Positions 1-64,000 of a stretch of DNA of 64,000 bases are shown piece by piece. Each line of letters begins with the position of its first letter. Position 1 is the first letter of the stretch. Under the pieces are notes generated by a model. That model was not told where the DNA came from. It worked only from the letters and a program-made list of their open reading frames with translations, and did not search any database. The DNA is taken from positions 30,502 to 94,501 of the forward strand of contig PBPE01000036.1 of the NCBI GenBank assembly GCA_002724585.1. Reading direction: 5' to 3'. The stretch is from Dehalococcoidia bacterium (lineage in GTDB: Bacteria > Chloroflexota > Dehalococcoidia > Lucifugimonadales > UBA3495). A program made the position numbers and the translations under genes.

Positions 1-441
1 CTCGCTGAATTGCAAAAATCCAATGATCAGAACTTGGATATGGCTCAAAGAGCTCAGGCTGAGCTAGCAAATTACCGTAAACGTGTTGATGATGAGCGAT
101 TTACTCAACAACAATATGCAAATAGCAGGCTAATCATCCGGCTGTTGCCAATAGTGGATGAACTTGAGATGGCTTTGGAGCATTCGGGAGACATGGAAAT
201 TGATACTGCTTGGCTTGAGGGAATTAAACTGATACATAGGAAAGTGTTACAGATGTTGGAATCTGAAGGATTGAACAAGATAGAAGCTATTGGTCAGCAG
301 TTTGATCCATTACAGCACGAAGCCGTCAGTACTGAGGATTCGAGCGAAGTAGAGACTGGTTACGTTTTGGCAGTACTAAGAAATGGCTACAGGTTGCATG
401 ACAGGATTATTCAACCGGCGCAAGTAGTTGTGGCACGATGA
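1..441 (+). CDS. grpE: Nucleotide exchange factor GrpE, 5'-truncated by the window edge
   Basis: The frame is open from nt 1 (LAELQKSNDQ...). AELANYRKRVDDE and the C-terminal GYRLHDRIIQPAQVVV fit the GrpE coiled-coil plus beta-domain pattern. It lies 48 nt upstream of dnaK. Confidence 0.85.
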   Translation, partial: LAELQKSNDQNLDMAQRAQAELANYRKRVDDERFTQQQYANSRLIIRLLPIVDELEMALEHSGDMEIDTAWLEGIKLIHRKVLQMLESEGLNKIEAIGQQFDPLQHEAVSTEDSSEVETGYVLAVLRNGYRLHDRIIQPAQVVVAR

Positions 442-489
442 TAATGAGATGCGTTTATCAAATAATGAAACAGATATCGGAGGAGAAAA

Positions 490-2388
490 ATGGCTAAAGT
501 CCTAGGTATAGATCTGGGAACGACTAATTCAGTAGCAGCTGTGGTAGAAGCGGGGGACGCCGTTGTAGTAGAAAATGCTGAAGGAGGTCGGTTGACTCCA
601 TCCGTAGTGGCAGTTAATCCCAAAAGTAACGAAAGATATGTAGGACAGACGGCTAAACGGCAAGCTGTAACAAATCCAGAGAATACAGTGTTTTCTGTCA
701 AGCGCTTAATGGGTAGAAAATTCGAAGATGCTCAAGTGCAATCTACTTTGGGGAGATTGCCTTACGAGATTAAAAAAGCTGATAATGGTGATGCTCATGT
801 TGAAATGGTAGGCGAAAGTTACGCGCCTCCCCAGATATCCTCTATGGTTTTACAGAAAATACGTCAGGATGCCGAAGCGAAGTTAGGTGAGAAGATTACG
901 CAAGCGGTTATCACTGTGCCTGCATATTTTGACGATGCACAACGTCAGGCTACTAAGGATGCTGGTACTATAGCCGGCTTAGATGTGCTCAGGATTATTA
1001 ATGAACCTACAGCTTCATCATTGGCTTACGGAATGGATGATAAGCATAAAGATGGTGAAGCCACGATAGCGGTATTTGATCTGGGTGGTGGTACTTTTGA
1101 CATCACTATTCTTCAAATGGGCGATGGCTTGTTCGAAGTTAGATCTACAAATGGCGACACGTATCTCGGTGGGGATGATTTTGATGAGAAAATTCTCGAT
1201 TGGCTAACTCAAGAGTTTTTGCAGGATACTGGCATAGATTTAAAAAATGACAAAATGGCACTGCAACGACTGAGAGATGCTGCTGAAAAAGCTAAGATAG
1301 AGTTGTCTAGTACGATCGAAACCGAAATAAATTTGCCGTTTATAACAGCGGATGCTAGTGGGCCACAGCATCTAATAAAAACATTAAGTCGATCAACACT
1401 TGAACAATTAGTTTCGGATCTGGTCAATAAAACCGAACAGCCGTGCAGGCAGGCATTGGAAGATGCTGGTATCAAACCGGATCAGGTTGATGACGTTATA
1501 CTGGTTGGAGGAATGACCCGTATGCCGTCAGTGCAGGAAAAAGTCAAAGGTATTTTTAATAAAGAACCGAGTCGCACAGTTAATCCAGATGAAGCTGTAG
1601 CGATGGGGGCAGCAATACAAGGCGGTGTTCTTGCTGGAGAAGTGGATGACATAGTTCTTCTAGATGTTACACCGCTTACTCTTGGTATAGAGACTCTGGG
1701 TGGGGTTATGACAACATTGATTGATCGAAATACTACGATCCCTACCAAGAAAACAGAAACTTTTACAACGGCTGCGGATAATCAGGGTAGTGTGGACATA
1801 CATGTTTTACAGGGCGAAAGGCCTATGTCTGCGGATAATAAATCAATTGGGAGATTTATTCTGGACGGGATACTCCCTGCTCCAAGAGGAATTCCACAGG
1901 TTGAAGTCACTTTTGATATAGATGCTAATTCTATTCTGAGTGTATCAGCGCAAGACAAGGGGACTGGCAAAGAGCAAAAAATAGTCATCCAGGCTAGTTC
2001 TGGTTTGTCTGATGAAGAAATAGAGAAAATGAAAGAAGATGCCAAAGCTAACGAAGAAGAGGATGCTAGAAAGCGCGTAGAGATTCAGACTCGTAACGAG
2101 GCGGAGTCGTTAGTATACAGTACTGAAAAACTTATTGAAGATAACGCGGATAAAGTTCCAGAAGACCTAAAATCAGATGTAGAAGGAAAAATAGTCGTCC
2201 TTAAAACAGCAATAGAGTCTAATGATGTTGCTCAAATGCAGACTGCTATGGGTGAATTGAGTACTGCAATGCAACAGATAGGTCAGGCTGTATATTCACA
2301 AGGTGGGGCAGCAGATTCTGATGTGCCATCGGATGGACAATCGGATCCAGGAGATGACACAGTAGAAGGTGAATTTAGAGAAGTCTAG
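490..2388 (+). CDS. dnaK: Hsp70 chaperone DnaK
   Basis: 632-aa ORF with the Hsp70 signatures [17 protein letters not shown] and [19 protein letters not shown] Shine-Dalgarno lies just upstream of the ATG. Confidence 0.98.
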
Positions 2389-2486
2389 GTAACCTACAAA
2401 ACTGCCATTTACATTAGTGTGTTGTCATCTGATATAATTGGGATAGGCGCACCTAATCTTATCTGGCAGATAGTGGGTTTTGGAGA

Positions 2487-2777
2487 GTGATGATGAGCGC
2501 ACAACCGGAAAGTACCGAACAGGAAGTAATTAGCACGGTGAATGATTACACAATCGACGGAGTCGAGCAACATCTAAGTCCGTTGCAATATCATTACCTG
2601 ACCTTGTTGCAAAGACTGATATCTACTAAGAACAGTTATCAAACAGATCCTGAGTTAGAATCTTGGATGATGGATGCAATAAAAAAATCAGTATATTCTA
2701 GTCTTCGTGATTGTATTGAAGGTAACGTAGGTGACGTCGCAAAGGTTATGCTGCAAGAGGATGTTCAGGTAAATTAA
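2487..2777 (+). CDS. Hypothetical small acidic protein (96 aa) in the position usually held by dnaJ
   Basis: ORF preceded by GGAGAG. I recognised no motif. A strong hairpin terminator follows it. Confidence 0.45.
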   Translation: MMMSAQPESTEQEVISTVNDYTIDGVEQHLSPLQYHYLTLLQRLISTKNSYQTDPELESWMMDAIKKSVYSSLRDCIEGNVGDVAKVMLQEDVQVN

Positions 2778-2800
2778 ATACATGTGCTAAAGGTAATAGA

Positions 2801-2853
2801 CTATAAAATTAATTAGGGCGAGTGTATATCACTCGCCCTAATTAATTTTATAG
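2801..2853. terminator. Bidirectional intrinsic terminator (24-bp perfect stem, 5-nt loop)
   Basis: ctataaaattaattagggcgagtg / tatat / cactcgccctaattaattttatag. The core is GC-rich (gggcgagtg) and the outer arms are A/T-rich, giving a U-tail on either strand. It sits between convergent genes and overlaps the stop of the minus-strand deacetylase gene. Confidence 0.7.
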
Positions 2854-3962
2854 GTAGGAAAACAATTCTTTTTTATATACTCAATACTCGTCTCAGCCGT
2901 ATTATTCACCATATCCCTAATGTCATCAGTTAAGTCGATCTGAATTGTATCCCTCAACAAATTTAGGTTATGTCTTTCTGCGAAAGACTTGGGTATTTTA
3001 TTTGGCAAATCTATCCCGATCATGTTGCCAAATGCTAAAGACCAACATCTTGCCACTGCTAATACGTCGTATCCTCCCCCGCCTAATGCTAGCAATGGTA
3101 CATTAAACCCAATGATGTGTTGTACTATTTTTTCATATCCGTCTGAGGTGATATTCAGGTGGGTTAATGGGTCTGAGTGATAGGTATCTATTCCTAGCTG
3201 AGCTACTATGACATCTGGTTTGAATGCTTGGACGATCGGTATTACGGCTTGTTCAAATGTCCGCGCGTAAACAGCATCATTAGTGTATGGGGATAAGGGC
3301 AAGTTGATCGAATATCCGTCCGCATTGTCTGAGCCTGTTTCGTTGCTGAATCCTGTGCCAGGAAAAAGATATTCCCCTGATTCGTGTATTGAAATAGTTA
3401 AGACGTTGTTATTGGTGTAGAAAGCTTTCTGAACGCCGTCCCCATGATGGGCGTCGACGTCTATGTACGCTACTCTTTTTCCTTGATCAGTTAGATATTT
3501 AATAGCAATAGCGGGATCGTTAAAGATGCAGAAACCAGATGCGTAAGATCTCATTGCGTGATGTAAGCCTCCTGCTATGTTGAAGGCAATATCAACACTT
3601 CCGGAATTTATCAATTCAGCTGCTATCAACGACGCTCCAGTGCTTAGAGTAGCAGCTTCATACATACCCTGATAAACTGGGTTATCTCCACCGACACTGA
3701 ATCCATATTCGTCAGTCATGAATTCCGAGGTTCTTCTACTCAAGCTCTGCACAGCTGCAATGTAATCTTGGCTGTGTATCAGTGATAACTCTTCTTTGGA
3801 GGCATTCCGAGGACATACTAATCTGACTGCAGATTCATTGAACACACCGTAGCTATTTAGTAAGTCGTAAGTATGTTGCAACCGAATTGGTCTCATTGGG
3901 TGGGTGTTACTGAGAACGTGCTGAGATAATATGCCGTTGTATAAGAATGCTGTTTTACGCAT
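2838..3962 (-). CDS. Histone deacetylase / acetoin-utilisation (AcuC/AphA) family deacetylase
   Basis: 374 aa with GGLHHAMRSYASGFCIFND and DVDAHHGDG, the zinc and active-site motifs of the arginase/deacetylase superfamily. Confidence 0.9.
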   Translation of the reverse strand: MRKTAFLYNGILSQHVLSNTHPMRPIRLQHTYDLLNSYGVFNESAVRLVCPRNASKEELSLIHSQDYIAAVQSLSRRTSEFMTDEYGFSVGGDNPVYQGMYEAATLSTGASLIAAELINSGSVDIAFNIAGGLHHAMRSYASGFCIFNDPAIAIKYLTDQGKRVAYIDVDAHHGDGVQKAFYTNNNVLTISIHESGEYLFPGTGFSNETGSDNADGYSINLPLSPYTNDAVYARTFEQAVIPIVQAFKPDVIVAQLGIDTYHSDPLTHLNITSDGYEKIVQHIIGFNVPLLALGGGGYDVLAVARCWSLAFGNMIGIDLPNKIPKSFAERHNLNLLRDTIQIDLTDDIRDMVNNTAETSIEYIKKNCFPTYKIN

Positions 3963-4069
3963 AGCTGCTTTTTATTTTACCTGTAGATTACAATCTAAAT
4001 TTCCGTAATACTCTCTAGAAACTATTTATATTACAAACTTAATGAGTGGTCTATAGCCGAGTTTGGCTA

Positions 4070-4078
4070 TGCTATACT
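4070..4078 (+). promoter_or_regulatory. Candidate extended -10 promoter element for the mobA-aor-fds operon
   Basis: TGcTATACT lies about 40 nt upstream of the mobA TTG start. No good -35 is present. This is a sequence match only. Confidence 0.3.
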
Positions 4079-4116
4079 CAGCCTAGAGTCGAGAAATATT
4101 ATGCTAAGGAGAAAAA

Positions 4117-4725
4117 TTGTCTACAGTATCGGGAATTGTCCTTGCAGGAGGGGAAAGTAGACGTCTGGGTAGGGACAAGGCATTGGAAATCATCGACGGT
4201 CAACATCTTATCGCGAGGGTCATAGACCGAATGCGAAAAGTATGTGATGAAGTATTAGTGGTAGTATCAAATGTTTCGAGATACCCGGCACAGACTATAC
4301 CAACAGATGTAGAAACGGTATTAGATAAATATCCAGGCAAAGGTTCTTTGGGTGGAATCTATTCAGGGCTCATGTCTACAACAATGGAGTATGGACTAGT
4401 AGTAGCATGCGATATGCCATTCTTAAATTTGACTCTATTACAAAAGATAATAAATATGGGTAGCACCTTTGATATATGCGTACCAGTCTTGTCTGGCCGG
4501 CCTGAGCCTACGCATGCATTGTATTCAAAGAAGTGTCTTCCACATATGAGATGTCAGCTAGATATCAATGATCTCAAAATAACGAATTTTTTCTCCAAAG
4601 TCACCGTTAATTATATCGATGAGGCGATTGTAAAAACGATAGACCCTGACTTGCTCAGCTTTTTTAATATTAATTATCAGTCTGATTTAGATCGGGCGCT
4701 AGGTATTGTGAAGGCACAGAATTGA
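4117..4725 (+). CDS. mobA: Molybdenum cofactor guanylyltransferase (MobA family)
   Basis: N-terminal GIVLAGGESRRLGRDKA nucleotide-binding motif and about 200 aa in length. AAGGAG SD sits 5 nt before a TTG start. Confidence 0.85.
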   Translation: MSTVSGIVLAGGESRRLGRDKALEIIDGQHLIARVIDRMRKVCDEVLVVVSNVSRYPAQTIPTDVETVLDKYPGKGSLGGIYSGLMSTTMEYGLVVACDMPFLNLTLLQKIINMGSTFDICVPVLSGRPEPTHALYSKKCLPHMRCQLDINDLKITNFFSKVTVNYIDEAIVKTIDPDLLSFFNINYQSDLDRALGIVKAQN

Positions 4726-5024
4726 ATCTTGAGAAATTACCTATGGTATCAGTAACTGTTGAAGTATATGGGACATTGAGACTTAGAACTAAACGAAAGT
4801 ATATTTATGTGGAAATTCCTGAAGTCAGTGATAGGAAAGATCTTGCATTTGCGTTATCAAAAGTTTGTCCTGATCTTGTTGGTATTGCTATAAATAGCGA
4901 CGCTACTGATTTTAACGATACGTACTCCATCAATTTGAATGGGCTAACATTCTTGGATAATGATAGCTTCCGTGTAATGAGTGGGGATTCGATCATACTC
5001 CTATCCAATCAGGCAGGAGGGTAA
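4722..5024 (+). CDS. MoaD/ThiS-like beta-grasp sulfur-carrier-type protein with C-terminal Gly-Gly
   Basis: About 93-100 aa, ending ...LLSNQAGG-stop (diglycine terminus). It overlaps the mobA stop by 4 nt and ends 2 nt before aor. An alternative ATG start at 4743 (MVSVTVEVYG...) is possible. Confidence 0.6.
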   Translation: MNLEKLPMVSVTVEVYGTLRLRTKRKYIYVEIPEVSDRKDLAFALSKVCPDLVGIAINSDATDFNDTYSINLNGLTFLDNDSFRVMSGDSIILLSNQAGG

Positions 5025-5026
5025 AA

Positions 5027-6853
5027 ATGTACGGCTATCACGGTAAAGTTCTGGTAGTCGATCTATCGAGTGAATCTTCCTGGTGGGATTATATTCCTGA
5101 GGATGTATACCGGAAATATTTGGGAGGTATTGGACTTGGTACGTACCTGCTATACAAATATTGTCCACCTAACGCTAATCCATTATCTGAAAATAACCCA
5201 CTCATATTTGCTACAAGTCCTTTTGTCGGGAGTAGGTTTACAACAACAAGTAAGTTTGCGGTATTGGCGAAGTCACCTTTGACGGGTTTTATCGGAGATT
5301 CTTTGTCATCTAGTCATTTTGCAGATGCTCTGAAAAATGCTTGCGGAGATGCTCTTATCCTATTAAATAGCGCGCAAAACTTTACACTTTTACATGTAGA
5401 CAACGGGAATCCAGTATTTATAGATGCCTCTGATCTAGTTGGGTTAAGTACATTTGACACGGAGAAATCTGTTAAGAGCTTGCTCGGAAATGCTGTCAGA
5501 GTAGCTTCTATTGGTCCAGCAGGTGAGAATCAGGTTTTGTATTCTAGTATAGCCAATGATGGCGGACGCCAGGCAGGAAGGTGTGGCTTGGGGGCCGTCA
5601 TGGGTTGCAAGAATATTAAGGCTTTAGCAATAAATGGTGATATCGAGACTCAGATATATGATCTCGAAGGAGTCGAACGTTACAGGCGAAAGATATCTGC
5701 TAAGAGCCTCGGGGAAGGTACTGATAAATATAGAAATATAGGCACGATGGCAAATGTTTCTTTATTTAATCGCTTCGGTATATTGCCAACAAAGAACTTT
5801 CAAAAAGCCACTTTCGAAAATGCAGATAAGATCAGCGGAGAGGAATTGGTTGAACGGCATTTTGAGAAGAATTCATATTGTTCAAATTGTACTATTGGAT
5901 GTGAAAAACTTCTTGCGACTACTGACAACGGCAAGAAAAGTATCGGGCGTATGGAATATGAGAGTTTATTCGCGTTTGGGCCACTCTGCAATATAGAGGA
6001 ACCTAATACTATAATCCGTGCGGCAAGATTATGTGATGAATTGGGCATGGATACTGTAAGTTGCGGTGCTACGATAGCGTGGGCTATGGAGTGTGACGAA
6101 AATGGCATTTCTATAGGTGATCAGTCTGACGATATGAAGCTTAGCTTTTCTGACTCTCAGGATTTGCTGAAAACGATATCTATGATAGGGCATCGGGAAG
6201 GGATCGGAGATTTACTCGCTTTGGGGAGCAAACGTGCCTCTGAAATAGTTGGCGGAGGATCTGATCACTGGGCGATGCATGTTAAAGGCCTAGAAATACC
6301 AGGCTACGAACCACGATCTCTAAAAACAATGGCACTAGGATTTGCGACAACCCCACGTGGAGCGTGTCATAATCGGTCCTCTGGATACGAAGCAGATTTG
6401 TCGGGAACAGTAGATAGGTTTAGAGCAGATGATAGTAGATCAGAGGTAGCAGTGGCTAGCGAAGATTTTACAGCTGTCTTGGATTCACTAATTTGGTGTA
6501 AATTTCTGCGCAAAGCCTTTGATGACTTTTACGCGGACTCTGCTCAGGCCTACGAATTGATTACAGGATTTGATATCACTCCGGATGAATTAAGATTGTG
6601 TGGGGAGCGAATAAATAATGCAAAAAAGATGTTTAACATTCGTGAAGGTTGGTGCCGTTCTGACGATACGCTTCCACATAGGATATTGAATGAACCTCTT
6701 CCTGATGGAGTAATGCCCGGGGTCTCATTGAGTCGAGAGGAACTCGACGCAATGGTCGAAGATTACTACGTTTCTCGTGGTTGGACTCATGATGGATTAA
6801 TACCGTTTTCAAAGATATGCGAGCTCGGTCTAGATGAATTGTTGGTAAATTGA
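5027..6853 (+). CDS. aor: Aldehyde:ferredoxin oxidoreductase family (tungsto/molybdopterin enzyme)
   Basis: 608 aa. The N-terminus YHGKVLVVDLS is typical of AOR. The [4Fe-4S] ligand pattern is CSNCTIGC (CxxCxxxC) plus a distal PRGACH cysteine. GGAGGG SD. Confidence 0.9.
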   Translation: MYGYHGKVLVVDLSSESSWWDYIPEDVYRKYLGGIGLGTYLLYKYCPPNANPLSENNPLIFATSPFVGSRFTTTSKFAVLAKSPLTGFIGDSLSSSHFADALKNACGDALILLNSAQNFTLLHVDNGNPVFIDASDLVGLSTFDTEKSVKSLLGNAVRVASIGPAGENQVLYSSIANDGGRQAGRCGLGAVMGCKNIKALAINGDIETQIYDLEGVERYRRKISAKSLGEGTDKYRNIGTMANVSLFNRFGILPTKNFQKATFENADKISGEELVERHFEKNSYCSNCTIGCEKLLATTDNGKKSIGRMEYESLFAFGPLCNIEEPNTIIRAARLCDELGMDTVSCGATIAWAMECDENGISIGDQSDDMKLSFSDSQDLLKTISMIGHREGIGDLLALGSKRASEIVGGGSDHWAMHVKGLEIPGYEPRSLKTMALGFATTPRGACHNRSSGYEADLSGTVDRFRADDSRSEVAVASEDFTAVLDSLIWCKFLRKAFDDFYADSAQAYELITGFDITPDELRLCGERINNAKKMFNIREGWCRSDDTLPHRILNEPLPDGVMPGVSLSREELDAMVEDYYVSRGWTHDGLIPFSKICELGLDELLVN

Positions 6854-6869
6854 AGTTTGCTGATCATAT

Positions 6870-7319
6870 ATGGCAGTGGTGATCATATTGGAACGTAAAG
6901 AATTAAGGTCAATTTTAACGTCAAGTTTCCCCCGTGAAAAAACTTATTTATTGCCCGTTCTTCATTATATTCAGGATGAATTTGATTTCATACCTGAGTG
7001 GGCCCTCCAAATAGTTAGTTGGCACTTGAGGGTTCCGGCTAGTGAAGTGTATGGTGCAGCAACGAGTTACTCAGATATAAGGTTTGTCAGTAATGACAAT
7101 CAAACGGTCAGAGTATGTTCAGGGTTGTCATGCTGGTATATGGGAGGAAAGGGTATATACGATCAGTTATGCTCTGACGTTGGTAACGAGGTATGTGTGG
7201 AAGTTACGAACTGTGCATTTACATGTTCTATGGCACCGCTAGTAGAAATAAGCGGACAATGGTTTTCTCGTTCCACAGTACAAAGCGTATTAAACCAGAT
7301 TCTTAGAAGGTCAGACTAA
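6870..7319 (+). CDS. NuoE/FdsG-like [2Fe-2S] thioredoxin-like ferredoxin subunit
   Basis: 149 aa with VCSGLSCWYMGG...NCAFTCSMAPL, the Cx4C...Cx3C cluster pattern of NuoE/HoxE/FdsG. Confidence 0.85.
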   Translation: MAVVIILERKELRSILTSSFPREKTYLLPVLHYIQDEFDFIPEWALQIVSWHLRVPASEVYGAATSYSDIRFVSNDNQTVRVCSGLSCWYMGGKGIYDQLCSDVGNEVCVEVTNCAFTCSMAPLVEISGQWFSRSTVQSVLNQILRRSD

Positions 7320-7320
7320 T

Positions 7321-8928
7321 ATGGTGAACTCGATGGTTTCATCTTATGAACGAATGGTTTTTGATGCTGCTACTAGGGTAGAGGAATATAAAAAGGATAG
7401 AACTAGGATATTAGTTCAGGTTGGTCAATGTAGTGTTTCTGTAGGAGCGTATTCATTAGCGTATGAGTTGCAGCGCAGTTGGAATGAACCAGGTATTGAT
7501 ATCGTAACAACGGGATGTGATGGTGCGTGTTTCGCGGCTCCGCAAGTGATAGTCCACCATACATCTGGAGATGTCTCTTACTTCCAGAATGTTGATCATG
7601 AGAATTTGGAAGTAATCCGGGATTCAGTGCTGAATAACGGACATACCAAGCCTAGTTTTGACCTAGAAAATTTCTTTTCGCCTCAGCATCTCAGCCTGAT
7701 GTCCGGTATCGGAGAAACAGATCCTAATTCTCTGGATGAATATTTGGCTATCGGGGGTTATAACGGTCTACTGAAAGCTTTATGCGTGACACCGACTGAA
7801 GTGATACTAGAAGTATCCCAATCAGGGTTGCTAGGCCGAGGAGGGGCGTATTTTCCTACATCGAGAAAATGGGAGACTGCGCGAAATACGGATTCACTAG
7901 AAAGATTTTTAATAGTAAATGCTGAGGAAGGTGAGCCAGGGCTATTCAAAGATAGGCATATATTGGAAGGTATGCCTCATCGATTGTTAGAGGGAGCGTT
8001 GATAGCTGCGTATGCTAGTGGATGTTCCAAGTGTTACGTTTATGTGAATGCTGAAGCTCATTTGTCAGTACAAAGACTTTCTGAAGCTATTAAATCTGCT
8101 CAGGATGCTGGTCTGATTGGAAACCATATATTAGGGTCTGACTTTAATTGTACTGTGGAATTGAGGACAGGAGCAGGAGGGTATGTTTGTGGGGAAGAAA
8201 CTACACTAATCAATACTATGGAAGGCGTTAGAAGAGAACCGAGACTAAAACCACCGTTTCCGGTTGAGGTAGGACTGTTTCAGAAACCAACTGTAATAAA
8301 TAACGTTGAAACATTAGCAAATGTTCCTGGTATTTTACTCAATGGGGCAGCGAGATTTGCTCAGATAGGCCTTCCAGAAGCCACAGGTACCAAACTATAT
8401 AGCCTTAGTGGTTCCGTATGCCGTCCGGGTCTTATCGAACTGCCTATGGGTGTCTCACTTAGTCAGATTGTAATCGATGTTGGAGGTGGAAGCCTTCCGG
8501 GGCGATCAGCTAAGCTATTGGCAGTTGGAGGGCCTTCCAGTGGAGTGTTGCCTATTTCAGAAATTGATACTCAAATGAAACCTGGATGGTTGCACAAGAG
8601 CGGTGTGGTGATGGGTGGAGGAGGAGTGATTGTGTTGGATGAAGCAGTCCCGGTACAGGACGTGGTTAGATCTCTTGCTCAGTACAATGCTTCAGAGTCT
8701 TGTGGTAAATGTACACCGTGTCGTGAAGGCACGCCTAGGGTGGTTGAAAAGTTATCGGGATTAGCCGACGACGATGATTCTATCCACATAATTCGTGATT
8801 TAGAGCTACTGTCTGATATTTTGGCTGGAGCTTCCTTGTGTGGATTAGGGCAGATGGCAGGAAATATAGTAAAAAGTGGTCTCTATTTCTTTAAAGATGA
8901 ATTAACTGGGCGCAATGAGAATGTGTGA
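7321..8928 (+). CDS. NuoF/FdsB-like NAD(H)-binding FMN/[4Fe-4S] diaphorase subunit
   Basis: 535 aa. Motifs are GRGGAYFPTSRKWE (FMN site), GAGGYVCGEETTLI (NADH site) and ESCGKCTPCREG...SLCGLG (N3-type 4Fe-4S). There is an N-terminal thioredoxin-like extension as in FdsB/HoxF. Confidence 0.9.
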   Translation: MVNSMVSSYERMVFDAATRVEEYKKDRTRILVQVGQCSVSVGAYSLAYELQRSWNEPGIDIVTTGCDGACFAAPQVIVHHTSGDVSYFQNVDHENLEVIRDSVLNNGHTKPSFDLENFFSPQHLSLMSGIGETDPNSLDEYLAIGGYNGLLKALCVTPTEVILEVSQSGLLGRGGAYFPTSRKWETARNTDSLERFLIVNAEEGEPGLFKDRHILEGMPHRLLEGALIAAYASGCSKCYVYVNAEAHLSVQRLSEAIKSAQDAGLIGNHILGSDFNCTVELRTGAGGYVCGEETTLINTMEGVRREPRLKPPFPVEVGLFQKPTVINNVETLANVPGILLNGAARFAQIGLPEATGTKLYSLSGSVCRPGLIELPMGVSLSQIVIDVGGGSLPGRSAKLLAVGGPSSGVLPISEIDTQMKPGWLHKSGVVMGGGGVIVLDEAVPVQDVVRSLAQYNASESCGKCTPCREGTPRVVEKLSGLADDDDSIHIIRDLELLSDILAGASLCGLGQMAGNIVKSGLYFFKDELTGRNENV

Positions 8929-8940
8929 AGATCGTTCGCA

Positions 8941-10086
8941 ATGGAACAGATAAATAATAAAGAGGTTAATATTATCGGAATGATTGGCGTTTCAAGAGAG
9001 GCGTCAATTAATTCTGGAGCCAGTTTAAGCGTTTTTGGCGGAGGTATAAATCCAGGTGGTGAAGTATTGCCTGGAATAGACCCTGACTATATAGCAGAAT
9101 TTGCTGAAACTCATGAGAAGTCCGGTTTTGATATGGTTTTAACAGGATATTCTTCCACTACTCCGGATGGGTTTGAAGTTGCAGGATTCGCCGCATCCAA
9201 AACTGAAAAGTTGGGTTATTTGATCGCTCATAGACCTGGTTTTATTGCACCTACATTGGCCGCCAGAAAAATCGCTACACTTGATCAACTTACGAAGGGT
9301 AGGATAGCCGTACATATTATATCTGGTGGTAGTGATATAGAGCAGAAACAGGATGGTGACTGGTTGGACCATGATTCTCGTTACAGGCGTACTGACGAAT
9401 ATATTTCAGTGCTTAAAGATATCTGGTCGGGAGTAGAACCATTAGACCGTGCAGGGGAATTTTATTCGTACACAGGTGCGATGAGCACGGTTTCTTGCTA
9501 TCAACAACCTCGTGTACCCTTGTTTTTTGGAGGAGCGTCCTCGGTCGCTCTAGAAATCGGGAGTAGACAGGCCGATTTCTATGCTTTTCTTGGCGAACCT
9601 CTAGAGGTTATTAAACAACGGATAATTGATATCAGAAAACGTGCTAGGCAGCACAACAACGATATCAGATTCAGCATATCCTTTCGGCCAATAATAGGAA
9701 ATACTGAATCTGAAGCATGGCAGAAGGCACATGACATATTGAATAAGGTTAAGATCGCAACTCAGGGAAGAATAGCACCAGGTCAATCTGCACGCGCGCA
9801 GTCAATGTTATCACAGAGGTTAGTTGACTTTGCAACGGAAAAAGATATATATGATCAGCGATTATGGATGCCTATCGCTTATGCTAGTGGTGGGTCCGGA
9901 AATACAACCTGTCTGGTAGGTACTGCAAATCAAGTAGTAGATTCGCTATTGGAATACTATAAAGCCGGATGCACCGCTTTTATACTGAGAGGATTCGATC
10001 CTCTTGTTGATGCACTCGAATATGGAAAAGACTTAATTCCTTTGTTACGTGAGCAGGTAGCTGCTGTTAACAAATTGAAATCATAA
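8941..10086 (+). CDS. SsuD/MsuD/SfnG-family FMNH2-dependent (alkane)sulfonate-type monooxygenase (LLM superfamily)
   Basis: 381 aa. It is collinear with E. coli SsuD as I recall that sequence, for example LIAHRPGFIAPTLAARKIATLDQLTKGRIAVHIISGG...DGDWLDHDSRYRRTDEY and QQPRVPLFFGGASS...FYAFLGEP. The subfamily assignment needs a phylogeny. Confidence 0.75.
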   Translation: MEQINNKEVNIIGMIGVSREASINSGASLSVFGGGINPGGEVLPGIDPDYIAEFAETHEKSGFDMVLTGYSSTTPDGFEVAGFAASKTEKLGYLIAHRPGFIAPTLAARKIATLDQLTKGRIAVHIISGGSDIEQKQDGDWLDHDSRYRRTDEYISVLKDIWSGVEPLDRAGEFYSYTGAMSTVSCYQQPRVPLFFGGASSVALEIGSRQADFYAFLGEPLEVIKQRIIDIRKRARQHNNDIRFSISFRPIIGNTESEAWQKAHDILNKVKIATQGRIAPGQSARAQSMLSQRLVDFATEKDIYDQRLWMPIAYASGGSGNTTCLVGTANQVVDSLLEYYKAGCTAFILRGFDPLVDALEYGKDLIPLLREQVAAVNKLKS

Positions 10087-10102
10087 GTAAGTGATTTAAT
10101 AT

Positions 10103-12868
10103 ATGACAATACATTTAATGCTCGATGGTCAGAAAGTTAGTATAAAGGAAGGACAATCAGTACTGGATGTTATCAACGTGTCTGGTACTTTTATCCCTCA
10201 ATTATGTAAAGATCCCGATATGAAACCGATTGGTGCTTGTCGGACATGCATCGTGGAAATAGATGGTATTCGGGGCATGCCAGCATCGTGTTCAACACCT
10301 GCCGTCAACGGTATGGTAGTTTCCACCAACAGCCCTAGTGTCCAACGGATTCGAAAGGGAATATTGGATTTAACTCTTGGTATGGTCGGTGATGGCACAG
10401 AATTAGGTTTGCTTCGACAGGCTTGTGACAAGTATGGCTTGTCTTCTGGCACTTGGGTGGCCAGATATAGGGAAGACACTGATACTAGCAATCCTGTTTT
10501 TGATATCAGTATGGGCGCTTGCATACTGTGCGCCAGATGCGTTAATGCTTGTCAGGATTCACATCAGTTCATTGGTGCCATAGATCATCTGGGGGCTGGG
10601 ACAGAAAGTAGGATTGGGACATTTATGGACAAACCTTTAATAGAGTCTATATGTACGACTTGCGGTCAATGTCTTTCCGTATGTCCAACAGGCGCGATAC
10701 ATCCCAAGTCAAGCTTGCCTAGGCAGAGATCTGGCAAAGAAGCATTACCGGTTTTGAATACCGTAGCTTCAACGTGTCCCTATTGTGGTGTGGGCTGCGG
10801 AATACAAATATCAACTGATGCGGATGAAAATATCGTTGAGGTTTATGATGATCCAGATAATTTGTCTAGCGTAGGGATGTTGTGTGTTAAGGGCAGGTTC
10901 GGTCAGGGATTCGTAACGCACCCCGATAGGTTGAAGGAACCATTAATTCGTCGAGATGGAGTTTTAAAGCAAGCCACATGGGACGACGCTTTAGATTTGA
11001 TCTCTAGTAAGTTGATTAACTACCGAGGTGATTCGTTCGGAACTCTCTGTTCTGCTAAGGCTACTAATGAAGATGGGTATGTGCAACAAAAGTTCACTCG
11101 CCTAGTAATGAAAAGCAATAATATAGATCATTGCACTCGTCTATGCCATTCCCCATCGGTTGAGGCAATGTTGGAGTCTTTAGGCAGTGGAGCGACGAGC
11201 AATTCGTACTCTGATTATGAAGATGCACGCTGTTTGGTAGTAATCGGTTGTGATCCAACTTCTAACCATCCTGTTGCGGCATCGAGGATGCGTAGGGCAA
11301 TAGTCGAACGGGGAGCTAAACTGATTGTCATAAACCCTCGTCGTATAGATATGTGTGATTATGCCGATATTTGGCTTCGGCCTATGCCAGGCACCGACGT
11401 CGCATTACTAAACGGCATCGCTAATGTCATCATAAAAGACGGGTTATTGGATAGTCCTTTTGTGATGGATAGGACTGAAGGTTATGATGATTGGTACAAG
11501 ATTATCGAAGAATATAACCCGAAAAAAGTCGAGGATATTACTGGTATAGCAGAGCAGGATCTGATTGATGCTGCTAGAACGTATGCGAACCCACCTCCGA
11601 CCCGGTCAGGTCCTGGATTAGAAACAGGAGGTTCCTGCCTAATCTGGGGCATGGGCATTACTCAGCACACTAACGGCACCGCAAACGCTCATGGATTACT
11701 CAACCTGGCTTTAGTTTCCGGGCAGATAGGGAAACGTGGGGCTGGCATATCGCCGCTAAGAGGTCAGAATAATGTGCAGGGATGTGGAGATTCAGGTTGT
11801 TTGCCCGATAATTTGCCTGGATATCAGGGTTTGCGCCCTGAATCATTGCGAAAGTTTGAAGATGCTTGGGGGGGGAATCTTCCGAGTACGAAAGGACTCG
11901 TCGTCACTGAAATGGTCGAATCGATTGGAAAATCCGACGGGATTAAGGCCATGTATATTACTGGTGAAAATCCCCTGCTGAGTGAGCCAGATCTCAATCA
12001 TGCAGAAAAAATGTTTGCGCAATTAGATTTTCTTGTCGTTCAAGATATTTTTCTTCACGAAACTGCAGCAATAGCTGATGTGGTATTACCGGCTGTTAGT
12101 TATGCTGAGAAAGATGGGACATTTACCAATAGTGAGAGAAGGGTACAAAGAATTAGAAAGGCGATCAGTCCACTAGGTAAAGGGAGGGCAGATTGGGAAA
12201 TAATTTCTGAATTGGCTGTGAGAGTTAGTGAGAAGTTGGGGCTTGGTTTAGAACACCAGTTCCTTTATGAAAACCCAGAGCAAATATTTGCAGAAATGTC
12301 TGGCCTAACACCGATAATAGCTGGTATAAACTATCAGCGCATTCAGAAATCTGGTATACAATGGCCATGCCCTGACGTTGGTCACCCAGGGACGGAATTT
12401 TTGTATGAAGAGACATTCCCCAGAGGGGATCGTGCTAAATTCGTGGCTTTTGATCAGGGACCTGTTGCTGCTGAGCGTCCCAATAAACGTTTCCCAATCA
12501 TGCTTAATACTGGCAGGATACTTTACCACTGGCATGGAGGGACCATTACTCGTAGGGTAGTTAATTTAATGGCTAGAGCCCCAGAATTGCAGGTAGCAGT
12601 AAGCCCTGCGGATGCTGAGAAGTACGGCCTGTTGCATGGGGAAAAAATTAAAGTAACTTCAAGACGTGGGGTGCTGACCGGGGTAGCCTTGGTTACTGAC
12701 AGAATGCGGGACGGAGAAATCTTTATCCCATTTGTTAAGCTGTCTGAATCGGCAGCTAATTTCTTAACTAATTCTGCTTATGATCCCATGTCTAAGATAC
12801 CTGAGTACAAGGTCTGCGCTGTCAGTATTGAACCCGCATATCAGGGAATATCGGAAACTTCTAGCTAG
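10103..12868 (+). CDS. fdsA: NAD-linked formate dehydrogenase alpha subunit (FdsA/NuoG-like fusion), Cys-type
   Basis: 921 aa. It has an N-terminal NuoG-type 2Fe-2S (CKDPD...CRTC...C) and two ferredoxin CxxCxxCxxxC motifs. It also has a MopB 4Fe-4S (CPYCGVGC...C) and the active-site motif CTRLCHSPSV (Cys-His, TGC at 11144-11146). LRGQNNVQG contains the conserved Arg. Confidence 0.92.
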   Translation: MTIHLMLDGQKVSIKEGQSVLDVINVSGTFIPQLCKDPDMKPIGACRTCIVEIDGIRGMPASCSTPAVNGMVVSTNSPSVQRIRKGILDLTLGMVGDGTELGLLRQACDKYGLSSGTWVARYREDTDTSNPVFDISMGACILCARCVNACQDSHQFIGAIDHLGAGTESRIGTFMDKPLIESICTTCGQCLSVCPTGAIHPKSSLPRQRSGKEALPVLNTVASTCPYCGVGCGIQISTDADENIVEVYDDPDNLSSVGMLCVKGRFGQGFVTHPDRLKEPLIRRDGVLKQATWDDALDLISSKLINYRGDSFGTLCSAKATNEDGYVQQKFTRLVMKSNNIDHCTRLCHSPSVEAMLESLGSGATSNSYSDYEDARCLVVIGCDPTSNHPVAASRMRRAIVERGAKLIVINPRRIDMCDYADIWLRPMPGTDVALLNGIANVIIKDGLLDSPFVMDRTEGYDDWYKIIEEYNPKKVEDITGIAEQDLIDAARTYANPPPTRSGPGLETGGSCLIWGMGITQHTNGTANAHGLLNLALVSGQIGKRGAGISPLRGQNNVQGCGDSGCLPDNLPGYQGLRPESLRKFEDAWGGNLPSTKGLVVTEMVESIGKSDGIKAMYITGENPLLSEPDLNHAEKMFAQLDFLVVQDIFLHETAAIADVVLPAVSYAEKDGTFTNSERRVQRIRKAISPLGKGRADWEIISELAVRVSEKLGLGLEHQFLYENPEQIFAEMSGLTPIIAGINYQRIQKSGIQWPCPDVGHPGTEFLYEETFPRGDRAKFVAFDQGPVAAERPNKRFPIMLNTGRILYHWHGGTITRRVVNLMARAPELQVAVSPADAEKYGLLHGEKIKVTSRRGVLTGVALVTDRMRDGEIFIPFVKLSESAANFLTNSAYDPMSKIPEYKVCAVSIEPAYQGISETSS

Positions 12869-14088
12869 TCCCCTACTGCAGCTGGGGAACTAGTATTGAC
12901 CTTCTGGGGCCACCATGGATCAGGATATTCAGCCCATAGGTTTTTCACGGCAGGCATCACTTCATTGGCGAACAATGTAGTGTTTTTGAGGGTTAGTTCT
13001 TTCGGCATACTGCCTATGTGTAATAAACACATCAAGTGTCCAACTCTGAGCATCTTTGCCGCTTCTACTAATTGTTCACGAACAGTTTCAGGACTGCCAG
13101 CAATTACATGCCCCTGCTCAATAAAATCTTTCCATTCTAGTTCTCCTGCTGCTTTCTGAGCTTCTTCACCTATTTGAGGTCGAATCGATTCTCTGATGGA
13201 ATTCAGCGATCTATAGCCAGGAGCTTCAGCATAAGGAGGGTGTATTCGTAACATTTTGCGGTAGAAGTATTTTACATGCTCTGAATATTCTTGTTCTGCA
13301 GATCGATCAGTCTCTGATACACACACAAGTTGTAAAAAGCCGAGCCTATGAGGATTGTCATCCAGCCCTCTCTCTGATACGCGGTCCCAGAATCCGTTGA
13401 CTACTCTTAATCCTCTGAGATAACCAAAATAACTTAGGTAGCAATAGACGTAGTCCCTATCTAATACCCAGTCCCATGTTTCTAGGCTGCCACTTCCAGG
13501 TATCCAAACTGGTGGATGGGGTTGCTGAAGTGGACGAGGCCATATGTTTACATAACGGAGCTGATTGTATTTACCATTGAATATGAAGGGTTCACGGTTA
13601 CTCCATGCTTTCATGATCAGGTCATGAGCTTCAGAGTGTTTTTCTCGTAACGTAATGGGAGTTTGGCCATATGAAAGTGTAGTGTCCATAGATGTTCCGA
13701 CAGGGAAACCTGCGACTAGACGGCCCTTGCTCATAATATCAAGCATAGCCATCTCTTCGGCCACTCTGACTGGCGGTTGATATAGTGCTAAGCTGTTTCC
13801 TAACACGATCAGGGCGCCGTTTGAAGTAGTTCTGGATAGGACTGAAGCAATCAAGTTTGGCGAAGGCATTAATCCATAAGCGTTATTATGGTGTTCGTTG
13901 ACGCAAACGCCATCGAATCCGACTGTGTCTGCAAATTGGAGCTCTTCCAAGTAGTCATCATAATGATCTTGGCATCTTTCGGGATCAAATAGACTATTGG
14001 GAGCATCTACCCATGCACTGCGATAATTATCCTCAAAATCACTAGGAAGACCTTGGTACGGCATAAGGTGGAAGAAACAGACTTTCAT
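12865..14088 (-). CDS. Luciferase-like flavin-dependent monooxygenase (LLM) paralogue
   Basis: 407 aa. MKVCFFHLMPY..., FDGVCVNEHH and RLVAGFPVG fit the LLM TIM-barrel pattern. GGAGAT SD. Its stop codon overlaps the fdsA stop. Confidence 0.85.
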   Translation of the reverse strand: MKVCFFHLMPYQGLPSDFEDNYRSAWVDAPNSLFDPERCQDHYDDYLEELQFADTVGFDGVCVNEHHNNAYGLMPSPNLIASVLSRTTSNGALIVLGNSLALYQPPVRVAEEMAMLDIMSKGRLVAGFPVGTSMDTTLSYGQTPITLREKHSEAHDLIMKAWSNREPFIFNGKYNQLRYVNIWPRPLQQPHPPVWIPGSGSLETWDWVLDRDYVYCYLSYFGYLRGLRVVNGFWDRVSERGLDDNPHRLGFLQLVCVSETDRSAEQEYSEHVKYFYRKMLRIHPPYAEAPGYRSLNSIRESIRPQIGEEAQKAAGELEWKDFIEQGHVIAGSPETVREQLVEAAKMLRVGHLMCLLHIGSMPKELTLKNTTLFANEVMPAVKNLWAEYPDPWWPQKVNTSSPAAVGD

Positions 14089-14154
14089 ATTATTGTATCT
14101 CCAATTTGCTAGTTGAGAATCATAGCATACTAATCAATGTCTCTGTAGTTTAGT

Positions 14155-15798
14155 CTACTCGAGCACAAACCCTTCGTATCCTTTGGCAGCGCATTCGTCT
14201 CGTATTGCCCTCATTGCTGGCGCGCTGTCTGGACTGGTTAACAATACTCGGGCTTTTCCGGGTATATTCGCTCCTACATACCAAGAATTTGCCTCTGCTC
14301 CTTGTGTACGCAAAATTTTAGCCCCATCTTCATTGACGTGCCTAACCCAAGCATCTTCAGATTCTATGGTTGGGTGGATGCGATTATAATTCTTGTCCTG
14401 TACCCAGCGAATGGTTTTTGATACCCAGTCGATCAGTGCTTCCGCTGCTCTTGGAAAATTGCCTACCGAAGCTGAGTTGACTGTAAATAGATTTGGGAAT
14501 CCCGCGCTAGTCACGCCCATAAACGTGCGAGGGCCGCCTGAAAATTTTTCGCTAAGTATCTCGCCTCCAATACCTTGAATGTTGATTTTATTCAGCGAGC
14601 CTGTAACCGCATCATACCCTGTGGCGAATATTAATACATCCAGTTCGTATTCGGATTCTGATGTGAGAACTCCTTTGGAAGTTATCCGTTCTATCGGAGC
14701 TGTTTTCACATCCACCAACAATACATTCTCTTGGTTGTACACTTCATAGTATCCGCTTTCACATGGAAGTCTTTTCGATCCAAACATGTGGTCTTTTGGA
14801 ACCAGCATTTCCGCGATAATCGGATCATAGACACGCTCTCGGATCTTATTGCGCACAAATTCTGCATAGTCTTCATTTGCGGGACCTGGCAACATGACAT
14901 CATAGAAATTTGCGAGCCATTTAGCAAATCCACCCTGTAGCCACAGCCTTTCGTATTGCTGTCTACGTTCTTCGGCTGAGACATCCATCGCTGATCGCGG
15001 ATCGAATTTGTGCATAAATGACCCTGCGCTTTCGCTGCACATACGGAATATTTCAGGGTAATTAGCTTTTATTTGCTTCTGAGTTTCAGCGTCAATCGTA
15101 CTATTTCTTAAAGGTGCACAGAAGTTAGGGGTCCTCTGAAATACTGTTAAATGACCCACTTCTTTTGCTATTTCGGTGATCAGTTGCACGCCGCTAGCGC
15201 CTGTTCCAATTACCCCCACTCGCTTCCCGGATAGGTTGATTCCTTCCTTAGGCCATCGGCCTGTGTGGCACCAAGTTCCTTGGAAACTATGGATACCTTC
15301 GAAATTTGGTACGTAGCCTGCGGATAATATTCCTACAGCGGTGATCAAGAACTTTCCTTTGGCTTTGTACCCGTCTTCTATTGATATTTCCCATAAATTC
15401 TCGTTTTCGTTAAACTTTGCAGAGGATACTCGGGAACTGAGCCGTATGTGCTTACGGAGGTCGAATTTGTCAGCGACGTAGTTCAAATAGCGTTCATTTT
15501 CTGGTTGAGCAGAATAATGCTCTTTCCAGTCCCACTCTTGGAGAAGCTCTTCTGAGAAAGAATATCCGTAGGTATAACTCTCGGAATCAAACCGACAACC
15601 TGGGTACCTGTTCCAATACCAGGTGCCCCCAACTCCATCACCTTCTTCGAATGATTGGACAGTTAATCCGAGCTCTCGAAGCTTATATATTGCGTATAGC
15701 CCGGTAACGCCAGCACCGATGACTATTACATCATAGTAATTCATGTCGGAACTATAATGAGTAGTCGGCTCAGATGATGTTTGTTGAGATGTGCTCAT
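14155..15798 (-). CDS. Type I Baeyer-Villiger monooxygenase (cyclohexanone-monooxygenase-like, FAD/NADPH)
   Basis: 547 aa with the BVMO fingerprint FQGTWCHTGRWP (FxGxxxHxxxWP). The two Rossmann motifs are VIGAGVTG and VIGTGASG. Confidence 0.9.
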   Translation of the reverse strand: MSTSQQTSSEPTTHYSSDMNYYDVIVIGAGVTGLYAIYKLRELGLTVQSFEEGDGVGGTWYWNRYPGCRFDSESYTYGYSFSEELLQEWDWKEHYSAQPENERYLNYVADKFDLRKHIRLSSRVSSAKFNENENLWEISIEDGYKAKGKFLITAVGILSAGYVPNFEGIHSFQGTWCHTGRWPKEGINLSGKRVGVIGTGASGVQLITEIAKEVGHLTVFQRTPNFCAPLRNSTIDAETQKQIKANYPEIFRMCSESAGSFMHKFDPRSAMDVSAEERRQQYERLWLQGGFAKWLANFYDVMLPGPANEDYAEFVRNKIRERVYDPIIAEMLVPKDHMFGSKRLPCESGYYEVYNQENVLLVDVKTAPIERITSKGVLTSESEYELDVLIFATGYDAVTGSLNKINIQGIGGEILSEKFSGGPRTFMGVTSAGFPNLFTVNSASVGNFPRAAEALIDWVSKTIRWVQDKNYNRIHPTIESEDAWVRHVNEDGAKILRTQGAEANSWYVGANIPGKARVLLTSPDSAPAMRAIRDECAAKGYEGFVLE

Positions 15799-15825
15799 AG
15801 GATTCTCCGAGTATATAACTTTGTC

Positions 15826-16602
15826 TTATCTACCTTTCCAATTAGGCTTCCGTTTTTCTGCAAATGCTAAAGGTCCCTCTTTAGAATCTTCCGTTGTAAG
15901 CAATTGGTCATACATATGATAAGTCAGTGAAGATATATCTTGAATAGACATGTTTAAGCTTTTGTATGCTAGTTCTTTAAAATATTGTACTGCAAGCGGA
16001 GCATTTTCCGCTATTTGCTGGGCCATAGTAATAGCTTCGGGCATAACCTGGTCAGAAGGTACTACTTTATTCAAGAATCCCATGTCGTACGCTCTCTGGG
16101 CTGTGACAGGTTGTGCTGTCATGCATAGCTCTAATACTGCAGATAGCGGAATCATCTTACTTAATATAGTGCCAAACGGTGGTAATAAGCTCCATTTTGT
16201 TTCAGTAATACCGAGTTTTGCTTCTTCGGAGGCTATTCTCAGATCACATAACTGAGCTATGGACCAACCTCCGGCTAGCGCGTAACCGTTAACTGCAGCG
16301 ATTAAAGGTTTCCAAGTTTGGGGCCACATATAAGGGCTGTCTGGATACATGCTGTCTCTAGCTTTCGCCTGCTTCCCTTCAGCATTGTCATTAGCTCTTT
16401 CTTTAAGGTCACGTCCTGCACAAAATGCGCGTCCGGAGCCAGTAATAATCCCAACATATGCAGTCGGATCGGCGTCAAATTCTGTGATTGCGTCCGCTAG
16501 TTCTTTACGAAGCTGGCGGTTAATGGAATTCAGTGAATCAGGTCTGTTAAGAGTCATGATGACTATATTTTCTTGTTTCTCGTATAAGATTGTTTCCGCC
16601 AT
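15826..16602 (-). CDS. Enoyl-CoA hydratase/isomerase (crotonase) family protein
   Basis: 258 aa with IITGSGRAFCAGRDL and NGYALAGG, the oxyanion-hole segments typical of crotonases. Confidence 0.9.
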   Translation of the reverse strand: MAETILYEKQENIVIMTLNRPDSLNSINRQLRKELADAITEFDADPTAYVGIITGSGRAFCAGRDLKERANDNAEGKQAKARDSMYPDSPYMWPQTWKPLIAAVNGYALAGGWSIAQLCDLRIASEEAKLGITETKWSLLPPFGTILSKMIPLSAVLELCMTAQPVTAQRAYDMGFLNKVVPSDQVMPEAITMAQQIAENAPLAVQYFKELAYKSLNMSIQDISSLTYHMYDQLLTTEDSKEGPLAFAEKRKPNWKGR

Positions 16603-16626
16603 ATAATTTATCTCTCCCTTATTGTT

Positions 16627-16977
16627 TTAAGCATAATGACCTAGGTACGTTCCACCTATCACGTGTATGTGCCCGTGATTTTGGCTTTGCAAGCCATCAT
16701 ATCCGAAGTTTGAAAGAATACGGAATCCATTGGGAGCGTACATGGCTCCGAGGTTTACAGCGGTTGTTCCCATGCGCTCCATGATTCCACTGGTCCAAAG
16801 CTCGATTTGGGTTAGGTGTTGTTTGGGCATCACTAAAAGCATTACTGGGACCCATGTCAACTTGTTGACTATGGCTATGATGTCATTGTCTATATATCTT
16901 ATTCGTGCCGGCTCCGCCCCATTTATTATTTCGCAAAAAACACAGTATGGTGGTTTGTTCAATGTTGGCACTTCCAT
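16627..16977 (-). CDS. HIT (histidine triad) family protein
   Basis: 116 aa with the C-terminal histidine triad NHGHIHVIGG. Confidence 0.8.
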   Translation of the reverse strand: MEVPTLNKPPYCVFCEIINGAEPARIRYIDNDIIAIVNKLTWVPVMLLVMPKQHLTQIELWTSGIMERMGTTAVNLGAMYAPNGFRILSNFGYDGLQSQNHGHIHVIGGTYLGHYA

Positions 16978-16992
16978 ATTTTTAAAGATTTA

Positions 16993-17829
16993 TCAAATTA
17001 CTTCTATTGAAGCGAATATTGTTTTTCCGTTAGTCTCATACAGATACCCAGATTTTTCTGTCGTTCCGTGACCGAGAATTAATAACCAGTTCTCTTCTCG
17101 TGCTTTCTTTAGCCAGTATCTTTTTGCATCAAATGTCTGAGTGGGGTATAAGTCGTAACTAGTGATGTACGGTACTGGTATTTGCTGCGGTATCATTAGT
17201 ATGTCGCCAAGGCATGCTATCTTCTCCCCATCTGACTCAAAATACACCATTTGATGTCCATCTGTATGGCCTCCGGTGTGCCTTACCCAAAGTCTTGAGA
17301 TGATTTCAGTATCTCCATTTAATAATTCTAACTGGTTTGTTTGGTTTAAGGGCAAGAAATCTTCCTCTATATAGGCGGTACGAGTGCGTTCATTAGTGCA
17401 GGTTGCTTCTTGCCAATCTCGTTGCTGGACTAAGTAGGTCGCTTTTGGGAATACCGGGACTAGCTTACCGCCTTCATATGTAGTACAGCCACCCACATGA
17501 TCGAAATGTAAATGTGTAAGAATGACATAATCTATGTCGTTCGGGTATAAACCATAATATTCAAGATTCTTTACCAGATTCCCCCCGCGCATATGAAATC
17601 TGGTTTGAGTGATTTTATTATGTTTGTTGCCGATGCCTGTATCTATTAGAATATTTAAATTGTTGGTCTGAATTAATAAGCAATTTAGAGCGATTTCCAC
17701 ACGATTTAGGCGATCGGGCTTATGAGTTTTGCTCCATATGGCTTTTGGCACTATCCCGAATATGCTTCCGCCATCCATTCGTAAGCTTCCGTCACTTATT
17801 ATGTGTATGTCAGATCTTCCTATCTTCAT
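16993..17829 (-). CDS. Metallo-beta-lactamase-fold hydrolase (lactonase/esterase-like)
   Basis: 278 aa with the HxHxDH motif LTHLHFDHVGG plus distal His and Asp ligands. Confidence 0.85.
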   Translation of the reverse strand: MKIGRSDIHIISDGSLRMDGGSIFGIVPKAIWSKTHKPDRLNRVEIALNCLLIQTNNLNILIDTGIGNKHNKITQTRFHMRGGNLVKNLEYYGLYPNDIDYVILTHLHFDHVGGCTTYEGGKLVPVFPKATYLVQQRDWQEATCTNERTRTAYIEEDFLPLNQTNQLELLNGDTEIISRLWVRHTGGHTDGHQMVYFESDGEKIACLGDILMIPQQIPVPYITSYDLYPTQTFDAKRYWLKKAREENWLLILGHGTTEKSGYLYETNGKTIFASIEVI

Positions 17830-17896
17830 GCAAGAGGAGCTTATAAGTACGGTATTATGTTGTCAATTGTATTAATCCACTAGATTTTCTACTATT

Positions 17897-18415
17897 GTGA
17901 TATTATGTTTTCGTGAGGGATACGTGTATAGACTAGCAATCATGACGGTGAGTAGTTCAGGCTACACAGGAGACCGTATCGATACAGGTAGCCAAGCTAT
18001 ATCAGAAGTATTATCAGAGCCCGATTATGCGGTAGTGGAATATTGTATTGTGGATGACGATAAAGAGATGATATCCGAACAAATGACAATATGGGCTGAT
18101 AGATCCGATATAGATATTCTGGTGAGCACAGGCGGAACTGGTCTTGGCCCCCGTGATGTTACTCCGGAGGCGTGTTTATCCATAATAGATAAAGAAGTTC
18201 CTGGTCTGGCGGAGAGTATGAGGTCTGAAACTCTCAAATTTACTCCTATGTCGATGTTGAGCCGATCTGTAGCGGGAATAAGGGGTAGCACTTTGATCCT
18301 TACTTTGCCAGGAAGTCCGAAAGCAGTTAAACAGACTTTAGAAGTAGTTAAGCCTGTTCTACCTCACGCAATTGAATTACTTAGGTCTGCGAACCTGGAG
18401 AATCATCCGAATTAG
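17897..18415 (+). CDS. mogA: Molybdopterin adenylyltransferase / MoaB-MogA family
   Basis: LVSTGGTGLGPRDVTPEA and LPGSPKA are hallmarks of the MogA/MoaB family. The start is uncertain (GTG at 17897 or GTG at 17924). Confidence 0.85.
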   Translation: MILCFREGYVYRLAIMTVSSSGYTGDRIDTGSQAISEVLSEPDYAVVEYCIVDDDKEMISEQMTIWADRSDIDILVSTGGTGLGPRDVTPEACLSIIDKEVPGLAESMRSETLKFTPMSMLSRSVAGIRGSTLILTLPGSPKAVKQTLEVVKPVLPHAIELLRSANLENHPN

Positions 18416-18468
18416 TCAGTCCTTTCGCGATCAAGTTTTATCTTTGTTGATGAGCATGGAGTATTTAA

Positions 18469-18804
18469 ATGACTGAAGAACCACAAAGCGTTGTGTACTG
18501 GCCGAGGGTAAAAGAGATTCTAGATAATATAATGGAACGATGGAAAGAGCGCTGGGAAAGGGAACCGTATCCTGGTATACACGAATATTACTGGGAAACC
18601 GCTAAAGATTTGCAGGAGTCTGTTTTGAATGGATATAGATCGATTGAACCGGGCGTAGCAGGTAAAGACACCCACTTGGTCAAGTCGTTGGCTAGAGGAT
18701 GTGGAACTTTTGGAAAAATGCCGCTTCGGGGTCCATTTGTAAGTAGAGACGAAGTAAATGAGATAATTGTATGGATTGATTCTGGCATGCCTGAAGGCCC
18801 TTAA
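18469..18804 (+). CDS. Hypothetical protein (111 aa) with a PSCyt-like C-terminal segment but no CxxCH
   Basis: ORF with TGGAG SD. The C-terminal PGVAGKDTHLVKSL...GKMPLRGPFVSRDEVNEIIVWIDSGMPE resembles, from memory, the distal half of the planctomycete cytochrome c domain. Confidence 0.5.
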   Translation: MTEEPQSVVYWPRVKEILDNIMERWKERWEREPYPGIHEYYWETAKDLQESVLNGYRSIEPGVAGKDTHLVKSLARGCGTFGKMPLRGPFVSRDEVNEIIVWIDSGMPEGP

Positions 18805-18818
18805 CTAATTTAAAATAA

Positions 18819-18880
18819 ATTGCATAAGTAAAAAACTAGAGTCTGTGGATCCACAGACTCTAGTTTTTTACTTATGCAAT
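18819..18880. terminator. Bidirectional intrinsic terminator formed by a 62-nt perfect palindrome
   Basis: attgcataagtaaaaaactagagtctgtgga|tccacagactctagttttttacttatgcaat. I verified base by base that the two 31-nt halves are exact reverse complements. The GC core is flanked by A6/T6 runs and lies between convergent genes. Confidence 0.8.
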
Positions 18881-18893
18881 ATTTACCGGTGTA

Positions 18894-19895
18894 CTAGATT
18901 AGGACCGGTTCAGTGTTCTTAGTATATATTTGCAGTCTGCCTCTAGTTGAATCTAAGACCACTACCTGCCCATCTGTATTTACTTTCACAGCGGTAGGAT
19001 GCGAGAAATTCTTATCAAAATCGCTACTGTGTGTTATAGCGAGTTGGCGTTGTCTTATCATATCTGGATTGGATATCATTTTATCTTTGCCCCACTGGGA
19101 TAACATATGATCCCCAGTTAGCTGAGTTATGAACCGTCCATCTGGAGCTAAGACTTGTATCCTGTCGTTCAACCAGTCAGACACGTAAATGTCGCCATCT
19201 TTATCTACGGACACACTGTTAGGACGATTAAACTGTCCTACGGCAGTTCCTGGTGTTCCGAATGTAGCCTGCCATTTCCCTGACTGATCAAATTGTTGAA
19301 TCCGGTCGTTTCTCCAGTCAGTTACGTATATATTTCCTGAGCTGTCCAGTCCAATTCCCCAAGGCATATTAAATTGTCCTGACCCATCTCCTGATTCGCC
19401 AAAGCTGCTTTCGAATTGGCCATCTAGACTAAATTTTTGCACCCTGTTGTTTCTGCTGTCAGACACGTAGATACTACTACCTGAAATAGCGAGACCGGCG
19501 GGACCGTCTAATTGTCCTTGTGCCGATCCTTGTTCACCCCATTTGCTAACAAATTCGCCATTACTATCGAACACTGTTATTCGATTGAGCCATTCATCGG
19601 AGATGTAAATGTTCTCGTCCTTATCTAAAGCGATTGACGAAGGCCAGATAAACTGACCGTCTCCTTCACCGTAAGAACCAAACTCAGTGACGTATTCTTC
19701 GTTTAATGTGCAGACGGTTACTCTAACACCGTCTGGACGATTTTCATAAGCCCGATTAATTACGTAAACGATGTCATCGGCGCCCAATGCCATGTCTACA
19801 GGATTTCGAAATCCTGTACCTGCAAACTCGTTTCTTCCAACTGAATGACTGTAAGAAAATGTTCTGTCGGTGAGACCAAATAAATGGGTGCTCAT
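18894..19895 (-). CDS. NHL-repeat beta-propeller protein
   Basis: 333 aa with six recurring blades of about 47 aa (..G.F..P.gia.d..GniYVsD..N.RIQ.F...G). No N-terminal signal peptide. Confidence 0.85.
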   Translation of the reverse strand: MSTHLFGLTDRTFSYSHSVGRNEFAGTGFRNPVDMALGADDIVYVINRAYENRPDGVRVTVCTLNEEYVTEFGSYGEGDGQFIWPSSIALDKDENIYISDEWLNRITVFDSNGEFVSKWGEQGSAQGQLDGPAGLAISGSSIYVSDSRNNRVQKFSLDGQFESSFGESGDGSGQFNMPWGIGLDSSGNIYVTDWRNDRIQQFDQSGKWQATFGTPGTAVGQFNRPNSVSVDKDGDIYVSDWLNDRIQVLAPDGRFITQLTGDHMLSQWGKDKMISNPDMIRQRQLAITHSSDFDKNFSHPTAVKVNTDGQVVVLDSTRGRLQIYTKNTEPVLI

Positions 19896-19978
19896 TATTG
19901 TTACCTCTTATTCTATTTGTATGGCAGAGCGAGATGTTGATCCTTTCTCACTTGGCCAATCGGTGTGCCGTTTTCTGT

Positions 19979-21133
19979 TTATAAGAAGTTGACTTTAGTA
20001 AAGTTTCCAGCTATCGGAACTGGATCTATATGAAGCCAGTCTTCGAGTATAGTGCTGTAGACCTCACGGAAATCCATATTGTGCTCTAAGTTTCCACCTT
20101 CGATCAATTTATCCTGATCCAATGATGGGTAGTCACCGTAGAAACCACCTTTAACGTGTTCCCCGATAGCGAATGCTACGCTTGCAGCACCATGATCTGT
20201 CCCTGATCCATTGTCACCCACACGACGACCGAATTCTGAGAACATAAGCAACGTTACATTATCCATTGCGTCATGTCCTCGTAGATCATCAATGAAAGTT
20301 TCAACATTTGCTGATACGTCTGTCCATAATCCCGAATGTGCTTGAGCTTGACTAGCATGAGTATCGAAGCCGTTGTACGGAGAGGTGGTATAGAGCACCC
20401 TTGTCCCGAAACCAGCTAGATGAGTCTGGGCAATATTTTTCATGTATTGTCCAACCGCGGTTGCAGAATATTCGACGTTTGAACTGTACATTCCTGGTGC
20501 GGTAGCTAAGATATCTGCCCCTTTTAGCGCATCAGTACCTGTTCGTCTAATGTAATCCAATGCGTATCCACTACCAATCGTGGGACTGTACATTCGTCCA
20601 AATACATCTAATGCTTCTGTTCGTTGGTCTTCTCCTTGAATTCCTGTGAGCAATCCGTATGTCTCGAGGTCACCCACTGAAGCCACTGGAACACCTTCCT
20701 TAGCAAGGGCTCTGGGTAGACCTCTTCCGAAGTTAACACCAGTAAGCACGTTTTCTGCGCTTGGATCTAACTCTTTAATTGCTTGGCCTAACCAACCCTC
20801 ATTGCCGATTTTGTCGGGTTCGCAGGTGTGCCAAATATCCATGGATCGGAAGTGGGAGTAGCTAGGATTGGGGTAACCGATACCTAGGAAGATGGCCATT
20901 TTACCTTCTTCCCAAAATCTAATTAATGGTCCCATGCTAGGGTGGAATCCATAGCCTGTCTCTTTTCCTGTTGCTGGGTCCTTTAGAGGGATAATCTGTT
21001 CTTCAGGAATCCCTAGATTTGGACGAAAATCTCTATACAAACCATTATTAAATGGGATGACGGTATTTAGCCCGTCATTTCCGCCGGATAGAGAAAGTAC
21101 CGCTAATACGTTGTCTTTTTTATTAGAGACCAT
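19979..21133 (-). CDS. DUF1501 (sulfatase-fold) family protein
   Basis: 384 aa with SLSGGNDGLNTVIP near the N-terminus and FSEFGRR...NGSGTDHG near the C-terminus, both DUF1501 hallmarks. GGAGG SD. No Tat leader. Confidence 0.85.
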   Translation of the reverse strand: MVSNKKDNVLAVLSLSGGNDGLNTVIPFNNGLYRDFRPNLGIPEEQIIPLKDPATGKETGYGFHPSMGPLIRFWEEGKMAIFLGIGYPNPSYSHFRSMDIWHTCEPDKIGNEGWLGQAIKELDPSAENVLTGVNFGRGLPRALAKEGVPVASVGDLETYGLLTGIQGEDQRTEALDVFGRMYSPTIGSGYALDYIRRTGTDALKGADILATAPGMYSSNVEYSATAVGQYMKNIAQTHLAGFGTRVLYTTSPYNGFDTHASQAQAHSGLWTDVSANVETFIDDLRGHDAMDNVTLLMFSEFGRRVGDNGSGTDHGAASVAFAIGEHVKGGFYGDYPSLDQDKLIEGGNLEHNMDFREVYSTILEDWLHIDPVPIAGNFTKVNFL

Positions 21134-21163
21134 TACTACCTCCGTTAATTTCTTGTCTAATTT

Positions 21164-22582
21164 TTAACCAAACTGGTATTCAGATGTCGCGGCTATCATT
21201 TGTAGCATTTCTCCAGAGCGACGGACGAAATCTTGCTGCTCTGTGTCTGATTTATGTGTTAAATCGCCTTCGCGTTCTGCATGAGAGACTAGTTCTCCGT
21301 AAGTCTCGTCAGTTACCTGAAGCTGTCCGACTAGGTCTAGACATCCATCCACGAATTGTTTAGGAGAGATTGTTTCTCCTTCTGACATTAGGCGGTCGAC
21401 AATACCTTTTACGCCAGGCAGATTTGTTTGACCTAGATAGTCCGACGCAAAATTAATTCGTTCTACTAAGGTCCCACTGTCGATCCATTCGTGACCTGTA
21501 TGCCATCCCTCAACTGTTGGTGGGTTCATTAAATCCATACCCATGTACTTAGGCTCTTGGGATATCTCGAACAGGCCCGGCTTTATATCTTGGTGGTCAC
21601 CTACTAGTCGAAGTGTGCTCACAACCATTTCTGCTGGGTTTTTGACCTTGGTATAGCGAGCATTTTTGAATGATTCTGAATTGAATAACACTCGAAGCAT
21701 GGCCGTTATATCGTAATTTGATTCGAAATACGCAGCCTCTAGTGCTTCTATTAGTTCGGGATCTTTGGGGGGTGTTTGCCTCCAAGAAGGTACGGGAACT
21801 TCGTCTGCCACGAAATAGTTGTACAGGTGTCTTGCTACGAATCTTGCCGTGGCGGGCTGACCGCATACCATGTCAAGGATATCTTCGCCATTCCAATTAC
21901 CTGTTTGGCCTAGAAATGTCTTGTCAGATTCATCGTGGTCAGCCGGGTCAAATCTGAATTCCCAAGCACTTCTTCCGTATGGGAAAGGAGGATATGATGG
22001 GGCGATGTTCCACCCTGTGAACGCTCGAGCACATGCCTTTACATCGTCTTCACTGTAATTGAATTCTTCATCTTTTCCGACACCCATCGAGAACAATTCC
22101 AATAGCTCTCTGCCGTAGTTCTCATTGACTGCGGTTTTGTGACTTTCTGAGTTGTCGAGATAATAGATCATTCCGGGGCTTGTTGAAAGCAGCATTAGTA
22201 GGTCTCGGAAGTTACCCATGCCGTTCTCTCTGAACATCTTGATCATTAATCCCATTTCTTGTCCGCTATCTATTTTGCTATGGCCTGCACAGAAAATCAT
22301 GTGCCAGAATAAGGCCACTTTTTCTTGCAGCTGCCTAGGGTTGTTGATCATGTAGTACATCCATTGCTGCACATTGGTTTCTATGGCGGCTGGTTCGTTG
22401 TAAGCGGGCTGGTACCTGAATAGTAGATCTTCTTCAATGCCTGGATGATCGTTTGGATTCAATAATTCCTCAACTGTGGATTCGTATCCTTGAGCTGCTC
22501 GTGATTCTACTTCGGCTCTACTAGCACCAAATCCAGCGCGGCGTAGCAAATGTGTCATTAACGCGATGTCATTGTTAGCCAT
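21164..22582 (-). CDS. DUF1800 family protein
   Basis: 472 aa with HLLRRAGFGA and NENYGRELLELFSMGVG, both DUF1800 hallmarks. It is the usual genomic partner of DUF1501. GGAGGAG SD. Confidence 0.85.
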   Translation of the reverse strand: MANNDIALMTHLLRRAGFGASRAEVESRAAQGYESTVEELLNPNDHPGIEEDLLFRYQPAYNEPAAIETNVQQWMYYMINNPRQLQEKVALFWHMIFCAGHSKIDSGQEMGLMIKMFRENGMGNFRDLLMLLSTSPGMIYYLDNSESHKTAVNENYGRELLELFSMGVGKDEEFNYSEDDVKACARAFTGWNIAPSYPPFPYGRSAWEFRFDPADHDESDKTFLGQTGNWNGEDILDMVCGQPATARFVARHLYNYFVADEVPVPSWRQTPPKDPELIEALEAAYFESNYDITAMLRVLFNSESFKNARYTKVKNPAEMVVSTLRLVGDHQDIKPGLFEISQEPKYMGMDLMNPPTVEGWHTGHEWIDSGTLVERINFASDYLGQTNLPGVKGIVDRLMSEGETISPKQFVDGCLDLVGQLQVTDETYGELVSHAEREGDLTHKSDTEQQDFVRRSGEMLQMIAATSEYQFG

Positions 22583-22896
22583 ATGCTCCTCCTAACTTTA
22601 AGCCTATTTATATTGTTTACTGTGAGCAATTTCAACTCTACTGCGTAGTTGAAATCAAACACTACTTTAGTAGTGATTATAAGGTGAGAATAGGTTATTG
22701 CAGACAGAACTCATTGTCAATATTTTTTCCTGTTTTTATACGAATAATTAATTTAACATGGCGGTGTGTTTTTGGATGTTTCTTTTGGTAATCAAATTTT
22801 GATGAATTATATATAATGTACAAGGATTTAAGAAATTAATTTAAATTCTCGTGGATAGCGGTACCCCGATAATTATTCCGACAGGAAGGAGAATCA

Positions 22897-23988
22897 ATGA
22901 ATTCTGGGACTAATGATAGTTATATAGCATCTATACTAGATGATCAGTCCCTGTATGTATCACTTGATGTCTATAACCTTAAGGACAGGTTGAGCCGTTT
23001 GCCAGATCAATGCAGGGAGGCATGGTCAAAGACTGGTCTTATGCCATTAGACGTCGGTAGTCACACAATCAACAATGTTGTAATCATTGGTATGGGTGGC
23101 TCTGCGATAGCTGGTGATTTACTGGCAGATATGGCTGCTGTTCAGAAAACCGTCCCTATATCGGTCGTTAGAGATTTCTCTTTACCAATGATGGTAGATA
23201 GTTCAACTTTGGTAGTAGCTTGTAGTTATTCAGGGGAGACTGAGGAAACTTTGGCTTTATATAGAGAAGCTATTGGCAACGGGGCTAGGACATTAGTTAT
23301 AGGCAGTGGCGGCGCCTTACTGCATGAAGCTGAATCTCGAAACGAAATGGTTCTTACAATTGATCTGATATCTGAACCGCGATCTGCAGTGGCATATAGT
23401 CTGATGTTGCTTCTAGGTGCCTTCTCACGGTTTGGGATAATGGCGGTAGACGAGGGAGATGTACTCAATTCCATCAAAGTTTTAGAGGCCACAGTAAATT
23501 CCTTAAAAGAAGACGTTTCGCGTGAAACTAATGCTGCCAAGCAGTTGGCATCTGAATGCCTATCAAAAACGCTCGTAATTTATGGAGGCGGTATATTCAC
23601 TGGTATGGCGCGCCGGTGGAAGACTCAGATAAATGAAAATTCAAAGGCCTGGGCATTTTATGAAACAATCCCGGAATTATTACATAACAGTATCGAAGCA
23701 TATGTCTCTAATGATAACGATGGAAAATTATTAGTGTTGCTGAGACCTACCGGCGGTTATGATCTTGGGTATGATCTATTGAACTCAAGATATGATACTC
23801 TGGCAGCAATTCTTTCTTCGTATAAAATACCTTTCCGCATTATAGACGGATACTCCGGCAGCATATTGAGCCAAGTTTTGAACATGTTAGTGTTAGGTGA
23901 CTATGTGAGTTATTATCTTGCGTTGTTAAACAACGTTGATCCTGCTCCGAATCCTGTCATTAATCGAGCCAAACGTTTTAAAGACTGA
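22897..23988 (+). CDS. SIS-domain sugar-phosphate isomerase, probably bifunctional phosphoglucose/phosphomannose isomerase
   Basis: 363 aa with VVIIGMGGSAIAGDLL and CSYSGETEET SIS motifs in a two-SIS layout. AAGGAG SD. Confidence 0.75.
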   Translation: MNSGTNDSYIASILDDQSLYVSLDVYNLKDRLSRLPDQCREAWSKTGLMPLDVGSHTINNVVIIGMGGSAIAGDLLADMAAVQKTVPISVVRDFSLPMMVDSSTLVVACSYSGETEETLALYREAIGNGARTLVIGSGGALLHEAESRNEMVLTIDLISEPRSAVAYSLMLLLGAFSRFGIMAVDEGDVLNSIKVLEATVNSLKEDVSRETNAAKQLASECLSKTLVIYGGGIFTGMARRWKTQINENSKAWAFYETIPELLHNSIEAYVSNDNDGKLLVLLRPTGGYDLGYDLLNSRYDTLAAILSSYKIPFRIIDGYSGSILSQVLNMLVLGDYVSYYLALLNNVDPAPNPVINRAKRFKD

Positions 23989-24046
23989 CCAGAGTATACT
24001 TGGTTAAGGGTTTATCAGATTCTATCTATTATTTGAGGGTGAGAAT

Positions 24047-25237
24047 ATGAAATGGTCTTCTGCAATCTCTACGCACTCTGATATTGAAGATGCAATATCA
24101 GAGTGCGTAGAGATGGTGAAAGCTGATATAGACGAGAATGAGATCAATTTTGCTTGTTTGTTTGTTTCTCCCCACTACTCAGTTAAATACGATGACATAC
24201 CAGATTTGGTCTATACAAAATTAGGGGATTGTATGCTGTTGGGATGCTCGGGAGGAGGGATAATTGGCGGCGGAGTCGAGGTGGAGCAATCCACAGCTGT
24301 TTCACTGACCGTAGCGTCGCTCCCTGGAGTAAATTTTAATCCTTTTTACCTGTCTCCTGACAGTTTACCTGATTTGGATTCAGGGCCTGATGCTTGGGCG
24401 AAGTTGGTTAATGTCGACAGAAATGCGGATCCTCAGTTTATTGTTTTAGCAGATCCTATGAGTTTTCCCTGTCAGAATTTGATTCTTGGGTTGGACTTTG
24501 CGTTCAGCGAGTCACCCAAGATAGGTGGCTTGGCAAGTGGTGGGCAACAACAGGGTCAGAATGCTTTGTTCCTTGACCGTACGGTACACCGAAATGGTGC
24601 CGTAGGGGTTGCTCTTACGGGTAATGTGCAAGTGGATACAGTAGTAGCGCAAGGATGTCGGCCTATCGGTAGTACGATGAGGATTACTGAAAGCCGACAG
24701 AATATGCTTATAAAGTTAGATGATTCTGCCCCTCTGACTGTTTTGAGGGAGCTATTTCAATCACTTGATGATAGAGACCGTAATCTAATGAGGACATCTT
24801 TATTCTTGGGTGTTGTGATGGATGAAATGATTGATTTACCACAACAAGGAGATTTTCTGATCCGGAATGTGATGGGCATGGATGAAGATACAGGTGTTTT
24901 AGCTATCGGAGAAATGCTTAAAGAAGGACAACTGGTTCAATTCCATTTGCGAGATGCAGAAACTTCGTCTGCTGACATATCGGCAGTTCTAAACCGATAT
25001 TCAGCCGAGAACAGGGAGAATGCTTTGTCTGGCGCTCTTCTTTTCTCGTGCTTGGGGCGAGGTCAGTATTTGTATGGCACTCCTAACCATGATACTGAAA
25101 TTTTTCACACATCGCTGGGTAATGTTCCACTCGGTGGATTTTTCTGTAATGGCGAAATCGGACCTGTGAGCGGAACTACTTTTCTTCACGGTTATACAAG
25201 TTCATTTGGTATCTTTAGGTCCAAAATGACCGAATAA
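24047..25237 (+). CDS. Stand-alone FIST (FIST_N + FIST_C) sensory-domain protein
   Basis: 396 aa. The C-terminal GALLFSCLGRGQYLYG...PLGGFFCNGEIGP is the characteristic FIST_C ending. No output domain is present. Confidence 0.85.
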   Translation: MKWSSAISTHSDIEDAISECVEMVKADIDENEINFACLFVSPHYSVKYDDIPDLVYTKLGDCMLLGCSGGGIIGGGVEVEQSTAVSLTVASLPGVNFNPFYLSPDSLPDLDSGPDAWAKLVNVDRNADPQFIVLADPMSFPCQNLILGLDFAFSESPKIGGLASGGQQQGQNALFLDRTVHRNGAVGVALTGNVQVDTVVAQGCRPIGSTMRITESRQNMLIKLDDSAPLTVLRELFQSLDDRDRNLMRTSLFLGVVMDEMIDLPQQGDFLIRNVMGMDEDTGVLAIGEMLKEGQLVQFHLRDAETSSADISAVLNRYSAENRENALSGALLFSCLGRGQYLYGTPNHDTEIFHTSLGNVPLGGFFCNGEIGPVSGTTFLHGYTSSFGIFRSKMTE

Positions 25238-25265
25238 ATTAAGTTTTTTCCAATTTGGATACTTT

Positions 25266-26420
25266 ATGCGTGATTGTTCTGAGAATGCCATACTTGTAGG
25301 GATGTGTGCATCGTTATCTGGTGACTTTCATGTACAAGGCACTCAAGCGTTACATGGTGTCATTGCCTGGATTCGAGATGTAAATCGGGATGGTGGTATT
25401 TTCGTAAAAGACAGGGATGATAGATTACCTGTTTCTTTAATTCATTATGATGACCATAGTAGAATGTCGGCAGTTAGAGATTGTGTGGCCAAGCTTATTG
25501 AGAAAGATCGAATCGATATACTAATTGGCCCCTACGGTAGCAGTCTTTCTATCGCTGCAGCCAATGTAGCGGACCGCCAACAGATGATTTTATGGAATCA
25601 AGGTGGATCTTCCGATGGTATTTACGAGAAAGGATATAAGTATGTCCTGGGTGTTTTAGCACCTGCATCTGAATATCTTTCTAGTCTTCCGGATGCTCTT
25701 AAAACTCATATTCCCGATGCCAGAACGTATGCAATTGTAACCGCTAATAAGGGGAATTTCCCGACATCAGTTGCATCTGGTGTGTGTAGTGCGCTTGACT
25801 GTAAAGGGTTTAGTAATGTTTTATCAGAAGAATACGATGTTGGTAATATACAGTTCGATGAAATAGTTCATCGTGTGAAGCAATGCCATCCAGATATTCT
25901 GATATGTGTAGGCAGGATAGAAACTGATCTAATAATCGCTAGACAAATTGTTGAGAGCGATGCTAAATCCGCCACTAAATTGTGCGTTTTTGTGGCAGCA
26001 GGAATTAGTCAATTTGGGGAAGTCCTCAAAGAAAACGCCGATGGTTTCGTAGGGCCAGTTCAGTGGCACAGAGACGTTTCTCATATGGTGGATGTTGGAC
26101 CTACCAATTCTGAGGTGAGCAACTCTTTGCGAGAGACTTCACGTATTCCAGTAGACTATCCGATGGTCCAAGCCTATTCCACTGGGATAGTAGTCCAAAA
26201 TATTATCGAGATAGCGGGTTCATTAAATCAAAATGCTTTGAGAGATTCTGCATTGAAAGCGGATTTCACTACGTTTTTCGGAAGATTTAAACTTGATCCT
26301 CGATCTGGAAAACCTCTAAACAAGTTAGTGCCGTTAGTTCAATGGCAGGCAGGTTCTATGGAGTTAGTCTGGCCGCAAGGTTCGTCTTCGATATCCTTAA
26401 GGCCCACTGATGACTTTTAA
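25266..26420 (+). CDS. Type I periplasmic-binding-protein fold (LivK/amide-binding family) without a signal peptide
   Basis: 384 aa. ILVGMCASLSGDFHVQGTQALHGVIAWIRDVNRDGG matches the mature N-terminus of Leu/Ile/Val-type binding proteins. An in-frame stop at 25236-25238 precludes any leader. Confidence 0.75.
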   Translation: MRDCSENAILVGMCASLSGDFHVQGTQALHGVIAWIRDVNRDGGIFVKDRDDRLPVSLIHYDDHSRMSAVRDCVAKLIEKDRIDILIGPYGSSLSIAAANVADRQQMILWNQGGSSDGIYEKGYKYVLGVLAPASEYLSSLPDALKTHIPDARTYAIVTANKGNFPTSVASGVCSALDCKGFSNVLSEEYDVGNIQFDEIVHRVKQCHPDILICVGRIETDLIIARQIVESDAKSATKLCVFVAAGISQFGEVLKENADGFVGPVQWHRDVSHMVDVGPTNSEVSNSLRETSRIPVDYPMVQAYSTGIVVQNIIEIAGSLNQNALRDSALKADFTTFFGRFKLDPRSGKPLNKLVPLVQWQAGSMELVWPQGSSSISLRPTDDF

Positions 26421-26445
26421 CGGCAGTCCGTTAAAAGTCATCAGT
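26406..26445 (+). terminator. Intrinsic terminator (18-bp perfect stem, 4-nt loop)
   Basis: actgatgacttttaacgg cagt ccgttaaaagtcatcagt, followed by tttca. The left arm contains the stop codon of the preceding CDS. Confidence 0.65.
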
Positions 26446-26461
26446 TTTCAAGTTTCACGTA

Positions 26462-27214
26462 TTATTCGACCTTGATTGGATTTCTCAGTATACCGATCCC
26501 CTCTATCTCGACTTCACATACGTCCCCATCTTTCATCTCTCCTGGCTCCCCAGGCGTCCCTGTGTATATCATATCTCCTGGTTCAAGAGTCATAAATTTT
26601 GAGCAATAAGATATTAAGGTTGGTATATCGAATATCAGGTAGGATGTGCTCTCATTTTGGACTTCGTTACCGTTTATTCTAGTCATAACCCGTACATTAC
26701 TTGGGTCAATGTCATCAACTATATAAGGTCCTGCTGGAGAAAATGTATCGGAGGATTTAGCTCTCCACCAGTTTCGGTCTTCTCGCTGCCAATCTCTTGC
26801 ACTTACATCATTTCCACATGTGTATCCTAATACGTGGCTCATGGCGTCTTCTTTGGAAACATTTCTGCACTTGTCTTTTATTATTACGACTAGTTCGCAT
26901 TCGGCGTCTAGCCTCGTAGTATCCTTTGGTCGGATTATAGTGTCATCGGGCCCGATGACGGATATAGTCGTTTTAAAGAATACCATTGGCTCTGTTGGAC
27001 CTGGCCTATCATGTAGATGGCTTGAATAATTCAATCCGATTGCAAGGATTTTTGGTGGTATACAGGGCGCAAGTAGTTTTACCTCAGAAAGTTTGTGGGT
27101 ATGGTCAGTAACGGTGTAATCTTCGAATGGGCTAGCGCTGAGTTCCTTGACAGAATCACCGTCCACTAATCCGTAACTAATTTGGCCGTGTGCTAAATAT
27201 CGAGCAATTTTCAT
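26462..27214 (-). CDS. Fumarylacetoacetate hydrolase (FAH) family protein
   Basis: 250 aa with ECELVVIIKDKC, GYTCGNDVSARDWQ and GDMIYTGTPGEPG, all FAH-fold signatures. Confidence 0.9.
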   Translation of the reverse strand: MKIARYLAHGQISYGLVDGDSVKELSASPFEDYTVTDHTHKLSEVKLLAPCIPPKILAIGLNYSSHLHDRPGPTEPMVFFKTTISVIGPDDTIIRPKDTTRLDAECELVVIIKDKCRNVSKEDAMSHVLGYTCGNDVSARDWQREDRNWWRAKSSDTFSPAGPYIVDDIDPSNVRVMTRINGNEVQNESTSYLIFDIPTLISYCSKFMTLEPGDMIYTGTPGEPGEMKDGDVCEVEIEGIGILRNPIKVE

Positions 27215-27339
27215 AGTATCTTCTTCTCCCAGGAATATTTGACGTTACATAAGCTGGTGCGTCATGCTTGACTATGTGCATCGGGTATTCTAACTAGTTT
27301 GTCCCACTTTGGCTACATGCGCGCGACTACCTAGGCACT

Positions 27340-28371
27340 CTAATTTTCAATGACTATTTTCCCGAAGAACTCTCTTTCTTCCATTGTATGGTGCGCCTCA
27401 GCAACAGATTCCAGCGGAAATACCTGGCTTACTATTCCATGTATAGAACCTTGATTGATTACCTTCATCATTTCTGCAAATGATTTCCTGCTTCGGCTTC
27501 CACTGCCCATAAGATGAAGTGGCTTTCCTTGAAGTATGGAAAGATTCATTTCCGTACGCGCACCAGACGTTACACCAGTAATCACCAATCTTCCCCCTGA
27601 TTTCAGTGAAAGTAAGCTCTCTTCCCAAACGTCTGCTCCTACTACATCAAATACCAAATCGACGCCTTTGCCGTTGGTCATAGCTTTTACTTCTTCGCTA
27701 ATACTTTTCGTATCTCTGTAGTTTATTACCTCGTCCGCTCCGAGCTCTTTGGCTTTGGCTATTTTCCAGTCAACGCCCGCGGTGGTTATAACCCGTGCGC
27801 CTACCATCTTGGCAATTTGGATTGCCATGCTAGCGACGCCGCTACTTGCTGCATGTATCAGAACGTCATCCCATGGTGTAATTTGACCTTGAGTAATTAG
27901 ACAGTGCCATGCGGTGTGCGCCGCTAAAGGTAGAGCGGCAGCTTCTGTGAGAGTCATGGATTCTGGGATAGTATACGCGTTCATAGCCGGCACGTTGATG
28001 TATTCAGCGTGGCCACCGTCCAGGTCCACCCCGAACCTCTTTTGAGTGCCGCAGTACCTATCTGACCCCTGAATGCATTCTTCGCATACGCCGCATTTAA
28101 CCCTATTGTCTAGTATAACTCGATCTCCGATTCTCAGACTCGTATTTGCGTCTGGACTAATTTGAATTACTTCTCCAGCAATGTCACATCCCAAGATGCG
28201 TGGAAGGTTACCGCTATATGATTTTCCTGCCCTAAGCCCAATATCCAGTCGATTTAGTGCACTAGCTCCAACTTTTATCAATATCTCTCCTGGACCTATT
28301 TCTGGATCAGGGCGGTCTCCATACTGAAGAGCTTCTAAACCTCCATGTTGTTCTATATATACGGCTTTCAT
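27340..28371 (-). CDS. Zinc-type medium-chain alcohol dehydrogenase / oxidoreductase
   Basis: 343 aa with GCDIAGEV, the structural-zinc segment CGVCEECIQGSDRYC and the Rossmann segment AASSGVAS. Confidence 0.9.
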   Translation of the reverse strand: MKAVYIEQHGGLEALQYGDRPDPEIGPGEILIKVGASALNRLDIGLRAGKSYSGNLPRILGCDIAGEVIQISPDANTSLRIGDRVILDNRVKCGVCEECIQGSDRYCGTQKRFGVDLDGGHAEYINVPAMNAYTIPESMTLTEAAALPLAAHTAWHCLITQGQITPWDDVLIHAASSGVASMAIQIAKMVGARVITTAGVDWKIAKAKELGADEVINYRDTKSISEEVKAMTNGKGVDLVFDVVGADVWEESLLSLKSGGRLVITGVTSGARTEMNLSILQGKPLHLMGSGSRSRKSFAEMMKVINQGSIHGIVSQVFPLESVAEAHHTMEEREFFGKIVIEN

Positions 28372-28555
28372 AAATCATCTCCCGTAATTTCACGTTATAT
28401 TTAGAATTGATGTTCTCTCTTGATGGGTTAAGTGAATACTATCTCCTGTTGTGGAAGAGGTCAAAAAGAGCATCAGATGTCCGATTGACCCACTCTTTGG
28501 TATGCAATACACTCCCATTGGATTTAACGGCAAGATGCCATAGAAGGTGAAACTT

Positions 28556-29698
28556 ATGCGTTTCGGTATGTTTTATGAATTGCAAATGCCAAAACCATGG
28601 GGTCCAGATGCGGAATATAACACTTTATGGCAGGCAGTTGAGCAAGTAACGTACGCTGAGGAGATGGGGTTCGAACATGTATGGCTAGTTGAACACCATT
28701 TTCTGACCGAGTTTGCCCATTCGAGTGCGCCAGAAGTTACCTTGGCAATCATGGCTGAACGAACATCGAAAATGCGCTTAGGATTTGGTGTCGTTCTATC
28801 TCCAGTACATCACCCGTTGCACGTGGCTGCTCGGGTCGCCACCTTGGATATATTTAGCAATGGCCGTGTCGATGTAGGAGTAGGCCGTACGAAAGGACCA
28901 TATCAGATTACTCCATTTGGTGCCGACGTATCACAGACTCAGAGCATGATGACCGAGATGCTCGATTGTCTACCCAAAATGTGGACCCAAGAAGTCTTTT
29001 CCCATGAAGGTAAGCATTGGAGTATTCCCCCTAGAGAGGTAATTCCAAAACCAATACAGAAACCTCATCCACCGCTATGGATGGCGTGTACTCAGGAAGA
29101 TACTTTTAGGATGGCAGGTGATTTAGGGTTAGGTTGTCTAGTCAATACACTGGGTGGAACAGATAAGACTAGGTCATTAATAGATGCTTATTACGATGCC
29201 ATAAAGCATGCTAAACCGGTAGGCCATTTTTTAAACAAACAGGTAGTTGCTTCAACAATCGGGTTCTGTGATGAGAATGGTAAAAAAGCTATAGAAAAAG
29301 GAGCAGATGTTGCTAGCTGGTATCTTAATCAGAGTAAGCAACGATTTGCTTTAGAATGGGCAGGAGTAGATCCTGATGGAGTGCCACCTGAGTATCAATT
29401 CTATGTTAGTGGGGGAGCTGTACGTGGAGGTGGTCCTTCACAAGATCCTCAACAACAAAGCGCGCCATCACAAGATGATTTGCTCGCCGGCGGAGGATAT
29501 TGTGTTGGAAACCCTGATGATTGCATTAGGGTCATTGAAGAGTTTGAATCAATGGGTGTTGATGAAGTAATGCCTATTTTTCAAGCTGGTCATGCGACCC
29601 ATAAAGAAGTGATGAATTCCATCAAATTGTTCGGTAAATACGTAATACCTCATTTCCAGCAGAAAGATCAAAAATCGATACCTACAGCCGGAAAGTGA
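28556..29698 (+). CDS. Luciferase-like flavin/F420-dependent oxidoreductase (LLM) paralogue
   Basis: MRFGMFYEL..., FEHVWLVEHHF and RVDVGVGR fit the LLM pattern. I chose the ATG at 28556 (AAGGTG SD 6 nt upstream) over the longer GTG at 28547. Confidence 0.85.
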   Translation: MRFGMFYELQMPKPWGPDAEYNTLWQAVEQVTYAEEMGFEHVWLVEHHFLTEFAHSSAPEVTLAIMAERTSKMRLGFGVVLSPVHHPLHVAARVATLDIFSNGRVDVGVGRTKGPYQITPFGADVSQTQSMMTEMLDCLPKMWTQEVFSHEGKHWSIPPREVIPKPIQKPHPPLWMACTQEDTFRMAGDLGLGCLVNTLGGTDKTRSLIDAYYDAIKHAKPVGHFLNKQVVASTIGFCDENGKKAIEKGADVASWYLNQSKQRFALEWAGVDPDGVPPEYQFYVSGGAVRGGGPSQDPQQQSAPSQDDLLAGGGYCVGNPDDCIRVIEEFESMGVDEVMPIFQAGHATHKEVMNSIKLFGKYVIPHFQQKDQKSIPTAGK

Positions 29699-29722
29699 TG
29701 GGAATATTATGGAGATTTTGAC

Positions 29723-30517
29723 ATGAGTTTAGATGTATTTGATGTATCTGGGCAAAAAATATTGATAACTGGGGCAGGACGTGGAATAGGTAAAGGAGTT
29801 GCGCTAGCATTCGCCGAAGCAGGCGCAGATGTCGCAGTTAGTGCCCTTACAGAGACTGGTGTGGGCCAAGTTGTAACAGAGGTAACTGCATTTGGTGTAA
29901 GAGGATTGGCCTTGACTGGGGATGCGACGAAATCCTCTGAGATGGATGATATTGTATCCTCAACTCTTAAAGAATTTGGTCAGATAGACACCTTGGTTAA
30001 TTGTGTAGGAGATGCTATCCGTAAACCCGTTGTACAATTACCCGGTAGTGATGTAGATGGGATGAGTGATGAAGAATGGCATTTTATAGTTGATATCAAC
30101 CTTACTGAAGCTTTTCAAGGATGTAGGGCTGTAGGCCGACATATGTTAGATAGAGGGCAGGGGAACGTTATAAATATTTCAGGATGGGCAGCTTTCAGAG
30201 GCCGGCCTGAATCTGCCGCTTACGATGCTTCCAAGGCTGGTGTAATGCGATTAACCGAATGCTTAGCACAAGAATGGGCGCCATTTGGCGTCAGGGTCAA
30301 TTCAATTGCTCCAGGTAGTTTTCCTGATCCCGATCAAATGTCTCGCTCTGAATACCAAACTCGTGACGAGGGGGCTAAAACCCAGATACCTTTAGGGAGA
30401 GTTGGCAGACTAAAAGAGATTGGTTATCTGTCAGTATTTTTAGCATCACCAGCCGCCTCATATGTTACTGGCCAGACTTGGGGAGTTGACGGTGGTATTA
30501 GTATTAAACATCCTTAA
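29723..30517 (+). CDS. Short-chain dehydrogenase/reductase (SDR)
   Basis: 264 aa with the cofactor motif TGAGRGIGKG and the catalytic YDASKAG (YxxxK). Confidence 0.9.
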   Translation: MSLDVFDVSGQKILITGAGRGIGKGVALAFAEAGADVAVSALTETGVGQVVTEVTAFGVRGLALTGDATKSSEMDDIVSSTLKEFGQIDTLVNCVGDAIRKPVVQLPGSDVDGMSDEEWHFIVDINLTEAFQGCRAVGRHMLDRGQGNVINISGWAAFRGRPESAAYDASKAGVMRLTECLAQEWAPFGVRVNSIAPGSFPDPDQMSRSEYQTRDEGAKTQIPLGRVGRLKEIGYLSVFLASPAASYVTGQTWGVDGGISIKHP

Positions 30518-30629
30518 GCTAAAATTGAGTAGTAGAATTGACACATGCATCTGAGCCTGCGTAGTTACCGAATAACATTACAAGGTTTCTTTCGATAAAT
30601 TTCTTCTATTACCAATGTGCTGATAAAAG

Positions 30630-31286
30630 ATGATGACTCAAAAAGCTGTTATTGTTAACGATCTATGTAAGACTTATGCGAATGCGCCTGTTCTATCTCG
30701 TGTAAATGTGGAGATAGACTGGGGAGAGTTAGTCGTTTTATTTGGGTCTAACGGTGCCGGTAAAACCACTTTTCTACGCGTTTTATCTACAAGAGTCAGG
30801 CCTGATAATGGAACTATCACTGTAGCTGGATACGATAGTAGAACTAAACCTAACGAACTTAGAAGATCGATCGGTGTAGTTGGTCACCAAGGTTTACTGT
30901 ACGATGATCTTACAGCATCTGAAAACCTGAAGTTTTATGCAAGGATGTATGGTTTGAAGGACGTACAGACATGTGTAAGCAGATGTCTTGAATTAGTAGG
31001 GTTGGAAAGCAAATCTGGTAGTAAGGTGCGCACCTTATCACATGGTATGCAGAAAAGACTGGGAATCGCTAGAGCCTTATTGCATGACCCAATGGTTTTG
31101 CTCTTAGATGAACCAGAGTCTGGTTTGGATGTTTACTCAAGAGATAATTTAAAAGAGATATTATTTAAATGGATAGAGAGAGGTCGTACCGTAGTAATGA
31201 CAACACACAGTGTTGATATCGGTTCAGGTTGGGCCACGAGAACACTAATGTTGTCTGGCGGGCAGATTAACGATGTCCAAACCTGA
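30630..31286 (+). CDS. ccmA: Cytochrome c maturation (System I) ABC ATPase CcmA
   Basis: Walker A GSNGAGKTT, signature LSHGMQKR and Walker B LLLDEPESGLD. It lies immediately upstream of ccmB and ccmC. Confidence 0.85.
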   Translation: MMTQKAVIVNDLCKTYANAPVLSRVNVEIDWGELVVLFGSNGAGKTTFLRVLSTRVRPDNGTITVAGYDSRTKPNELRRSIGVVGHQGLLYDDLTASENLKFYARMYGLKDVQTCVSRCLELVGLESKSGSKVRTLSHGMQKRLGIARALLHDPMVLLLDEPESGLDVYSRDNLKEILFKWIERGRTVVMTTHSVDIGSGWATRTLMLSGGQINDVQT

Positions 31287-31306
31287 GCTAATAAACGGCT
31301 TTTGTA

Positions 31307-32011
31307 ATGTGGGCACTGGAGATAAGGCTTTCGTTACTAATGTCTAAGAATATACAGTCTATTTTTATAATGATTAAAAAGGACCTTTTATTGGAATTTA
31401 GAGGCAAGGATATACTTGTATCAGTCCCAATATTTGGTTTTTTGTTGATAGTCTTATTCAATTTTGCTTTAGACGTTTCTCCAAATATATCTAATCATGT
31501 AGCACCGGGCATACTATGGGTCTCCTTCGCTTTCGCAGGCATATTGACAATGAATCGAGCGTTTGTTAGAGAACTGGAACAGGGTGGTCTGGAAGGTTTA
31601 TTACTGTCTCCGATTAGCCGCGATGCTATCTTCATCAGCAAGGTTCTTAGCAGTTGTCTATTTATGTTCGTGGTGGAGATAGCTTTATTATTGGCTTTGA
31701 CAATCATGATGAACATTTGGATGTTTTCTATAGTATTAGTCGTGACAGTTTTGTTGACCACTTTGGGATTTACCACGCTGGGAACTTTATTTTCTGCTAT
31801 AGCTGTACAGACAAGATCTAGAGAAGTAATGCTTCCAATACTGTTTTTTCCTATGGTTATACCAATATTAATAGCGGCAGTAGAGGTAACGTCGGAAGTT
31901 ATCGCGGGTCAATTCATTGGAATAGGAAAATGGCTGCCTTTTATAATAATATTTGACGCTTTGTTTTTGCTAATATGTCCTTGGCTGTTTGGAACCGTGA
32001 TGCAGGAGTGA
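31307..32011 (+). CDS. ccmB: Heme exporter membrane protein CcmB
   Basis: Polytopic membrane protein with FVRELEQGGLEGLLLSP, a CcmB hallmark. The true start may be the ATG at 31340. Confidence 0.8.
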   Translation: MWALEIRLSLLMSKNIQSIFIMIKKDLLLEFRGKDILVSVPIFGFLLIVLFNFALDVSPNISNHVAPGILWVSFAFAGILTMNRAFVRELEQGGLEGLLLSPISRDAIFISKVLSSCLFMFVVEIALLLALTIMMNIWMFSIVLVVTVLLTTLGFTTLGTLFSAIAVQTRSREVMLPILFFPMVIPILIAAVEVTSEVIAGQFIGIGKWLPFIIIFDALFLLICPWLFGTVMQE

Positions 32012-32017
32012 TGGATT

Positions 32018-32725
32018 TTGTCTAACCTAGGAATAAAGAATATTCAAACGAAAATATCGTATGTTTTAGCGGCTCTGTGTACTATTTTGATGATCATCAA
32101 TTTGTATCTTATATTCTGGGTTGCGCCACTCGATGTTGTACTAGGGCACATACAGAAAATATTTTACATACATGTTCCTATAGCCGCGATGTCATTCCTA
32201 GCGTTTTTTCTGGTGTTTGTATTTAGCATTATTTATCTGGTAAAACGTTCGGAGCATTGGGATAGACTGGCTTATGCTGCAGGAGAAGTCGGAGTAGTAT
32301 TTGTTTCAGTGACCTTGTTAACAGGAGTGGTCTGGGCGAAACCTGTCTGGGGTGTTTGGTGGACATGGGAGCCTCGTCTAACAACGACGTTAATTCTGTG
32401 GCTTATATATATAGCATACATTATGGTTAGATCATACGCCCCAAATAGATCGCAAGGGTCTTTATATGCAGCAGCTATAGGCATTATAGGATTTATTGAC
32501 GTCCCGATAGTTTATTATTCCGTACAATGGTGGCGTTCCATACATCCTTCCGCTGTTGTGGGGCCATTTGCAGAATCGGGCGCCCTGGAACCAATAATGG
32601 CACAGATATTGTTAGTATCACTAGTTGCATTTACATTACTGTTTGTTCTGTTATTTAATCAGAGGATATCTGTAAAAAAACAAGAAGATCTTCTAGCTAA
32701 GACTTTGGAGTTTGAAAACAAATAA
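32018..32725 (+). CDS. ccmC: Heme lyase/exporter subunit CcmC
   Basis: 235 aa with the tryptophan-rich WWD-type motif WGVWWTWEPRLT plus flanking conserved His residues. Confidence 0.9.
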   Translation: MSNLGIKNIQTKISYVLAALCTILMIINLYLIFWVAPLDVVLGHIQKIFYIHVPIAAMSFLAFFLVFVFSIIYLVKRSEHWDRLAYAAGEVGVVFVSVTLLTGVVWAKPVWGVWWTWEPRLTTTLILWLIYIAYIMVRSYAPNRSQGSLYAAAIGIIGFIDVPIVYYSVQWWRSIHPSAVVGPFAESGALEPIMAQILLVSLVAFTLLFVLLFNQRISVKKQEDLLAKTLEFENK

Positions 32726-32756
32726 GGATCTACACATCAGATGAAAGAGACGAGAA

Positions 32757-32939
32757 ATGCCAACTGTGATTTTACAAATAGGTTCCCCTTCGCCTAATAC
32801 TGGTTTTTTGTTTGTAGCTTTTGCTATTGTAGCTATAGCTTTCTGTGGCTATTCGGCGTTAATCATTAGGCGGCAACGTGACACAACAAAGAAACTAAAG
32901 GAAATCAAACAGTCCTCAAATCATTCTACCCCAGAGTAA
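32757..32939 (+). CDS. ccmD: CcmD-like small single-pass membrane protein
   Basis: 60 aa with one TM helix followed by a basic tail (IIRRQRDTTKKLK). Its position after ccmC matches CcmD architecture. No sequence-specific motif is available. Confidence 0.5.
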   Translation: MPTVILQIGSPSPNTGFLFVAFAIVAIAFCGYSALIIRRQRDTTKKLKEIKQSSNHSTPE

Positions 32940-32966
32940 TTCTGAGACTGACTTATAAGTAGTACA

Positions 32967-33668
32967 TTATTCTTTGATTAGTCGAGCCGCAGCTATTAGC
33001 TGGTGGTTAGCAGAGTCCCAGATATCGGCCATCTTTTCAGTAAGGTGGGATTCTTCTGGGTCAGTGTAAGTTTCATCGTTTAAACATTGTTCTATACCAC
33101 TACAAAAACTATCTATTGGCACTGTGAATTGGTTGGGTGACAATTCTCGATGTTGAAATAAATTGGATTTGGCGCTCCGATACTTTTTAGCTGCAGCAAT
33201 CTCATATTGTGTCTCTTCTTTATGATCATAATGCCACTGCTTTACGTTCAAGTGATAAAGCTCACGCCTTTTCTCAGCTAATTCTGTGGCACTATAGCGT
33301 AAATCTGACATTGCACTAATCAAGTTGCCATATTTATTCTCTGGTTCGATTTTCTCAGGTTGATCCTCGTGCTGCGAATTATTATTGTTTCTAGAAAATA
33401 AATGGATTCTTGGAAGATAGCTGATTGCTATCAATGGTACTGCTATCAGGCTAATTTCAGGAAATGTATGTCTGGCTAGCAGGATGGTAGAGACTAGAAG
33501 AACTATCAGTCCCCCGTATGTTATTGCGTTAACTGCTGCTGGGATGAATATCGGATGGTTGTCCATTAACATGGTTACTCCCCAGAGAGTAATTGCAAGA
33601 CCGACTATATTGAGTATTACTGTTATCGCATTGTTGTTCATCACCCCTCCACACCGGCCCATCGCCAA
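32967..33668 (-). CDS. Hypothetical membrane protein (about 3 TM helices plus a soluble C-terminal domain)
   Basis: 233-aa ORF on the opposite strand between ccmD and ccmE. It has hydrophobic N-terminal helices and no recognisable motif. Confidence 0.5.
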   Translation of the reverse strand: MAMGRCGGVMNNNAITVILNIVGLAITLWGVTMLMDNHPIFIPAAVNAITYGGLIVLLVSTILLARHTFPEISLIAVPLIAISYLPRIHLFSRNNNNSQHEDQPEKIEPENKYGNLISAMSDLRYSATELAEKRRELYHLNVKQWHYDHKEETQYEIAAAKKYRSAKSNLFQHRELSPNQFTVPIDSFCSGIEQCLNDETYTDPEESHLTEKMADIWDSANHQLIAAARLIKE

Positions 33669-33829
33669 TTAGTAACATAGCATGCAAATGGATAATCTTC
33701 TAGGAATGTAGTTTGCAGATTGTAGGGATTTTATAGCCAAGTGGTCTACTACAAAGCACTCATATGGTATGCTTAATATGTGGTGAGCCAATGCTAATGT
33801 TTTGGGTCTGATATGGAGTTGGATGCAGA

Positions 33830-34336
33830 TTGATTGAACATGATGATATTAAAAGTGATGTGAGGAATCCTAAAACCTCTAAAGCCACTTTTTTTCGTTT
33901 GGGGATAATAGGGTTTGTATTAGTAGTTGGAATTGCTTACATGGTATACGCAGCATTTCCTGGTAATACGCTTTATTTTCTAACAGTTAGTGAGTTTATG
34001 GAAAAAGAAGAGTATCAAGATGGGCGTGTATTGAGAGTATCTGGCAAACTGCTAGATGGGTCATTCCATCGGCCTAAGGGTTCTACCAGCGCTAACTTTG
34101 CTTTAATTGATTCTCTAAACAATGCTGATCCAGGATTGGAAGCGCGATATGTTGGTGTAATGCCAGATTTATTTTTTAATCCCCATTCTGAAATTATTCT
34201 TCAAGGATCGTATGGTATGGACGAAGTATTCGAAGCTGAAACTGTGCTCGTAAAATGTCCGTCGAAATATCAATCTATGGAAGAGGAATATAGTGAAGAT
34301 TATATGTACGATGAGGAGAAGAGTACGAAGAGTTAA
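33830..34336 (+). CDS. ccmE: Heme chaperone CcmE, variant type with CxxxY heme-binding motif
   Basis: It has an N-terminal TM anchor and an OB-fold core (RVLRVSGKL...MPDLF). The site aligned to E. coli LAKHDENY reads LVKCPSKY, so Cys replaces the heme-binding His. Confidence 0.85.
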   Translation: MIEHDDIKSDVRNPKTSKATFFRLGIIGFVLVVGIAYMVYAAFPGNTLYFLTVSEFMEKEEYQDGRVLRVSGKLLDGSFHRPKGSTSANFALIDSLNNADPGLEARYVGVMPDLFFNPHSEIILQGSYGMDEVFEAETVLVKCPSKYQSMEEEYSEDYMYDEEKSTKS

Positions 34337-34363
34337 TCATTAAGGGTTCAAGGTTTTGAAAAA

Positions 34364-34389
34364 ACAGCCCCGATATTTGTCGGGGCTGT
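34364..34389. terminator. Bidirectional intrinsic terminator
   Basis: aaaaa-ACAGCCCCGA-tatttg-TCGGGGCTGT-ttttgttt. It is a 10-bp GC-rich stem flanked by an A-run and a T-run, between convergent ccmE and korB. Confidence 0.8.
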
Positions 34390-34401
34390 TTTTGTTTAAA
34401 A

Positions 34402-35268
34402 TTAGAATTCGTAAGCGTCAATGAGCTGTTGGGCAGTTTGTTCTTTGGCTTTGCTCCATATGTCTTCTATTCGTTGGTCAAGTGAAGGTCTGCTTTCATC
34501 TTTATATATTACGCCAATAGGTAGGCCACGCTTTTGGATTAAATTATAAGCTGCGGCTTTATCGTTGGGTTCGTGGTCTTCTGGTATATCCCAAACTAAA
34601 GGTTCTATACCTTCTTTCGGTTTGCCTTTGAGAAGTTCATAAGTGTCGTTATAAGTAACACAAGGGGATTGAACGTGCACCATAGAGAACCCTTGATGAT
34701 TCATACCTTCCTTGATTAATCCAGCTAGTTGTCTGGGATTTCCTGAAAATCCAGATGCTATGAAAGATACTCCCAGTGTTAGGTACAGTTCTAATGGATC
34801 TGCTTCGTTCTCCATTTTTCCAAATGGGGTTGAACTCGTGACGACACCTAGTTTTGTAGTGGGAGAACTCTGGCCTTTTGTTAAACCATACACTCCGTTA
34901 TCCATAACTACTGCGCAGATATTGAGGTTCCTAGCTGCTTGAGGGGCTATGTGTTCGCCGCCAATACTTAGGAAGTCTCCATCTCCTGCCACTACTACTA
35001 CATTGAGGTCAGGGCGCCCCATCTTCACGCCCATCGATATGGGGAGGCTCCTTCCATGAATGCCATGGAAACCGTATGGTTGTGATCCTTCAAGAAGATG
35101 AACTAGGTTGCCAGAGCAACCTATTCCGGCCACAACAACGTTATTTTCTATAGGTAGTCCAGTCTCTTCTAGCCGATCTATCATAGCGAATTCTAACGCG
35201 CGTCTCACACCGAAATCGCCGCAACCTGGACACCACTTAAAATCGTATTCTGGGTTTTTTTTGCTCAT
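34402..35268 (-). CDS. korB: 2-oxoacid:ferredoxin oxidoreductase beta subunit (TPP-binding)
   Basis: 288 aa with N-terminal WCPGCGDFG and the GDGD TPP-binding segment. Its start overlaps the alpha-subunit stop. Confidence 0.9.
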   Translation of the reverse strand: MSKKNPEYDFKWCPGCGDFGVRRALEFAMIDRLEETGLPIENNVVVAGIGCSGNLVHLLEGSQPYGFHGIHGRSLPISMGVKMGRPDLNVVVVAGDGDFLSIGGEHIAPQAARNLNICAVVMDNGVYGLTKGQSSPTTKLGVVTSSTPFGKMENEADPLELYLTLGVSFIASGFSGNPRQLAGLIKEGMNHQGFSMVHVQSPCVTYNDTYELLKGKPKEGIEPLVWDIPEDHEPNDKAAAYNLIQKRGLPIGVIYKDESRPSLDQRIEDIWSKAKEQTAQQLIDAYEF

Positions 35269-36995
35269 TATCTGACCGTCGCTTTCTCACTTGCTTGTGC
35301 CATTTCGGATATGTGTTGCACCAGGTGCCTTACCTTGAAGGGCAGACCTGTGTATTGTGTGATTGATTTGGCTTTTACGCCTTCTGATCTGAGTATGGAT
35401 GAGAATTGTCCCTGGTAGTTAAGTTCAGGCACTATTACTAGGTCTTTGGATTGTAATTCCTCCAGTAACTTTGGAGGCAGAGGATTCAGGAACATAGTGT
35501 AGTACCAGCTTATATCAAGGCCTTGGTCTCGTAATTGTGCATAGGCCTCTTGTGATGGCCCTTTAGAGCCTCCCCACGACATAACGGCTATCCTAGACTC
35601 AGTGTTTTCGCTTTCGAAAAAGCCATCTTTGAGAAGATTCAGCTTGCTGAATCTTCTTTCCGTCATTTGTATGTGTCGTTCCGGTAGATGTGTAGTGTCG
35701 CCCATCTCATCGTGTTCACTACCGTTTGCTACGTATGCTCCCGGATTTCCTGGGATAGGCATCGGAGATAACTCAAATCCCTCATATCTATGGTAACCAT
35801 TGGTCCCTTCGTATACTTTTCTATTTTCTATTTTGAAGTCGGCCAAGTCTGGCTTCGTTATGTTTTGGACTCTTTCTGCAATAGCCATTTCAGTCATTAA
35901 AATGACCGGTCCTTGATACCTCTCAGCCCAGTTAAGAGCCCATATCGCTCCCTGAAATGCTTCTTCAACGGTTCCTACAGCTATTACTGGAAGTCGGACA
36001 TCTCCGTGAGCTGGATACATGCAGCTAAATAAGTCAGACTGTTCGGTTTTAGTTGGTAGTCCTGTGGCCGGCCCGCCTCGTTGTACATCTACAACTACCA
36101 GAGGTATTTCTGACATCCATGCTAGGCCCAATCCTTCACTCATTAATGAGAATCCGGGTCCGGCTGTAGCTGTCATAGCCTTTCTACCTGCAAAGCCGCC
36201 CCCAAGAAGCCCCGTGATAGATTCTATTTCTGAACTGACTTGGTACGCGAATTTGCCTGGTCCTACCAGATTTCTTTCCATCCAGATAAGTATCGTAGTA
36301 GCAGGTGATATTGGGTAGCCAATATAGAAATTCAAACCTGCTGCGACAGCACCCAAACATAAGGCGTCATTACCTTTGATCATTAGTTGTTTATTCTCTG
36401 GTTTTTTCGGTGGAGCTAAATCTCCCAGGCTAAGTCCACTTTCGGACGTGTGATTTCGTCCCAATGTCATAGCCTGTTTGTTAGACGCTATGATTTCGTC
36501 GTCATTTGCTCGTCCTCTACTGAATCTACTGTCAACAAAATCATCTAAATATTCTTGAGGCATATTGACCAGATGTGCTAAAGCTCCCATGACGACCATG
36601 TTTGCAGATCGGTTGTTGCCGGTTGAACGTGCAAGTTCGTCAATGGGTAGTCCGAAGCTTTTAGAACCGTCTGTCGGTGAGAAATTCTCAAACTCTTTAT
36701 CGTCAGAGTTATATATAATTACTCCGCCTTCGCGTACTTCGGAAGCATGGGTTTCGTAGGCTTCCCTATTAAATGCGACTAAGACGTCTACATCGTCTCC
36801 TGCGCTTAGGATTGGCTGATCTGAGATCCTAGCCTGCGTCCAAGTAGGGCCTCCCATAATTTGAGATGGAAATGTAGCGTATGTAAGTGCGTGGTATCCT
36901 ACTTGTGTAGACGCCTGTGCTAAGCCTTCAGCTGAAGTGACTACACCTTGACCGCCTTCGCCTGCGAAGCGTACCACGAAATCTCGCATTTGCAT
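35268..36995 (-). CDS. korA: 2-oxoacid:ferredoxin oxidoreductase alpha subunit (fused gamma-alpha)
   Basis: 575 aa. The N-terminal FAGEGGQGVVT gamma-type domain is followed by the alpha domain (GYPISPAT...). Confidence 0.9.
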   Translation of the reverse strand: MQMRDFVVRFAGEGGQGVVTSAEGLAQASTQVGYHALTYATFPSQIMGGPTWTQARISDQPILSAGDDVDVLVAFNREAYETHASEVREGGVIIYNSDDKEFENFSPTDGSKSFGLPIDELARSTGNNRSANMVVMGALAHLVNMPQEYLDDFVDSRFSRGRANDDEIIASNKQAMTLGRNHTSESGLSLGDLAPPKKPENKQLMIKGNDALCLGAVAAGLNFYIGYPISPATTILIWMERNLVGPGKFAYQVSSEIESITGLLGGGFAGRKAMTATAGPGFSLMSEGLGLAWMSEIPLVVVDVQRGGPATGLPTKTEQSDLFSCMYPAHGDVRLPVIAVGTVEEAFQGAIWALNWAERYQGPVILMTEMAIAERVQNITKPDLADFKIENRKVYEGTNGYHRYEGFELSPMPIPGNPGAYVANGSEHDEMGDTTHLPERHIQMTERRFSKLNLLKDGFFESENTESRIAVMSWGGSKGPSQEAYAQLRDQGLDISWYYTMFLNPLPPKLLEELQSKDLVIVPELNYQGQFSSILRSEGVKAKSITQYTGLPFKVRHLVQHISEMAQASEKATVR

Positions 36996-37422
36996 CTAAG
37001 ATCCTCCGAGCCATACGAATGGCCACTTATAACATATGAATTTGATCTATTAGGGAAGGCTGATAATTATTGCTCGACAAGATTGCAATTATTTTGAAAC
37101 ACCTTCATTTAAAGAGTTTCTTTGGTTATCTGGCCAACCATGTTGTACTCTTGTCTGCAACCTTTCAATAATTGATCTGTGTTCAGTATTTATGGGTTCA
37201 ACTATTGCGCGTGATCCGACCTATAGTCTGAGCACTAGACGTGCTGGAAAATATACCATTTTGGCCGAAAGATTGTCAATGAAATTAGTTGCTTATATGT
37301 GACTAATTTTGAGATCATTGGCCTGGCGCTTTGGACGTTCAACTCTAGTATTTGTGTGATATGTAGACTGCCCTCGGTTGATAATTGGACTGTATTGGTG
37401 CAAATTCACGCATGCAGATTCG

Positions 37423-37452
37423 TTGTTAGCTAATTTGACTGTGTGCTAGAAT
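37423..37452 (+). promoter_or_regulatory. Candidate sigma70-type promoter for topA
   Basis: TTGTTA (37423-37428), an 18-nt spacer, then the extended -10 TGcTAGAAT (37444-37452). It lies about 55 nt upstream of the topA ATG. This is a sequence match only. Confidence 0.3.
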
Positions 37453-37506
37453 CGGTCATTATATTGTTGAGTTCTGACATAGCTTAGCGAAGGAATATCT
37501 ATTGAG

Positions 37507-39756
37507 ATGGTATCGAAACCTCGGAAAACATCACAGAGAAAAGCTAGCACAGCTAAAACTGGGACCCGTAAGAAGTCATCTGCCAGGAAAGTATCTATAG
37601 CTGATACAAAGGGCAAACAACTGGTTATAGTGGAATCGCCGGCTAAAGCACGGACAGTTGGCCAAATCCTAGGAAAAAAATATGTTGTCACTGCTTCTCA
37701 GGGTCATGTAAGAGATTTGCCCAAAGGTAAGATGGGAGTTGATCTAGATCAAGATTTTGAGCCGTCTTATGTGACTATGCAAGACAAGAGGTCTCTGCTA
37801 AATCAAATAAAAAAGGCCGGCGATCAAGCGAAAACAGTATTCTTAGCGACTGACCCAGATAGAGAAGGAGAGGCGATCTCTTGGCATATACAAACGGCCG
37901 CGGGGTGGGACAATCAGAAAAATCCACCTAAACGTGTAGTTTTTCATGAAATCACTAAGCAAGCCGTTGAGGAAGCCTTTGAACACCCTCGGGATATAGA
38001 TATGAGTTTGGTAAATGCCCAGCAAGCCAGACGGATATTGGATCGGTTGGTTGGTTACCAAATAAGTCCGCTCCTCTGGAGACGTGTTCAACGAGGGACG
38101 TCAGCTGGGCGGGTTCAGTCTGTTGCACTCCGAATGGTCACCGATAGGGAAAGGGAGATCAATGCTTTCGTACCACAGGAATCATGGACTTTGGATGCAC
38201 TTCTGACAAAAGCCGATTCTCAAGATAGTGAACTCCGTAGTTTCGTTGCTACTTTGCATAGTATAAAGGGGACTAATAAGAGAGTTAATGCAGGTACTGA
38301 AACGGATATAAGGGCCTATGAATCAGAACTTAAAGATGCAAAATTTGCGGTGGATGATGTGCGGAGGCGTAACGTCAAGCAGAGACCATCAGCTCCGTTT
38401 ACCACTAGCACCATGCAACAGGATTCCGGGCGCAAACTTCGCTTTACCGCTCAAAGAACAATGTCGGTGGCTCAACAGTTGTATGAAGGCATATCCGTCA
38501 ATGGGGAAGGATCTGTTGGACTTATAACTTATATGCGTACTGATTCTGTACAGGTAGCAAGTAGCGCGATCTCTGAAGCTCGTGAATATATTGAAGAAAA
38601 GTATGGTAAAAGCTTTTTGCCCGAAAAGACTCGTTTGTATAAAACACGTGCTAAATCAGCCCAGGAAGCACATGAGGCGATTAGGCCGACTTCTATAAAG
38701 AGGACGCCTGATTCTTTGAAGACAGCTCTTACGGCAGATCAGTATAAATTATACTCACTAATATGGTCACGTATGTTGGCAAGTCAGATGGCAGATGCCC
38801 AGTCGGAAGCTACGACTGTTAATATCGGTGCTAAATGTGTGAGCACTAGTAATGAATATGTATTTCGTGCTACCGGTTCTGTATTGCGATTCGCGGGATT
38901 CAGGGCGCTGTATATGGAGTCATCAGATGATGACGATAGCGGTGATGATAAGAAAACATTACCACCTATGGACCCTAACGACGATTTGGTATGTTCTTCT
39001 TTGGAATGCCTGCAGCACTTTACCCAGCCTCCTCCCAGATTTACTGAAGCCACTCTGATACGAGCTATGGAAGACAATGGGTTGGGTCGACCGAGCACCT
39101 ATGCCCCAACTATTGGTACTCTATTGGATCGCAATTATTTAGATAAAGAACAAAATCGCCTCCACCCGACGACTTTGGGAATTACAATCACGGATTTGCT
39201 TACAGAATATTTTACTAATGTTATGGATGTAACCTTCACTGCAAAGATGGAAGATGAACTAGATGAAGTGTCAAGAGGGGAACGTGAATGGGTGCCAATG
39301 CTAAAAGAATTTTATGGCCCATTTGAACAGGCACTTACGTCGGCTCAAGAAAAAATGCCTAAGGTCAAAATTGAAGAAGAAACTGATGAAGTGTGTGACT
39401 CGTGTTCAAAGCCAATGGTCATAAAAACAGGCCGCTTCGGTCGTTTCATGGCTTGCACTGGATTCCCAGATTGTAGAACGACGAAGCCCATTTTGAAGAA
39501 AGTAGGAGTTTTATGCCCCGAGTGCAGTGGAGATCTTGTGGAACGTAAGGCACGAGGGCGTAGGCAACCTTTCTTTGGATGCGCTCGCTATCCCGAATGT
39601 GAATTTATAAGTAATAAACGCCCTATCGCGAAACCATGTCCTGAATGTTCTGGTTTAATGGTCCAGGAATCTCGCTCGGCAGTGTCTTGTATGAAATGTG
39701 CCTGGAAAGAGACCATTGTAGAGGATAGTCAAGAGTTAACTGCTGTAGGTGATTGA
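37507..39756 (+). CDS. topA: DNA topoisomerase I with an N-terminal basic tail and three C-terminal C4 zinc ribbons
   Basis: 749 aa. It has the Toprim start LVIVESPAKA, a catalytic region (GLITYMRTDS) and three CxxC...CxxC/CxxxxC fingers. Confidence 0.97.
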   Translation: MVSKPRKTSQRKASTAKTGTRKKSSARKVSIADTKGKQLVIVESPAKARTVGQILGKKYVVTASQGHVRDLPKGKMGVDLDQDFEPSYVTMQDKRSLLNQIKKAGDQAKTVFLATDPDREGEAISWHIQTAAGWDNQKNPPKRVVFHEITKQAVEEAFEHPRDIDMSLVNAQQARRILDRLVGYQISPLLWRRVQRGTSAGRVQSVALRMVTDREREINAFVPQESWTLDALLTKADSQDSELRSFVATLHSIKGTNKRVNAGTETDIRAYESELKDAKFAVDDVRRRNVKQRPSAPFTTSTMQQDSGRKLRFTAQRTMSVAQQLYEGISVNGEGSVGLITYMRTDSVQVASSAISEAREYIEEKYGKSFLPEKTRLYKTRAKSAQEAHEAIRPTSIKRTPDSLKTALTADQYKLYSLIWSRMLASQMADAQSEATTVNIGAKCVSTSNEYVFRATGSVLRFAGFRALYMESSDDDDSGDDKKTLPPMDPNDDLVCSSLECLQHFTQPPPRFTEATLIRAMEDNGLGRPSTYAPTIGTLLDRNYLDKEQNRLHPTTLGITITDLLTEYFTNVMDVTFTAKMEDELDEVSRGEREWVPMLKEFYGPFEQALTSAQEKMPKVKIEEETDEVCDSCSKPMVIKTGRFGRFMACTGFPDCRTTKPILKKVGVLCPECSGDLVERKARGRRQPFFGCARYPECEFISNKRPIAKPCPECSGLMVQESRSAVSCMKCAWKETIVEDSQELTAVGD

Positions 39757-39785
39757 CCTAATTGCACTAACGAAGGTTTGTTATT

Positions 39786-40739
39786 ATGATCGATTGCGGC
39801 GCTATCGATTCCACGCAATTGGAAACCAGTGAAGTTAAGCTGTATCAGTTGTATCAGTCGTATTTAAGAGGACAACGAGGGTTGTCGGAGAATACCATTC
39901 GAATCTATCTGACGGATTTGAATAGCTTTGTGATATACGCAAGCGAAAAAGGGATATCATTCCCAAAAATGGATCGGAGTATCCTACGTGGATATGTTAC
40001 ATGGCTAGCTACTCAAACTAGAAATGGCCAGGGCTATTCTCGTGTCAGTATCTCAAGAAAGCTGTCCGCACTACGAGCATTCTACCGATTTTTAGTTCAA
40101 CAAGGACTTTTTAAGGCCAATCCAATGCCGAGTGGCCGGAGCTTTCGGATAAAAATGGAAAAAGCACTTCCTTCGTTTTTAAGCCATTCGGAAGTTGCAA
40201 GGCTTATTGATAGCCCAGAACTTTCGGATGTGTATGGTTATCGTGACCGGGCTATATTAGAGGTGTTATACGCCTGCGGAGCAAGATTGTCCGAGGTGGC
40301 TGGTATAGATCAGGCAGATGTCAAACTAAATGACCGAGAGATTCTCGTTAAAGGGAAGGGAGCCAAAGAAAGATGGGTTATATTTGGGGAACCTACAGAA
40401 CAAGCATTGTCCGAGTACTTGCATTGGTCCCGACCACTACTAAACCATGGGGATAGTTCTGCACTCTTTCTTAATCGATATGGTAAACGATTGTCCCAAC
40501 GTAGTATACAAAAACTAGTTGAGAAATATGCAACAAAATCTGGTATAAAGAGTGGAGTCCATCCTCATACCTTGAGACATACATTCGCAAGTCATATGCT
40601 TGAGGGAAACGCTGATCTAAGAGTAATCCAGTTATTACTTGGGCATTCGAGCCCTAGTACTACGCAAGTTTACACTCATATAACTAAGCAAGAAGCTAAG
40701 AATGCTTATTTAGCTAACCATCCTAGATCCAGTGAATGA
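39786..40739 (+). CDS. xerC: Tyrosine recombinase XerC/XerD family
   Basis: 317 aa with the catalytic motifs ARLSE (Arg), HTLRHTFASH (HxxR) and LLGHSSPSTTQVYTH (His, Tyr). The conserved topA-xerC synteny is present. Confidence 0.9.
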   Translation: MIDCGAIDSTQLETSEVKLYQLYQSYLRGQRGLSENTIRIYLTDLNSFVIYASEKGISFPKMDRSILRGYVTWLATQTRNGQGYSRVSISRKLSALRAFYRFLVQQGLFKANPMPSGRSFRIKMEKALPSFLSHSEVARLIDSPELSDVYGYRDRAILEVLYACGARLSEVAGIDQADVKLNDREILVKGKGAKERWVIFGEPTEQALSEYLHWSRPLLNHGDSSALFLNRYGKRLSQRSIQKLVEKYATKSGIKSGVHPHTLRHTFASHMLEGNADLRVIQLLLGHSSPSTTQVYTHITKQEAKNAYLANHPRSSE

Positions 40740-40769
40740 AATTAGATTTATTAGGGACAATGAAATATT

Positions 40770-41210
40770 ATGAGTAAGATATTGTTTTTAAACGGCCCGA
40801 ACCTTAACTTGCTTGGAAAGCGTAACCCGGAAGTTTATGGATCTAAGACCATGGACGATATTAATTTATTGGTAGAAGAGAAAGCAAATAGTCTCGATGT
40901 TGAAGTTTTGTTTTATCAATCGAACGCAGAAGGTGACTTGATTGATTTCATTCAAAATCAAAGAGGATCTATTGACGGTATAATAATAAATCCAGGGGCG
41001 CTGACTCATTATGGGTATTCACTAAAAGACGCGCTATTAGATGCAGCGATACCGGTAATAGAAATTCACTTGAGTAATATTCACGGCCGGGAAGAATGGA
41101 GACGGTCCATAATCTCAGACAGTGTAACTGGTCAAATCGCGGGATTTGGATGGAGAAGCTACACATGTGCGTTAGAAGTTATGGTCGGATTGGTTGGGGA
41201 TAACAGGTAG
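40770..41210 (+). CDS. aroQ: Type II 3-dehydroquinate dehydratase
   Basis: 146 aa with ILFLNGPNLNLLGKRNPEVYG and IINPGALTHYS-type motifs. Confidence 0.93.
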   Translation: MSKILFLNGPNLNLLGKRNPEVYGSKTMDDINLLVEEKANSLDVEVLFYQSNAEGDLIDFIQNQRGSIDGIIINPGALTHYGYSLKDALLDAAIPVIEIHLSNIHGREEWRRSIISDSVTGQIAGFGWRSYTCALEVMVGLVGDNR

Positions 41211-41255
41211 GCTAGGTTATATAGGCAGCTAATTTGGATCAGGGAGAATGATGTT

Positions 41256-41822
41256 ATGAGTATAAATTTTGGTGACCTAAATAAAGGTATGGTCATAGAA
41301 CTTGACGGGCAACCATGGCAAGTTATGGATTATGAGCGCCATAAAATGCAGCAGCGAGCACCTGTAACTCGAATAAAGATGAAAAATTTGTTATCGGGAG
41401 CGGTCGTAGAGCGCACGTTTCAGAGATATGATACAGGTTTTGAAATAGCTGAAGTGGACAATAGATCAGCTCAATACTTATATAATGACACCACATTTTA
41501 TTATTTTCTGGATCAAGAAACTTTCGATCAATACGATCTAACTAAAGAACAAGTCGGAGACTCCTTGGACTATTTAAAAGAAAATATGATAGTTGAACTG
41601 ATTTTCTATAAACAGAATCCCATAAATATAAATGTTCCAACTCATGTTGAGTTGGAAGTAGTGGAAACACCTCCTGCATTTAAAGGTGATACGGCTCAAG
41701 GAGGCAATAAACCTGCTACTCTCGAGACCGGACTGCGTTTAAATGTTCCGATGTTTATTACCCCGGGAACTATTATAAAAGTTGACACCCGTAATGGTGA
41801 ATATGCTGAACGAGTAAAGTGA
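41256..41822 (+). CDS. efp: Translation elongation factor P
   Basis: 188 aa. The C-terminal GDTAQGGNKPATLETGLRLNVPMFI...VDTRNGEYAERV is canonical. The N-terminal loop is non-canonical (see findings). Confidence 0.97.
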   Translation: MSINFGDLNKGMVIELDGQPWQVMDYERHKMQQRAPVTRIKMKNLLSGAVVERTFQRYDTGFEIAEVDNRSAQYLYNDTTFYYFLDQETFDQYDLTKEQVGDSLDYLKENMIVELIFYKQNPININVPTHVELEVVETPPAFKGDTAQGGNKPATLETGLRLNVPMFITPGTIIKVDTRNGEYAERVK

Positions 41823-41826
41823 AGAC

Positions 41827-43005
41827 TTGGTGTTCTACACTGTAAATCAGGTTGCTACTTATCTACGGGAATCATTTGAATCAGACATATTGTTATCGGA
41901 TTTGTATGTGTCAGGAGAGATATCCAATCTGAGAAGATCGGCTTCTGGCCACGCGTATTTTACACTCAAAGATGACACAGCGTTATTGAATTGTGTGATG
42001 TTTAGAGGCCAACAGGGATCCGATGTTCTTGAAGACGGTGTATCTGTATCAACCCATGGAAGAATTAGTTTTTATGAACCTCGAGGCAGTACGGATTTCA
42101 TAGTAGATCTAGTCATGGCGGAAGGTGCTGGTGCACTGTCTTTGGAATTTGATAGATTGCGATCTCAACTTGAACTTGAAGGCTTGTTTGACGAATCCCG
42201 GAAACGTTCTTTGCCCCCCTTCCCTAAAGTGATAGGGGTTGTCACATCGTCATCGGGCGCTGTATTACACGATATTACGACTGTTGTTACAAGGCGATAC
42301 CCTCTGGCCAATATTTTGGTATCCCCGACATTAGTTCAGGGGGATGCAGCCCCAGAGAATATCGTGCAAGCTCTTAATGATTTAAATGTAGATGGGAGAT
42401 CTGATGTTATAGTCATTGCCAGAGGTGGTGGTTCTCTAGAGGAACTCTGGGCGTTTAATGATGAAATGGTCGCACGAAGTATATATGGGAGTAAGATACC
42501 TGTCGTAAGTGCTATTGGTCATGAAACAGATTTTACTATCTCGGATTATGTTGCCGATCTTAGAGCTCCAACGCCTTCAGCGGCGGCAGAGATGATAGTT
42601 CCAGATATTATTGACTTGAAAAAGAATGTGTTAGAACTCTGGAGTCATATCAATAATATAATGGAATCGCATTTTGAAGGCTATCAAACTGGCATTGAGA
42701 TTATTAATAGAGATTTAATTCGCGGATTACCGGATCTAGAATTCTTTAGGCGCGCAATAGATGATCTGAATAGGGAAAGCGATAATTCTTTTCAACATAT
42801 AATTAACATGCTTAGTGTGCTGATAGACAGTGTCGATAAACAACTCGCTACTCTTAATCCTAAGGCAACACTAGATAGAGGATTTGTAGTGGTTCAAAAT
42901 CAACAGGATAGCGTTGTCCACTCTTCCATGAGTATTCAGAAAGGTGAAATATATTCACTTATTTTTGCTGATGGTTCTGCCCGTGTCCAATCTGCAGGGA
43001 AGTAG
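41827..43005 (+). CDS. xseA: Exodeoxyribonuclease VII large subunit
   Basis: 392 aa with an OB-fold N-terminus (GEISNLRRSASGHAYFTLKD) and IGVVTSSSGAVLHDI. Confidence 0.9.
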   Translation: MVFYTVNQVATYLRESFESDILLSDLYVSGEISNLRRSASGHAYFTLKDDTALLNCVMFRGQQGSDVLEDGVSVSTHGRISFYEPRGSTDFIVDLVMAEGAGALSLEFDRLRSQLELEGLFDESRKRSLPPFPKVIGVVTSSSGAVLHDITTVVTRRYPLANILVSPTLVQGDAAPENIVQALNDLNVDGRSDVIVIARGGGSLEELWAFNDEMVARSIYGSKIPVVSAIGHETDFTISDYVADLRAPTPSAAAEMIVPDIIDLKKNVLELWSHINNIMESHFEGYQTGIEIINRDLIRGLPDLEFFRRAIDDLNRESDNSFQHIINMLSVLIDSVDKQLATLNPKATLDRGFVVVQNQQDSVVHSSMSIQKGEIYSLIFADGSARVQSAGK

Positions 43006-43065
43006 TCATGTATGTATATACTGGATTTGTTAATGCACGAAATAGAAAATGCTTCAGGTGGTTAG

Positions 43066-43302
43066 ATGATGCTCGAAAAGTCTTTTGATGAAATACAGAA
43101 TACTATCACTGATTTGGGTTTTGAAGAAGCATATAAGCTTCTGGGTGAAGTAGTTGCATCTTTAGAAGAAGGCGGATTGACGCTACAGGGATCGGTGGAC
43201 TTGTACAAAAAAGGTATGGTGTTGACAAAGCATTGTAATGATCTTCTCAATAAAGTACAAATAGATATTGCAAACATAAAAGATCAATTTGACGCGAGTT
43301 GA
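43066..43302 (+). CDS. xseB: Exodeoxyribonuclease VII small subunit
   Basis: 78 aa with the helical-hairpin pattern FEEAYKLLGEVVASLEEGGLTLQGSVDLYKKG. It lies directly after xseA. Confidence 0.85.
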   Translation: MMLEKSFDEIQNTITDLGFEEAYKLLGEVVASLEEGGLTLQGSVDLYKKGMVLTKHCNDLLNKVQIDIANIKDQFDAS

Positions 43303-43352
43303 TACAACATAGTGAGTCATTGTCATTAAGTAATTGAGTAGATCGACTTTTA

Positions 43353-44174
43353 GTGAGGCCTGGGAAAGATTTGATAAATATCGGTTGGTTTTCAAGTGGA
43401 AGAGGTGAGGGTTCGAGGGGGTTATTAAGTTTTATACAGGCCCGTATAGATGATGGACTTCTAGATGCAAACATTCAATTTGTATTCAGTAATCGGATCA
43501 AAGGGGAGTTTGAGGGTTCAGACGAATTTCTTGATTTAACTAACCGCTTGGGGATTCCGTTATTTGCCTTATCGTCTGATATTTATCGTCAGAATTATAA
43601 AGGTGGTCGTAACTCCCGTAGAGATGATTATGATAAAGAAGTGCTGCAACTTTTATCTGGTCAAATGCCAGATATATGTGTGCTTGCCGGATATATGTTG
43701 ATATTGAGTGAAGGGATGTGCACTAAGTTCCCTTTTATAAACCTACATCCGGCATTACCTGAAGGTCCAATAGGTACTTGGCAGCAGGTCATATGGGACC
43801 TTATAGATAAGGGATCTGAAAAAACTGGTGCCATGACGCACTTGGCAACACCTCAAGTTGACAGAGGTCCAGTCCTTTCTTATTGCACCAATAGCATCAT
43901 AGGCTCACCATTTGACCAAGCTTGGGCAGAAATATCCGGTAGAGATGTGGATTGCATAAGAAACGATCCGGGGGAAAACTTGCTGCTTTTTCAGCTCATA
44001 AGGCAATCAGGTTACGCTCAAGAACCGTACCTAATCTACGAGACTTTGAACGCGATTTCTGATGGGCGTATTAATGTTAATGATGGTTCAATGTCAGATA
44101 ATTATTCTAATTGTTTGCCATTATGTTTAGACAAAGAAATTGCCTTGTCAATGAGTAAAGATGGCCTAATTTAG
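43353..44174 (+). CDS. Formyltransferase-fold protein (PurN-like, atypical and extended)
   Basis: 273 aa with GWFSSGRGEGS..., LAGYMLIL, FINLHPALP (Asn-x-His) and a downstream QVDRGPV (Asp). It is longer than canonical PurN. Confidence 0.65.
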   Translation: MRPGKDLINIGWFSSGRGEGSRGLLSFIQARIDDGLLDANIQFVFSNRIKGEFEGSDEFLDLTNRLGIPLFALSSDIYRQNYKGGRNSRRDDYDKEVLQLLSGQMPDICVLAGYMLILSEGMCTKFPFINLHPALPEGPIGTWQQVIWDLIDKGSEKTGAMTHLATPQVDRGPVLSYCTNSIIGSPFDQAWAEISGRDVDCIRNDPGENLLLFQLIRQSGYAQEPYLIYETLNAISDGRINVNDGSMSDNYSNCLPLCLDKEIALSMSKDGLI

Positions 44175-44179
44175 GTTTA

Positions 44180-45481
44180 TCATGCTGACTGTTGGATAGC
44201 ACTTGATGGGAGTTTAAACTCGACATCTGAGTTGTCCGTTAAGGTAGGGGTACCGGTACCGTTGATGCAGTCCCTGTCCACAACGCATTTTGTTATGTAT
44301 TTCATTGAAGGAAGTTCGTACATTACGTCAAGTAGCGTATTTTCAATGATGTATCGTAGCGACCGAGCGCCTGTATTATGTGTTAATGCCATCTCTGCTG
44401 CTGCTTCCAAAGCGTCGTCCGTAAATTCCAGTTCGATATTATCAATGTGGAATAGTTGTTGATATTGCTTGATGATTGCATTTTTGGGTTCTTTTAACAC
44501 TTGAATTAGAGACTCTTTGTCCAAAGATTCGAGTTGGGTTACTACTGGTAATCGCCCTACGATTTCTGGTATAAACCCAAATTCCAATAGGTCTTCTGGG
44601 GTTATCTGGGTTGAGGTGATTCCGCGGTTATCTTCTTTTTTCTGTGTGTTACTTAAAAAACCCATTTGGTCTATCGTTGTTGCCCTCTTAGCGACTATAT
44701 CATCTAGGCCTTCGAACGCTCCGCCGCATATAAATAGTATGTCATTGGTATTGATCTGCAGAAAGTCCTGATGAGGATGCTTTCGACCGCCCTGTGGTGG
44801 CACGTTGGCGATGCACCCCTCAATTATCTTGAGAAGTTCTTGTTGTACTCCTTCACCAGAAACATCCCTAGTGATAGACCTATTAATGCCTTCTTTACGT
44901 GCTATTTTATCTAGTTCATCTATATAGATGATGCCGTGTTCCGCGCGTGATATATCCCAGTCGGCAGATTGAATCAACCTAAGTAATATGTTCTCGACGT
45001 CTTCCCCGACGTACCCTGACTCGGTCAAAGAGGTAGCGTCACAGATTGCAAAGGGTACGGACAAGGTCTTTGCAAGTGTTTCTGCTAATAATGTTTTACC
45101 GCAGCCGGTTGGACCAATAAGTAATATATTTGTTTTTTGCAGCTCCACGTCGGATATGGTGGAGCTGTTCCAAACCCTCTTGAAGTGGTTATAAACTGCA
45201 ACACTTAGGACTTTTTTGGCTTTATTTTGTCCAATTACGTATTGGTCTAAAGTTTTGTATATGGATTTGGGCACCAAATCTTGGTCCGGGGTTGTTACAG
45301 GGTGGTTCGGGTAGTTCTTGGATTGTATGAGTTGTCCAAGAACTTTCACGCAGTCGTAACACATCGTAGCCGAACTCTGGCCGGAGACTATGAGGCTATT
45401 TCTACTATGTCCTTTTCCGCAGAATGAGCATAGTAAGTTTTTAGCATTACTTTGATTGCTGCCGTTGCTGCCGTTAGCCAC
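44180..45481 (-). CDS. clpX: ATP-dependent Clp protease ATPase subunit ClpX
   Basis: 433 aa with the N-terminal zinc finger CSFCGK...CYDC, Walker A GPTGCGKT and Walker [10 protein letters not shown]. Confidence 0.97.
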
Positions 45482-45517
45482 GCTTAATCCAGAGGTTCCC
45501 TAATGGCGTTGTGTATT

Positions 45518-46171
45518 TTACTCTTTATCACTTGGGCCGCTAAGAATTTCGTCTACAAGACCATATTCCACGGCTTGCTCGGAAGTAAGGTAGTAGTCTC
45601 GGTCGGTGTCTCTGGCTATCTTTTCGTAATCTTGGCCAGTATTTCCTGACAGTAAGGTGCGAATTTTATCCTGCAAACGTAGTATTTCTCTTGCTGCGAT
45701 TTCAATATCAGTTGCTTGTCCCTGGGCTCCCCCAAGGGCCTGATGCATGTGTATCGTTGAATTAGGCAGGCAATAGCGCTTGCCTTTAGCTCCACCAGAT
45801 AGTAGAACAGTGGCCATACTGGCAGCCATGCCCAAGCATATAGTGGACACTTCGCAGTTTACCAGTTGCATTGTGTCGTATATTGCTAGTCCTGAGCTTA
45901 TGACTCCACCAGGGCTGTTAATGTAAACGCTTATCCCTTTATCAGGGTCTTCTCTTTCAAGATAAAGAAGTTGTGCGATAATCACATTGGCTATTGGATC
46001 TGCGATTTGAGTGCCCAGAAATACAATTCTCTCTTTGAGAAGAAGAGAATATATATCGAATGCTCTCTCTCCTCGTGGGCTAGTTTCGATTACCATCGGT
46101 ACTATGTTTTGCGGCGTTACCATGCTGTTACTGGGAACAACCAGTGATGAGTCGTAGGGGTTGTTCAACAT
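45518..46171 (-). CDS. clpP: ATP-dependent Clp protease proteolytic subunit ClpP
   Basis: 217 aa with INSPGG, the GMAASMA catalytic Ser and the MHQ catalytic His. GGAG SD. Confidence 0.97.
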
Positions 46172-46186
46172 TTTTATCTATACTCC

Positions 46187-47551
46187 TTATTTCGCTTCTT
46201 CAGTTTCGTTCTGTGGTTTTGTGTCTGTCTCTGACGTTTTATCTGCTGAGTCGTCGGTATTCTCTGGGGCAGTAATCCCCTGAGTTATATCGACTATGCG
46301 GCCCATTATTTTTTGATTAAGTAATGATGATGCTATATTGCTCCTAACAGCGTCAGACGATAAATTCCGGCGCATTTGGTCTGAATTTTCACCTGCGGAC
46401 TCGATCAATGAGTCGATTTCCTTCTGGATATCGTCCTCGGATATTTCTAGAGACTCCGTCTCGGCTAGTTTTCTCAATACCAGAAATCTAGTTAATCGCT
46501 CTCTAGCTGTAGGGCGCAACTCTTCTTGGAATTCTTCTGATGTCTTTCCTATGTAACTGAGGTACGTGTCCATGTCGAGACTCTGGTTTCGGAGCATGCG
46601 CTCCCGTTCTTGTTGCATATTCTCGACTTCACGTTCGTATAGAAGCTCTGAAGCCTCTATATCTGCTAGATCTACAATCGCTTCAATAGCTTTTGACTCC
46701 AAATCCCTCGTCGCTTCCGCTTCTGCTTCATCCGATAGGCGTCCCCTAACGTGGGATGTAAGCTCTTCAAGCGTATCATACCCATCTCCGATACCTTTAG
46801 AAAACTCGTCATCTAGTTCGGGTAATAGTTTCTCTTTTACCGACAGTATGGTTAGATCAAAAGCACATTCTTTCCCAGCGAACTGCTCTCGAGGATAATC
46901 ATCTGGTATCGTGATGGTAAATGATTTATTTTCTTGGTCGTTCATGCCTTCTAAATTAGTAGCAAAACCAGGGAATGGGAGTACGTTGTCTTCTTGGGGT
47001 ATATAATCTATTCCCTCATCGTTAACGACCTCTTCTCCATCTATTGTGCCAGTGACTGTTATATTCAACAGGTCACCATATTGGACCGGTCGATCTACTG
47101 GTTCCCATGGAGCGGAGTCATGTCTTAGTCTTTCTAATACGTCATTAACTTGTTCGTCTGTGATTTCTACTGCTTCTTTTTCTATACGTATATCTTCGTA
47201 TTCTCCGAGGTTAACAGTGGGTTCTAATGGTATTACTGCTTTGAATGTAACGGGTTCAATTTCGGTTATCTCAATTTGAGGTTCTGCAAACGCCTGAATA
47301 TCTTCGTTTCGTAGGACTGTATCAAGGGTTTCTGGGATCAAGTAGTCTAGGGCTTCGTTAAGGAGAGCAGTCCTACCTATGTAGCTCTCCACTATTGTTC
47401 GTGGAGCTTTACCTTTTCTGAATCCGGGTATATTGAGCCGGCCTACAGACCTTCTATACGAACGATCGATAAATGGATCCTCGTCTTCAGGTGCCATTTC
47501 CACAGACAGTGTGACTTCTATCGAGTTAGCTTCTTCTTTAGTGACCCTCAA
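46187..47551 (-). CDS. tig: Trigger factor
   Basis: It has the GFRKGKAP ribosome-binding signature and sits in the tig-clpP-clpX order. I trimmed the start to the TTG at 47551 (LRVTKEE...), which has a GGAGA SD 6 nt upstream. The track's extra 47 N-terminal residues have no Tig counterpart. Confidence 0.92.
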   Translation of the reverse strand: MRVTKEEANSIEVTLSVEMAPEDEDPFIDRSYRRSVGRLNIPGFRKGKAPRTIVESYIGRTALLNEALDYLIPETLDTVLRNEDIQAFAEPQIEITEIEPVTFKAVIPLEPTVNLGEYEDIRIEKEAVEITDEQVNDVLERLRHDSAPWEPVDRPVQYGDLLNITVTGTIDGEEVVNDEGIDYIPQEDNVLPFPGFATNLEGMNDQENKSFTITIPDDYPREQFAGKECAFDLTILSVKEKLLPELDDEFSKGIGDGYDTLEELTSHVRGRLSDEAEAEATRDLESKAIEAIVDLADIEASELLYEREVENMQQERERMLRNQSLDMDTYLSYIGKTSEEFQEELRPTARERLTRFLVLRKLAETESLEISEDDIQKEIDSLIESAGENSDQMRRNLSSDAVRSNIASSLLNQKIMGRIVDITQGITAPENTDDSADKTSETDTKPQNETEEAK

Positions 47552-48146
47552 AAATGTTCTCCAGAAAACTAAAGTTTTCGGTATCCGAACATGGAATCGT
47601 ATACCGTTATATGTGCGTAAAAGGACATCGGCAAGTATAGCATAAACGGTTTTAGCGTGGAAGATTGCAAGGGTAAATAATTTATAGATCATACGTGTGT
47701 ATTGAAGTAAGCCTCTTTGACATTACGCTAAATCCTTGTATCAATGGCAGTTTTATAAAAAAGTCTAAAATTGGTAAAAACCTGTATTGTTTTCTCGTTG
47801 ACGTAGTATTGACAAGATTGATAACGTCGCATGTGTGATGTGAGGAAGGGTTCGGGATAACTGGACTTAATGGTCCTCCTCTTTATTGCCAGGTTTGACG
47901 AAAAATCAGATTTGGTCCTGTTAGATTCAAGCTCGTAGAGCTAGTCTGTAGATTATTTGCCGTGACTGAATGGCTAGATCGCCTGGTATCAGGTGGTTGG
48001 GATATGTTCTCGTATTTCAGGCATGGCTGTCATTATTGAGAATTAACGTCTTGGGAACTAATGATATGCAGGCTGTAGCTTATGACATTAATGAGTCTGA
48101 ATGTTTCTTCGATGCCAGAGGGAATACACCTGTCTGGAGCGAATCT

Positions 48147-49076
48147 ATGGGTAGCATGAAATTTCATCTGCCAGTATTAGTTCCAGAGATTATTGAACAT
48201 TTAAATGTAAAGAATGCCGGGGTTTATGCCGACTGTACGCTCGGACAGGGAGGTCATTCTTTAGCCTTACTGGAAGCGTCTGAGCCAGATGGATTAGTCC
48301 TTGGTATTGACCGTGATGGTAGTTCTGTGGCCGAGGCTAATGCAAGATTAACAGTTTATTCAGATAGGTTTATAGGGGTACAGGGAAACTACAAGGATCT
48401 ACCTGATATTGCTGTTCAGAATGGTTTTTCTAGTTTTGACGGGATTTTGCTAGACCTTGGATTCTCTTCTAAACAAATAGATACAGACGGATACGGTCTT
48501 AGTTTCCAAAAAGATGAATATTTAGATATGCGCTTTGACAGAGACTCTGACTGTATAACCGCTTCCGATATTGTGAATACCTTTGAAGAAACCGAGCTAG
48601 CTAATCTAATCTACCAATATGGGGAAGAACGATCTTCACGGAGGATAGCGAAAGCTATAGTACGGAATAGACCTCTTTATACTACCAAAGAATTGTCAGA
48701 AACAATTCTTAGAACGATAAACAGTCGATCTCGTATTCATCCGGCTACTCGTACTTTTCAGGCTCTTCGAATACGGGTCAATGATGAGCTCCATAACTTA
48801 GAAATAGGGCTTCAGAATATTGTTTCGCTATTAAGCCGCCTGGGCAGGTTAGGAATAATAAGTTATCACAGCCTTGAGGATAGAGTAGTCAAATCAACCT
48901 TATTTAAGGAATCGTCAACTTGTATATGCTCTCCTGAATTGTTGGAGTGTCTTTGCGAGCATAAACCTCGTCTGCGCCTAATAAATAGGCGGGTCATAAA
49001 ACCCACATCTAGTGAGATAGCCTTGAATCCTCGGAGCAGAAGTGCTCGGTTAAGGATCGCTGAAAATATTGCGTAG
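48147..49076 (+). CDS. rsmH: 16S rRNA (cytosine1402-N4)-methyltransferase RsmH (MraW)
   Basis: HLPVLVPEIIEHL and DCTLGQGGHS SAM-binding motifs. I chose the ATG at 48147 (GGAG SD 7 nt upstream). The 59-aa upstream extension in the track has no RsmH counterpart. Confidence 0.92.
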   Translation: MGSMKFHLPVLVPEIIEHLNVKNAGVYADCTLGQGGHSLALLEASEPDGLVLGIDRDGSSVAEANARLTVYSDRFIGVQGNYKDLPDIAVQNGFSSFDGILLDLGFSSKQIDTDGYGLSFQKDEYLDMRFDRDSDCITASDIVNTFEETELANLIYQYGEERSSRRIAKAIVRNRPLYTTKELSETILRTINSRSRIHPATRTFQALRIRVNDELHNLEIGLQNIVSLLSRLGRLGIISYHSLEDRVVKSTLFKESSTCICSPELLECLCEHKPRLRLINRRVIKPTSSEIALNPRSRSARLRIAENIA

Positions 49077-49158
49077 GTAGATAGTTACTCGACAGCCCAC
49101 CAGGGGCGATTGACAAAATGGAGAAATTAGAGCGTTAGGCTCGAAGGATGGTAAATAA

Positions 49159-50406
49159 GTGGCAAAAGAAACATATTACGCCGCGGTGGACGTTGGTACT
49201 AACAAGGTCAGCTCCATATTAGCAAGAGTGGGCTCCGAGGGAGAACTTAAGATTCTTGGGACAGGGATATCTCCTTGCTATGGTGTTCAAAAAGGTAGAG
49301 TGGAAAGTATTGAAGAGGTGAAGTCGGCTGTCGCATCTGCTCTCGGAGAAGCACAAAGGTATGTTGGTAGAGGGGTAATATCTTCAGTCTATGCCAGTAT
49401 TAGTGGTAATCACATAACGTGTATGAACACCAAAGATACGCTTCGGAATAGTGAATATGTTGACGGCCTAACCGCTCAGCACCTTAGTGAATTAATGAAG
49501 GCATCGTTGCCAGATATAGATGCTTCGAAAGAGATACTTCACGTTATTCCTATTGGATATGAAGTGGATGGACTTTCCGGAGTTAGGAATCCATTTGGAT
49601 TGCACGCGAATGATGTTCAGGTTGAATCTCATGTCGTAACTGGCGACGCTACCATAATAAAGAATACTGTTAAGACTATCGAAGCTTGCAAGGTAGGAGT
49701 TAATAGTCTTGTCTATCAAGGTTTGGCTTCATCAGAAGCAACGCTCACTGGCGACGAACGAGAGATGGGAGCGGTATTGGTCGATATTGGTGCAGGTACA
49801 TCGGATATCTGTATATATAAGTACGGGAGTCCATGGTATTCCAGTGTGGTTCCTGTAGGAGGTAGCCAATTAACGCGTGATTTATCCGTCGCGCTGAGGG
49901 TTCCCTATTATATGGCGGAAGAAATTAAGGTGAAATGGGGCCATGCGTTTCCTGAAATGGTAAAAGCTGATGAGGAGGTGGTTATACCAAGTGTGCAAGG
50001 TCAACCAAAGCGTGTGGTGAAAAGACGAGGGTTGTGTGAACCTATTCATCAAAGGACGTTGGAAATATTGAAGCTCATCATGCTTAGAGTAAGCCAATCA
50101 GGGCTTCGACAATTGCCCAATGGAGGACTAGTTATTACCGGTGGTACTTCGGAACTGCAAGGATTGCGAAAACTTGTTGAGGATAATCTCGGAGGCCCCG
50201 TAAGAATAGCAAATCCTTCAGGCATAGCAGGTCTACCGACTCAGCTACAAAAACCTGGTTTATCGGCAGCTGTCGGTACATTAATTTGGGGTATTAAGCA
50301 TCAAGGTGAAAGTCGCGCCTATCGTGAGCGTGATCGATATAACGCCGGATACAGGTCACTATTAAATCGATTAGGTCGGGTTAAGGATAAGGTGGCTAAC
50401 AGGTAG
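49159..50406 (+). CDS. ftsA: Cell division protein FtsA
   Basis: 415 aa with an actin-like ATPase fold (AVDVGTNKV, VDIGAGTSD, ITGGTS). GTG start with GAAGGATGG SD. It lies directly upstream of ftsZ. Confidence 0.9.
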   Translation: MAKETYYAAVDVGTNKVSSILARVGSEGELKILGTGISPCYGVQKGRVESIEEVKSAVASALGEAQRYVGRGVISSVYASISGNHITCMNTKDTLRNSEYVDGLTAQHLSELMKASLPDIDASKEILHVIPIGYEVDGLSGVRNPFGLHANDVQVESHVVTGDATIIKNTVKTIEACKVGVNSLVYQGLASSEATLTGDEREMGAVLVDIGAGTSDICIYKYGSPWYSSVVPVGGSQLTRDLSVALRVPYYMAEEIKVKWGHAFPEMVKADEEVVIPSVQGQPKRVVKRRGLCEPIHQRTLEILKLIMLRVSQSGLRQLPNGGLVITGGTSELQGLRKLVEDNLGGPVRIANPSGIAGLPTQLQKPGLSAAVGTLIWGIKHQGESRAYRERDRYNAGYRSLLNRLGRVKDKVANR

Positions 50407-50540
50407 TTATGTCGAATTGACTATTGATGCGATGGTGACGAGTGTGTGCTTGGGTGGGATGATACATAGTCTACAACTAGCCTAGACACCATCAAGAGAA
50501 TTTTAAAGAATACAAAATCTTGTGGAGGGTCAAATTTATT

Positions 50541-51692
50541 ATGGTACTAGAAAATTCAGCTTCGTGGGAACCTAACAATGAGCTAAGTGATAACCTTAAT
50601 CTCGTTCCTGAAATTGCCAGGGGCGTGCCTATGATAAAAGTACTTGGTATTGGGGGGGGCGGAAGTAATGCGGTAAGCCGCATGTATAAAGAGAAATTAC
50701 CTGTAGTAGAGTATTTCGCTATGAATACCGATGCTCAGCATTTGTTTCGATGTGATGTAGCTCAAAGAGTTGCTCTCGGTCAGAACTTAACGAGAGGTCT
50801 TGGGTCAGGCGCGCAACCTGAGTTGGGTAGGCAGGCAGCGGAAGAATCCAGGGCCGAGATTCAGCAAGCGGTTGAAGGGGCAGACATGGTTTTCTTGGCC
50901 GTTGGAATGGGTGGTGGAACTGGGACTGGAGCCGCCCCTGTGGTCGCGCAAATTGCAAAAGAATCTGGAGCTTTAACCATAGCAGTAGTAAGCCGACCGT
51001 TCTCCTTTGAGGCGGCTGCTCGCCGTAAGAATGCCGAGGAGGGCATTGCTAGATTAAGGGATCATGTGGACACATTGATTACGATTCCAAACGATCGCCT
51101 TTTGGAAATGAACACAAAAGAGGATCAGGCTTTCACTTGGGAAGATGCCCTGAAGATGGCAGATTCAGTTCTTCATCAAGGTATTCAAGCGATAGCGGAA
51201 GTTGTAACTGTACCAGGCGAAATTAACGTAGACTTTGCGGATGTCAAAACCATATTGGCTGGTGCAGGTCCTGCTTGGATGGCTATTGGAAAAGGAAAAG
51301 GCGAAACGCGTGCAGCTGACGCAGCTAAGATGGCTACGAAGAGCCCTCTGTTGGATATCGCTATGGATGGTGCTAAGCGCATTTTATTCGTTATAACCGG
51401 TGGTTCGAACTTGACACTTCGTGAGGTCCAAGACGCGGCGAAAGTAATCGAAGATATGGCGGATCCAGAAGCTAATATTATATTTGGTACGAGTAGAGAT
51501 CCTCGGCTAGACGATGAGGTCAAAATAACAATGGTTGCGGCCTCATTCCCTATCATTCAGGATAATCAGCAGATGAGAGAAGAGGAATTACAAAGACTTT
51601 TACAAGATGTTTCGTCTCAGACGGAAGAAGAACTTGATGTCCCCAGTTTTCTCAGGCCACAATCTGGAGGTCGACGGGGATTTTTCAGGTAA
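50541..51692 (+). CDS. ftsZ: Cell division GTPase FtsZ
   Basis: [10 protein letters not shown] and the tubulin signature [12 protein letters not shown], plus the C-terminal DVPSFLR peptide. I chose the ATG at 50541 (GGAGGG upstream) over the longer TTG at 50520. Confidence 0.96.
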
Positions 51693-51913
51693 AGACCGTG
51701 CTTAATGGCTAGGTCATTCTGATTGCAAGACGGAGTTAGAGACACTGGGGTAGTGTGGATGTGGATAAAACCTGCACAATGTGGGTTCTAAGGTGATAGG
51801 CTCTTCTCCGTCTTGTATGCTAAATTATTATCTAGTAGAGGAATATTCTCGGAGGCTTTACGCAATAATTTCTTATCTTCTATCCTAACAAATAAGTCCC
51901 GAGAACCATTTAT

Positions 51914-51940
51914 AGACCACCCTCATTTTGAGGGTGGTCT
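51914..51940 (+). terminator. Intrinsic terminator-like hairpin (11-bp stem, 5-nt loop)
   Basis: AGACCACCCTC atttt GAGGGTGGTCT, followed by the T-rich cttcatttc. It lies 222 nt downstream of the ftsZ stop. Confidence 0.6.
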
Positions 51941-52090
51941 CTTCATTTCATACTAATGTGTTCGTTATCAAATGTAATACTCTCTTAATACTTGTTGTTG
52001 TAAGTTATATGTCTGTTATGAGCCATTTAATATAAAAACTCGTAGTAAATCTATATTGACTTTCAGTTATAGACTCTAATACAATCCCGT

Positions 52091-52106
52091 CTACTATAAG
52101 TTGTAT
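52091..52106. promoter_or_regulatory. Candidate NrdR box (distal)
   Basis: ctactataagttgtat matches the published NrdR-box consensus acaCwAtATaTwGtgt at 11/16. Its reverse complement is 12/16 identical to the proximal box. Centre-to-centre spacing to that box is 31 bp. Confidence 0.35.
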
Positions 52107-52121
52107 GTTGAAAGCACGCTG

Positions 52122-52137
52122 ATACAATATTTAGTAT
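52122..52137. promoter_or_regulatory. Candidate NrdR box (proximal)
   Basis: atacaatatttagtat matches acaCwAtATaTwGtgt at 13/16. It lies 42 nt upstream of the nrdR start in an AT-rich promoter-like region. Confidence 0.45.
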
Positions 52138-52178
52138 TTATAAGAAAATTTTGAGAAAGTTTTAAAAAAGGTGCCAAA

Positions 52179-52754
52179 TTGAAGTGCCCGTATTGTGCTT
52201 CTACAGAATCAAAAGTAACGAATTCCCGTGAAGCTGAAAGCGGAACTCGCAGAAGACGGGAATGCCAGTCGTGTTACGCACGATTTACCACCTATGAAAG
52301 AATTCAGGTGGCAGGTTTGGTAGTTTTGAAGGAAGACGATCGTCGGGAAGAATTCAATAAAGAGAAGTTGATAGAAGGCATAAGAAAAGCATGTACCAAG
52401 CGACCGATATCTCCGAAGGCGATAGAGAAGCTGGTTGAGGAGATAGAAGGAGAATTGTATGGCAGTGGCCAATGGGAGGTTTCTTCTGAAAATATTGGGG
52501 AAATAGTCATGGAAAGGCTAAGAAGGCTGGATCGGGTTGCTTACATCCGATATGCCAGTGTGTATCGAGACTTTACAGACATTGAGAGCTTTGAAAGGGC
52601 GGTGAAGGATTTGCGGGAGGATGAAACACGGCTCTCCTTGCCGCGATTAGGCAGTAAGAGCGCGCATCGGAATATAGATGCCGGTTCCAGAAAGCCTACT
52701 AAATATGGAAATAAAACGCCCATGTTAAAAGGACAAGTGAACTTATCTGCTTAA
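52179..52754 (+). CDS. nrdR: Transcriptional repressor NrdR (zinc ribbon + ATP-cone) with an extended C-terminal tail
   Basis: MKCPYC...CQSC zinc ribbon followed by an ATP-cone (VLKEDDRREEFNKEKL...). TTG start with AAGGTG SD. It is 191 aa, versus the roughly 150-160 aa I recall as typical. Confidence 0.93.
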   Translation: MKCPYCASTESKVTNSREAESGTRRRRECQSCYARFTTYERIQVAGLVVLKEDDRREEFNKEKLIEGIRKACTKRPISPKAIEKLVEEIEGELYGSGQWEVSSENIGEIVMERLRRLDRVAYIRYASVYRDFTDIESFERAVKDLREDETRLSLPRLGSKSAHRNIDAGSRKPTKYGNKTPMLKGQVNLSA

Positions 52755-52787
52755 GATAGTAGAGAGTTCTGAGGAGATATTAAACTG

Positions 52788-53030
52788 ATGAGTAGTAGTG
52801 TCCAATACTCGGCTCTCGCAAGGCTGTTAAGCCACAATAATAGAGCACATGATTTAGAAGAGATCATGAAGCAAAGTTTGGTCCCAACCGAGTATCCATA
52901 TCAAGTGGATTTGGAATATCAAGAGTTGCCTATCAATCCTTTCGCTGAACTCCAGGATGAATTTGAAAAAGAAGTTAGAGCTAGTTTAGTGACATGTTGG
53001 CTAGCTATCCCAGAAACCGACGAAGAGTAA
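52788..53030 (+). CDS. Hypothetical acidic protein (80 aa)
   Basis: ORF with GAGGAG SD located 33 nt after nrdR. No recognisable motif. Confidence 0.45.
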   Translation: MSSSVQYSALARLLSHNNRAHDLEEIMKQSLVPTEYPYQVDLEYQELPINPFAELQDEFEKEVRASLVTCWLAIPETDEE

Positions 53031-53201
53031 AGAATTAGAAATGTATCCATGCAAACAAGTCTAATGACAACGGCTTAAGGAAAATAATCGTGAAACATGG
53101 TAAAACTTGAATGATATATCAAGTGTTACATGTGACCAGTTATTGACGAATAACTAAGTCGTAAACCCATCAAATCTGCAGGATACAAGCAAGGGGTTAT
53201 T

Positions 53202-53702
53202 TTGGAAAGACAAATAAAATACATTGTGCAAGTACACTGCGAACCTCTACCCATTGGGTTAGAGGGCACTATAGTCAATTTTCTGAGTGATTATTTTAAT
53301 GTGACCGGGTGTTCTGTCGATAATCAAGGTATGATACTCGAGCTCAGATCAAGCCATGCGATAGCTTATGGCGCAATCAAAGACTTGGCGGATTTGATAG
53401 TAGAAGTTTTGAACATGAATGGTATAGAGTTCAGGCAAGGTGTTATCAATCGAGTTGAACAAGGTTACGCGCAATTTGTATACAAGGTAGTTAATTCGGA
53501 AGTCATTGCAAACCATATACTCGGATTGTGCAGGTCCTGGAGTTATATAGTAGGTAATGCAGTTAAAGAATTAATAGCGAAGATGTTCGGTGGGACTCGA
53601 CTCGTGCCTGAGATGTATTTCCATGGCAATGTTTTGTTGGATGTCATGCTGTCGACTCGAGTCAAACAGCTTTCTACAGATGGAGTGATAGACCGAAGTT
53701 AA
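53202..53702 (+). CDS. Hypothetical protein (166 aa)
   Basis: ORF with a TTG start and AAGGGG SD, lying between nrdR and nrdJ. No recognisable motif. Confidence 0.5.
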   Translation: MERQIKYIVQVHCEPLPIGLEGTIVNFLSDYFNVTGCSVDNQGMILELRSSHAIAYGAIKDLADLIVEVLNMNGIEFRQGVINRVEQGYAQFVYKVVNSEVIANHILGLCRSWSYIVGNAVKELIAKMFGGTRLVPEMYFHGNVLLDVMLSTRVKQLSTDGVIDRS

Positions 53703-53755
53703 TATACCTAACAGTTAATACAGAGTGATTGAATTAGTTGAGGGGGGTTGTTGAA

Positions 53756-56164
53756 GTGACAATTACTAGAAAAGAGTTAGAGTTCTCTACAGAGGAAATT
53801 AGAAATAAAATTAGAAATGCTCTCAAAGAATCTGGGATTGCTGATCAAGTCAATGAGAGATCTAATGAGCTGACGGAAAATTCCAAGGTGGTTTTACAGA
53901 GGAGATACCTGTCAAAAGATAGAGAGGGTAATATCCTTGAAGACCCCGATGGGATGTTTCGTAGAGTAGCGTCTAACCTGTCGCAGGCCGATCTTAATTA
54001 CGGTGTCACAGAGATCCAAAGACGAGCTACTGAAGATGAATTCTATGATGTTATGACACGTCTGGAATTTTTACCAAACTCACCAACGTTGATGAATGCT
54101 GGTCGTGAATTGCAGCAGTTGTCTGCCTGTTTTGTGTTACCAGTTGACGATTCATTGAGTTCTATTTTCTCTCGCGTAAAGGAAACGGCTTTAATTCATA
54201 AAAGTGGTGGAGGTACTGGCTTCGCGTTCTCGCGGCTTAGGCCGGAGGGCGATGTGGTTGGGTCTACTGGTGGAGTTGCGTCAGGTCCTGTGAGTTTTAT
54301 AAATGCTTTCGATGCTGCGACGGACGTTGTGAAACAAGGCGGGACACGTCGTGGAGCAAATATGGGGATATTGAAGGTGACCCATCCAGATATATTGAAG
54401 TTTATTACGGCGAAAGAGGATGGTACCAAATTAACTAATTTTAATATCTCTGTGGCTGTAACCGAAGATTTTATGGAGAAAGTTAAGAATAATGAGATGT
54501 TTGATCTAATAAACCCGCGAGGAGGGGAGATTGCGGGTCAGCTCAATGCTCGTGAAGTGTTTGAACAAATGGTTCAGTTAGCATGGAAAACTGGCGATCC
54601 AGGTATTGTTTTTCTAGATCGTATTAATCGAGATAACCCCAATCCTCAACTCGGGGAGATAGAATCAACGAATCCTTGTGGAGAACAACCATTGCTTCCC
54701 TACGAGTCTTGCAACCTAGGGTCGATTAATCTGGCCCGTATGGTCACGTTTACTGATGATGACGTGGTTATGGATTGGGATAGGCTCGCAAGGGTAACTC
54801 ACACAGCGGTACATCTGCTAGATAATGTTATAGACATGAACCAATATCCAATCGCTGAGATAGCGGATATGAGTCGAACTACGAGGCGTATTGGAGTCGG
54901 AGTCATGGGGTGGTCAGATTTGTTGGTTGAACTGGGAATAAGATACGATTCTCAAGAGGCATTAGACCTGGCCGAACAAGTCATGAAGTATATACAAGAA
55001 GAGAGCTATAAAGCTTCAGGACATCTAGTAGATTCAAGAGGGACATTCCCTTCATGGGAGGGTAGTGCGTACAATAATAGTTCAAGTAGTCAGAAGATGA
55101 GGAACTCTGCACCGGTAACTATAGCGCCTACAGGAACAATCAGCATAATTGCTGGAGCTTCCAGCGGAATTGAGCCTTTATTCGCTTTGTCATACGTCCG
55201 CAACGTGATGGATAGGACTAAACTAGTAGAAGGTAATCCGTATTTTGAAGCGATAGCCAAAGCCGAAGGGTTTTATTCTGATATCCTGATGCAACAGTTA
55301 GCAGAATCGGGTAGTCTGGAACATCTAGAAGTCCCTGAGTGGGTTAAAGAATTATTTAGAGTCTCTCATGATATAAATCCAGAATGGCATGTTCGGATGC
55401 AGGCGGCATTCCAAAAACATACAGATAATTCTGTCTCAAAGACAATTAATTTTCCGCATGATGCGACCATAGACGATGTTCGCCAAGCGTATATGCTAGC
55501 GTATGAAACCAATTGTAAGGGTATAACTGTATATAGAGATGGTAGCAAATCTGAGCAAGTATTGAGCACAGGTGATACTTCTAAGCATTCTGCTGATGCT
55601 AAAGAGAACGTAGATATATCAGAAATACCGTACTATAGAGTACCAAGGGAGAGACCTAGGGAAATAAGAGGCGTTACTGAGCGTGTTCGTACCGGCCACG
55701 GCAATATGTACATTACTATTAATTTCGATGAAGAGCAGTTGCCGTTCGAAGTGTTTAGCACTTTAGGTAAGGCGGGAGGGTGTGATTCTGCGCAATTAGA
55801 AGCAATATCTCGTCTCGTGACGCTAGCTCTGAGGTCTGGCGTAGATCCCCAGGAGATAGTTAGTCATCTGAGAGGAATTACTTGTTGTCCTGCTTGGGAT
55901 GAAGGGACTTTAGTTCGTTCAGCTCCTGACGCAGTGGCGCTCGCTGTGGAAAGGCATTTGGGACAAAATGGACATGGTTCTAATAGGTTGCCTACAGCGG
56001 AGCCTGTTGCAACACAGCTAGGTTTCACAACAGAAACCGACGATGCGATTAGTGTGGTTTACGAAGGTGGCAGGAGATGCCCTGACTGTAATGGTCCAGT
56101 AATGTTCCAGGAAGGTTGTGTAAAATGCGTAGACGGATTTTGTGCATGGAGCAAATGTGATTAA
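53756..56164 (+). CDS. nrdJ: Class II (adenosylcobalamin-dependent) ribonucleotide reductase NrdJ
   Basis: LPNSPTLMNAG, ACFVLPV, the STNPCGEQPL catalytic Cys loop, TISIIAGASSGIEP and a C-terminal Cys-rich tail (CPDCNG...CVKC). The GTG at 53756 is preceded by GAGGGGGG. The longer TTG at 53738 would overlap that SD. Confidence 0.92.
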   Translation: MTITRKELEFSTEEIRNKIRNALKESGIADQVNERSNELTENSKVVLQRRYLSKDREGNILEDPDGMFRRVASNLSQADLNYGVTEIQRRATEDEFYDVMTRLEFLPNSPTLMNAGRELQQLSACFVLPVDDSLSSIFSRVKETALIHKSGGGTGFAFSRLRPEGDVVGSTGGVASGPVSFINAFDAATDVVKQGGTRRGANMGILKVTHPDILKFITAKEDGTKLTNFNISVAVTEDFMEKVKNNEMFDLINPRGGEIAGQLNAREVFEQMVQLAWKTGDPGIVFLDRINRDNPNPQLGEIESTNPCGEQPLLPYESCNLGSINLARMVTFTDDDVVMDWDRLARVTHTAVHLLDNVIDMNQYPIAEIADMSRTTRRIGVGVMGWSDLLVELGIRYDSQEALDLAEQVMKYIQEESYKASGHLVDSRGTFPSWEGSAYNNSSSSQKMRNSAPVTIAPTGTISIIAGASSGIEPLFALSYVRNVMDRTKLVEGNPYFEAIAKAEGFYSDILMQQLAESGSLEHLEVPEWVKELFRVSHDINPEWHVRMQAAFQKHTDNSVSKTINFPHDATIDDVRQAYMLAYETNCKGITVYRDGSKSEQVLSTGDTSKHSADAKENVDISEIPYYRVPRERPREIRGVTERVRTGHGNMYITINFDEEQLPFEVFSTLGKAGGCDSAQLEAISRLVTLALRSGVDPQEIVSHLRGITCCPAWDEGTLVRSAPDAVALAVERHLGQNGHGSNRLPTAEPVATQLGFTTETDDAISVVYEGGRRCPDCNGPVMFQEGCVKCVDGFCAWSKCD

Positions 56165-56224
56165 CTATGCTTAGGTCTGGATCTATGCACATAGCATCGG
56201 TTAGAGTCCTTGTTAGGTATACAT

Positions 56225-57235
56225 ATGGTTGATAAGCCTGCTATAGCCATAACAATGGGAGACCCTTGTGGAATCGGGCCAGAAGTAGTTGTAAAGGCTT
56301 TATCTGACCGTAACGTTTATTCCACTTGTCGTCCTATCGTAATAGGTAATGTTATTGCTATGGAAGCGGCAGTTCGTAGCTCTCAGAGTTCAATGACAAT
56401 TGTGGAGCCAACTGACTTAACTATAGCTGGGTCCGACAGTTCATCTATAGACGTTGTAGACATACATAATTTAAATCCAGAGGATATTACTATAGGCCAA
56501 ATAAGTATCCCCTGTGGGAAAGCTGCAATGGAATGGGTTACTAAAGCTGGAGAGATGGCTTTATCTGGCCTTATTGATGGCATAGCCACTGCACCACTGA
56601 ATAAAGAAGCAGCAAGTTTGGCTGGATATCAATCTATTGGTCATATGGAGCTTCTACAGGAATTATCTGGATCTAAAACTGTCGCTACTATGCTCCTTGC
56701 AAAAAACTTGAGGGTTGTGCACTTGACTACACATAGGTCCTTGAAGCTAGCATGCGATTACGTTAAAAAAGATAGGATATTAGAGTTTCTAGACTTAACG
56801 GATCAGAGCTTCAAGAAATGGGGTTTCCTAGATCCTAGGATAGCTGTTGCTGCGTTGAATCCTCATGGTAGTGACGGAGGACTCCTCGGTAACGAAGAGG
56901 CAGAAGAGATTGCCCCTGCAGTAGAACAAGCACGTAGCAAAGGGATCAATGCGACTGGTCCGGTTCCCGCTGATATTGTTTTCCATCAGGCGATTAATGG
57001 TCAATATGACACCGTTTTGTGCATGTACCATGACCAAGGCCATATACCGGTAAAAGTGTATGGTTTTGAGGAAAGCATCACTGCTAATCTAGGATTGCCC
57101 TTTGTTAGAACATCCGTAGATCATGGCACAGCCTTTGATATAGCCGGAAAGGGAGTTGCTGATCATACCAGCATGTTGGAGGCGATAAGATTGGCTGTTG
57201 GTTTATCGCTTGGTAATGGGCTATCCGATTTTTGA
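56225..57235 (+). CDS. pdxA: PdxA family 4-hydroxythreonine-4-phosphate dehydrogenase
   Basis: MVDKPAIAITMGDPCGIGPEVV aligns to the PdxA N-terminus, and MYHDQGHIPVK holds the metal-binding His residues. The ATG at 56225 is preferred over the TTG at 56210. Confidence 0.88.
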   Translation: MVDKPAIAITMGDPCGIGPEVVVKALSDRNVYSTCRPIVIGNVIAMEAAVRSSQSSMTIVEPTDLTIAGSDSSSIDVVDIHNLNPEDITIGQISIPCGKAAMEWVTKAGEMALSGLIDGIATAPLNKEAASLAGYQSIGHMELLQELSGSKTVATMLLAKNLRVVHLTTHRSLKLACDYVKKDRILEFLDLTDQSFKKWGFLDPRIAVAALNPHGSDGGLLGNEEAEEIAPAVEQARSKGINATGPVPADIVFHQAINGQYDTVLCMYHDQGHIPVKVYGFEESITANLGLPFVRTSVDHGTAFDIAGKGVADHTSMLEAIRLAVGLSLGNGLSDF

Positions 57236-57373
57236 CCTCTCCATACAACAGTTCGTAGTAAAAATGCATACTAGTACATTGGATTAGCCTATAATGTGTA
57301 CTGATTCTGTGCCAATATTTGATCGTCTATTCATTTTATTATTTTAATTACTTTTTAAAGCTGTGTAGTGTAA

Positions 57374-57382
57374 TGCTATAAT
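57374..57382 (+). promoter_or_regulatory. Candidate extended -10 promoter element for proC-yggT
   Basis: TGcTATAAT (a perfect -10 with a TG extension) lies about 28 nt upstream of the proC ATG. This is a sequence match only. Confidence 0.35.
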
Positions 57383-57409
57383 CTTCTAAACGAAAAGTAG
57401 GCTGTTAAC

Positions 57410-58213
57410 ATGAGACTTTCTTTCATAGGCGGCGGCACGATGGCCGAAGCTATAATAGGGGGCATACTGGAAGCCCAGATTGCTGTGCCCAAAGAGATAT
57501 GGGTTGGCGAAGTTGTCAAATCCCGGCGAGAGTATTTATCCAGCACGTATGGCATCAATGCCATCGATAATAATATTGAAGCTATCAACGAATCGGAACT
57601 GATAGTTCTGTCTATTAAGCCTCAAGATGTATCATCTGTATCTCAGGTGATACAAAACAGGATTTCTAATCATCAGACTGTAGTTTCTATTATCGCAGGT
57701 GCTACGATCAATACGTTGATGGAGTCTACGGGTCATAGCAAAATAATAAGAATCATGCCCAATACTCCTGCTCAGATTGGCAGCGGAATGAGTGTATGGA
57801 CGGCTTCAGATGACGTGGATGCTTCTCATATAGAATTGACCAAGACGATCTTGTCTACTATTGGCGAAGAAATTTATGTTTATGAAGAAAAATATCTTGA
57901 TATGTCCACTGGACTTAGTGCTAGTGGTCCAGCTTATGTATTTCTGATTATAGAAGCTTTGATTGACGCTGGCGTTTATGTGGGATTGCCTAGAGATATG
58001 GCTAGGAAACTAGCCTTGCAAACTGTGTACGGAAGCGCGAAATTGGTGATGGAGACGGGCAGGCATCCAGGAGAGCTCAAGGATATGGTCGTGTCTCCTG
58101 GAGGTACTACCGCCGAAGGTGTTCAGGTACTGGAAAAATATTCTGTACCTGCTGCGTTAGTGGAAGCGGTGAATAGTGCGTATTTGAAGTCTATAAGGCT
58201 GGGAGAAAAGTAA
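57410..58213 (+). CDS. proC: Pyrroline-5-carboxylate reductase
   Basis: 267 aa with the FIGGGTMAEAI Rossmann motif, MPNTPAQIGSGMS and SPGGTTAEG. Confidence 0.93.
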   Translation: MRLSFIGGGTMAEAIIGGILEAQIAVPKEIWVGEVVKSRREYLSSTYGINAIDNNIEAINESELIVLSIKPQDVSSVSQVIQNRISNHQTVVSIIAGATINTLMESTGHSKIIRIMPNTPAQIGSGMSVWTASDDVDASHIELTKTILSTIGEEIYVYEEKYLDMSTGLSASGPAYVFLIIEALIDAGVYVGLPRDMARKLALQTVYGSAKLVMETGRHPGELKDMVVSPGGTTAEGVQVLEKYSVPAALVEAVNSAYLKSIRLGEK

Positions 58214-58219
58214 ATTCTA

Positions 58220-58492
58220 ATGGGCCTAATTCAACTCATTCATTTTGTATTCACTATGTTTTATTTGGCCATATTGGGACGCATTATATTGTCATTTATC
58301 ATTCCCATGATGGGTGGTCGTCCTAATCCAATTTTAATTAATATATACGATATATTGGCGCAGATTACAGAACCTATACTAGGCCCTGTACGCAAGATTA
58401 TACCCACCGTGGGAATGTTGGATTTTAGCCCATTGGTCGTAATAATAGTGCTCCAAATTATTCACGAAGTTTTAGTAGTTGCCTTGTCGTAG
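58220..58492 (+). CDS. yggT: YggT family membrane protein
   Basis: 90 aa with two TM helices (ILSFI...PIL.PVRKIIP...G.LDFSPLV pattern). The conserved proC-yggT linkage is present. Confidence 0.8.
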   Translation: MGLIQLIHFVFTMFYLAILGRIILSFIIPMMGGRPNPILINIYDILAQITEPILGPVRKIIPTVGMLDFSPLVVIIVLQIIHEVLVVALS

Positions 58493-58544
58493 AATGTTGG
58501 AGCGGTTCTGTTAATGGTCGCATTCTGATATGGATTCTTGATAA

Positions 58545-59150
58545 ATGGGAAATTCAGATAGTGATCAAGATATTAAGATTGGTTTTTCAGCCGTAGATAT
58601 CGGGGATTCACCTAATGGTGCTTATTTGATCATTCTGTCGGGCCTGCCAGGGACCGGTAAGTCTTATTTTGCTAAACAGCTTAGCGATGTGGTCCCCTGT
58701 GTTGTAGTGAGTAGTGATCGTGTACGAAAAGCTTTGTTCGTATATCCCAAATACACACGAAACGAGCACGCTAGAGTTTTCTCCGTCTGTCATTCGATTA
58801 TCAAGAGTTTACTTGTACAATCTTATAAAGTTGTGTTTGACGCTACTAACTTGAATGAGGAATTCAGAAGGCCATTATACAAAATAGCGGATGAAGTGGG
58901 ATGTCAGTTTACAATTGTGGCTGTATCCTCGGATATCGATATTGTCACAGAAAGGCTGCGTTTGCGGATGGAAACAGAGAATCCTGCAGATTATTCAGAT
59001 GCAGATATCAATGTATATAATTTTTTGCGCATAGGCAGGCAATCGATACTTGAACCGCACATTTGTATGATATCTCCTGTAGATAATTCTCATGTGTTGA
59101 AAGAAATATGTAATCGGATCGAACGAGCCGGTTCCTTGCCTGATATTTAG
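58545..59150 (+). CDS. P-loop kinase-like ATP-binding protein (AAA_33 / zeta-toxin-like fold)
   Basis: 201 aa with Walker A LSGLPGTGKS and Walker-B-like VVFDATN. The substrate cannot be inferred. Confidence 0.65.
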   Translation: MGNSDSDQDIKIGFSAVDIGDSPNGAYLIILSGLPGTGKSYFAKQLSDVVPCVVVSSDRVRKALFVYPKYTRNEHARVFSVCHSIIKSLLVQSYKVVFDATNLNEEFRRPLYKIADEVGCQFTIVAVSSDIDIVTERLRLRMETENPADYSDADINVYNFLRIGRQSILEPHICMISPVDNSHVLKEICNRIERAGSLPDI

Positions 59151-59166
59151 CGAGAGAAAGTCTTAG

Positions 59167-59175
59167 TGGTATAAT
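59167..59175 (+). promoter_or_regulatory. Candidate extended -10 promoter element
   Basis: TGgTATAAT (a perfect -10 with a TG extension) lies about 43 nt upstream of the ATG at 59218. This is a sequence match only. Confidence 0.35.
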
Positions 59176-59217
59176 CGTCAGCATTATTGTCAAAGAGAAT
59201 ATCTGGAGGTGTTTACC

Positions 59218-59715
59218 ATGCCACAGACAACAGGCCTTGGACACGTTGGAATCCATGTGAATGACATGGCTAAGATGCGTGATTTCTATACTAGGGTGAT
59301 AGGACTACAGGTTTCTGATGAAGATCTGGAAGGAGCGTATAGAAACGGTTTGGGTATGTGCTTCCTCAGTTCTGACCCAGTAGCAGAGCACCATGAGTTT
59401 GTATTAGTTGAAGGTAGATTGTCCGAAGACGATACTCAGTTGGTGCAGCAAATGTCTTTTAAAGTTCCTGCTATACAGGACCTTAGAGACTATAAGAGAC
59501 TTATTGAACAAGAAAATCTCAAGATAGACAGAATAGTAAGTCATGGAAACGCTTTTGGGATGTACTTTTTTGATCCAGAAGGGAATAGGGTGGAATTATA
59601 TTACAGAACTGGATTGCCTGTTCCGCAACCCCATGGAGATCCTATAGATTTGAGCAGATCAGATGAAGATCTTTTAGCGGACGCAAGGGAAGTTCTTATC
59701 TCTAAAACACGATAA
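59218..59715 (+). CDS. VOC (glyoxalase/bleomycin-resistance/extradiol dioxygenase) family protein
   Basis: MPQTTGLGHVGIHVNDM... start and beta-alpha-beta-beta-beta modules with H/E metal ligands (HHEF, FFDPEGNRVE). The ATG at 59218 has a GGAGG SD 8 nt upstream. The track's GTG at 59209 lies inside that SD. Confidence 0.8.
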   Translation: MPQTTGLGHVGIHVNDMAKMRDFYTRVIGLQVSDEDLEGAYRNGLGMCFLSSDPVAEHHEFVLVEGRLSEDDTQLVQQMSFKVPAIQDLRDYKRLIEQENLKIDRIVSHGNAFGMYFFDPEGNRVELYYRTGLPVPQPHGDPIDLSRSDEDLLADAREVLISKTR

Positions 59716-59807
59716 TTTAGAGCAGGTTTTTGTTATACATTCATGTCGTTCACTGCGATACGTAATATATATCAGGTTATGATGTCTTAATCGCATGAGT
59801 AAATAAA

Positions 59808-61079
59808 TTGAAAACTCGTGCTAATGCTGTCAAATATTCAGATATGCCTCCAAGGTATCATTATTGGAAATGGCGCGTCCTATTGGTCTTTGCATTCTTC
59901 TATCTGTTCGCCTATTTTGGCAGATTTAATTTTTGGCCGATCTCACCGCTTGTCAAAGACGATCTAGATTTTACCTATATTCAGATAGGACTGGTGAATG
60001 TCTGTTTGCTTTGGGGATTTGGCCTAGGCGATATATTACACGGCCGAGCATCAGAGTATTATGGCTTTCGCGTGTGGATTGTTTTTGGAGCTATAACTAC
60101 TACCGTATTCAACCTTATAGCTAGCCTTGGAACTTCAATTTGGACTATAGCTGTTCCTTATGGTATTGCGGGGTTTTGCAATGCAGCTTGTTGGGCTCCA
60201 GGAATTAGCATGATTGCTCAATGGTGGCCTCGAAAAGACCGTGGATTAGCCCTTGGTATTGTTGGTACTGCATCGGGTGGTTCGATGCTATTAATGTGGT
60301 GGGTAGTTGGATATGTAGGGATTGAATTTGGTTGGAGGGCAGCTTTTAGATATCCTCCGATAATAGTTTTGATACTTGGTGTTGTTCTATACTTTTTAGT
60401 TAGGGATCGCCCTGCGCATGTAGACATGGATGAATATATTGAGGAAGATCCTGTATCTTCTACACCGGAAATATCGGTGCCTGTTCGATCCACTAAATTA
60501 GGGCCCTACAAGCTATTGCTCAAAGACCCTAAATTTCATTTGGCAAGTCATGTTAAGGGACTTGAGAATGTAGTGAAATACGGGCTCACTACCTGGATTC
60601 CGCTCTATTATTTCGAGGTCGGTAAACATTCCATTGAATCTACAGTATTACTAACTGCTATTCTTCCAATGGGATATTTAATAGCACCCCTGATCTCCGG
60701 TTTAATTTCCGATAGATTGCTGAATAGCAATAGACGACCGATGGTAATCACGTCTTGTGTCATAAGTGCTGGAGTTTTGTTTCTAGTGGCTATTGTACCG
60801 CCATATTCATCATATATTGGAGCACTACTTCTGTTACTTGGCGGCCTCAGTATTGGATTGTCACCTATGTCTACTCTTGCTGTCGATATAGCCGGCAGAG
60901 ATATGGCTGCAACTTCTTCCGGATTGTTAGATGCTCATGGTTACGCCTACGCTGGCCTTCAAGCATTACTTTTTAGTATTATCCTGGACATGACAGGTAG
61001 TCCCTGGAATATCGTGTTTATTTGTATGGCATTGGTAAGAGTATTATCAGTAGTGATGATATATAAGGTGCGTGTTTAA
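59808..61079 (+). CDS. Major facilitator superfamily transporter
   Basis: 423 aa with about 12 predicted hydrophobic helices and the MFS loop motif WWPRKDRGLALG (after TM2/3). The start is uncertain (TTG at 59808 or ATG at 59844). Confidence 0.85.
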   Translation: MKTRANAVKYSDMPPRYHYWKWRVLLVFAFFYLFAYFGRFNFWPISPLVKDDLDFTYIQIGLVNVCLLWGFGLGDILHGRASEYYGFRVWIVFGAITTTVFNLIASLGTSIWTIAVPYGIAGFCNAACWAPGISMIAQWWPRKDRGLALGIVGTASGGSMLLMWWVVGYVGIEFGWRAAFRYPPIIVLILGVVLYFLVRDRPAHVDMDEYIEEDPVSSTPEISVPVRSTKLGPYKLLLKDPKFHLASHVKGLENVVKYGLTTWIPLYYFEVGKHSIESTVLLTAILPMGYLIAPLISGLISDRLLNSNRRPMVITSCVISAGVLFLVAIVPPYSSYIGALLLLLGGLSIGLSPMSTLAVDIAGRDMAATSSGLLDAHGYAYAGLQALLFSIILDMTGSPWNIVFICMALVRVLSVVMIYKVRV

Positions 61080-62270
61080 TTGAGCGGAATTTCCACTATA
61101 TTAAAAGTGAGCATTTCTTGGGTTGAACGTTTATCTATGACGACTACTATAACCTTCTTTATAGTGTTCTTAATTCTGATTGTTATTGTTGGTACAGTGA
61201 TAAGTCCTCAGGGCAGAGCTGTGATCCACACCAGCTTATTTGTGTCTCAAATCTTGGACCTTCCGATTAAACCACAAACTTGGTTTATTGATACACCAAT
61301 CAGACAAAAGGTGATATACCCTGGTCCCCACACGGAACTGGTTTCAGATGTCTATTCTTTATCCGACGGAGAGAGTCGGCCTGGGATTTTATTGTTTTTA
61401 GGGGCTAACGCCGCGGGCAGAGACGATCCGGACGTGATCCGTCTAGGGCAAGCGCTAGCGCGATCAGGTTTTATTGTGATGTTTCATTGGTCTCAATCTA
61501 TGGGAGAGCAGAATGAGCTAGATCCTAGTGAGATAGAAAATCTGGTCTGGGCTTTTCAACATTTGATTGCTCAACCTAAGGTAGTGGATTCAAAAACAGG
61601 TATAGGTGGTTTCTCAGTTGGAGGATCTTTCGCTCTGATTGCTGCCAGCGATAGTAGAATACGAGATAACATAGCGTTCGTTAATTCTTTCGGCGGTTAT
61701 TTCGACGCGCATGACTTATTTTTGCAAATAGCAACTCGGTCAATTATTGATAGCAATACCCAAATTGATTGGCAAGTAGATCCCTTGACACTAAGGGTGT
61801 TTTCAAATGAGGTTATCGGGTCGTTGACTAGTGATGTCGACAAAGAACTCTTAAAAGGGTTATATAGTGGTCGAATCACTGCTGAGTATAGTGAGCTTGC
61901 TAAATTATCGCCACAAGCTTTAAAAGTTAAAGGGTTAATTGATGGGGAAGATTTAGAGGCGGCTCGTAAATTAATGGCTGAGTTACCTCAAGAGGTTCTT
62001 ATGGACTTAGACAGTATTTCTCCTAGAAATCACGTTCATAATATTAAAGCTGAAGTTTTGATTATACATGACGTAGCTGATCTGCTTATACCAGTCAGCG
62101 AGTCCAGGAAATTGGCATCTGCTTTTGAAGGCAATGCTAACTTTAAGTATACTGAAACTGATCTATTTGATCATGTTCGACCTACAAAAGACCGCAATTG
62201 GCGTAAGACGCTAATTGGTGGTTTCAAAGTTTACAAGCATATGTATCGCATCATCAGGTTTGCAATGTAG
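61080..62270 (+). CDS. Membrane-anchored alpha/beta-hydrolase-fold protein
   Basis: It has an N-terminal TM helix and the nucleophile elbow GGFSVGGS (GxSxG). Late Asp and His candidates are IHDVAD and DLFDH. The start abuts the MFS stop codon. Confidence 0.65.
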   Translation: MSGISTILKVSISWVERLSMTTTITFFIVFLILIVIVGTVISPQGRAVIHTSLFVSQILDLPIKPQTWFIDTPIRQKVIYPGPHTELVSDVYSLSDGESRPGILLFLGANAAGRDDPDVIRLGQALARSGFIVMFHWSQSMGEQNELDPSEIENLVWAFQHLIAQPKVVDSKTGIGGFSVGGSFALIAASDSRIRDNIAFVNSFGGYFDAHDLFLQIATRSIIDSNTQIDWQVDPLTLRVFSNEVIGSLTSDVDKELLKGLYSGRITAEYSELAKLSPQALKVKGLIDGEDLEAARKLMAELPQEVLMDLDSISPRNHVHNIKAEVLIIHDVADLLIPVSESRKLASAFEGNANFKYTETDLFDHVRPTKDRNWRKTLIGGFKVYKHMYRIIRFAM

Positions 62271-62277
62271 GCAAAAG

Positions 62278-62673
62278 TTAGTTTCTATGACGAGCTTGTT
62301 GCAGTTTTTGTACGGTCCCTGGTACTCTCCAATCAACATACACTAGCACATGTTCTTTTATCGCCTCTTCGTGTACTCGGCACATCGCGCAGGCTTTGTC
62401 TATACACAAACCATGCTTAGGTATTAAATTTCTGCCTATATCCGCTAGTTGGTTGATAATATCTTGACTGCTTGCTTGTGATTGGCGAACTGTGTCTAGT
62501 AAGTCATCCAACTGGCTAGATATTTTTTCCATGGTCTCATTGTATTTTCGTAGGTTTTCGGCTGCTACTGCTCGCATATCGGTCTGCTGTGCTGACCCAG
62601 AGTATTCGTATATATTTGGGTTCCAATGAAAGAATTCCTGTTCACACGATTCACATATGTGTCGATTGTCCAT
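62278..62673 (-). CDS. Hypothetical Cys-rich protein (131 aa)
   Basis: CESC at the N-terminus and C-x4-C-x2-C (CIDKACAMC) near the C-terminus, separated by a helical segment. It starts 4 nt after the DUF1385 stop. Confidence 0.45.
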   Translation of the reverse strand: MDNRHICESCEQEFFHWNPNIYEYSGSAQQTDMRAVAAENLRKYNETMEKISSQLDDLLDTVRQSQASSQDIINQLADIGRNLIPKHGLCIDKACAMCRVHEEAIKEHVLVYVDWRVPGTVQKLQQARHRN

Positions 62674-62677
62674 CTGG

Positions 62678-63580
62678 TCACCTCTCGTCTGGTTCAGTTT
62701 CGTCGGCTTTCATAGCTGTGTGTAATGCTGCTATGGCCACCTCGATTTGCTGATCATCGGGCTGACGTGTTGTTAATCGTTGTAATAGCAAACCGGGTCC
62801 GGAAATTATCTTCGATATTCCCCACGATTGATGAGTGCCACTAAATCTGATTAGTTCATAGCTTATTCCTGCGACTACCGGTATCAATAATAAGCGCGAT
62901 AGAATTCTCCATTCCAAATCGGGCCTTCCGAGAAATGCGAATACTATTATTGATACTAGTACTACAGTCAGTAGGAAGGCGGTTCCACATCTAGGATGAG
63001 GTGTGCCAAATTTGCGGACATTAACTACGTTTAATGGTAGTGAAGCTTCATGTGCGTGTACAGCCATGTGTTCAGCTCCGTGATATGCGAACACTCTTTT
63101 TATATCTTTAATTAAGCCAATGGCCGATATGTATGCTAATAATATTAATAGTCGTATTATTCCTTCAATAATATTGCTGGCTAAACTCGATGATATCCAT
63201 GGATCTATAAGATGTACTATGAGCAATGGTAGTACGAAAAACAAACCTATTCCGAAGCATAATGAGAACGCTACCGTTGTAGCTAATAACCAGGTAGGCA
63301 TCTCGTCTTCCGATGAGTTTATATCATTTTCTACAGCGAGCTGAGCTGAAATATTGAGCGCTGTGACTCCTATCACTAGAGCTTCTAATAGTATTATCAT
63401 TCCTCGGAGTATTGGTACTTTTCGCGCCGGTCCTGTAAACAGTTTAGGTAATGCTTGTGACCTCGTCGGTATAGTGTTATTAGGTGCTCTAACTGCAACA
63501 CTGAAATTATTCTGCCCACGGATCATTACTCCTTCTATAACTGCTTGCCCGCCGTATGTGAAACCTATGTTTTCTGGCAT
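62678..63580 (-). CDS. DUF1385 family membrane protein
   Basis: 300 aa. The N-terminal YGGQAVIEGVMIRG followed by YHGAEHM is the DUF1385 hallmark. Confidence 0.8.
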   Translation of the reverse strand: MPENIGFTYGGQAVIEGVMIRGQNNFSVAVRAPNNTIPTRSQALPKLFTGPARKVPILRGMIILLEALVIGVTALNISAQLAVENDINSSEDEMPTWLLATTVAFSLCFGIGLFFVLPLLIVHLIDPWISSSLASNIIEGIIRLLILLAYISAIGLIKDIKRVFAYHGAEHMAVHAHEASLPLNVVNVRKFGTPHPRCGTAFLLTVVLVSIIVFAFLGRPDLEWRILSRLLLIPVVAGISYELIRFSGTHQSWGISKIISGPGLLLQRLTTRQPDDQQIEVAIAALHTAMKADETEPDER

Positions 63581-63644
63581 GATTTACCTAGTTCAGTCAC
63601 TTTCCAGTATTGTTTACCAACACTCATTTATATCCGAGTATCTA

Positions 63645-63680
63645 AAAATAAAGTCGAGGATTTTTCCTCGACTTTATTTT
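63645..63680 (-). terminator. Intrinsic terminator after rpmE (16-bp perfect stem, 4-nt loop)
   Basis: aaaataaagtcgagga tttt tcctcgactttatttt. On the minus strand the stem ends in a T-run. Confidence 0.65.
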
Positions 63681-63699
63681 CTCTTTATGCGAATTTCCT

Positions 63700-63900
63700 C
63701 TACTGTAGGTTATAACGTCGTCTCATTCTTTCAACTCGGCCTTGTGTATCGACGATACGCTGTTCTCCCGTGTAAAAAGGATGACATTTGCTGCATATCT
63801 CTACCCTTAGTTCAGTCTGAGTAGCACCTGTCTCGAAAGTGTTCCCACAAGAGCAGTTGACGGTAGCAGTATGGAATTCTGGATGTATATCTGGCTTCAT
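63700..63900 (-). CDS. rpmE: 50S ribosomal protein L31 (zinc-binding type A)
   Basis: 66 aa: MKPDIHPEF...CSCGN...[10 protein letters not shown]. Confidence 0.97.
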
Positions 63901-63918
63901 AATCTTGCCTTTTTATGG

Positions 63919-64000
63919 TTAGACCTGTACTGGATTTTCAGGATAAACACTTACACGCTTCTTCCCTTTAGCAGCCCATTCGTATGTTACGTGCCCATCA
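63919..64000 (-). CDS. 3' end of an unidentified CDS running off the window
   Basis: The minus-strand frame is open to the window edge and ends ...DGHVTYEWAAKGKKRVSVYPENPVQV-stop (TAA at 63919-63921). The product was not recognised. Confidence 0.35.
   Translation of the reverse strand, partial: DGHVTYEWAAKGKKRVSVYPENPVQV

Follow-up and report, generated by a model that had tools for sequence, protein, structure and literature searches.

The wiring of an enzyme of the aldehyde oxidoreductase (AOR) family to NuoE-, NuoF- and NuoG-like subunits is known from the WorABCSL complex of Acetomicrobium mobile (PDB 9MQX; PMC12318220), which has a counterpart in Eubacterium limosum. The operons of the Class IV tungsten oxidoreductases have the order worSLCBA, and a ThiS-like protein, WorX, adjoins WorL (PMC13328260). 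In AorABC of Aromatoleum aromaticum (Class III, 8C0Z) a polyferredoxin, AorA, is combined with an FAD subunit, AorC, as an earlier note on the DNA studied here had correctly stated, and the Class I enzyme BmWOR of Brevibacillus massiliensis is an aerobic, ferredoxin-linked, monomeric tungsten oxidoreductase (PMC9424855). Among the formate dehydrogenases, Methylorubrum extorquens FDH1 (MeFDH1; 7VW6/7E5Z), an alpha-beta enzyme working in an aerobe (PMC13197769), and FdsGBA(D) of Rhodobacter capsulatus and Cupriavidus necator (6TGA, 6VW7) contain a NuoE/NuoF diaphorase with FMN. The FdhFeFe-Bfu enzyme (HytA-E/FdhA) of Clostridium autoethanogenum carries two catalytic modules, including a formate dehydrogenase, on one NuoEF-like core (PMC9304861). 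The earlier note regarded the combination of an AOR with such subunits as undescribed, an opinion which WorABCSL, the Class IV enzymes and BamBCDEFGHI contradict.

The stretch analysed (the window, 64 kb) belongs to a marine Dehalococcoidia bacterium of aerobic type with SAR202-like gene content, and contains the following features:

2838-3962, minus strand: histone-deacetylase family gene, upstream of mobA and divergent from it
3963..4116, no strand: divergent intergenic region 5' of mobA, presumably with the operon promoter
4117-4725, plus strand: mobA, gene 1 of the seven-gene cluster
4722-5024, plus strand: MoaD-like (WorX), gene 2
5027-6853, plus strand: AOR, gene 3
6870-7319, plus strand: NuoE-like, gene 4
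7321-8928, plus strand: NuoF-like, gene 5
8941-10086, plus strand: SsuD-like luciferase-like monooxygenase (LLM), gene 6
10103-12868, plus strand: FdsA, gene 7
17897-18415, plus strand: MogA/MoaB-type molybdopterin-binding protein (Pfam MoCF_biosynth, E 7e-31)

The coordinates, strand and junctions previously given for the seven genes were reproduced exactly from the open reading frames, a 4-nt overlap being followed by gaps of 2, 16, 1, 12 and 16 nt. With the alternative start ATG 4743 the MoaD-like protein would have 93 aa (orthologues 92-95 aa), and the overlap with mobA becomes a 17-nt gap. The mobA start is preceded by an AAGGAG ribosome-binding site, and the region 3963..4116 is the sole non-coding gap of more than 20 nt ahead of the seven genes; a sigma-70 scan showed no enrichment over shuffles and therefore did not pin down the promoter position. 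No terminator-like site was found on the plus strand at any junction of the cluster. The geometry expected for co-transcription holds, and the seven genes are probably transcribed together.

The AOR matched Pfam AFOR_N and AFOR_C (E 1e-61 and 3e-116), and its closest solved chains were A. mobile WorL (9mqx_D, 2.7e-109) and 1aor (5.7e-107). The residues C285/C288/C292/C491, T240, E312, Y427 and H448 correspond to C288/291/295/494, T243, E313, Y427 and H448 of PfAOR. Throughout the 31 orthologous loci carrying AOR, NuoE, NuoF and FdsA, to which all counts of motif invariance refer, the four cysteines, T240, Y427 and H448 are invariant; E312, intact in the window, is Glu in 18 of the 31 and Gln in the rest. 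The protein is an AOR of the WorL type, a pyranopterin enzyme bearing a single [4Fe-4S] cluster. FdsA matched TIGR01591 with 724 bits (cutoff 666), its closest solved structure being the alpha chain of the tungsten-containing MeFDH1 (7vw6_A, 8.5e-198). Its active site C348-H349 with R553 and its sites for one [2Fe-2S] and three [4Fe-4S] clusters (two plus the A5 cluster) are intact and invariant in the same loci. FdsA is a formate dehydrogenase alpha subunit with a NuoG-like Fe-S N-terminus and a Mo/W-bis-MGD domain of the Cys-His-Arg type, sharing domain layout and active site with MeFDH1 and FdsGBA. The His-ligated N5/A3 cluster is missing from FdsA and from MeFDH1, and its motif is present in the HydA1 chain 8a6t_A, a comparison that leaves out R. 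capsulatus FdsA, in which the segment is longer and was left unaligned. FdsD is likewise missing from both this cluster and MeFDH1.

The NuoE-like protein contains Pfam 2Fe-2S_thioredx, with C83/C88/C115/C119 invariant in 31/31 orthologues and NfnC (9n5u_C) and WorC (9mqx_C) as top PDB matches; it is a [2Fe-2S] subunit of the NuoE/FdsG/BfuC kind. The NuoF-like protein matched Pfam Complex1_51K, SLBB and NADH_4Fe-4S as well as NCBIfam NuoF, and its FMN motif GRGGAYFP and N3 ligands C461/C464/C467/C507 are intact and invariant. Unlike the MeFDH1 and FdsGBA diaphorases, it has an N-terminal thioredoxin-like domain with a metal site of three invariant cysteines (C37/C66/C70), and its matches to BfuB-type chains, WorB among them (1e-107 to 1e-123), are stronger than those to FdsB of proteobacteria (1e-80 to 1e-96). 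The chain ends about 28 residues past the last N3 cysteine, and the tail is free of cysteine in all 31 orthologues. It therefore has neither the B3/B4 ferredoxin domain nor the B2 hinge site (His/Cys), the features that define bifurcating BfuB subunits (PMC9304861, PMC12018979), and without these sites the NuoEF module is incapable of electron bifurcation. NuoF is thus an FMN- and NAD(H)-binding subunit of the non-bifurcating NuoF/FdsB type. Between them, NuoEF and FdsA contain all the parts that an NAD-dependent formate dehydrogenase needs to be self-sufficient; moreover, NuoE and NuoF are fused in one related lineage (L085), resembling the make-up of the MeFDH1 beta chain.

MobA matched Pfam NTP_transf_3 (E 3e-34), and its top NCBIfam matches were MobA models with scores under their equivalog cutoffs. 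It is a molybdenum cofactor guanylyltransferase supplying bis-MGD for FdsA, not for AOR. The 100-aa MoaD-like protein gave no Pfam match at threshold. A C-terminal GG is found in this protein and in 72 of 74 orthologues. A profile built from 28 orthologues matched MoaD structures end to end (2M19, E 1e-6; 1VJK, 1e-4), which suggests a MoaD/ThiS-like sulfur carrier, the counterpart of WorX in tungsten oxidoreductase operons. Of 65 loci long enough to judge, 60 have MobA upstream of AOR; an AOR-only clade (L031) keeps WorX and is devoid of MobA. MobA tracks FdsA, and WorX tracks AOR. FdhD and FdsC, in contrast to the known formate dehydrogenase systems, are not near the cluster. The MogA/MoaB gene was rightly counted to the local Mo/W theme by the earlier note: it lies directly 3' of FdsA in L090, followed by NHL, DUF1501 and DUF1800 genes as downstream in the window, and about 3 kb downstream of the cluster in L089. 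Read against L090, the 5 kb of minus-strand genes (12865-17829) that separate it from FdsA in the window look like an insertion.

The identities and intact motifs proposed for these genes were confirmed by the Pfam, NCBIfam and PDB matches and by the 31-locus alignment. The predicted conservation of synteny was found as well, and with it the loss of gene order that the earlier note had named as a refutation is contradicted: the core order MobA, MoaD-like (WorX), AOR, NuoE, NuoF, FdsA is strongly conserved, and NuoE-NuoF-FdsA still follow AOR, amid unrelated flanks, in loci whose AOR identity ranges from 100% to as little as 46%. NuoE/F come after AOR in 57 of 64 loci, and of the 33 AOR-anchored metagenome loci that extend far enough downstream, 31 carry NuoF and FdsA. 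The arrangement, seen in dozens of independent contigs, is far beyond chance. AOR and NuoEF were never seen without FdsA among the loci, so that AOR, NuoEF and FdsA behave as one unit.

The SsuD-like gene, which had been taken for a member of the unit, is confined to the window's own lineage. Besides the window, only an identical copy (L009) and L004 have it between NuoF and FdsA; it is a lineage-specific insertion outside the conserved core. Its product matched Bac_luciferase (E 1e-61), with SsuD and SfnG NCBIfam matches under cutoff, and MsuD (7jv3, 2e-51), SsuD (1m41, 5e-50) and SfnG (8t0u, 1e-32) were the top PDB matches; a luciferase-like FMNH2 monooxygenase of the C-S cleaving, aldehyde-releasing SsuD/MsuD/SfnG group is probable. 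For SAR202, methanesulfonate monooxygenase and formate dehydrogenase have been proposed with formaldehyde as intermediate (PMC5864207).

The reading that we prefer, to which we give an even chance, is that of two enzymes encoded in one operon and serving one pathway, namely an AOR linked to ferredoxin and a formate:NAD+ dehydrogenase made of NuoEF and FdsA; BmWOR, a monomeric WorL with a soluble ferredoxin, is the model for the former, although it has no adjacent redox subunits and falls in another clade of tungsten oxidoreductases. The self-sufficiency of NuoEF-FdsA, the absence of a connector and the separate tracking of MobA and WorX speak for it, as does an AOR evidently able to stand alone, since AOR-only loci (47-60% identity) are nested at several places in the AOR tree. 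In its favour are also the linkage of these genes amid different flanks, the aerobic precedent of BmWOR, the C1 scheme proposed for SAR202 and the ferredoxin-dependent metabolism of the organism, which has a 2-oxoacid:ferredoxin oxidoreductase of two subunits (34402-36995). Against it, the SsuD-like gene that prompts the C1 route is confined to one lineage, AOR, NuoEF and FdsA behave as one unit, and, as the earlier note had stated for the operon, a ferredoxin gene is absent; across all 64 kb, the Cys-motif scan gave ferredoxin-type motifs in FdsA and NuoE only.

A possible alternative, no more likely than sequential action of the two enzymes, is that AOR docks directly, without WorS, on NuoEF-FdsA, for instance at the ferredoxin-like 2x[4Fe-4S] domain of FdsA. 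AOR always lies between the maturation genes and nuoE, which hints against separate enzymes, and with its order X-L-C-B-A the cluster resembles the type 1 operons (worSLCBA) that encode the proven WorABCSL complex, which also provides AOR's nearest solved relative (WorL) and shares WorX and an 'A' N-terminus without the A3 cluster. The affinity of NuoF to BfuB-type chains, an adjacency held down to 46% identity, the missing ferredoxin gene and the precedent of FdhFeFe-Bfu point the same way, although that enzyme is bifurcating, NADP/ferredoxin-linked and anaerobic and has a hydrogenase, not an AOR, as partner. In the mirror-tree comparison of pairwise distances, AOR-NuoF gave the highest correlation of all pairs (r 0.96), tighter than the known partners NuoF-FdsA (0.85). 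However, all characterised multi-subunit AORs use a polyferredoxin connector (WorS, AorA, BamC), and a WorS-type gene is absent from all of about 80 loci, as is AorC here. In WorABCSL, the complex of an anaerobe, the connector docks at A4 of a truncated 247-aa WorA adaptor with a C-terminal docking helix, whereas the 'A' protein here is a full 921-aa formate dehydrogenase whose A4 position continues to A5 and the pterin domain. The A3/N5 side cluster, which serves NiFe- and Nfn-Bfu enzymes as entry point, is also missing from FdsA, and AOR, NuoE, NuoF and FdsA carry no domains or tails beyond those of their stand-alone homologues. The nested AOR-only lineages are set apart by a single conserved alignment column, so that a dedicated docking surface on AOR is not visible, and insertions are tolerated between AOR and NuoE (a cupin gene in the 63-64% clade, an LLM gene in L043).

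It is rather unlikely that the genes cluster through a shared scarce Mo/W-pterin supply or a metal-responsive regulator, with no metabolic or physical link. Cofactor genes do frame the cluster, with MobA and WorX ahead of it and, in L090, MogA/MoaB immediately behind it, and the AOR-only clade adjoins a putative Mod/Tup-like ABC transporter, judged by ORF sizes and order alone. Against this, the deep, stable order with AOR interleaved between MobA and the formate dehydrogenase genes exceeds what a loose regulon predicts, and the substrates of both enzymes are low-potential carbonyl/C1 compounds, chemically consecutive. Little credence can be given to a bifurcating Wor-Bfu or Fdh-Bfu enzyme reducing ferredoxin and NAD+ simultaneously: BfuC, BfuB and BfuA do have homologues here in NuoE, NuoF and the N-terminus of FdsA, and the top PDB matches of NuoF are bifurcating enzymes, but NuoF stops after the B1/N3 cluster domain in 31/31 orthologues, with B2 and B3/B4 absent, and the true BfuB with all bifurcation features that adjoins the cluster in L001 is only about 40% identical to it. 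Equally improbable is that NuoEF-FdsA feeds an 11-subunit complex I as an alternative input module for NADH or formate. In support of this, FdsA is NuoG-like, many Dehalococcoidia are not known to have NuoEFG and the BmWOR host has such a complex, but FdsA lacks the His-ligated N5/A3 cluster that feeds NuoI in complex I, and nuo membrane-arm genes are absent from the window and from every locus examined.

Under the preferred reading of two enzymes on one pathway, the locus would be a conserved operon of marine Dehalococcoidia for two pterin enzymes with dedicated maturation proteins. The sequence comparisons establish what the genes are, their cofactor sites, the non-bifurcating build and the kept gene order; co-transcription, substrates, metal, ferredoxin link and metabolic coupling are inferred. 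Formate would give up its electrons at the Mo/W-bis-MGD site in FdsA (Cys348, His349, Arg553), MobA providing the guanine dinucleotide form of the cofactor, and the electrons would pass from the A5 cluster through two [4Fe-4S] clusters and the [2Fe-2S] cluster to the N3 cluster of NuoF, then to FMN and NAD+, with NuoE bearing a side [2Fe-2S] cluster. The WorL-type AOR, matured with WorX, would convert an aldehyde to its acid, and its only [4Fe-4S] cluster would pass the electrons on to a soluble ferredoxin whose gene lies elsewhere. Both enzymes would be co-transcribed because they serve one route, most plausibly the oxidation of formaldehyde-level carbon through formate to CO2 or the use of an aldehyde and formate arising together; in the window's lineage the SsuD/MsuD-like monooxygenase could yield the aldehyde from a sulfonate. 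If instead AOR shares the diaphorase, the single FMN of NuoF would reduce NAD+ with electrons from aldehyde as well as from formate, aldehyde electrons reaching NAD+ as in AorABC, and the cluster would encode one non-bifurcating enzyme with two functions, the NAD+-linked oxidation of aldehyde and of formate, which would represent a new class of tungsten oxidoreductase.

Seven genes on the + strand occupy positions 4117-12868 in the order mobA, worX (MoaD-like), aor, nuoE, nuoF, an SsuD-like luciferase-like monooxygenase (LLM) and fdsA. The ORF list reproduced exactly the coordinates proposed in the earlier note, as well as the junctions (a 4-nt overlap followed by gaps of 2, 16, 1, 12 and 16 nt), and the family scans agreed with the gene identities (NTP_transf_3, the Pfam match behind the MobA assignment; AFOR_N/AFOR_C; 2Fe-2S_thioredx; Complex1_51K; LLM; Fdh-alpha). 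The mobA gene is preceded by a 154-nt divergent gap, good Shine-Dalgarno sequences stand before mobA and before aor, and no + strand terminator-like site was found at any operon junction. Since the next gene (12865-14088) is convergent with fdsA, the latter is the last gene of the unit. In NCBI the operon proteins are consecutive entries of a 'Dehalococcoidia bacterium' MAG, and identical copies are present in Tara and other marine assemblies. A motif scan of the 64-kb window found no ferredoxin-type Cys pattern outside FdsA and NuoE, and Pfam scans of the larger ORFs agreed, which bears out the claim that no ferredoxin gene is present.

The AOR is covered over its full length by Pfam (AFOR_N, E 1e-61; AFOR_C, E 3e-116), and its closest solved relatives are WorL of Acetomicrobium mobile (9mqx_D, 2.7e-109) and the P. 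furiosus enzyme, PfAOR (5.7e-107). The [4Fe-4S] ligands of the CxxCxxxC motif and the distal Cys (C285, C288, C292 and C491) and the catalytic residues T240, E312, Y427 and H448 align to PfAOR, in whose numbering the conserved residues are Thr243, Glu313, Tyr427 and His448 (PMC13328260). Of all these positions only E312 varies among 31 orthologues, Gln taking its place in distant clades. The protein is assigned by these matches to the AOR/tungsten oxidoreductase family (WorL), putatively with W (rather than Mo) in a bis-pyranopterin and with aldehyde-oxidising activity. The 100-aa MoaD-like protein has a Gly-Gly C-terminus, common to 72 of 74 orthologues, and a profile built from 28 orthologues matched MoaD in the PDB (2M19, 1e-6; 1VJK, 1e-4) end to end up to the C-terminus; against Pfam it gave no match, ThiS appearing only at E 0.12 in one orthologue. 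Its predicted identity is that of a MoaD/ThiS sulfur carrier (WorX), and the real start of its gene may be ATG 4743. MobA serves FdsA and WorX serves the AOR.

FdsA scores 723.9 bits with the curated Fdh-alpha model TIGR01591 (cutoff 666.25), and its closest solved relative is the alpha subunit of the tungsten-containing FDH1 of Methylorubrum extorquens (MeFDH1; 8.5e-198). The active site C348-H349 together with R553 is found in 31 of 31 orthologues. Pfam recognises Complex1_51K, SLBB and NADH_4Fe-4S in NuoF and 2Fe-2S_thioredx in NuoE, and across the 31 orthologues there is no variation in the Cys sets for the [2Fe-2S] cluster, the two [4Fe-4S] clusters, A5, N3 and the NuoE cluster or in the NuoF FMN motif. 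The description of the AOR, NuoE, NuoF and FdsA cofactor motifs as intact was upheld in the window and, AOR E312 excepted, extends to the orthologues. FdsA is predicted to contain one [2Fe-2S] cluster, two [4Fe-4S] clusters in a ferredoxin-like domain, and A5. The His-ligated N5/A3 cluster is absent from it, as from MeFDH1, the motif being present in the HydA1 chain 8a6t_A; in the FdsA of R. capsulatus this stretch is longer and unaligned, which places that protein outside the comparison. Residues 3-200 of FdsA align to WorA (9mqx_A, 5e-17).

NuoF matches BfuB-type chains, including WorB (1e-123 to 1e-107), better than FdsB (1e-96 and 1e-80). It ends at residue 535, six residues beyond its alignment to the BfuB chains, which run about 75 aa further. 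In the 31 orthologues the tail after the last N3 Cys has at most 31 aa and no Cys, and none of them contains the C-terminal 2x[4Fe-4S] domain (B3, B4) or the B2 hinge ligands, that is, what separates bifurcating B subunits from non-bifurcating homologues (PMC9304861; PMC12018979). An electron-bifurcating function is rejected on this architecture, and a complex I input module on the grounds that FdsA lacks the N5/A3 cluster and that no nuo membrane-arm genes occur in the window or the loci examined. NuoF's thioredoxin-like domain at the N-terminus has three invariant Cys and might be a redox entry point; this three-Cys pattern binds Zn in NfnB of T. sibiricus (PMC12018979) and might also bind [2Fe-2S]. 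By Pfam, neither FdsD nor FdhD/FdsC was found among the ORFs of at least 150 aa scanned across the window, a size above that of FdsD (about 80 aa). The R. capsulatus / C. necator type differs in having FdsD and FdhD/FdsC in the operon, whereas FdsD is absent from MeFDH1 too, so that the MeFDH1 subtype still fits. Judged from its sequence, NuoEF-FdsA is a complete formate:NAD+ oxidoreductase of the MeFDH1/FdsGBA type, with activity predicted; MeFDH1 itself depends on tungsten, contains no Sec and works in air (PMC13197769).

A single-protein scan of genome_contigs yielded 3 loci and an alignment-based scan of metagenome contigs 80 loci (L-numbers below), with AOR identities of 46% to 100%, against all of which the seven proteins of the window were tabulated by tblastn. 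Of the 64 loci that extend 1.2 kb or more beyond the AOR on the downstream side, 57 have NuoE/NuoF; of the 33 that extend 6 kb or more, 31 have both NuoF and FdsA; and MobA, like the MoaD-like gene, lies upstream in 60 of 65. Context look-ups showed the same core with different flanks around AOR homologues of 64-69% identity. The conserved synteny that the earlier note named as a check, and the functional linkage that it suggested, hold, the core order being kept throughout the identity range of the 80 loci. The core consists of mobA, worX, aor, nuoE, nuoF and fdsA; in L090 mogA adjoins it, and in L089 and the window mogA lies a few kb downstream. The SsuD-like gene, counted in the note among the seven operon genes, is no part of this core: it separates NuoF from FdsA only in the lineage of the window itself (window/L009, L004), other lineages having different inserts or none. 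Features of the other loci were as follows.

L005:11898-12206, L006:11866-12195 and L090:11889-12224, Cupin_2 insert
L085:10129-11757 (also L084 and L086), NuoE-NuoF fusion resembling the MeFDH1 beta chain
L001:14457-20569, inserted bifurcation-type formate dehydrogenase between nuoF and the orthologous fdsA
L031:6836-9448 and L038:5635-7103, three genes beside AOR-only relatives which, by ORF sizes and order only, look like a Mod/Tup-type oxyanion ABC transporter
L034, L054, the L056-L079 group and L084-L088, AORs with Gln at the position of Glu313 (window residue 312)

The Cupin_2 gene (102-111 aa) lies between aor and nuoE throughout the clade of 63-64% identity, and in L043 an LLM other than that of the window occupies the same junction. 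In the low-GC lineage L085 NuoE is fused to NuoF, and an upstream 639-aa gene is, by eye, putatively MoeA-like. The Gln variants amount to about 27 of 78 AORs (clades of 46-59% identity, EYQS or EFQT against EYES), and their loci still carry NuoEF-FdsA; Glu313 is listed as nearly invariant among aldehyde-oxidising tungsten oxidoreductases (PMC13328260), and the chemistry of these clades may be altered.

In a neighbour-joining tree of 78 AOR sequences, cluster-bearing AORs spread across the whole clade with a few AOR-only groups nested among them, which indicates that the losses were secondary. The AOR-only L031 clade has kept the MoaD-like WorX and has no MobA; these relatives (L031, L038) are high-GC and probably from soil or freshwater. 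Two NuoEF pairs in L001 were considered as possible evidence that AOR and NuoEF form a unit without FdsA; this was rejected, the second pair and FdsA1 belonging to the inserted Bfu-type formate dehydrogenase (BfuC; NuoF2, a 642-aa BfuB with all clusters; an FdhA with the His-cluster motif; and a 243-aa acidic protein). The actual orthologue of FdsA (78% to L023) is found downstream of this insert, and AOR with NuoEF was therefore never seen without FdsA.

The surroundings of the operon in the window include the following features.

2487-2777, + strand, 96-aa ORF after dnaK, no Pfam match
8941-10086 (+ strand), 12865-14088 (- strand) and 28547-29698 (+ strand), three LLM paralogues in 64 kb
12865-17829, - strand, block between FdsA and MogA with LLM, FMO/Baeyer-Villiger-type monooxygenase, enoyl-CoA hydratase (ECH), HIT and metallo-beta-lactamase genes
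18469-18804, + strand, 111-aa protein after MogA/MoaB, no Pfam match
30630-34336, cytochrome c maturation (Ccm) genes: CcmA-like ABC ATPase, CcmB, CcmC-like, CcmE
34402-36995, - strand, 2-oxoacid:ferredoxin oxidoreductase, two subunits (POR/POR_N and TPP_enzyme_C/PFO_beta_C)

The MogA/MoaB gene (17897-18415, + strand) had been noted as adding to a local Mo/W theme, and in L090 it does stand directly after FdsA, the genes behind it being those found behind it in the window. The block 12865-17829 is absent at this place in L090 and has a partial version (ACAD, ECH, HIT) in L089; compared with L090, the window appears to carry 5 kb of inserted DNA between FdsA and MogA. The 111-aa protein has counterparts of 61-63% identity in the same place in L089 and L090, with the conserved motifs YWPRVKEIL and MPLRGPF, and may be part of the cofactor neighbourhood. 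A gene (94 aa, no Pfam) is called in L004 at the position of the 96-aa ORF, which is for this reason probably a real conserved small gene. SAR202-type Dehalococcoidia are among the most abundant dark-ocean bacteria, and their presumed role is the oxidation of recalcitrant organic matter. The window, which also holds a Baeyer-Villiger-type monooxygenase, a short-chain dehydrogenase, a Zn-ADH and an FAA hydrolase, has a content (LLMs, Baeyer-Villiger monooxygenases) typical of SAR202 descriptions (PMC5395668). The Ccm genes fit a respiratory, aerobic way of life of the bacterium that hosts this AOR-family enzyme.

One described AOR-NuoEF-type case is BamBCDEFGHI. The view of AOR-NuoEF as an undescribed system was overstated, since WorABCSL of A. 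mobile, in which WorL and WorS are plugged into a NuoG/F/E-like WorABC core and aldehyde electrons are bifurcated to ferredoxin and NAD, has already been described (PDB 9MQX; PMC12318220). The 2026 classification places this type in Class IV, for which it gives two operon orders, worSLCBA and worCBASL, together with a ThiS-like WorX (PMC13328260). The window order X-L-C-B-(LLM)-A mirrors the WorABCSL type 1 operon, and it shares with Class IV a NuoE-like C subunit with [2Fe-2S], a NuoG-like A subunit without A3 and the order L-C-B-A. However, the polyferredoxin WorS with its four [4Fe-4S] clusters is absent, no ORF lying between WorX, AOR and NuoE here, and in about 80 loci WorX and NuoE (or a cupin) are the immediate neighbours of the AOR. 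Moreover, the BfuB-type B subunit is not matched by the window NuoF, which is without B2, B3 and B4, and the window A subunit carries a whole formate dehydrogenase domain. Class III (AorABC) has a polyferredoxin, AorA, and an FAD-binding NAD(P) subunit, AorC, neither of which occurs in the operon or the window. Literature searches found no description of the AOR with NuoEF-FdsA in SAR202/Chloroflexi. With a WorL beside NuoEF-type genes, no WorS and no bifurcating B subunit, the architecture lies outside the five-class scheme, and the locus is a variant of Wor-Bfu and MeFDH1-type formate dehydrogenase conserved in marine Dehalococcoidia resembling SAR202 in gene content.

As to the destination of the AOR electrons, the reading favoured here, itself about an even call, is that two enzymes encoded in one operon serve one route. 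A physical supercomplex in which the AOR shares the NuoEF diaphorase is considered rather unlikely. The gene order is indeed Wor-like and the AOR-NuoEF adjacency deep and stable, but inserted genes are tolerated at the AOR|NuoE junction, and the polyferredoxin connector present in every characterised multi-subunit AOR is missing. The docking point in WorABCSL is A4 of a truncated WorA, a position that in FdsA leads on to its pterin domain; FdsA has no A3 side branch, and there is no extra domain on AOR, NuoE, NuoF or FdsA. Distances correlate more closely between AOR and NuoF (r 0.96) than between NuoE and NuoF (0.92) or NuoF and FdsA (0.85), common ancestry inflating all three values; however, AOR-only relatives arose several times, and only one column conserved in the cluster-linked AORs is changed in these relatives, with no interface signal visible. 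The lack of a ferredoxin gene nearby would suit a shared diaphorase, but the 2-oxoacid:ferredoxin oxidoreductase shows that the organism has a ferredoxin pool, although the window holds no ferredoxin gene, and an aerobic, ferredoxin-linked monomeric tungsten oxidoreductase is precedented (PMC9424855). On this evidence we prefer two enzymes in one route. An AOR docked without polyferredoxin on a non-bifurcating NuoEF-FdsA would form a bifunctional, probably oxygen-tolerant aldehyde and formate:NAD+ oxidoreductase, which we regard as a doubtful possibility.

The LLM groups with MsuD, SsuD and SfnG, all of which release an aldehyde and sulfite or sulfinate. It scores below the curated equivalog cutoffs (SsuD, 211 and 206 bits against 510 and 518; SfnG, 149 against 383) and is assigned by these scores only to the wider SsuD/MsuD/SfnG group of FMNH2-dependent monooxygenases. 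The most economical route for the two enzymes, with substrates that we infer, would convert formaldehyde-level carbon to formate by the AOR and then to CO2 by the formate dehydrogenase, and the inserted MsuD/SsuD-like gene of the window fits this route. In SAR202 studies methanesulfonate monooxygenase and formate dehydrogenase have been proposed, with formaldehyde as an intermediate (PMC5864207; PMC5395668).

The operon speaks for low-potential chemistry based on Mo/W-pterin in an organism with cytochrome c maturation genes. If the enzymes were physically coupled, an AOR would be wired to NAD+ in a new way, and the two would potentially be an air-tolerant catalyst pair interconverting CO2, formate, acids and aldehydes with NADH. 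Should the AOR dock directly, the tungsten/molybdenum AOR-family enzymes would gain a sixth architectural class, which would be conserved in abundant marine Dehalococcoidia and in which one machine would take formaldehyde-level carbon to CO2 and two NADH. The strictly conserved AOR-formate dehydrogenase operon is a concrete, testable candidate for the poorly assigned aldehyde/formaldehyde-to-acid step in the pathways proposed for SAR202-type bacteria.

Follow-up and report, generated by a model that had tools for sequence, protein, structure and literature searches.

The window (the whole stretch of DNA analysed, 64,000 nucleotides long) belongs to the core chromosome of a marine Dehalococcoidia bacterium of the SAR202 type, and contains three genes for luciferase-like monooxygenases (LLM), several dehydrogenase genes and an array of five minus-strand open reading frames. 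The sequence-only reading had described these five as same-strand genes separated by 15, 24, 27 and 66 nt, and the open reading frame listing agrees with this description, placing the genes at the coordinates first claimed. The motifs that had been cited are all intact, and the identities given to the genes hold, each of the five proteins lying above its Pfam gathering score. The features of the locus are as follows.

16993-17829, minus strand: MBL-fold hydrolase (MBL), 278 aa, first gene of the array; Lactamase_B, 78 bits
16627-16977, minus strand: HIT protein, 116 aa; Pfam HIT, 38 bits
15826-16602, minus strand: crotonase, 258 aa; ECH_1, 205 bits
14155-15798, minus strand: Baeyer-Villiger monooxygenase (BVMO), 547 aa; Pfam FMO-like/Pyr_redox
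12865-14088, minus strand: LLM, 407 aa; Bac_luciferase, 111 bits
17830-17896, no strand assigned: 67-nt intergenic region between the MBL gene and a divergent MoCF-domain (Mog/MoaB-like) gene; putative array promoter

The genes share a strand, the gaps between them are short and no internal terminator is evident, a consensus scan finding no excess of terminator-like sites (5, against 4.8 expected from shuffled sequence). This layout fits a single transcription unit, and the five genes are probably co-transcribed. The region at 17830-17896, which is the sole non-coding gap upstream of the array, is the probable promoter region; it carries a TTGACA hexamer on the minus strand, and a consensus promoter scan gave nothing above chance. 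The crotonase, BVMO and LLM genes each have a GGAG-type ribosome-binding site upstream. The cluster itself includes no CoA ligase, flavin reductase, ketone-forming dehydrogenase or alcohol dehydrogenase gene. At the other end of the array, the LLM gene and a convergent gene for formate dehydrogenase alpha share 4 nt at the LLM stop codon.

By sequence, the BVMO is a type I enzyme of full length that resembles PAMO (phenylacetone monooxygenase) and STMO (steroid monooxygenase). Among characterised enzymes it scores 542 bits with PAMO, in an alignment covering residues 22-546, 497 bits with STMO, 492 bits with OTEMO and 459 bits with CHMO. As claimed previously, the translation contains the fingerprint FxGxxxHxxxW[P/D] (FQGTWCHTGRWP at aa 172) and two Rossmann GxGxxG motifs (GAGVTG at aa 28 and GTGASG at aa 198). 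A second motif, [A/G]GxWxxxx[F/Y]P[G/M]xxxD, is present as GGTWYWNRYPGCRFD at aa 57, and the catalytic Arg (PAMO R337; 'fgskRl' vs 'fgtkRl') and Asp (D66; 'RFD' vs 'RCD') are both kept. Homologs that are 70-74% identical occur in other Dehalococcoidia among unrelated neighbours, one of them a transposase, which marks the BVMO gene as apparently movable.

Profile comparisons identify the MBL protein as a lactonase-type MBL-fold hydrolase, with YtnP as the nearest family. Its best NCBIfam match is the YtnP lactonase model (NF047919; residues 2-256 on model positions 1-255), at 208.7 bits against an equivalog cut-off of 425 bits, so by the NCBI rule it is not a member of that family. AidB (77 bits), 4-pyridoxolactonase (60 bits) and AiiA (59 bits) score lower, the AttM profile also matched, and PDB 3esh matches with 165 bits. 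The sequence-only reading had made its view of this protein depend on a grouping with lactonases rather than with RNases or glyoxalase II, and the scores fall on the lactonase side, with 209 bits for YtnP against 19 bits for GloB and 16 bits for RNase Z. The HxHxDH metal site that it had noted is found as HLHFDH at aa 106 and is kept in all orthologs.

The neighbouring HIT protein is, by its motifs and matches, a Hint-type histidine-triad protein. It scores 38.3 bits with PF01230 (cut-off 21.5 bits), carries the histidine triad as HGHIHVI at aa 101 and an N-terminal CxxC as CVFC at aa 12, both kept in all orthologs, and in the PDB it matches HIT/Hint1 proteins best. Nucleotide conjugates are the substrates of HIT proteins, and it is conceivable that MBL and HIT form a nucleotide-directed pair, an Apyc1- or RNase-type MBL phosphodiesterase with a HIT nucleotide hydrolase, that is unrelated to the oxygenases. 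The two genes are only 15 nt apart here and overlap by 4 nt in the loci L057 and L058 of relatives, and precomputed annotations attach weak or faint Apyc1 (PF23023) tags to MBL homologs. We regard such a pair as highly improbable, because Apyc1 reaches 11.5 bits against a cut-off of 50, in a match confined to the HxHxDH motif, because the RNase Z and aCPSF1 profiles span 16-24 bits against 209 for YtnP, and because many relatives possess HIT without MBL.

The crotonase has EchA19 as its best NCBIfam match (238 bits, below the 400-bit cut-off). Canonical enoyl-CoA hydratase was considered as an identity for this protein and rejected; it scores with the ECH_1 fold family as listed above, but the first of the two catalytic glutamates, taken as rat ECH E144 and E164, is missing. 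Alignment to PDB 3r0o and 3qxi places AGGWSIA opposite the GGG(S/T)ELA of canonical hydratases, giving a Ser in place of the first Glu, while the second (ITETKWS) is kept. The first position is Ser in all 13 orthologs (62-98% identical), except for an Ala in L062, and the second Glu is retained. The crotonase is thus non-canonical. It would act later in the route, on a CoA-thioester, with isomerase- or hydrolase-type chemistry rather than classical hydration.

Comparison with relatives did not bear out the expectation that membership of the operon is conserved. The full array with the BVMO was found only in L001, L052/53 and L054 besides the window, and partly in L048. More distant relatives have an alpha/beta hydrolase in place of the BVMO, in the order MBL-HIT-crotonase-alpha/beta hydrolase-LLM (L056-L061, including loci with a different upstream flank, L059-61), or HIT-crotonase-hydrolase-LLM without MBL (L062-64, L069), or HIT-crotonase alone, followed by a cupin or by nothing (L148-152). 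The slot downstream of the crotonase therefore has at least five states: none, cupin, hydrolase-LLM, hydrolase-X-LLM and BVMO-LLM. HIT, by contrast, had been called the odd member, yet it adjoins the crotonase in every SAR202-type locus examined; HIT and crotonase are the most constant part of the locus and form its stable backbone in related Dehalococcoidia.

Trees were built from concatenated HIT, crotonase and LLM sequences with 300 bootstraps, and also from LLM only. In the concatenated tree 100% of the 300 bootstraps join the BVMO-bearing loci in one clade. Its sister (96%) consists of loci with the hydrolase, and further hydrolase-bearing loci branch outside both, a topology in which the BVMO appears to have replaced the alpha/beta hydrolase recently, in the shallow clade to which the window belongs. 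The MBL gene is absent from L062-64, L068, L069 and L148-152, which points to it as a later addition to the locus. It was nevertheless in place before the BVMO arrived, which argues that it was not recruited for the BVMO product. According to the order of assembly that we propose, HIT followed by the non-canonical crotonase would be the oldest and most constant part, with a variable slot downstream whose ancestral content would have been an alpha/beta-fold esterase/lactonase-type hydrolase and an LLM. The lactonase-type MBL would then have been inserted upstream of HIT, and as a last step the PAMO/steroid-monooxygenase-like BVMO would have taken the place of the alpha/beta hydrolase.

The LLM belongs to an uncharacterised but widespread family. 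It passes no NCBIfam subfamily cut-off, and its best PDB sequence match is at 58 bits (RslO1), with 57 bits for 2i7g and 26 bits for 3,6-diketocamphane monooxygenase (4uwm). In a Foldseek search with a mediocre structural model (pLDDT 66.5), 4uwm came ninth (TM 0.62/0.69) among luciferases and other LLMs, and fold similarity did not distinguish type II BVMOs from either. The 64-kb window and the SAR202-type loci yielded no homolog of the flavin reductase with which a type II BVMO would work, and such a reductase may be encoded elsewhere in the genome. In these comparisons the protein is no closer to type II BVMOs than to other FMN-dependent LLMs.

LLM orthologs in SAR202-type loci are 73-96% identical. 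For relatives at 55-65% identity, 58 metagenome loci could be evaluated, and 42 of them have an alpha/beta hydrolase directly downstream of the LLM. In plasmid-borne loci of Mycobacterium, Rhodococcus and Caballeronia, LLM relatives are grouped with a hydrolase and a flavin reductase (in M. branderi, in R. rhodochrous beside catA and in Caballeronia near maleylacetate reductase), and Neorhizobium has paired ABH-LLM units. These pairings suggest a two-component oxygenase plus esterase, with the flavin reductase adjacent in cultured bacteria. The upstream hydrolase of the SAR202 loci is only 23-25% identical to the partner hydrolase found elsewhere. A tight operon in Binatia, BVMO-MBL(AttM-like)-P450-LLM-NMO-amidohydrolase, contains a BVMO 63-70% identical and an LLM 45% identical to those of the array, and appears to have joined a related BVMO, a lactonase-type MBL and the same LLM family independently. 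A bolder reading, which we offer tentatively and think rather unlikely, is that the LLM is one of a large and uncharacterised group of Baeyer-Villiger-type oxygenases, two-component and FMNH2-dependent, which work with a dedicated hydrolase and occur in SAR202, in Binatia, in soil bacteria and on catabolic plasmids, and that the SAR202 locus is a plug-in site where oxygenase/hydrolase cassettes are exchanged behind a backbone of HIT and Glu-to-Ser crotonase. If true, this would provide a concrete genomic mechanism by which SAR202 diversifies its attack on recalcitrant carbon.

The same patchwork could mean that the genes are merely neighbours. A neighbourhood of about 15 kb (DUF1800-DUF1501-NHL / orf-MoCF / array / FDH) is syntenic among relatives, so that conservation of the array is in part plain inheritance and not selection for a pathway. 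In addition, genes for Uma2, PEPcase_2, an opposite-strand aspartyl protease and unknown ORFs stand between the crotonase, hydrolase and LLM genes of relatives, which indicates that strict co-transcription is not required. It is possible, although we think it somewhat unlikely, that a conserved HIT-crotonase pair simply sits beside a recombination-prone slot for the expanded oxidoreductase and hydrolase families of SAR202, co-orientation and short gaps reflecting genome compaction. The many states of the slot, the foreign genes inside the array, the inherited synteny and the core-chromosome setting with its three LLM genes and several dehydrogenases would all be compatible with this. However, the order MBL-HIT-crotonase-hydrolase-LLM persists where the upstream flank has changed, the MBL and HIT genes overlap in two relatives, the pairing of LLM with hydrolase is conserved across phyla, and BVMO, lactonase-type MBL and LLM recur as a tight operon in a distant phylum.

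We favour, with slightly better than even confidence, a reading of the locus as a co-oriented, probably co-transcribed catabolic array, assembled stepwise, in which the oxygenase and hydrolase roles are predicted from sequence. The BVMO, using NADPH and FAD, would turn ketones into esters or lactones. The LLM would probably carry out the same conversion with FMNH2, as the oxygenase component of a two-component system for which the reductase gene lies at another locus. MBL would cleave the esters or open the lactones produced by either enzyme, in place of the alpha/beta hydrolase that was lost, and the HIT protein, a backbone gene, would at most clear acyl-adenylates.

A stronger version of this scheme was the starting point of the sequence-only reading, namely a dedicated and coherent pathway for opening alicyclic ketone rings, in which MBL hydrolyses a BVMO lactone to a hydroxy-acid for CoA-level processing by the crotonase, with the LLM as a second, type II BVMO. 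Tight same-strand spacing, an intact BVMO, the lactonase-type affinity of MBL and the Binatia operon are all in keeping with it, and the camphor pathway, where LLM-type and type I BVMOs are combined with CoA-level steps, provides a precedent. The general hypothesis advanced for SAR202 (Landry et al., 2017; PMC5395668) also speaks for it. We nonetheless judge it quite improbable that the five genes encode such a pathway. The complete set is confined to a shallow clade, in which the BVMO displaced the hydrolase of an older array, homologs of the BVMO lie elsewhere among unrelated genes, the crotonase is short of one catalytic Glu, CoA ligase, dehydrogenase and flavin reductase are missing from the cluster, and the LLM reaches just 26 bits with 3,6-diketocamphane monooxygenase. 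The sequence ketone to ester or lactone to hydrolysis is plausible, given the intact BVMO, the lactonase-type MBL and the Binatia operon, whereas a conserved five-step route is not supported. No feature of the array singles out alicyclic rings: the closest characterised BVMOs are PAMO and steroid monooxygenase, which yield open-chain esters, and not CHMO or CPMO. As substrates, alicyclic ketones are no more likely than open-chain, aryl or steroid-type methyl ketones. Since relatives form a patchwork and the BVMO is a recent replacement of an esterase-type gene, the array would be a cluster of an ordinary kind, still evolving, for the breakdown of oxidised carbon compounds, and not a fixed five-step ring-opening pathway.

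Catabolic clusters that combine a BVMO with a hydrolase are known for cyclohexanone (chnB/chnC), 4-hydroxyacetophenone (hapE/hapD) and methyl ethyl ketone (mekA/mekB). They share with the array, where the function is predicted, a type I BVMO beside a hydrolase for its ester or lactone product. Their hydrolases are of the alpha/beta fold, whereas that of the array is MBL-fold and YtnP-like, the alpha/beta hydrolase having been displaced in this lineage by the BVMO itself; the array also lacks dehydrogenase genes and has three extra genes, for HIT, the non-canonical crotonase and the LLM. The camphor pathway of Pseudomonas putida uses the type II (LLM-type) 2,5- and 3,6-diketocamphane monooxygenases, the type I enzyme OTEMO and CoA-level chemistry. 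OTEMO scores 492 bits with the array BVMO. The LLM reaches only 26 bits with 3,6-diketocamphane monooxygenase, with a fold match no better than those to luciferases, and neither a CoA ligase nor a flavin reductase is encoded in the window. Lactonases of the YtnP/AiiA type share with MBL the HxHxDH metal site and, for YtnP, a full-length model alignment; the lactonase predicted here differs in its catabolic rather than quorum-quenching context and in its score, which is below the YtnP cut-off.

In gene content the array can be likened to the pdc cluster of Caenibius tardaugens, which likewise combines genes for a type I BVMO and an LLM. The two pdc enzymes differ in specificity, and each oxidises progesterone, a steroid methyl ketone, by the Baeyer-Villiger reaction; the gene for the flavin reductase lies outside the cluster (PMC12239570). 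Unlike the array, pdc includes two regulator genes, and it lacks MBL, HIT and crotonase genes. In SAR202 it has been hypothesised that recalcitrant DOM is oxidised by monooxygenases to lactones and esters, which are opened by lactonases or esterases and oxidised further (PMC5395668; Saw et al., 2020, PMC6946804). These studies build on the expansion of LLM/FMNO paralogs, and operons are not described in them. The array comes from the same group of organisms and would follow the same idea of an oxygenase followed by a lactonase or esterase, to which it adds a type I BVMO and a specific arrangement of genes.

The array comprises five genes, all of which the ORF listing places on the minus strand exactly where a sequence-only reading of this DNA had put them (coordinates are those of the window):

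16993-17829, minus strand, MBL-fold hydrolase (MBL), 278 aa
16627-16977, minus strand, Hint-type histidine-triad protein (HIT), 116 aa
15826-16602, minus strand, crotonase, 258 aa
14155-15798, minus strand, type I Baeyer-Villiger monooxygenase (BVMO), 547 aa
12865-14088, minus strand, luciferase-like monooxygenase (LLM), 407 aa

The gaps between them measure 15, 24, 27 and 66 nt, as that reading had stated, and every motif it listed is intact in the translations. Ribosome-binding sites of the GGAG type lie upstream of the last three genes (crotonase, BVMO and LLM). A 67-nt gap separates the array from a divergent MoCF-domain gene upstream, and at the other end the stop codons of the LLM gene and the convergent formate dehydrogenase alpha gene share 4 nt (12865-12868), which leaves the two transcription units no space for an intervening terminator. 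A consensus scan returned 9 promoter-like and 5 terminator-like sites, no excess over shuffled sequence, and was uninformative. Judged from its organisation, the array is a real SAR202 catabolic cluster of oxygenases and hydrolases whose genes are probably transcribed together. For the identical MBL protein (P0001) the public annotation gives 261 aa, starting 17 codons further downstream; we favour the 278-aa start because orthologs are 278-294 aa long and the YtnP model aligned from residue 2. In two loci of relatives that carry an alpha/beta hydrolase (L057, 7867-7870; L058, 7882-7885) the MBL stop and HIT start share 4 nt, compared with the 15-nt gap in the window, an overlap that suggests translational coupling.

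The BVMO has a full-length alignment to phenylacetone monooxygenase (542 bits), ahead of steroid monooxygenase (497 bits), OTEMO (492 bits) and cyclohexanone monooxygenases (430-459 bits), and it retains the catalytic Arg and Asp and four of four sequence motifs. The MBL protein finds its best profile match in YtnP lactonase, with 208.7 bits against an equivalog cut-off of 425 bits, followed by the AidB, 4-pyridoxolactonase, AiiA and AttM lactonases. A grouping with RNases or glyoxalase II, which the sequence-only reading had named as evidence against its proposal, was not seen, since the glyoxalase II and RNase Z profiles score 16-19 bits. Among solved structures the closest is 3esh, itself uncharacterised; structures of lactonases and methyl parathion hydrolase come next. 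Assignment as Apyc1, a cyclic-nucleotide phosphodiesterase, was ruled out (11.5 bits, where the cut-off is 50).

The HIT protein is of the standard Hint type, with histidine triad and CxxC motif intact. The crotonase belongs to its fold family (Pfam ECH_1, 205 bits), its top NCBIfam model, EchA19, scoring 238 bits, under the 400-bit cut-off. The first catalytic Glu of canonical hydratases is replaced by Ser (AGGWSIA versus GGGSELA) and the second is retained; the first is lacking in all 13 orthologs examined, and from this missing residue the enzyme is probably something other than a plain enoyl-CoA hydratase. The LLM passes Pfam Bac_luciferase (111 bits) and no NCBIfam subfamily cut-off, and its nearest solved relatives reach 57-58 bits at most, over the N-terminal half only. 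A structure model built with 14 homologs had a pLDDT of only 66.5; it resembled 2i7g, luciferases, 8k74, 3,6-diketocamphane monooxygenase (rank 9) and RslO1 to about the same degree, F420 enzymes ranking a little lower. The fold search thus returned generic LLM barrels and separated neither FMN from F420 enzymes nor type II BVMOs from other chemistry.

Conservation was assessed from four anchor genes, BVMO, MBL, LLM and HIT, and the loci of relatives are designated by L and a number. The BVMO-anchored scan, with one genome per species, returned 51 loci; the five-gene set was present only in L001 (BVMO 93% identical) and partially in L048. BVMO homologs 70-74% identical occur in five further genomes, four of them Dehalococcoidia, beside unrelated neighbours (glyoxalase, pentapeptide-repeat protein, MFS transporter, DDE transposase, M24 peptidase and CDGSH protein). 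With MBL as anchor, the complete array and both flanks are retained at 68-82% MBL identity (L052/53, L054), and at 55-63% identity the order is MBL-HIT-crotonase-alpha/beta hydrolase-LLM (L056-L061), the remaining genes being clearly orthologous to those of the window (HIT 72-78%, crotonase 84-87% and LLM 81-88% identical). This order is held in L059-61 despite a changed upstream flank. The LLM anchor recovered HIT-crotonase-hydrolase-LLM without MBL (L062-64, L069), and the HIT anchor recovered a MoCF gene next to HIT-crotonase-cupin (L148-151) or to HIT-crotonase followed by opposite-strand genes (L152). Among LLM relatives 55-65% identical, which come from metagenomes of soil and sea, 0/80 loci had an MBL or BVMO gene and 2/80 had HIT, and a same-strand alpha/beta hydrolase lies directly downstream in 42 of the 58 evaluable loci. 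In L054 the public call gives only a 51-aa HIT ORF; tblastn finds an intact full-length gene (5929-6276, 91% identical), so the short ORF is a gene-calling artefact and not a loss of HIT.

These comparisons lead us to read HIT-crotonase as the constant unit, with a variable slot behind it and MBL as an optional insertion in front. HIT, which had been taken for the odd member, thus belongs with crotonase to the constant core of the SAR202-type loci. Conservation of the full operon membership was not borne out, the complete five-gene set being confined to L001, L052/53 and L054 besides the window. The whole block of ~15 kb around the array is syntenic among related loci, so that much of its conservation is inheritance, and in some relatives the array is broken up by unrelated genes. 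Within the flank, a 111-aa ORF (18469-18804, plus strand) without a Pfam or NCBIfam match is 72-99% identical beside the MoCF-domain gene in all SAR202-type loci examined (L001, L052-L058, L062-64, L068, L069), and a DUF1800-DUF1501-NHL-repeat beta-propeller trio (18894-22582, minus strand) is syntenic with the MoCF/HIT/crotonase block in all related loci.

In a neighbour-joining tree of concatenated HIT, crotonase and LLM (300 bootstraps), the BVMO-bearing loci form a single clade in 100% of bootstraps, sister to hydrolase-bearing L056-58 (96%), and hydrolase-bearing L059, L069 and L062 fall outside both; the LLM-only tree is concordant. By parsimony, the hydrolase would have been replaced by the BVMO one time, recently, with the MBL gained earlier. 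A search of the whole window for a remnant of the alpha/beta hydrolase that had been displaced found none. Signs of insertion were sought at the BVMO gene flanks, which carry no inverted repeats, while their direct repeats are short and at chance level; nor is the composition of the gene (GC 0.455, GC3 0.427) anomalous against its neighbours, giving no compositional hint of foreign origin. An exact look-up of the BVMO in the assembly index gave no match. On comparative grounds we conclude that the locus has recently been remodelled into a mosaic, with HIT and crotonase as its backbone and the BVMO as a newcomer.

The window is core chromosome, with genes for DnaK, topoisomerase I, EF-P, ClpXP, trigger factor, FtsA/FtsZ, ribonucleotide reductase and cytochrome c maturation. 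Proteins 100% identical to its LLM and HIT are on record from a Dehalococcoidia metagenome-assembled genome, and an LLM 96% identical carries the label SAR202 cluster bacterium. Two further LLM genes lie elsewhere in the window, the first in a same-strand set (5027-12868) that converges on the array:

5027-6853, plus strand, aldehyde:ferredoxin oxidoreductase, first of the set
7321-8928, plus strand, NuoF-like flavoprotein
8941-10086, plus strand, SsuD-like LLM (211 bits to alkanesulfonate monooxygenase, below cut-off)
10103-12868, plus strand, formate dehydrogenase alpha with an N-terminal 2Fe-2S/NuoG-like module (Fdh-alpha equivalog passed)

The SsuD-like gene has an unusual place, between the NuoF-like and FdhA genes. 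Conserved counterparts (63-89% identical) occur in L001, L048 and L062, and L052 and L054 have an LLM gene at the equivalent position. The other of the two further LLM genes belongs to a second small oxidoreductase cluster (26462-30517), which could possibly be a source of ketone substrates:

26462-27214, strand opposite the third LLM and SDR, FAA-family hydrolase
27340-28371, strand opposite the third LLM and SDR, Zn-dependent alcohol dehydrogenase
28547-29698, third LLM
29723-30517, SDR, after the third LLM

Functional coupling finds support in more distant genomes. Two related genomes, one of them from Binatia (L005, 26-7582; L021, 8001-15540), contain a tight six-gene operon, BVMO-MBL-P450-LLM-NMO-amidohydrolase_2 (P450, cytochrome P450; NMO, nitronate-monooxygenase-family protein), with gaps of 7-15 nt bar one of 266 nt and a crotonase and SDR on the opposite strand. 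Its BVMO is 63-70% and its LLM 45% identical to those of the window; its MBL is AttM-lactonase-like (163 bits) and just 26-28% identical, so the combination of BVMO, lactonase-type MBL and LLM arose twice. This operon has the look of a more complete oxidative pathway, acting on a substrate of terpenoid, steroid or alkane type.

LLM relatives 39-46% identical occur in cultured bacteria (L155, 8001-11831; L157, 5376-8178; L154, 8001-12793; L156, 5222-10683), on plasmids in LLM-hydrolase-flavin reductase groups. The group adjoins catA (catechol 1,2-dioxygenase) in Rhodococcus rhodochrous, has a flavin reductase upstream and maleylacetate reductase close by in Caballeronia, and reads LLM-alpha/beta hydrolase-flavin reductase in Mycobacterium branderi; riboflavin biosynthesis ribBA is another neighbour type among these groups. 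Neorhizobium petrolearium has paired ABH-LLM and reductase-LLM-ABH units (ABH, alpha/beta hydrolase), with an NAD(P)H-dependent oxidoreductase. This grouping is a widespread module, so far uncharacterised, and it points to the LLM as a two-component FMNH2 oxygenase whose product would require a hydrolase. In the hydroxyacetophenone route a BVMO and then an esterase lead to a diphenol, and by analogy we infer a link to the ring-cleavage neighbours on the plasmids, which resemble it. The parallel in pairing is weakened by the SAR202 upstream hydrolase being only 23-25% identical to the LLM-partner hydrolase elsewhere, and no homolog of the LLM's flavin reductase partner is present in the 64-kb window or the SAR202-type loci.

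The cluster is without a CoA ligase, ketone-forming dehydrogenase, flavin reductase, regulator or transporter, and the gene order, hydrolase first and oxygenases last, departs from the proposed reaction order. A route from ketone to ester or lactone and then hydrolysis is plausible chemistry with independent comparative support, but the fixed five-gene pathway gives way to a mosaic, and no evidence singles out alicyclic compounds as the substrate. The locus fits the hypothesis, to which the sequence-only reading had tied it, that SAR202 bacteria use enlarged families of monooxygenases to oxidise recalcitrant dissolved organic matter (PMC5395668, PMC6946804). Neither paper describes an operon like this array, and a literature search on the HIT/crotonase gene pair or characterised SAR202 monooxygenases found nothing relevant. 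SAR202 are abundant dark-ocean bacteria for which no enzyme or operon has so far been linked to a substrate, and the locus offers a compact, testable trio of candidates: the type I BVMO, which is well formed, the MBL hydrolase of lactonase type and the LLM. It would also illustrate how cassettes are exchanged at a chromosomal site that stays fixed, the natural replacement of hydrolase by BVMO revealing which genes are cassette and which backbone. A published parallel is the Caenibius tardaugens pdc cluster, in which a type I BVMO and an LLM each turn progesterone into testosterone acetate (PMC12239570); the pdc enzymes were not among the hits listed in a BVMO search of the plasmid collection. 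The array is best classed as a variant of the known BVMO-plus-hydrolase catabolic clusters.

Follow-up and report, generated by a model that had tools for sequence, protein, structure and literature searches.

A genome fragment of a marine SAR202 bacterium (Chloroflexota) carries ccmABCD and ccmE, and this region very probably constitutes the heme-delivery module of a System I* pathway, i.e. one with a Cys-type CcmE, that has been vertically inherited and is typical of the SAR202/Dehalococcoidia Chloroflexota. System I* was reportedly defined by Allen et al. in 2006, and Goddard et al. are said to have put it to the test in Desulfovibrio desulfuricans in 2010. The pathway was reviewed by Stevens et al. 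in 2011 (PMC3601427). An initial reading of the sequence alone had classified the cluster as a System I variant with a CxxxY-type CcmE, and the analysis supports this. Its sequence observations were all confirmed, its interpretation only in part. The features are listed in Table 1; the window is the whole 64-kb stretch of DNA that was analysed.

Table 1. Features of the ccm locus, with positions counted from the start of the window.
Feature	Position	Strand	Evidence or remark
ccmA, ATPase subunit of the CcmAB ABC complex	30630..31286	+	PF00005 4.6e-30; TIGR01189
ccmB, membrane subunit of the ABC complex	31307..32011	+	PF03379 CcmB 1.7e-33
ccmC, heme-handling WWD-domain protein	32018..32725	+	PF01578 8.9e-33; TIGR01191 4.5e-43
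CcmC WWD motif, WGVWWTWEPRLT	32348..32383	+	Glu codon 32369-32371 at the E. coli D126 position
ccmD (CcmD_alt family), 60-aa single-pass membrane protein	32757..32939	+	TIGR04391
ORFx, conserved lineage-restricted membrane protein, no assigned function	32967..33668	-	slot conserved in homologues
ccmE, Cys-type (System I*) heme chaperone	33830..34336	+	PF03100 1.1e-21
Predicted heme-binding motif C-P-S-K-Y, Cys143 to Tyr147	34256..34270	+	PDB alignments, conservation in homologues
Bidirectional intrinsic terminator, AAAAAACAGCCCCGA-loop-TCGGGGCTGTTTTTGTTT	34360..34397	.	A-run, 14-bp GC-rich hairpin, T-run

The genes ccmA, ccmB, ccmC and ccmD are contiguous on the plus strand, as had been noted from the sequence, and all four could be identified with Pfam or NCBIfam models. 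The ccmA product scored 137.5 bits with TIGR01189, above the curated cutoff of 131.6, and its orthologues adjoin ccmB in the relatives. CcmB matched TIGR01190 below the equivalog cutoff (1.2e-17), CcmC scored 147 with TIGR01191 against a cutoff of 186, and the His-type NCBIfam equivalogs all remained below their cutoffs on CcmE (best 59.9 against 126); in these three proteins the locus differs from canonical System I. The ccmD product, a small single-pass membrane protein encoded 3' of ccmC, matched TIGR04391 just below the cutoff of 24 (21.8 bits, 1.4e-4), and the same model was matched by all 18 clade ccmD orthologues tested, with a best E-value of 4.8e-13. The window resembles System I* in having CcmA, CcmB, CcmC and CcmD and no linked ccmH or ccmG. 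The architecture of CcmA to CcmE is also that of the E. coli System I CcmABCDEFGH (7f02, 8ce8), from which the locus differs in lacking a single ccmA-H operon and in two residues, His130 of CcmE and D126 of the CcmC WWD motif.

The change at His130 defines the type of the pathway. The ccmE product is anchored in the membrane by its N-terminus, continues with an OB-fold and ends in an acidic tail, and it matches PF03100 with 77.4 bits (cutoff 24.6). When phmmer was run against the PDB, the segment VLVKCPSKY was aligned to VLAKHDENY of E. coli CcmE (8ce8_E, 1sr3), which pairs Cys143 (codon 34256-34258) with His130 and Tyr147 with Tyr134 of the E. coli protein. The Cys of D. vulgaris CcmE (2kct) is likewise aligned with Cys143. 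This comparison with His-type and Cys-type proteins, which the sequence-only reading had proposed, confirms its claim that Cys replaces the heme-binding His in VKCPSKY, and it places a CxxxY motif exactly where E. coli has H130...Y134. The PDB search also returned 1j6q, and Shewanella CcmE was among the HMMER alignment partners. In the AF2 model, a helix (residues 17-42) is followed by strands spanning residues 50-142, and Cys143 comes directly after the last strand of the OB-fold. The best Foldseek matches of this model were 8ce8_E, 1j6q, 1lm0, 1sr3 and 2kct. Anchor, OB-fold and the tyrosine equivalent to Tyr134 are shared with E. coli CcmE.

The site is highly conserved. KCPSKY is present in 119 of 120 CcmE homologues and VKCPSKY in 86 of the 88 locus copies that were fetched, and relatives are encoded in 282 species-representative genomes, which together indicate strong purifying selection. 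Of the nearest 150 cluster representatives (50% identity), 140 have a Cys as well, so the CcmE of the window lies deep inside the System I* CcmE family. The best 80 of the 282 relatives all belong to the Dehalococcoidia/SAR202/Chloroflexota, and hundreds of sequences from Dehalococcoidia/SAR202 carry the annotation CcmE in public databases. The Cys-type protein is the normal state of the whole clade and not a novelty. It had been supposed that the locus extends the variant to a new group of organisms; however, Stevens et al. 2011 (PMC3601427) already include Chloroflexi among the bacteria with Cys-type CcmE and give CPSKY as the most frequent motif.

The first descriptions of Cys-type CcmE came from archaea and sulfate-reducing Deltaproteobacteria (PMC3601427), and earlier work has inferred that ccm genes moved between domains (PMC9084895). 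A recent lateral acquisition of the cluster from one of these groups, which had been raised as a question, is nevertheless extremely improbable. The gene neighborhood (adh_short ... POR, TopA, XerC, EF-P) is retained in relatives down to 53% CcmE identity, and POR genes remain next to ccmE at 43% (locus L095); at 37% (L094), only the upstream FAA hydrolase is left. The G+C content of the cluster (0.39-0.41) hardly departs from that of the remaining window, and among the 150 nearest cluster representatives, identity grades smoothly from 62% to about 30%. The presence of the locus in 282 species representatives also speaks against a recent transfer. A much older one, into the chloroflexotal ancestor or from it, may have occurred.

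The second of the two residues lies in CcmC, which was aligned to E. coli CcmC (7f02_C) at 3e-25 and is 42% identical to the System I* CcmC of Metabacillus. As in E. coli, the WWD motif is flanked by two periplasmic-loop histidine ligands, and the counterparts of H60 and H184 are both conserved. The motif reads WGVWWTWEPRLT, and its alignment to D126 bears out the earlier observation of a Glu where E. coli has Asp. The replacement of this heme-contact Asp was counted against our preferred explanation of the locus, the retention of an acidic residue in its favor. In the clade, 63 of 80 CcmC proteins carry Glu at this position, 13 carry Thr and 4 Asp; the System I* CcmC of Bacillota that was examined has Glu as well. 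Since the Asp and Thr variants coexist with Cys-type CcmE, Glu is not required. It is a majority trait of the clade that is not obligatorily coupled to the Cys-type chaperone.

As noted at the outset of the analysis, ccmE is separated from ccmABCD by a gene on the opposite strand. This gene, ORFx, encodes 224 aa if translation starts at the ATG at 33641 and 233 aa from the TTG at 33668. The separation as such had been regarded as a peculiarity, but it is not: the 82 relatives include 15 with ccmE convergent to ccmABCD, 11 with it divergent, 4 in which the same ORF lies in between and 1 in which ccmE is alone. Stand-alone ccmE genes are nothing unusual in the clade; in about 40% of the relatives, ccmE is convergent with, divergent from or separated from ccmABCD. 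On its 3' side, the strong terminator that had been recognized directly after ccmE is indeed present and bidirectional, lying between ccmE and the convergent gene for the beta subunit of a 2-oxoacid:ferredoxin oxidoreductase (POR-beta). It was missed by a simple consensus scan and became apparent from folding energy and shuffling (-31.2 kcal/mol, z = -5.9; none of 200 shuffled sequences folded as well). It would close ccmE as a transcription unit of its own, and ORFx, an unrelated conserved membrane-protein gene, may have parted ccmE from ccmABCD in an old insertion.

ORFx itself has no match in Pfam or NCBIfam, and only 7 homologues were found among 5.8 billion proteins. Its structure model, with TM helices and a C-terminal four-helix bundle, had no significant match in the PDB. 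ORFx is not a known Ccm component. Its homologues, from seven loci whose CcmE is 57 to 90% identical to that of the window, reside solely between ccmD and ccmE and always in the reverse orientation to these genes; slot and orientation are the same in L009, L010, L014, L031, L097 and L098, and in one subclade the slot is always filled. The protein combines membrane segments with a conserved soluble helical domain that has invariant His, Glu and Cys positions. One could thus imagine a lineage-specific accessory or regulatory Ccm component, for example a substitute for CcmH or CcmI, and a functional ccmABCD-ORFx-ccmE cluster instead of an interrupted operon. We regard this as unlikely, because ORFx is missing from most of the clade and from all other System I* organisms examined, is transcribed against the ccm genes and resembles neither CcmH, CcmI nor CcmG, nor anything in Pfam, NCBIfam or the structural database. 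Other relatives have unrelated genes inserted within the cluster, so passenger genes are tolerated there, and conservation of the ORFx position by descent is the simpler reading.

The genes for the later steps of the pathway are not linked to the module. In the whole window, scanned for motifs and with HMMs, and in the Pfam annotation of most large ORFs (1-49076 and 52179-64000), no ccmF, ccmG, ccmH or ccdA was detected, confirming the absence of the first three that had been noticed before. The window holds a single WWD-type motif, the one in CcmC, and no cytochrome-type CxxCH ORF; its sole CxxCH belongs to ribosomal protein L31. Nor was ccmF present in the ~10 kb of source contig that follow the window, or within 10 kb of ccmE in any of more than 90 Chloroflexota loci searched with HMMs based on CcmC and CcmF (the positive control of the ccmF search scored 1087 bits). 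The arrangement is different in Desulfovibrio and in the Bacillaceae plasmid that was examined, where ccmE lies next to ccmF in a single operon, ccmE-F-(H)-...-ABCD; in SAR202, by contrast, ccmF is never found within 10 kb, and ccmE is often on the other strand from ccmABCD. A CcmH-like ORF was seen neither in the window nor in any clade ccm locus searched. The lack of ccmH had been taken as a mark of the variant, but the gene occurs in roughly a third of the System I* bacteria (PMC3601427), so its absence no longer defines the system; moreover, nothing can be concluded from 64 kb about the whole genome.

Could the clade possess CcmABCDE without any CcmF? Holo-CcmE(Cys) would then hand its heme to an unrecognized synthetase, or the module would serve another purpose, for instance periplasmic heme delivery or detoxification. 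The missing linkage in the more than 90 loci, which cover 37-90% CcmE identity, points in this direction, as does a search with the CcmF of a System I* operon from Bacillota, which had no Chloroflexota protein among its best 120 matches. All of these 120 were from Bacillota, however, and distant CcmFs would be beyond the reach of such a search. To our knowledge, holo-CcmE has no function other than delivery to CcmF, and the tight conservation of the CPSKY site favors this standard role. Unlinked ccm genes are also normal for System I*, M. acetivorans having them at four loci (PMC9084895). We therefore consider a CcmF-free module quite improbable, somewhat more so than an accessory role of ORFx. 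Still less probable is the bolder proposal that the SAR202/Dehalococcoidia as a group combine a conserved CcmABCDE and Cys-type CcmE with no CcmF-family synthetase, the heme being passed from CcmE to apocytochromes or another acceptor by an unrecognized protein, with ORFx as one candidate partner.

Under the preferred reading, a System I* heme-delivery module, the pathway can be outlined with E. coli, D. desulfuricans and M. acetivorans as models. CcmC together with CcmD would move heme to the outer face of the membrane, where it would be held in the WWD domain between the two conserved histidines. Membrane-anchored CcmE would then dock, and Cys143 of CPSKY would bond covalently to a heme vinyl group, presumably as a thioether, with Tyr147 as the probable later axial ligand. 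ATP hydrolysis by CcmA and CcmB would free holo-CcmE, and the heme would pass to a synthetase of the CcmF type, whose gene would lie in another part of the genome, and finally onto CxxCH apocytochromes. Since further probe searches did not reach the clade and located no ccmF there, we infer this last step. For the Cys-type chaperone itself, the D. desulfuricans protein binds heme covalently and supports cytochrome c maturation (PMC3601427), and the equivalent Cys120 of M. acetivorans CcmE is needed for the formation of holo-CcmE and holo-cytochrome (PMC9084895). The streamlined Ccm machinery of M. acetivorans, described by Gupta, Shalvarjian and Nayak in 2022 (PMC9084895), resembles the SAR202 system in its CXXXY CcmE, in the dispersal of its ccm genes over several loci and in having no CcmH or CcmI. 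Unlike the archaea, which have no CcmD, the SAR202 clade keeps a gene of the CcmD_alt family; the archaeal CcmF is split into CcmF1 and CcmF2.

As it stands, the finding matters little: the Cys-type System I* that abundant marine SAR202 bacteria use was known before. In this clade, the rule is a ccmE that stands alone and a ccmF that is not linked to it, which leads to the concrete question of where, or whether, SAR202 genomes encode CcmF. The many natural sequences of the Cys-type chaperone and its partner CcmC could be useful, and the natural Asp, Glu and Thr variants at the heme-contact position of the WWD motif bear on the chemistry of making and breaking the Cys-heme bond.

The heme-binding His of CcmE is replaced by Cys in the window protein. 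HMMER alignments against solved structures pair the window segment VLVKCPSKY with VLAKHDENY of E. coli, so that Cys143 takes the place of His130 and Tyr147 that of Tyr134; Cys143 also pairs with the Cys of Desulfovibrio vulgaris CcmE. In an AlphaFold model (pLDDT 74) a membrane helix is followed by an OB-fold, whose last strand leads straight into Cys143, and the model's top structural matches in the PDB are CcmE entries (8ce8_E, 1j6q, 1lm0, 1sr3 and 2kct). Because the alignments and the model put Cys143, and no His, at the heme-site position, the Cys assignment made in the sequence-only reading stands.

Marine contigs from Tara Oceans and the MAG contig DFQG01000095.1 (GCA_002377655.1) encode an identical CcmE. 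At E < 1e-3 the window protein matches 830 protein clusters; KCPSKY is present in 119 of the best 120, and names, where given, are those of Chloroflexi or Dehalococcoidia. A scan of species-representative genomes gave 282 relatives, the best 80 of which are all from Dehalococcoidia, SAR202 or Chloroflexota MAGs, closed chromosomes among them; closed Dehalococcoidia chromosomes with this ccmE include OZ247428.1, OZ240220.1, OZ244707.1 and OZ244885.1. The heme site reads VKCPSKY in 86 of the 88 CcmE copies that were fetched and VKCPSKF in the other two. Finally, an exhaustive HMMER search found 1278 relatives among 50%-identity representatives, and in the nearest 150 (identities reaching down to about 30%) the heme-site residue is Cys in 140 cases and His in one. 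The names of cluster members were of little taxonomic help, 'Chloroflexota' and 'Ca. Hydrothermales' being the only taxa to appear. These counts place the window CcmE deep inside a large family of Cys-type proteins.

The single His belongs to protein P0268, a CcmE 48% identical to that of the window, with the heme site VRHPDRF (His for Cys, Phe for Tyr). Its gene lies on a high-GC contig of 1.8 kb (L099), between a FAA-hydrolase gene and POR-alpha, and ccmABCD is absent upstream. This protein may be a reversion to His within the Cys-type clade. We could also observe one MAG (JACZUF01) with two Cys-type ccmE copies on separate contigs (L061 and L075), and a closed chromosome (L017, OZ244885.1) whose ccmE has neither ccmB nor ccmC within 10 kb.

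A Cys-type CcmE defines 'System I*' (PMC3601427). Stevens et al. 2011 found the CPSKY motif in most variants and CcmH still present in about a third of System I* carriers, and, for carriers other than archaea and Desulfovibrio, wrote that 'chloroflexi and firmicutes also feature' (PMC3601427). In M. acetivorans both holo-CcmE and the maturation of cytochromes depend on the CcmE Cys (PMC9084895), and in E. coli the Desulfovibrio ccm operon is functional even when CcmH and CcmG are missing (PMC3601427). The window cluster is an undescribed member of this system, but the variant was already known from Chloroflexi. The sequence-only reading was correct in its sequence observations and only in part in its interpretation: its proposal that the Cys-type variant is newly extended to Chloroflexota was not borne out, since Stevens et al. 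2011 already name this group.

A complete System I* operon is found on plasmid pB218 of Metabacillus sp. B2-18 (L091). The gene order in such Bacillaceae plasmid operons, of which a further one is on the Cytobacillus firmus plasmid NZ_CP107028.1, is ccmE (with KCPSKY)-ccmF-ccmH-x-x-ccmABCD-tlpA. Because Bacilli normally use System II, these operons would be a plasmid-borne spread of the Cys-type system.

The organization of the window locus is as initially described: ccmA, ccmB, ccmC and a ccmD-like gene are contiguous on the plus strand (30630-32939), and an opposite-strand gene, here called ORFx, separates them from ccmE (see table). The 60-aa ORF was assigned as ccmD because all 18 clade orthologues tested match the CcmD_alt family (best E value 4.8e-13). 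Folding recovered the terminator that had been placed directly after ccmE (-31.2 kcal/mol, z = -5.9). It is the strongest of the region and was missed by a consensus terminator scan, so negatives of that scan are unreliable. A consensus promoter scan around ccmE gave no useful signal, its matches being fewer than in shuffled sequences, and Rfam detected no known RNA elements in the window.

Coordinates of the window ccm locus, other window genes and features of related loci
Feature	Location	Strand	Remarks
ccmA	window 30630-31286	+	TIGR01189, 137.5 bits vs cutoff 131.6
ccmB	window 31307-32011	+	PF03379, 1.7e-33
ccmC	window 32018-32725	+	PF01578, 8.9e-33
ccmD (60 aa)	window 32757-32939	+	window copy just below CcmD_alt cutoff; clade orthologues match
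ORFx	window 32967-33641/33668	-	between ccmD and ccmE
ccmE	window 33830-34336	+	PF03100, 1.1e-21; TTG start, preceded by GGAG
Terminator	window 34360-34397		perfect A-run/hairpin/T-run, between ccmE and convergent 2-oxoacid:ferredoxin oxidoreductase genes
Luciferase-like flavin monooxygenase	window 8941-10086
Luciferase-like flavin monooxygenase	window 12865-14088
Luciferase-like flavin monooxygenase	window 28547-29698
Flavin-binding (Baeyer-Villiger-type) monooxygenase	window 14155-15798
NHL-repeat beta-propeller protein	window 18894-19895
DUF1501/DUF1800 pair	window 19979-22582	-
ORFx homologue	L009 4874-5599
ORFx homologue	L010 9141-9824
ORFx homologue	L014 2393-3091
ORFx homologue	L031 7431-8099
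ORFx homologue	L097 10001-10675
ORFx homologue	L098 711-1385
Insertion in ccm cluster	L030 10566-12335
Insertion in ccm cluster	L011 13491-14185
zf-HC2 anti-sigma factor	L007 10618-10896		opposite strand to ccmE
zf-HC2 anti-sigma factor	L008 10796-11074		opposite strand to ccmE
zf-HC2 anti-sigma factor	L092 10539-11477		opposite strand to ccmE
ccmE with His-type site (P0268)	L099 697-1164
System I* operon	L091, NZ_CP088246.1 182781-189757

ORFx is a real gene. Six related loci (L009, L010, L097, L098, L014 and L031) have a homologue in the same slot and orientation, at identities of 78–80%, 55% and 34%. Among 5.8 billion proteins ORFx has just seven homologues, and the gene is known only from a single subclade of marine SAR202, always placed between ccmD and ccmE on the other strand. 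At its N-terminus the protein has two to three transmembrane helices; its conserved C-terminal four-helix bundle carries the invariant pattern QWH..H.EET...EI.A.K.YR. The protein has no match in Pfam or NCBIfam and no significant structural match in the PDB. It could be a Ccm accessory, but we consider this quite unlikely and treat ORFx as a passenger gene at the ccm locus.

Gene order was tallied in 82 relatives, three of them truncated loci. The ccmABC(D) genes and ccmE are co-directional in 48, convergent in 15 and divergent in 11; an ORFx homologue parts them in four, and ccmE stands alone in one. The same genes recur as flanks across the clade (adh_short, POR alpha and beta, TopA, XerC, DHquinase and EF-P), and the G+C content of the ccm region matches that of the remaining window. 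The recurring flanks, the matching composition and the varying order point to vertical inheritance with local rearrangement rather than recent transfer.

Unrelated genes are inserted in the ccm clusters of two relatives, L030 and L011 (a methyltransferase-like pair parting ccmE from ccmD; small ORFs parting ccmB from ccmA), and the locus seems to be tolerant of insertions. In three other relatives the gene immediately 3' of ccmE encodes a zf-HC2 anti-sigma factor, accompanied in L092 by an ECF sigma factor, which hints at envelope-stress-linked regulation near the locus.

The window CcmC was confirmed to carry Glu for Asp in its WWD motif, at the position of E. coli D126, and the heme-ligand histidines H60 and H184 are both kept. 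Three WWD residues crosslink heme in the E. coli protein; D126 belongs to them and ranks with the best conserved in Proteobacteria (PMC12077264). Clade CcmC scores about 92 bits against the E. coli protein and is 42% identical to CcmC of the Metabacillus pB218 operon, which likewise has Glu (WNAWWVWEDPRL). One could regard this Glu as an obligatory compensatory partner of the Cys-type CcmE. However, of 80 CcmC proteins from the clade, 63 carry Glu here, 13 carry Thr and four carry Asp, all with the same CPSKY CcmE, and the canonical Asp is also present at L095, a Cys-type locus that is more remote (WGIWWSWDARLT). We therefore rejected obligatory pairing; since these variants coexist with a Cys-type CcmE, the Glu is a lineage trait of this branch. 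The 13 Thr-type proteins (e.g. WNAWWLWTPRLT or WGAWWLWTPRLT) lack any acidic side chain at the heme-contacting Asp position, while their CcmE keeps CPSKY.

Pfam annotation of most large window ORFs revealed three luciferase-like monooxygenases, a flavin monooxygenase, AFOR, DnaK, ClpXP and FtsZ, which is typical SAR202 content plus housekeeping, and no further cytochrome biogenesis genes. The three luciferase-like genes are paralogues within 64 kb, and expansion of monooxygenase paralogues is a hallmark of SAR202. An adjacent DUF1501/DUF1800 gene pair adjoins the gene of an NHL-repeat beta-propeller protein.

The reported absence of ccmF, ccmG and ccmH from the window was upheld: neither these genes nor cytochromes were found there by motif scans, Pfam, an HMM of clade CcmC or an HMM built from 120 real CcmFs (positive control 1087 bits). 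The only WWD-type motif is that of CcmC, and CxxCH occurs only in ribosomal protein L31. Past the 3' end of the window, the source contig holds housekeeping genes only. HMM searches of 1.76 Mb found no ccmF within 10 kb of ccmE in any of more than 90 Chloroflexota loci. A nearby ccmF was absent from 82 SAR202-type loci, from Cys-type loci further away in sequence (53%, 43% and 37% identity) and from a locus of Hydrothermales. Nor did the relatives' loci contain a CcmH-like ORF or a thioredoxin that was linked consistently. With the Metabacillus plasmid CcmF as probe, the best 120 matches were all from Bacillota, tblastn found no Chloroflexota CcmF in plasmid records, and the SAR202 papers and supplements examined list no ccm genes. 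A scan of the JGI metagenome collection for a Glu-variant CcmF (WGGxWxWEPxEN) yielded only four contigs (L100-L103), reading WGGxWxWEPVEN. We rejected them as SAR202 ccmF because all are high in G+C and one adjoins a His-type CcmE (AKHDERY), which makes them Proteobacteria-like.

In System I* it is normal for ccm genes to be dispersed (PMC9084895), and by this analogy ccmF very probably lies elsewhere in the genome. Only if closed SAR202 genomes truly lacked CcmF, which we consider very improbable, would the interest of this system rise.
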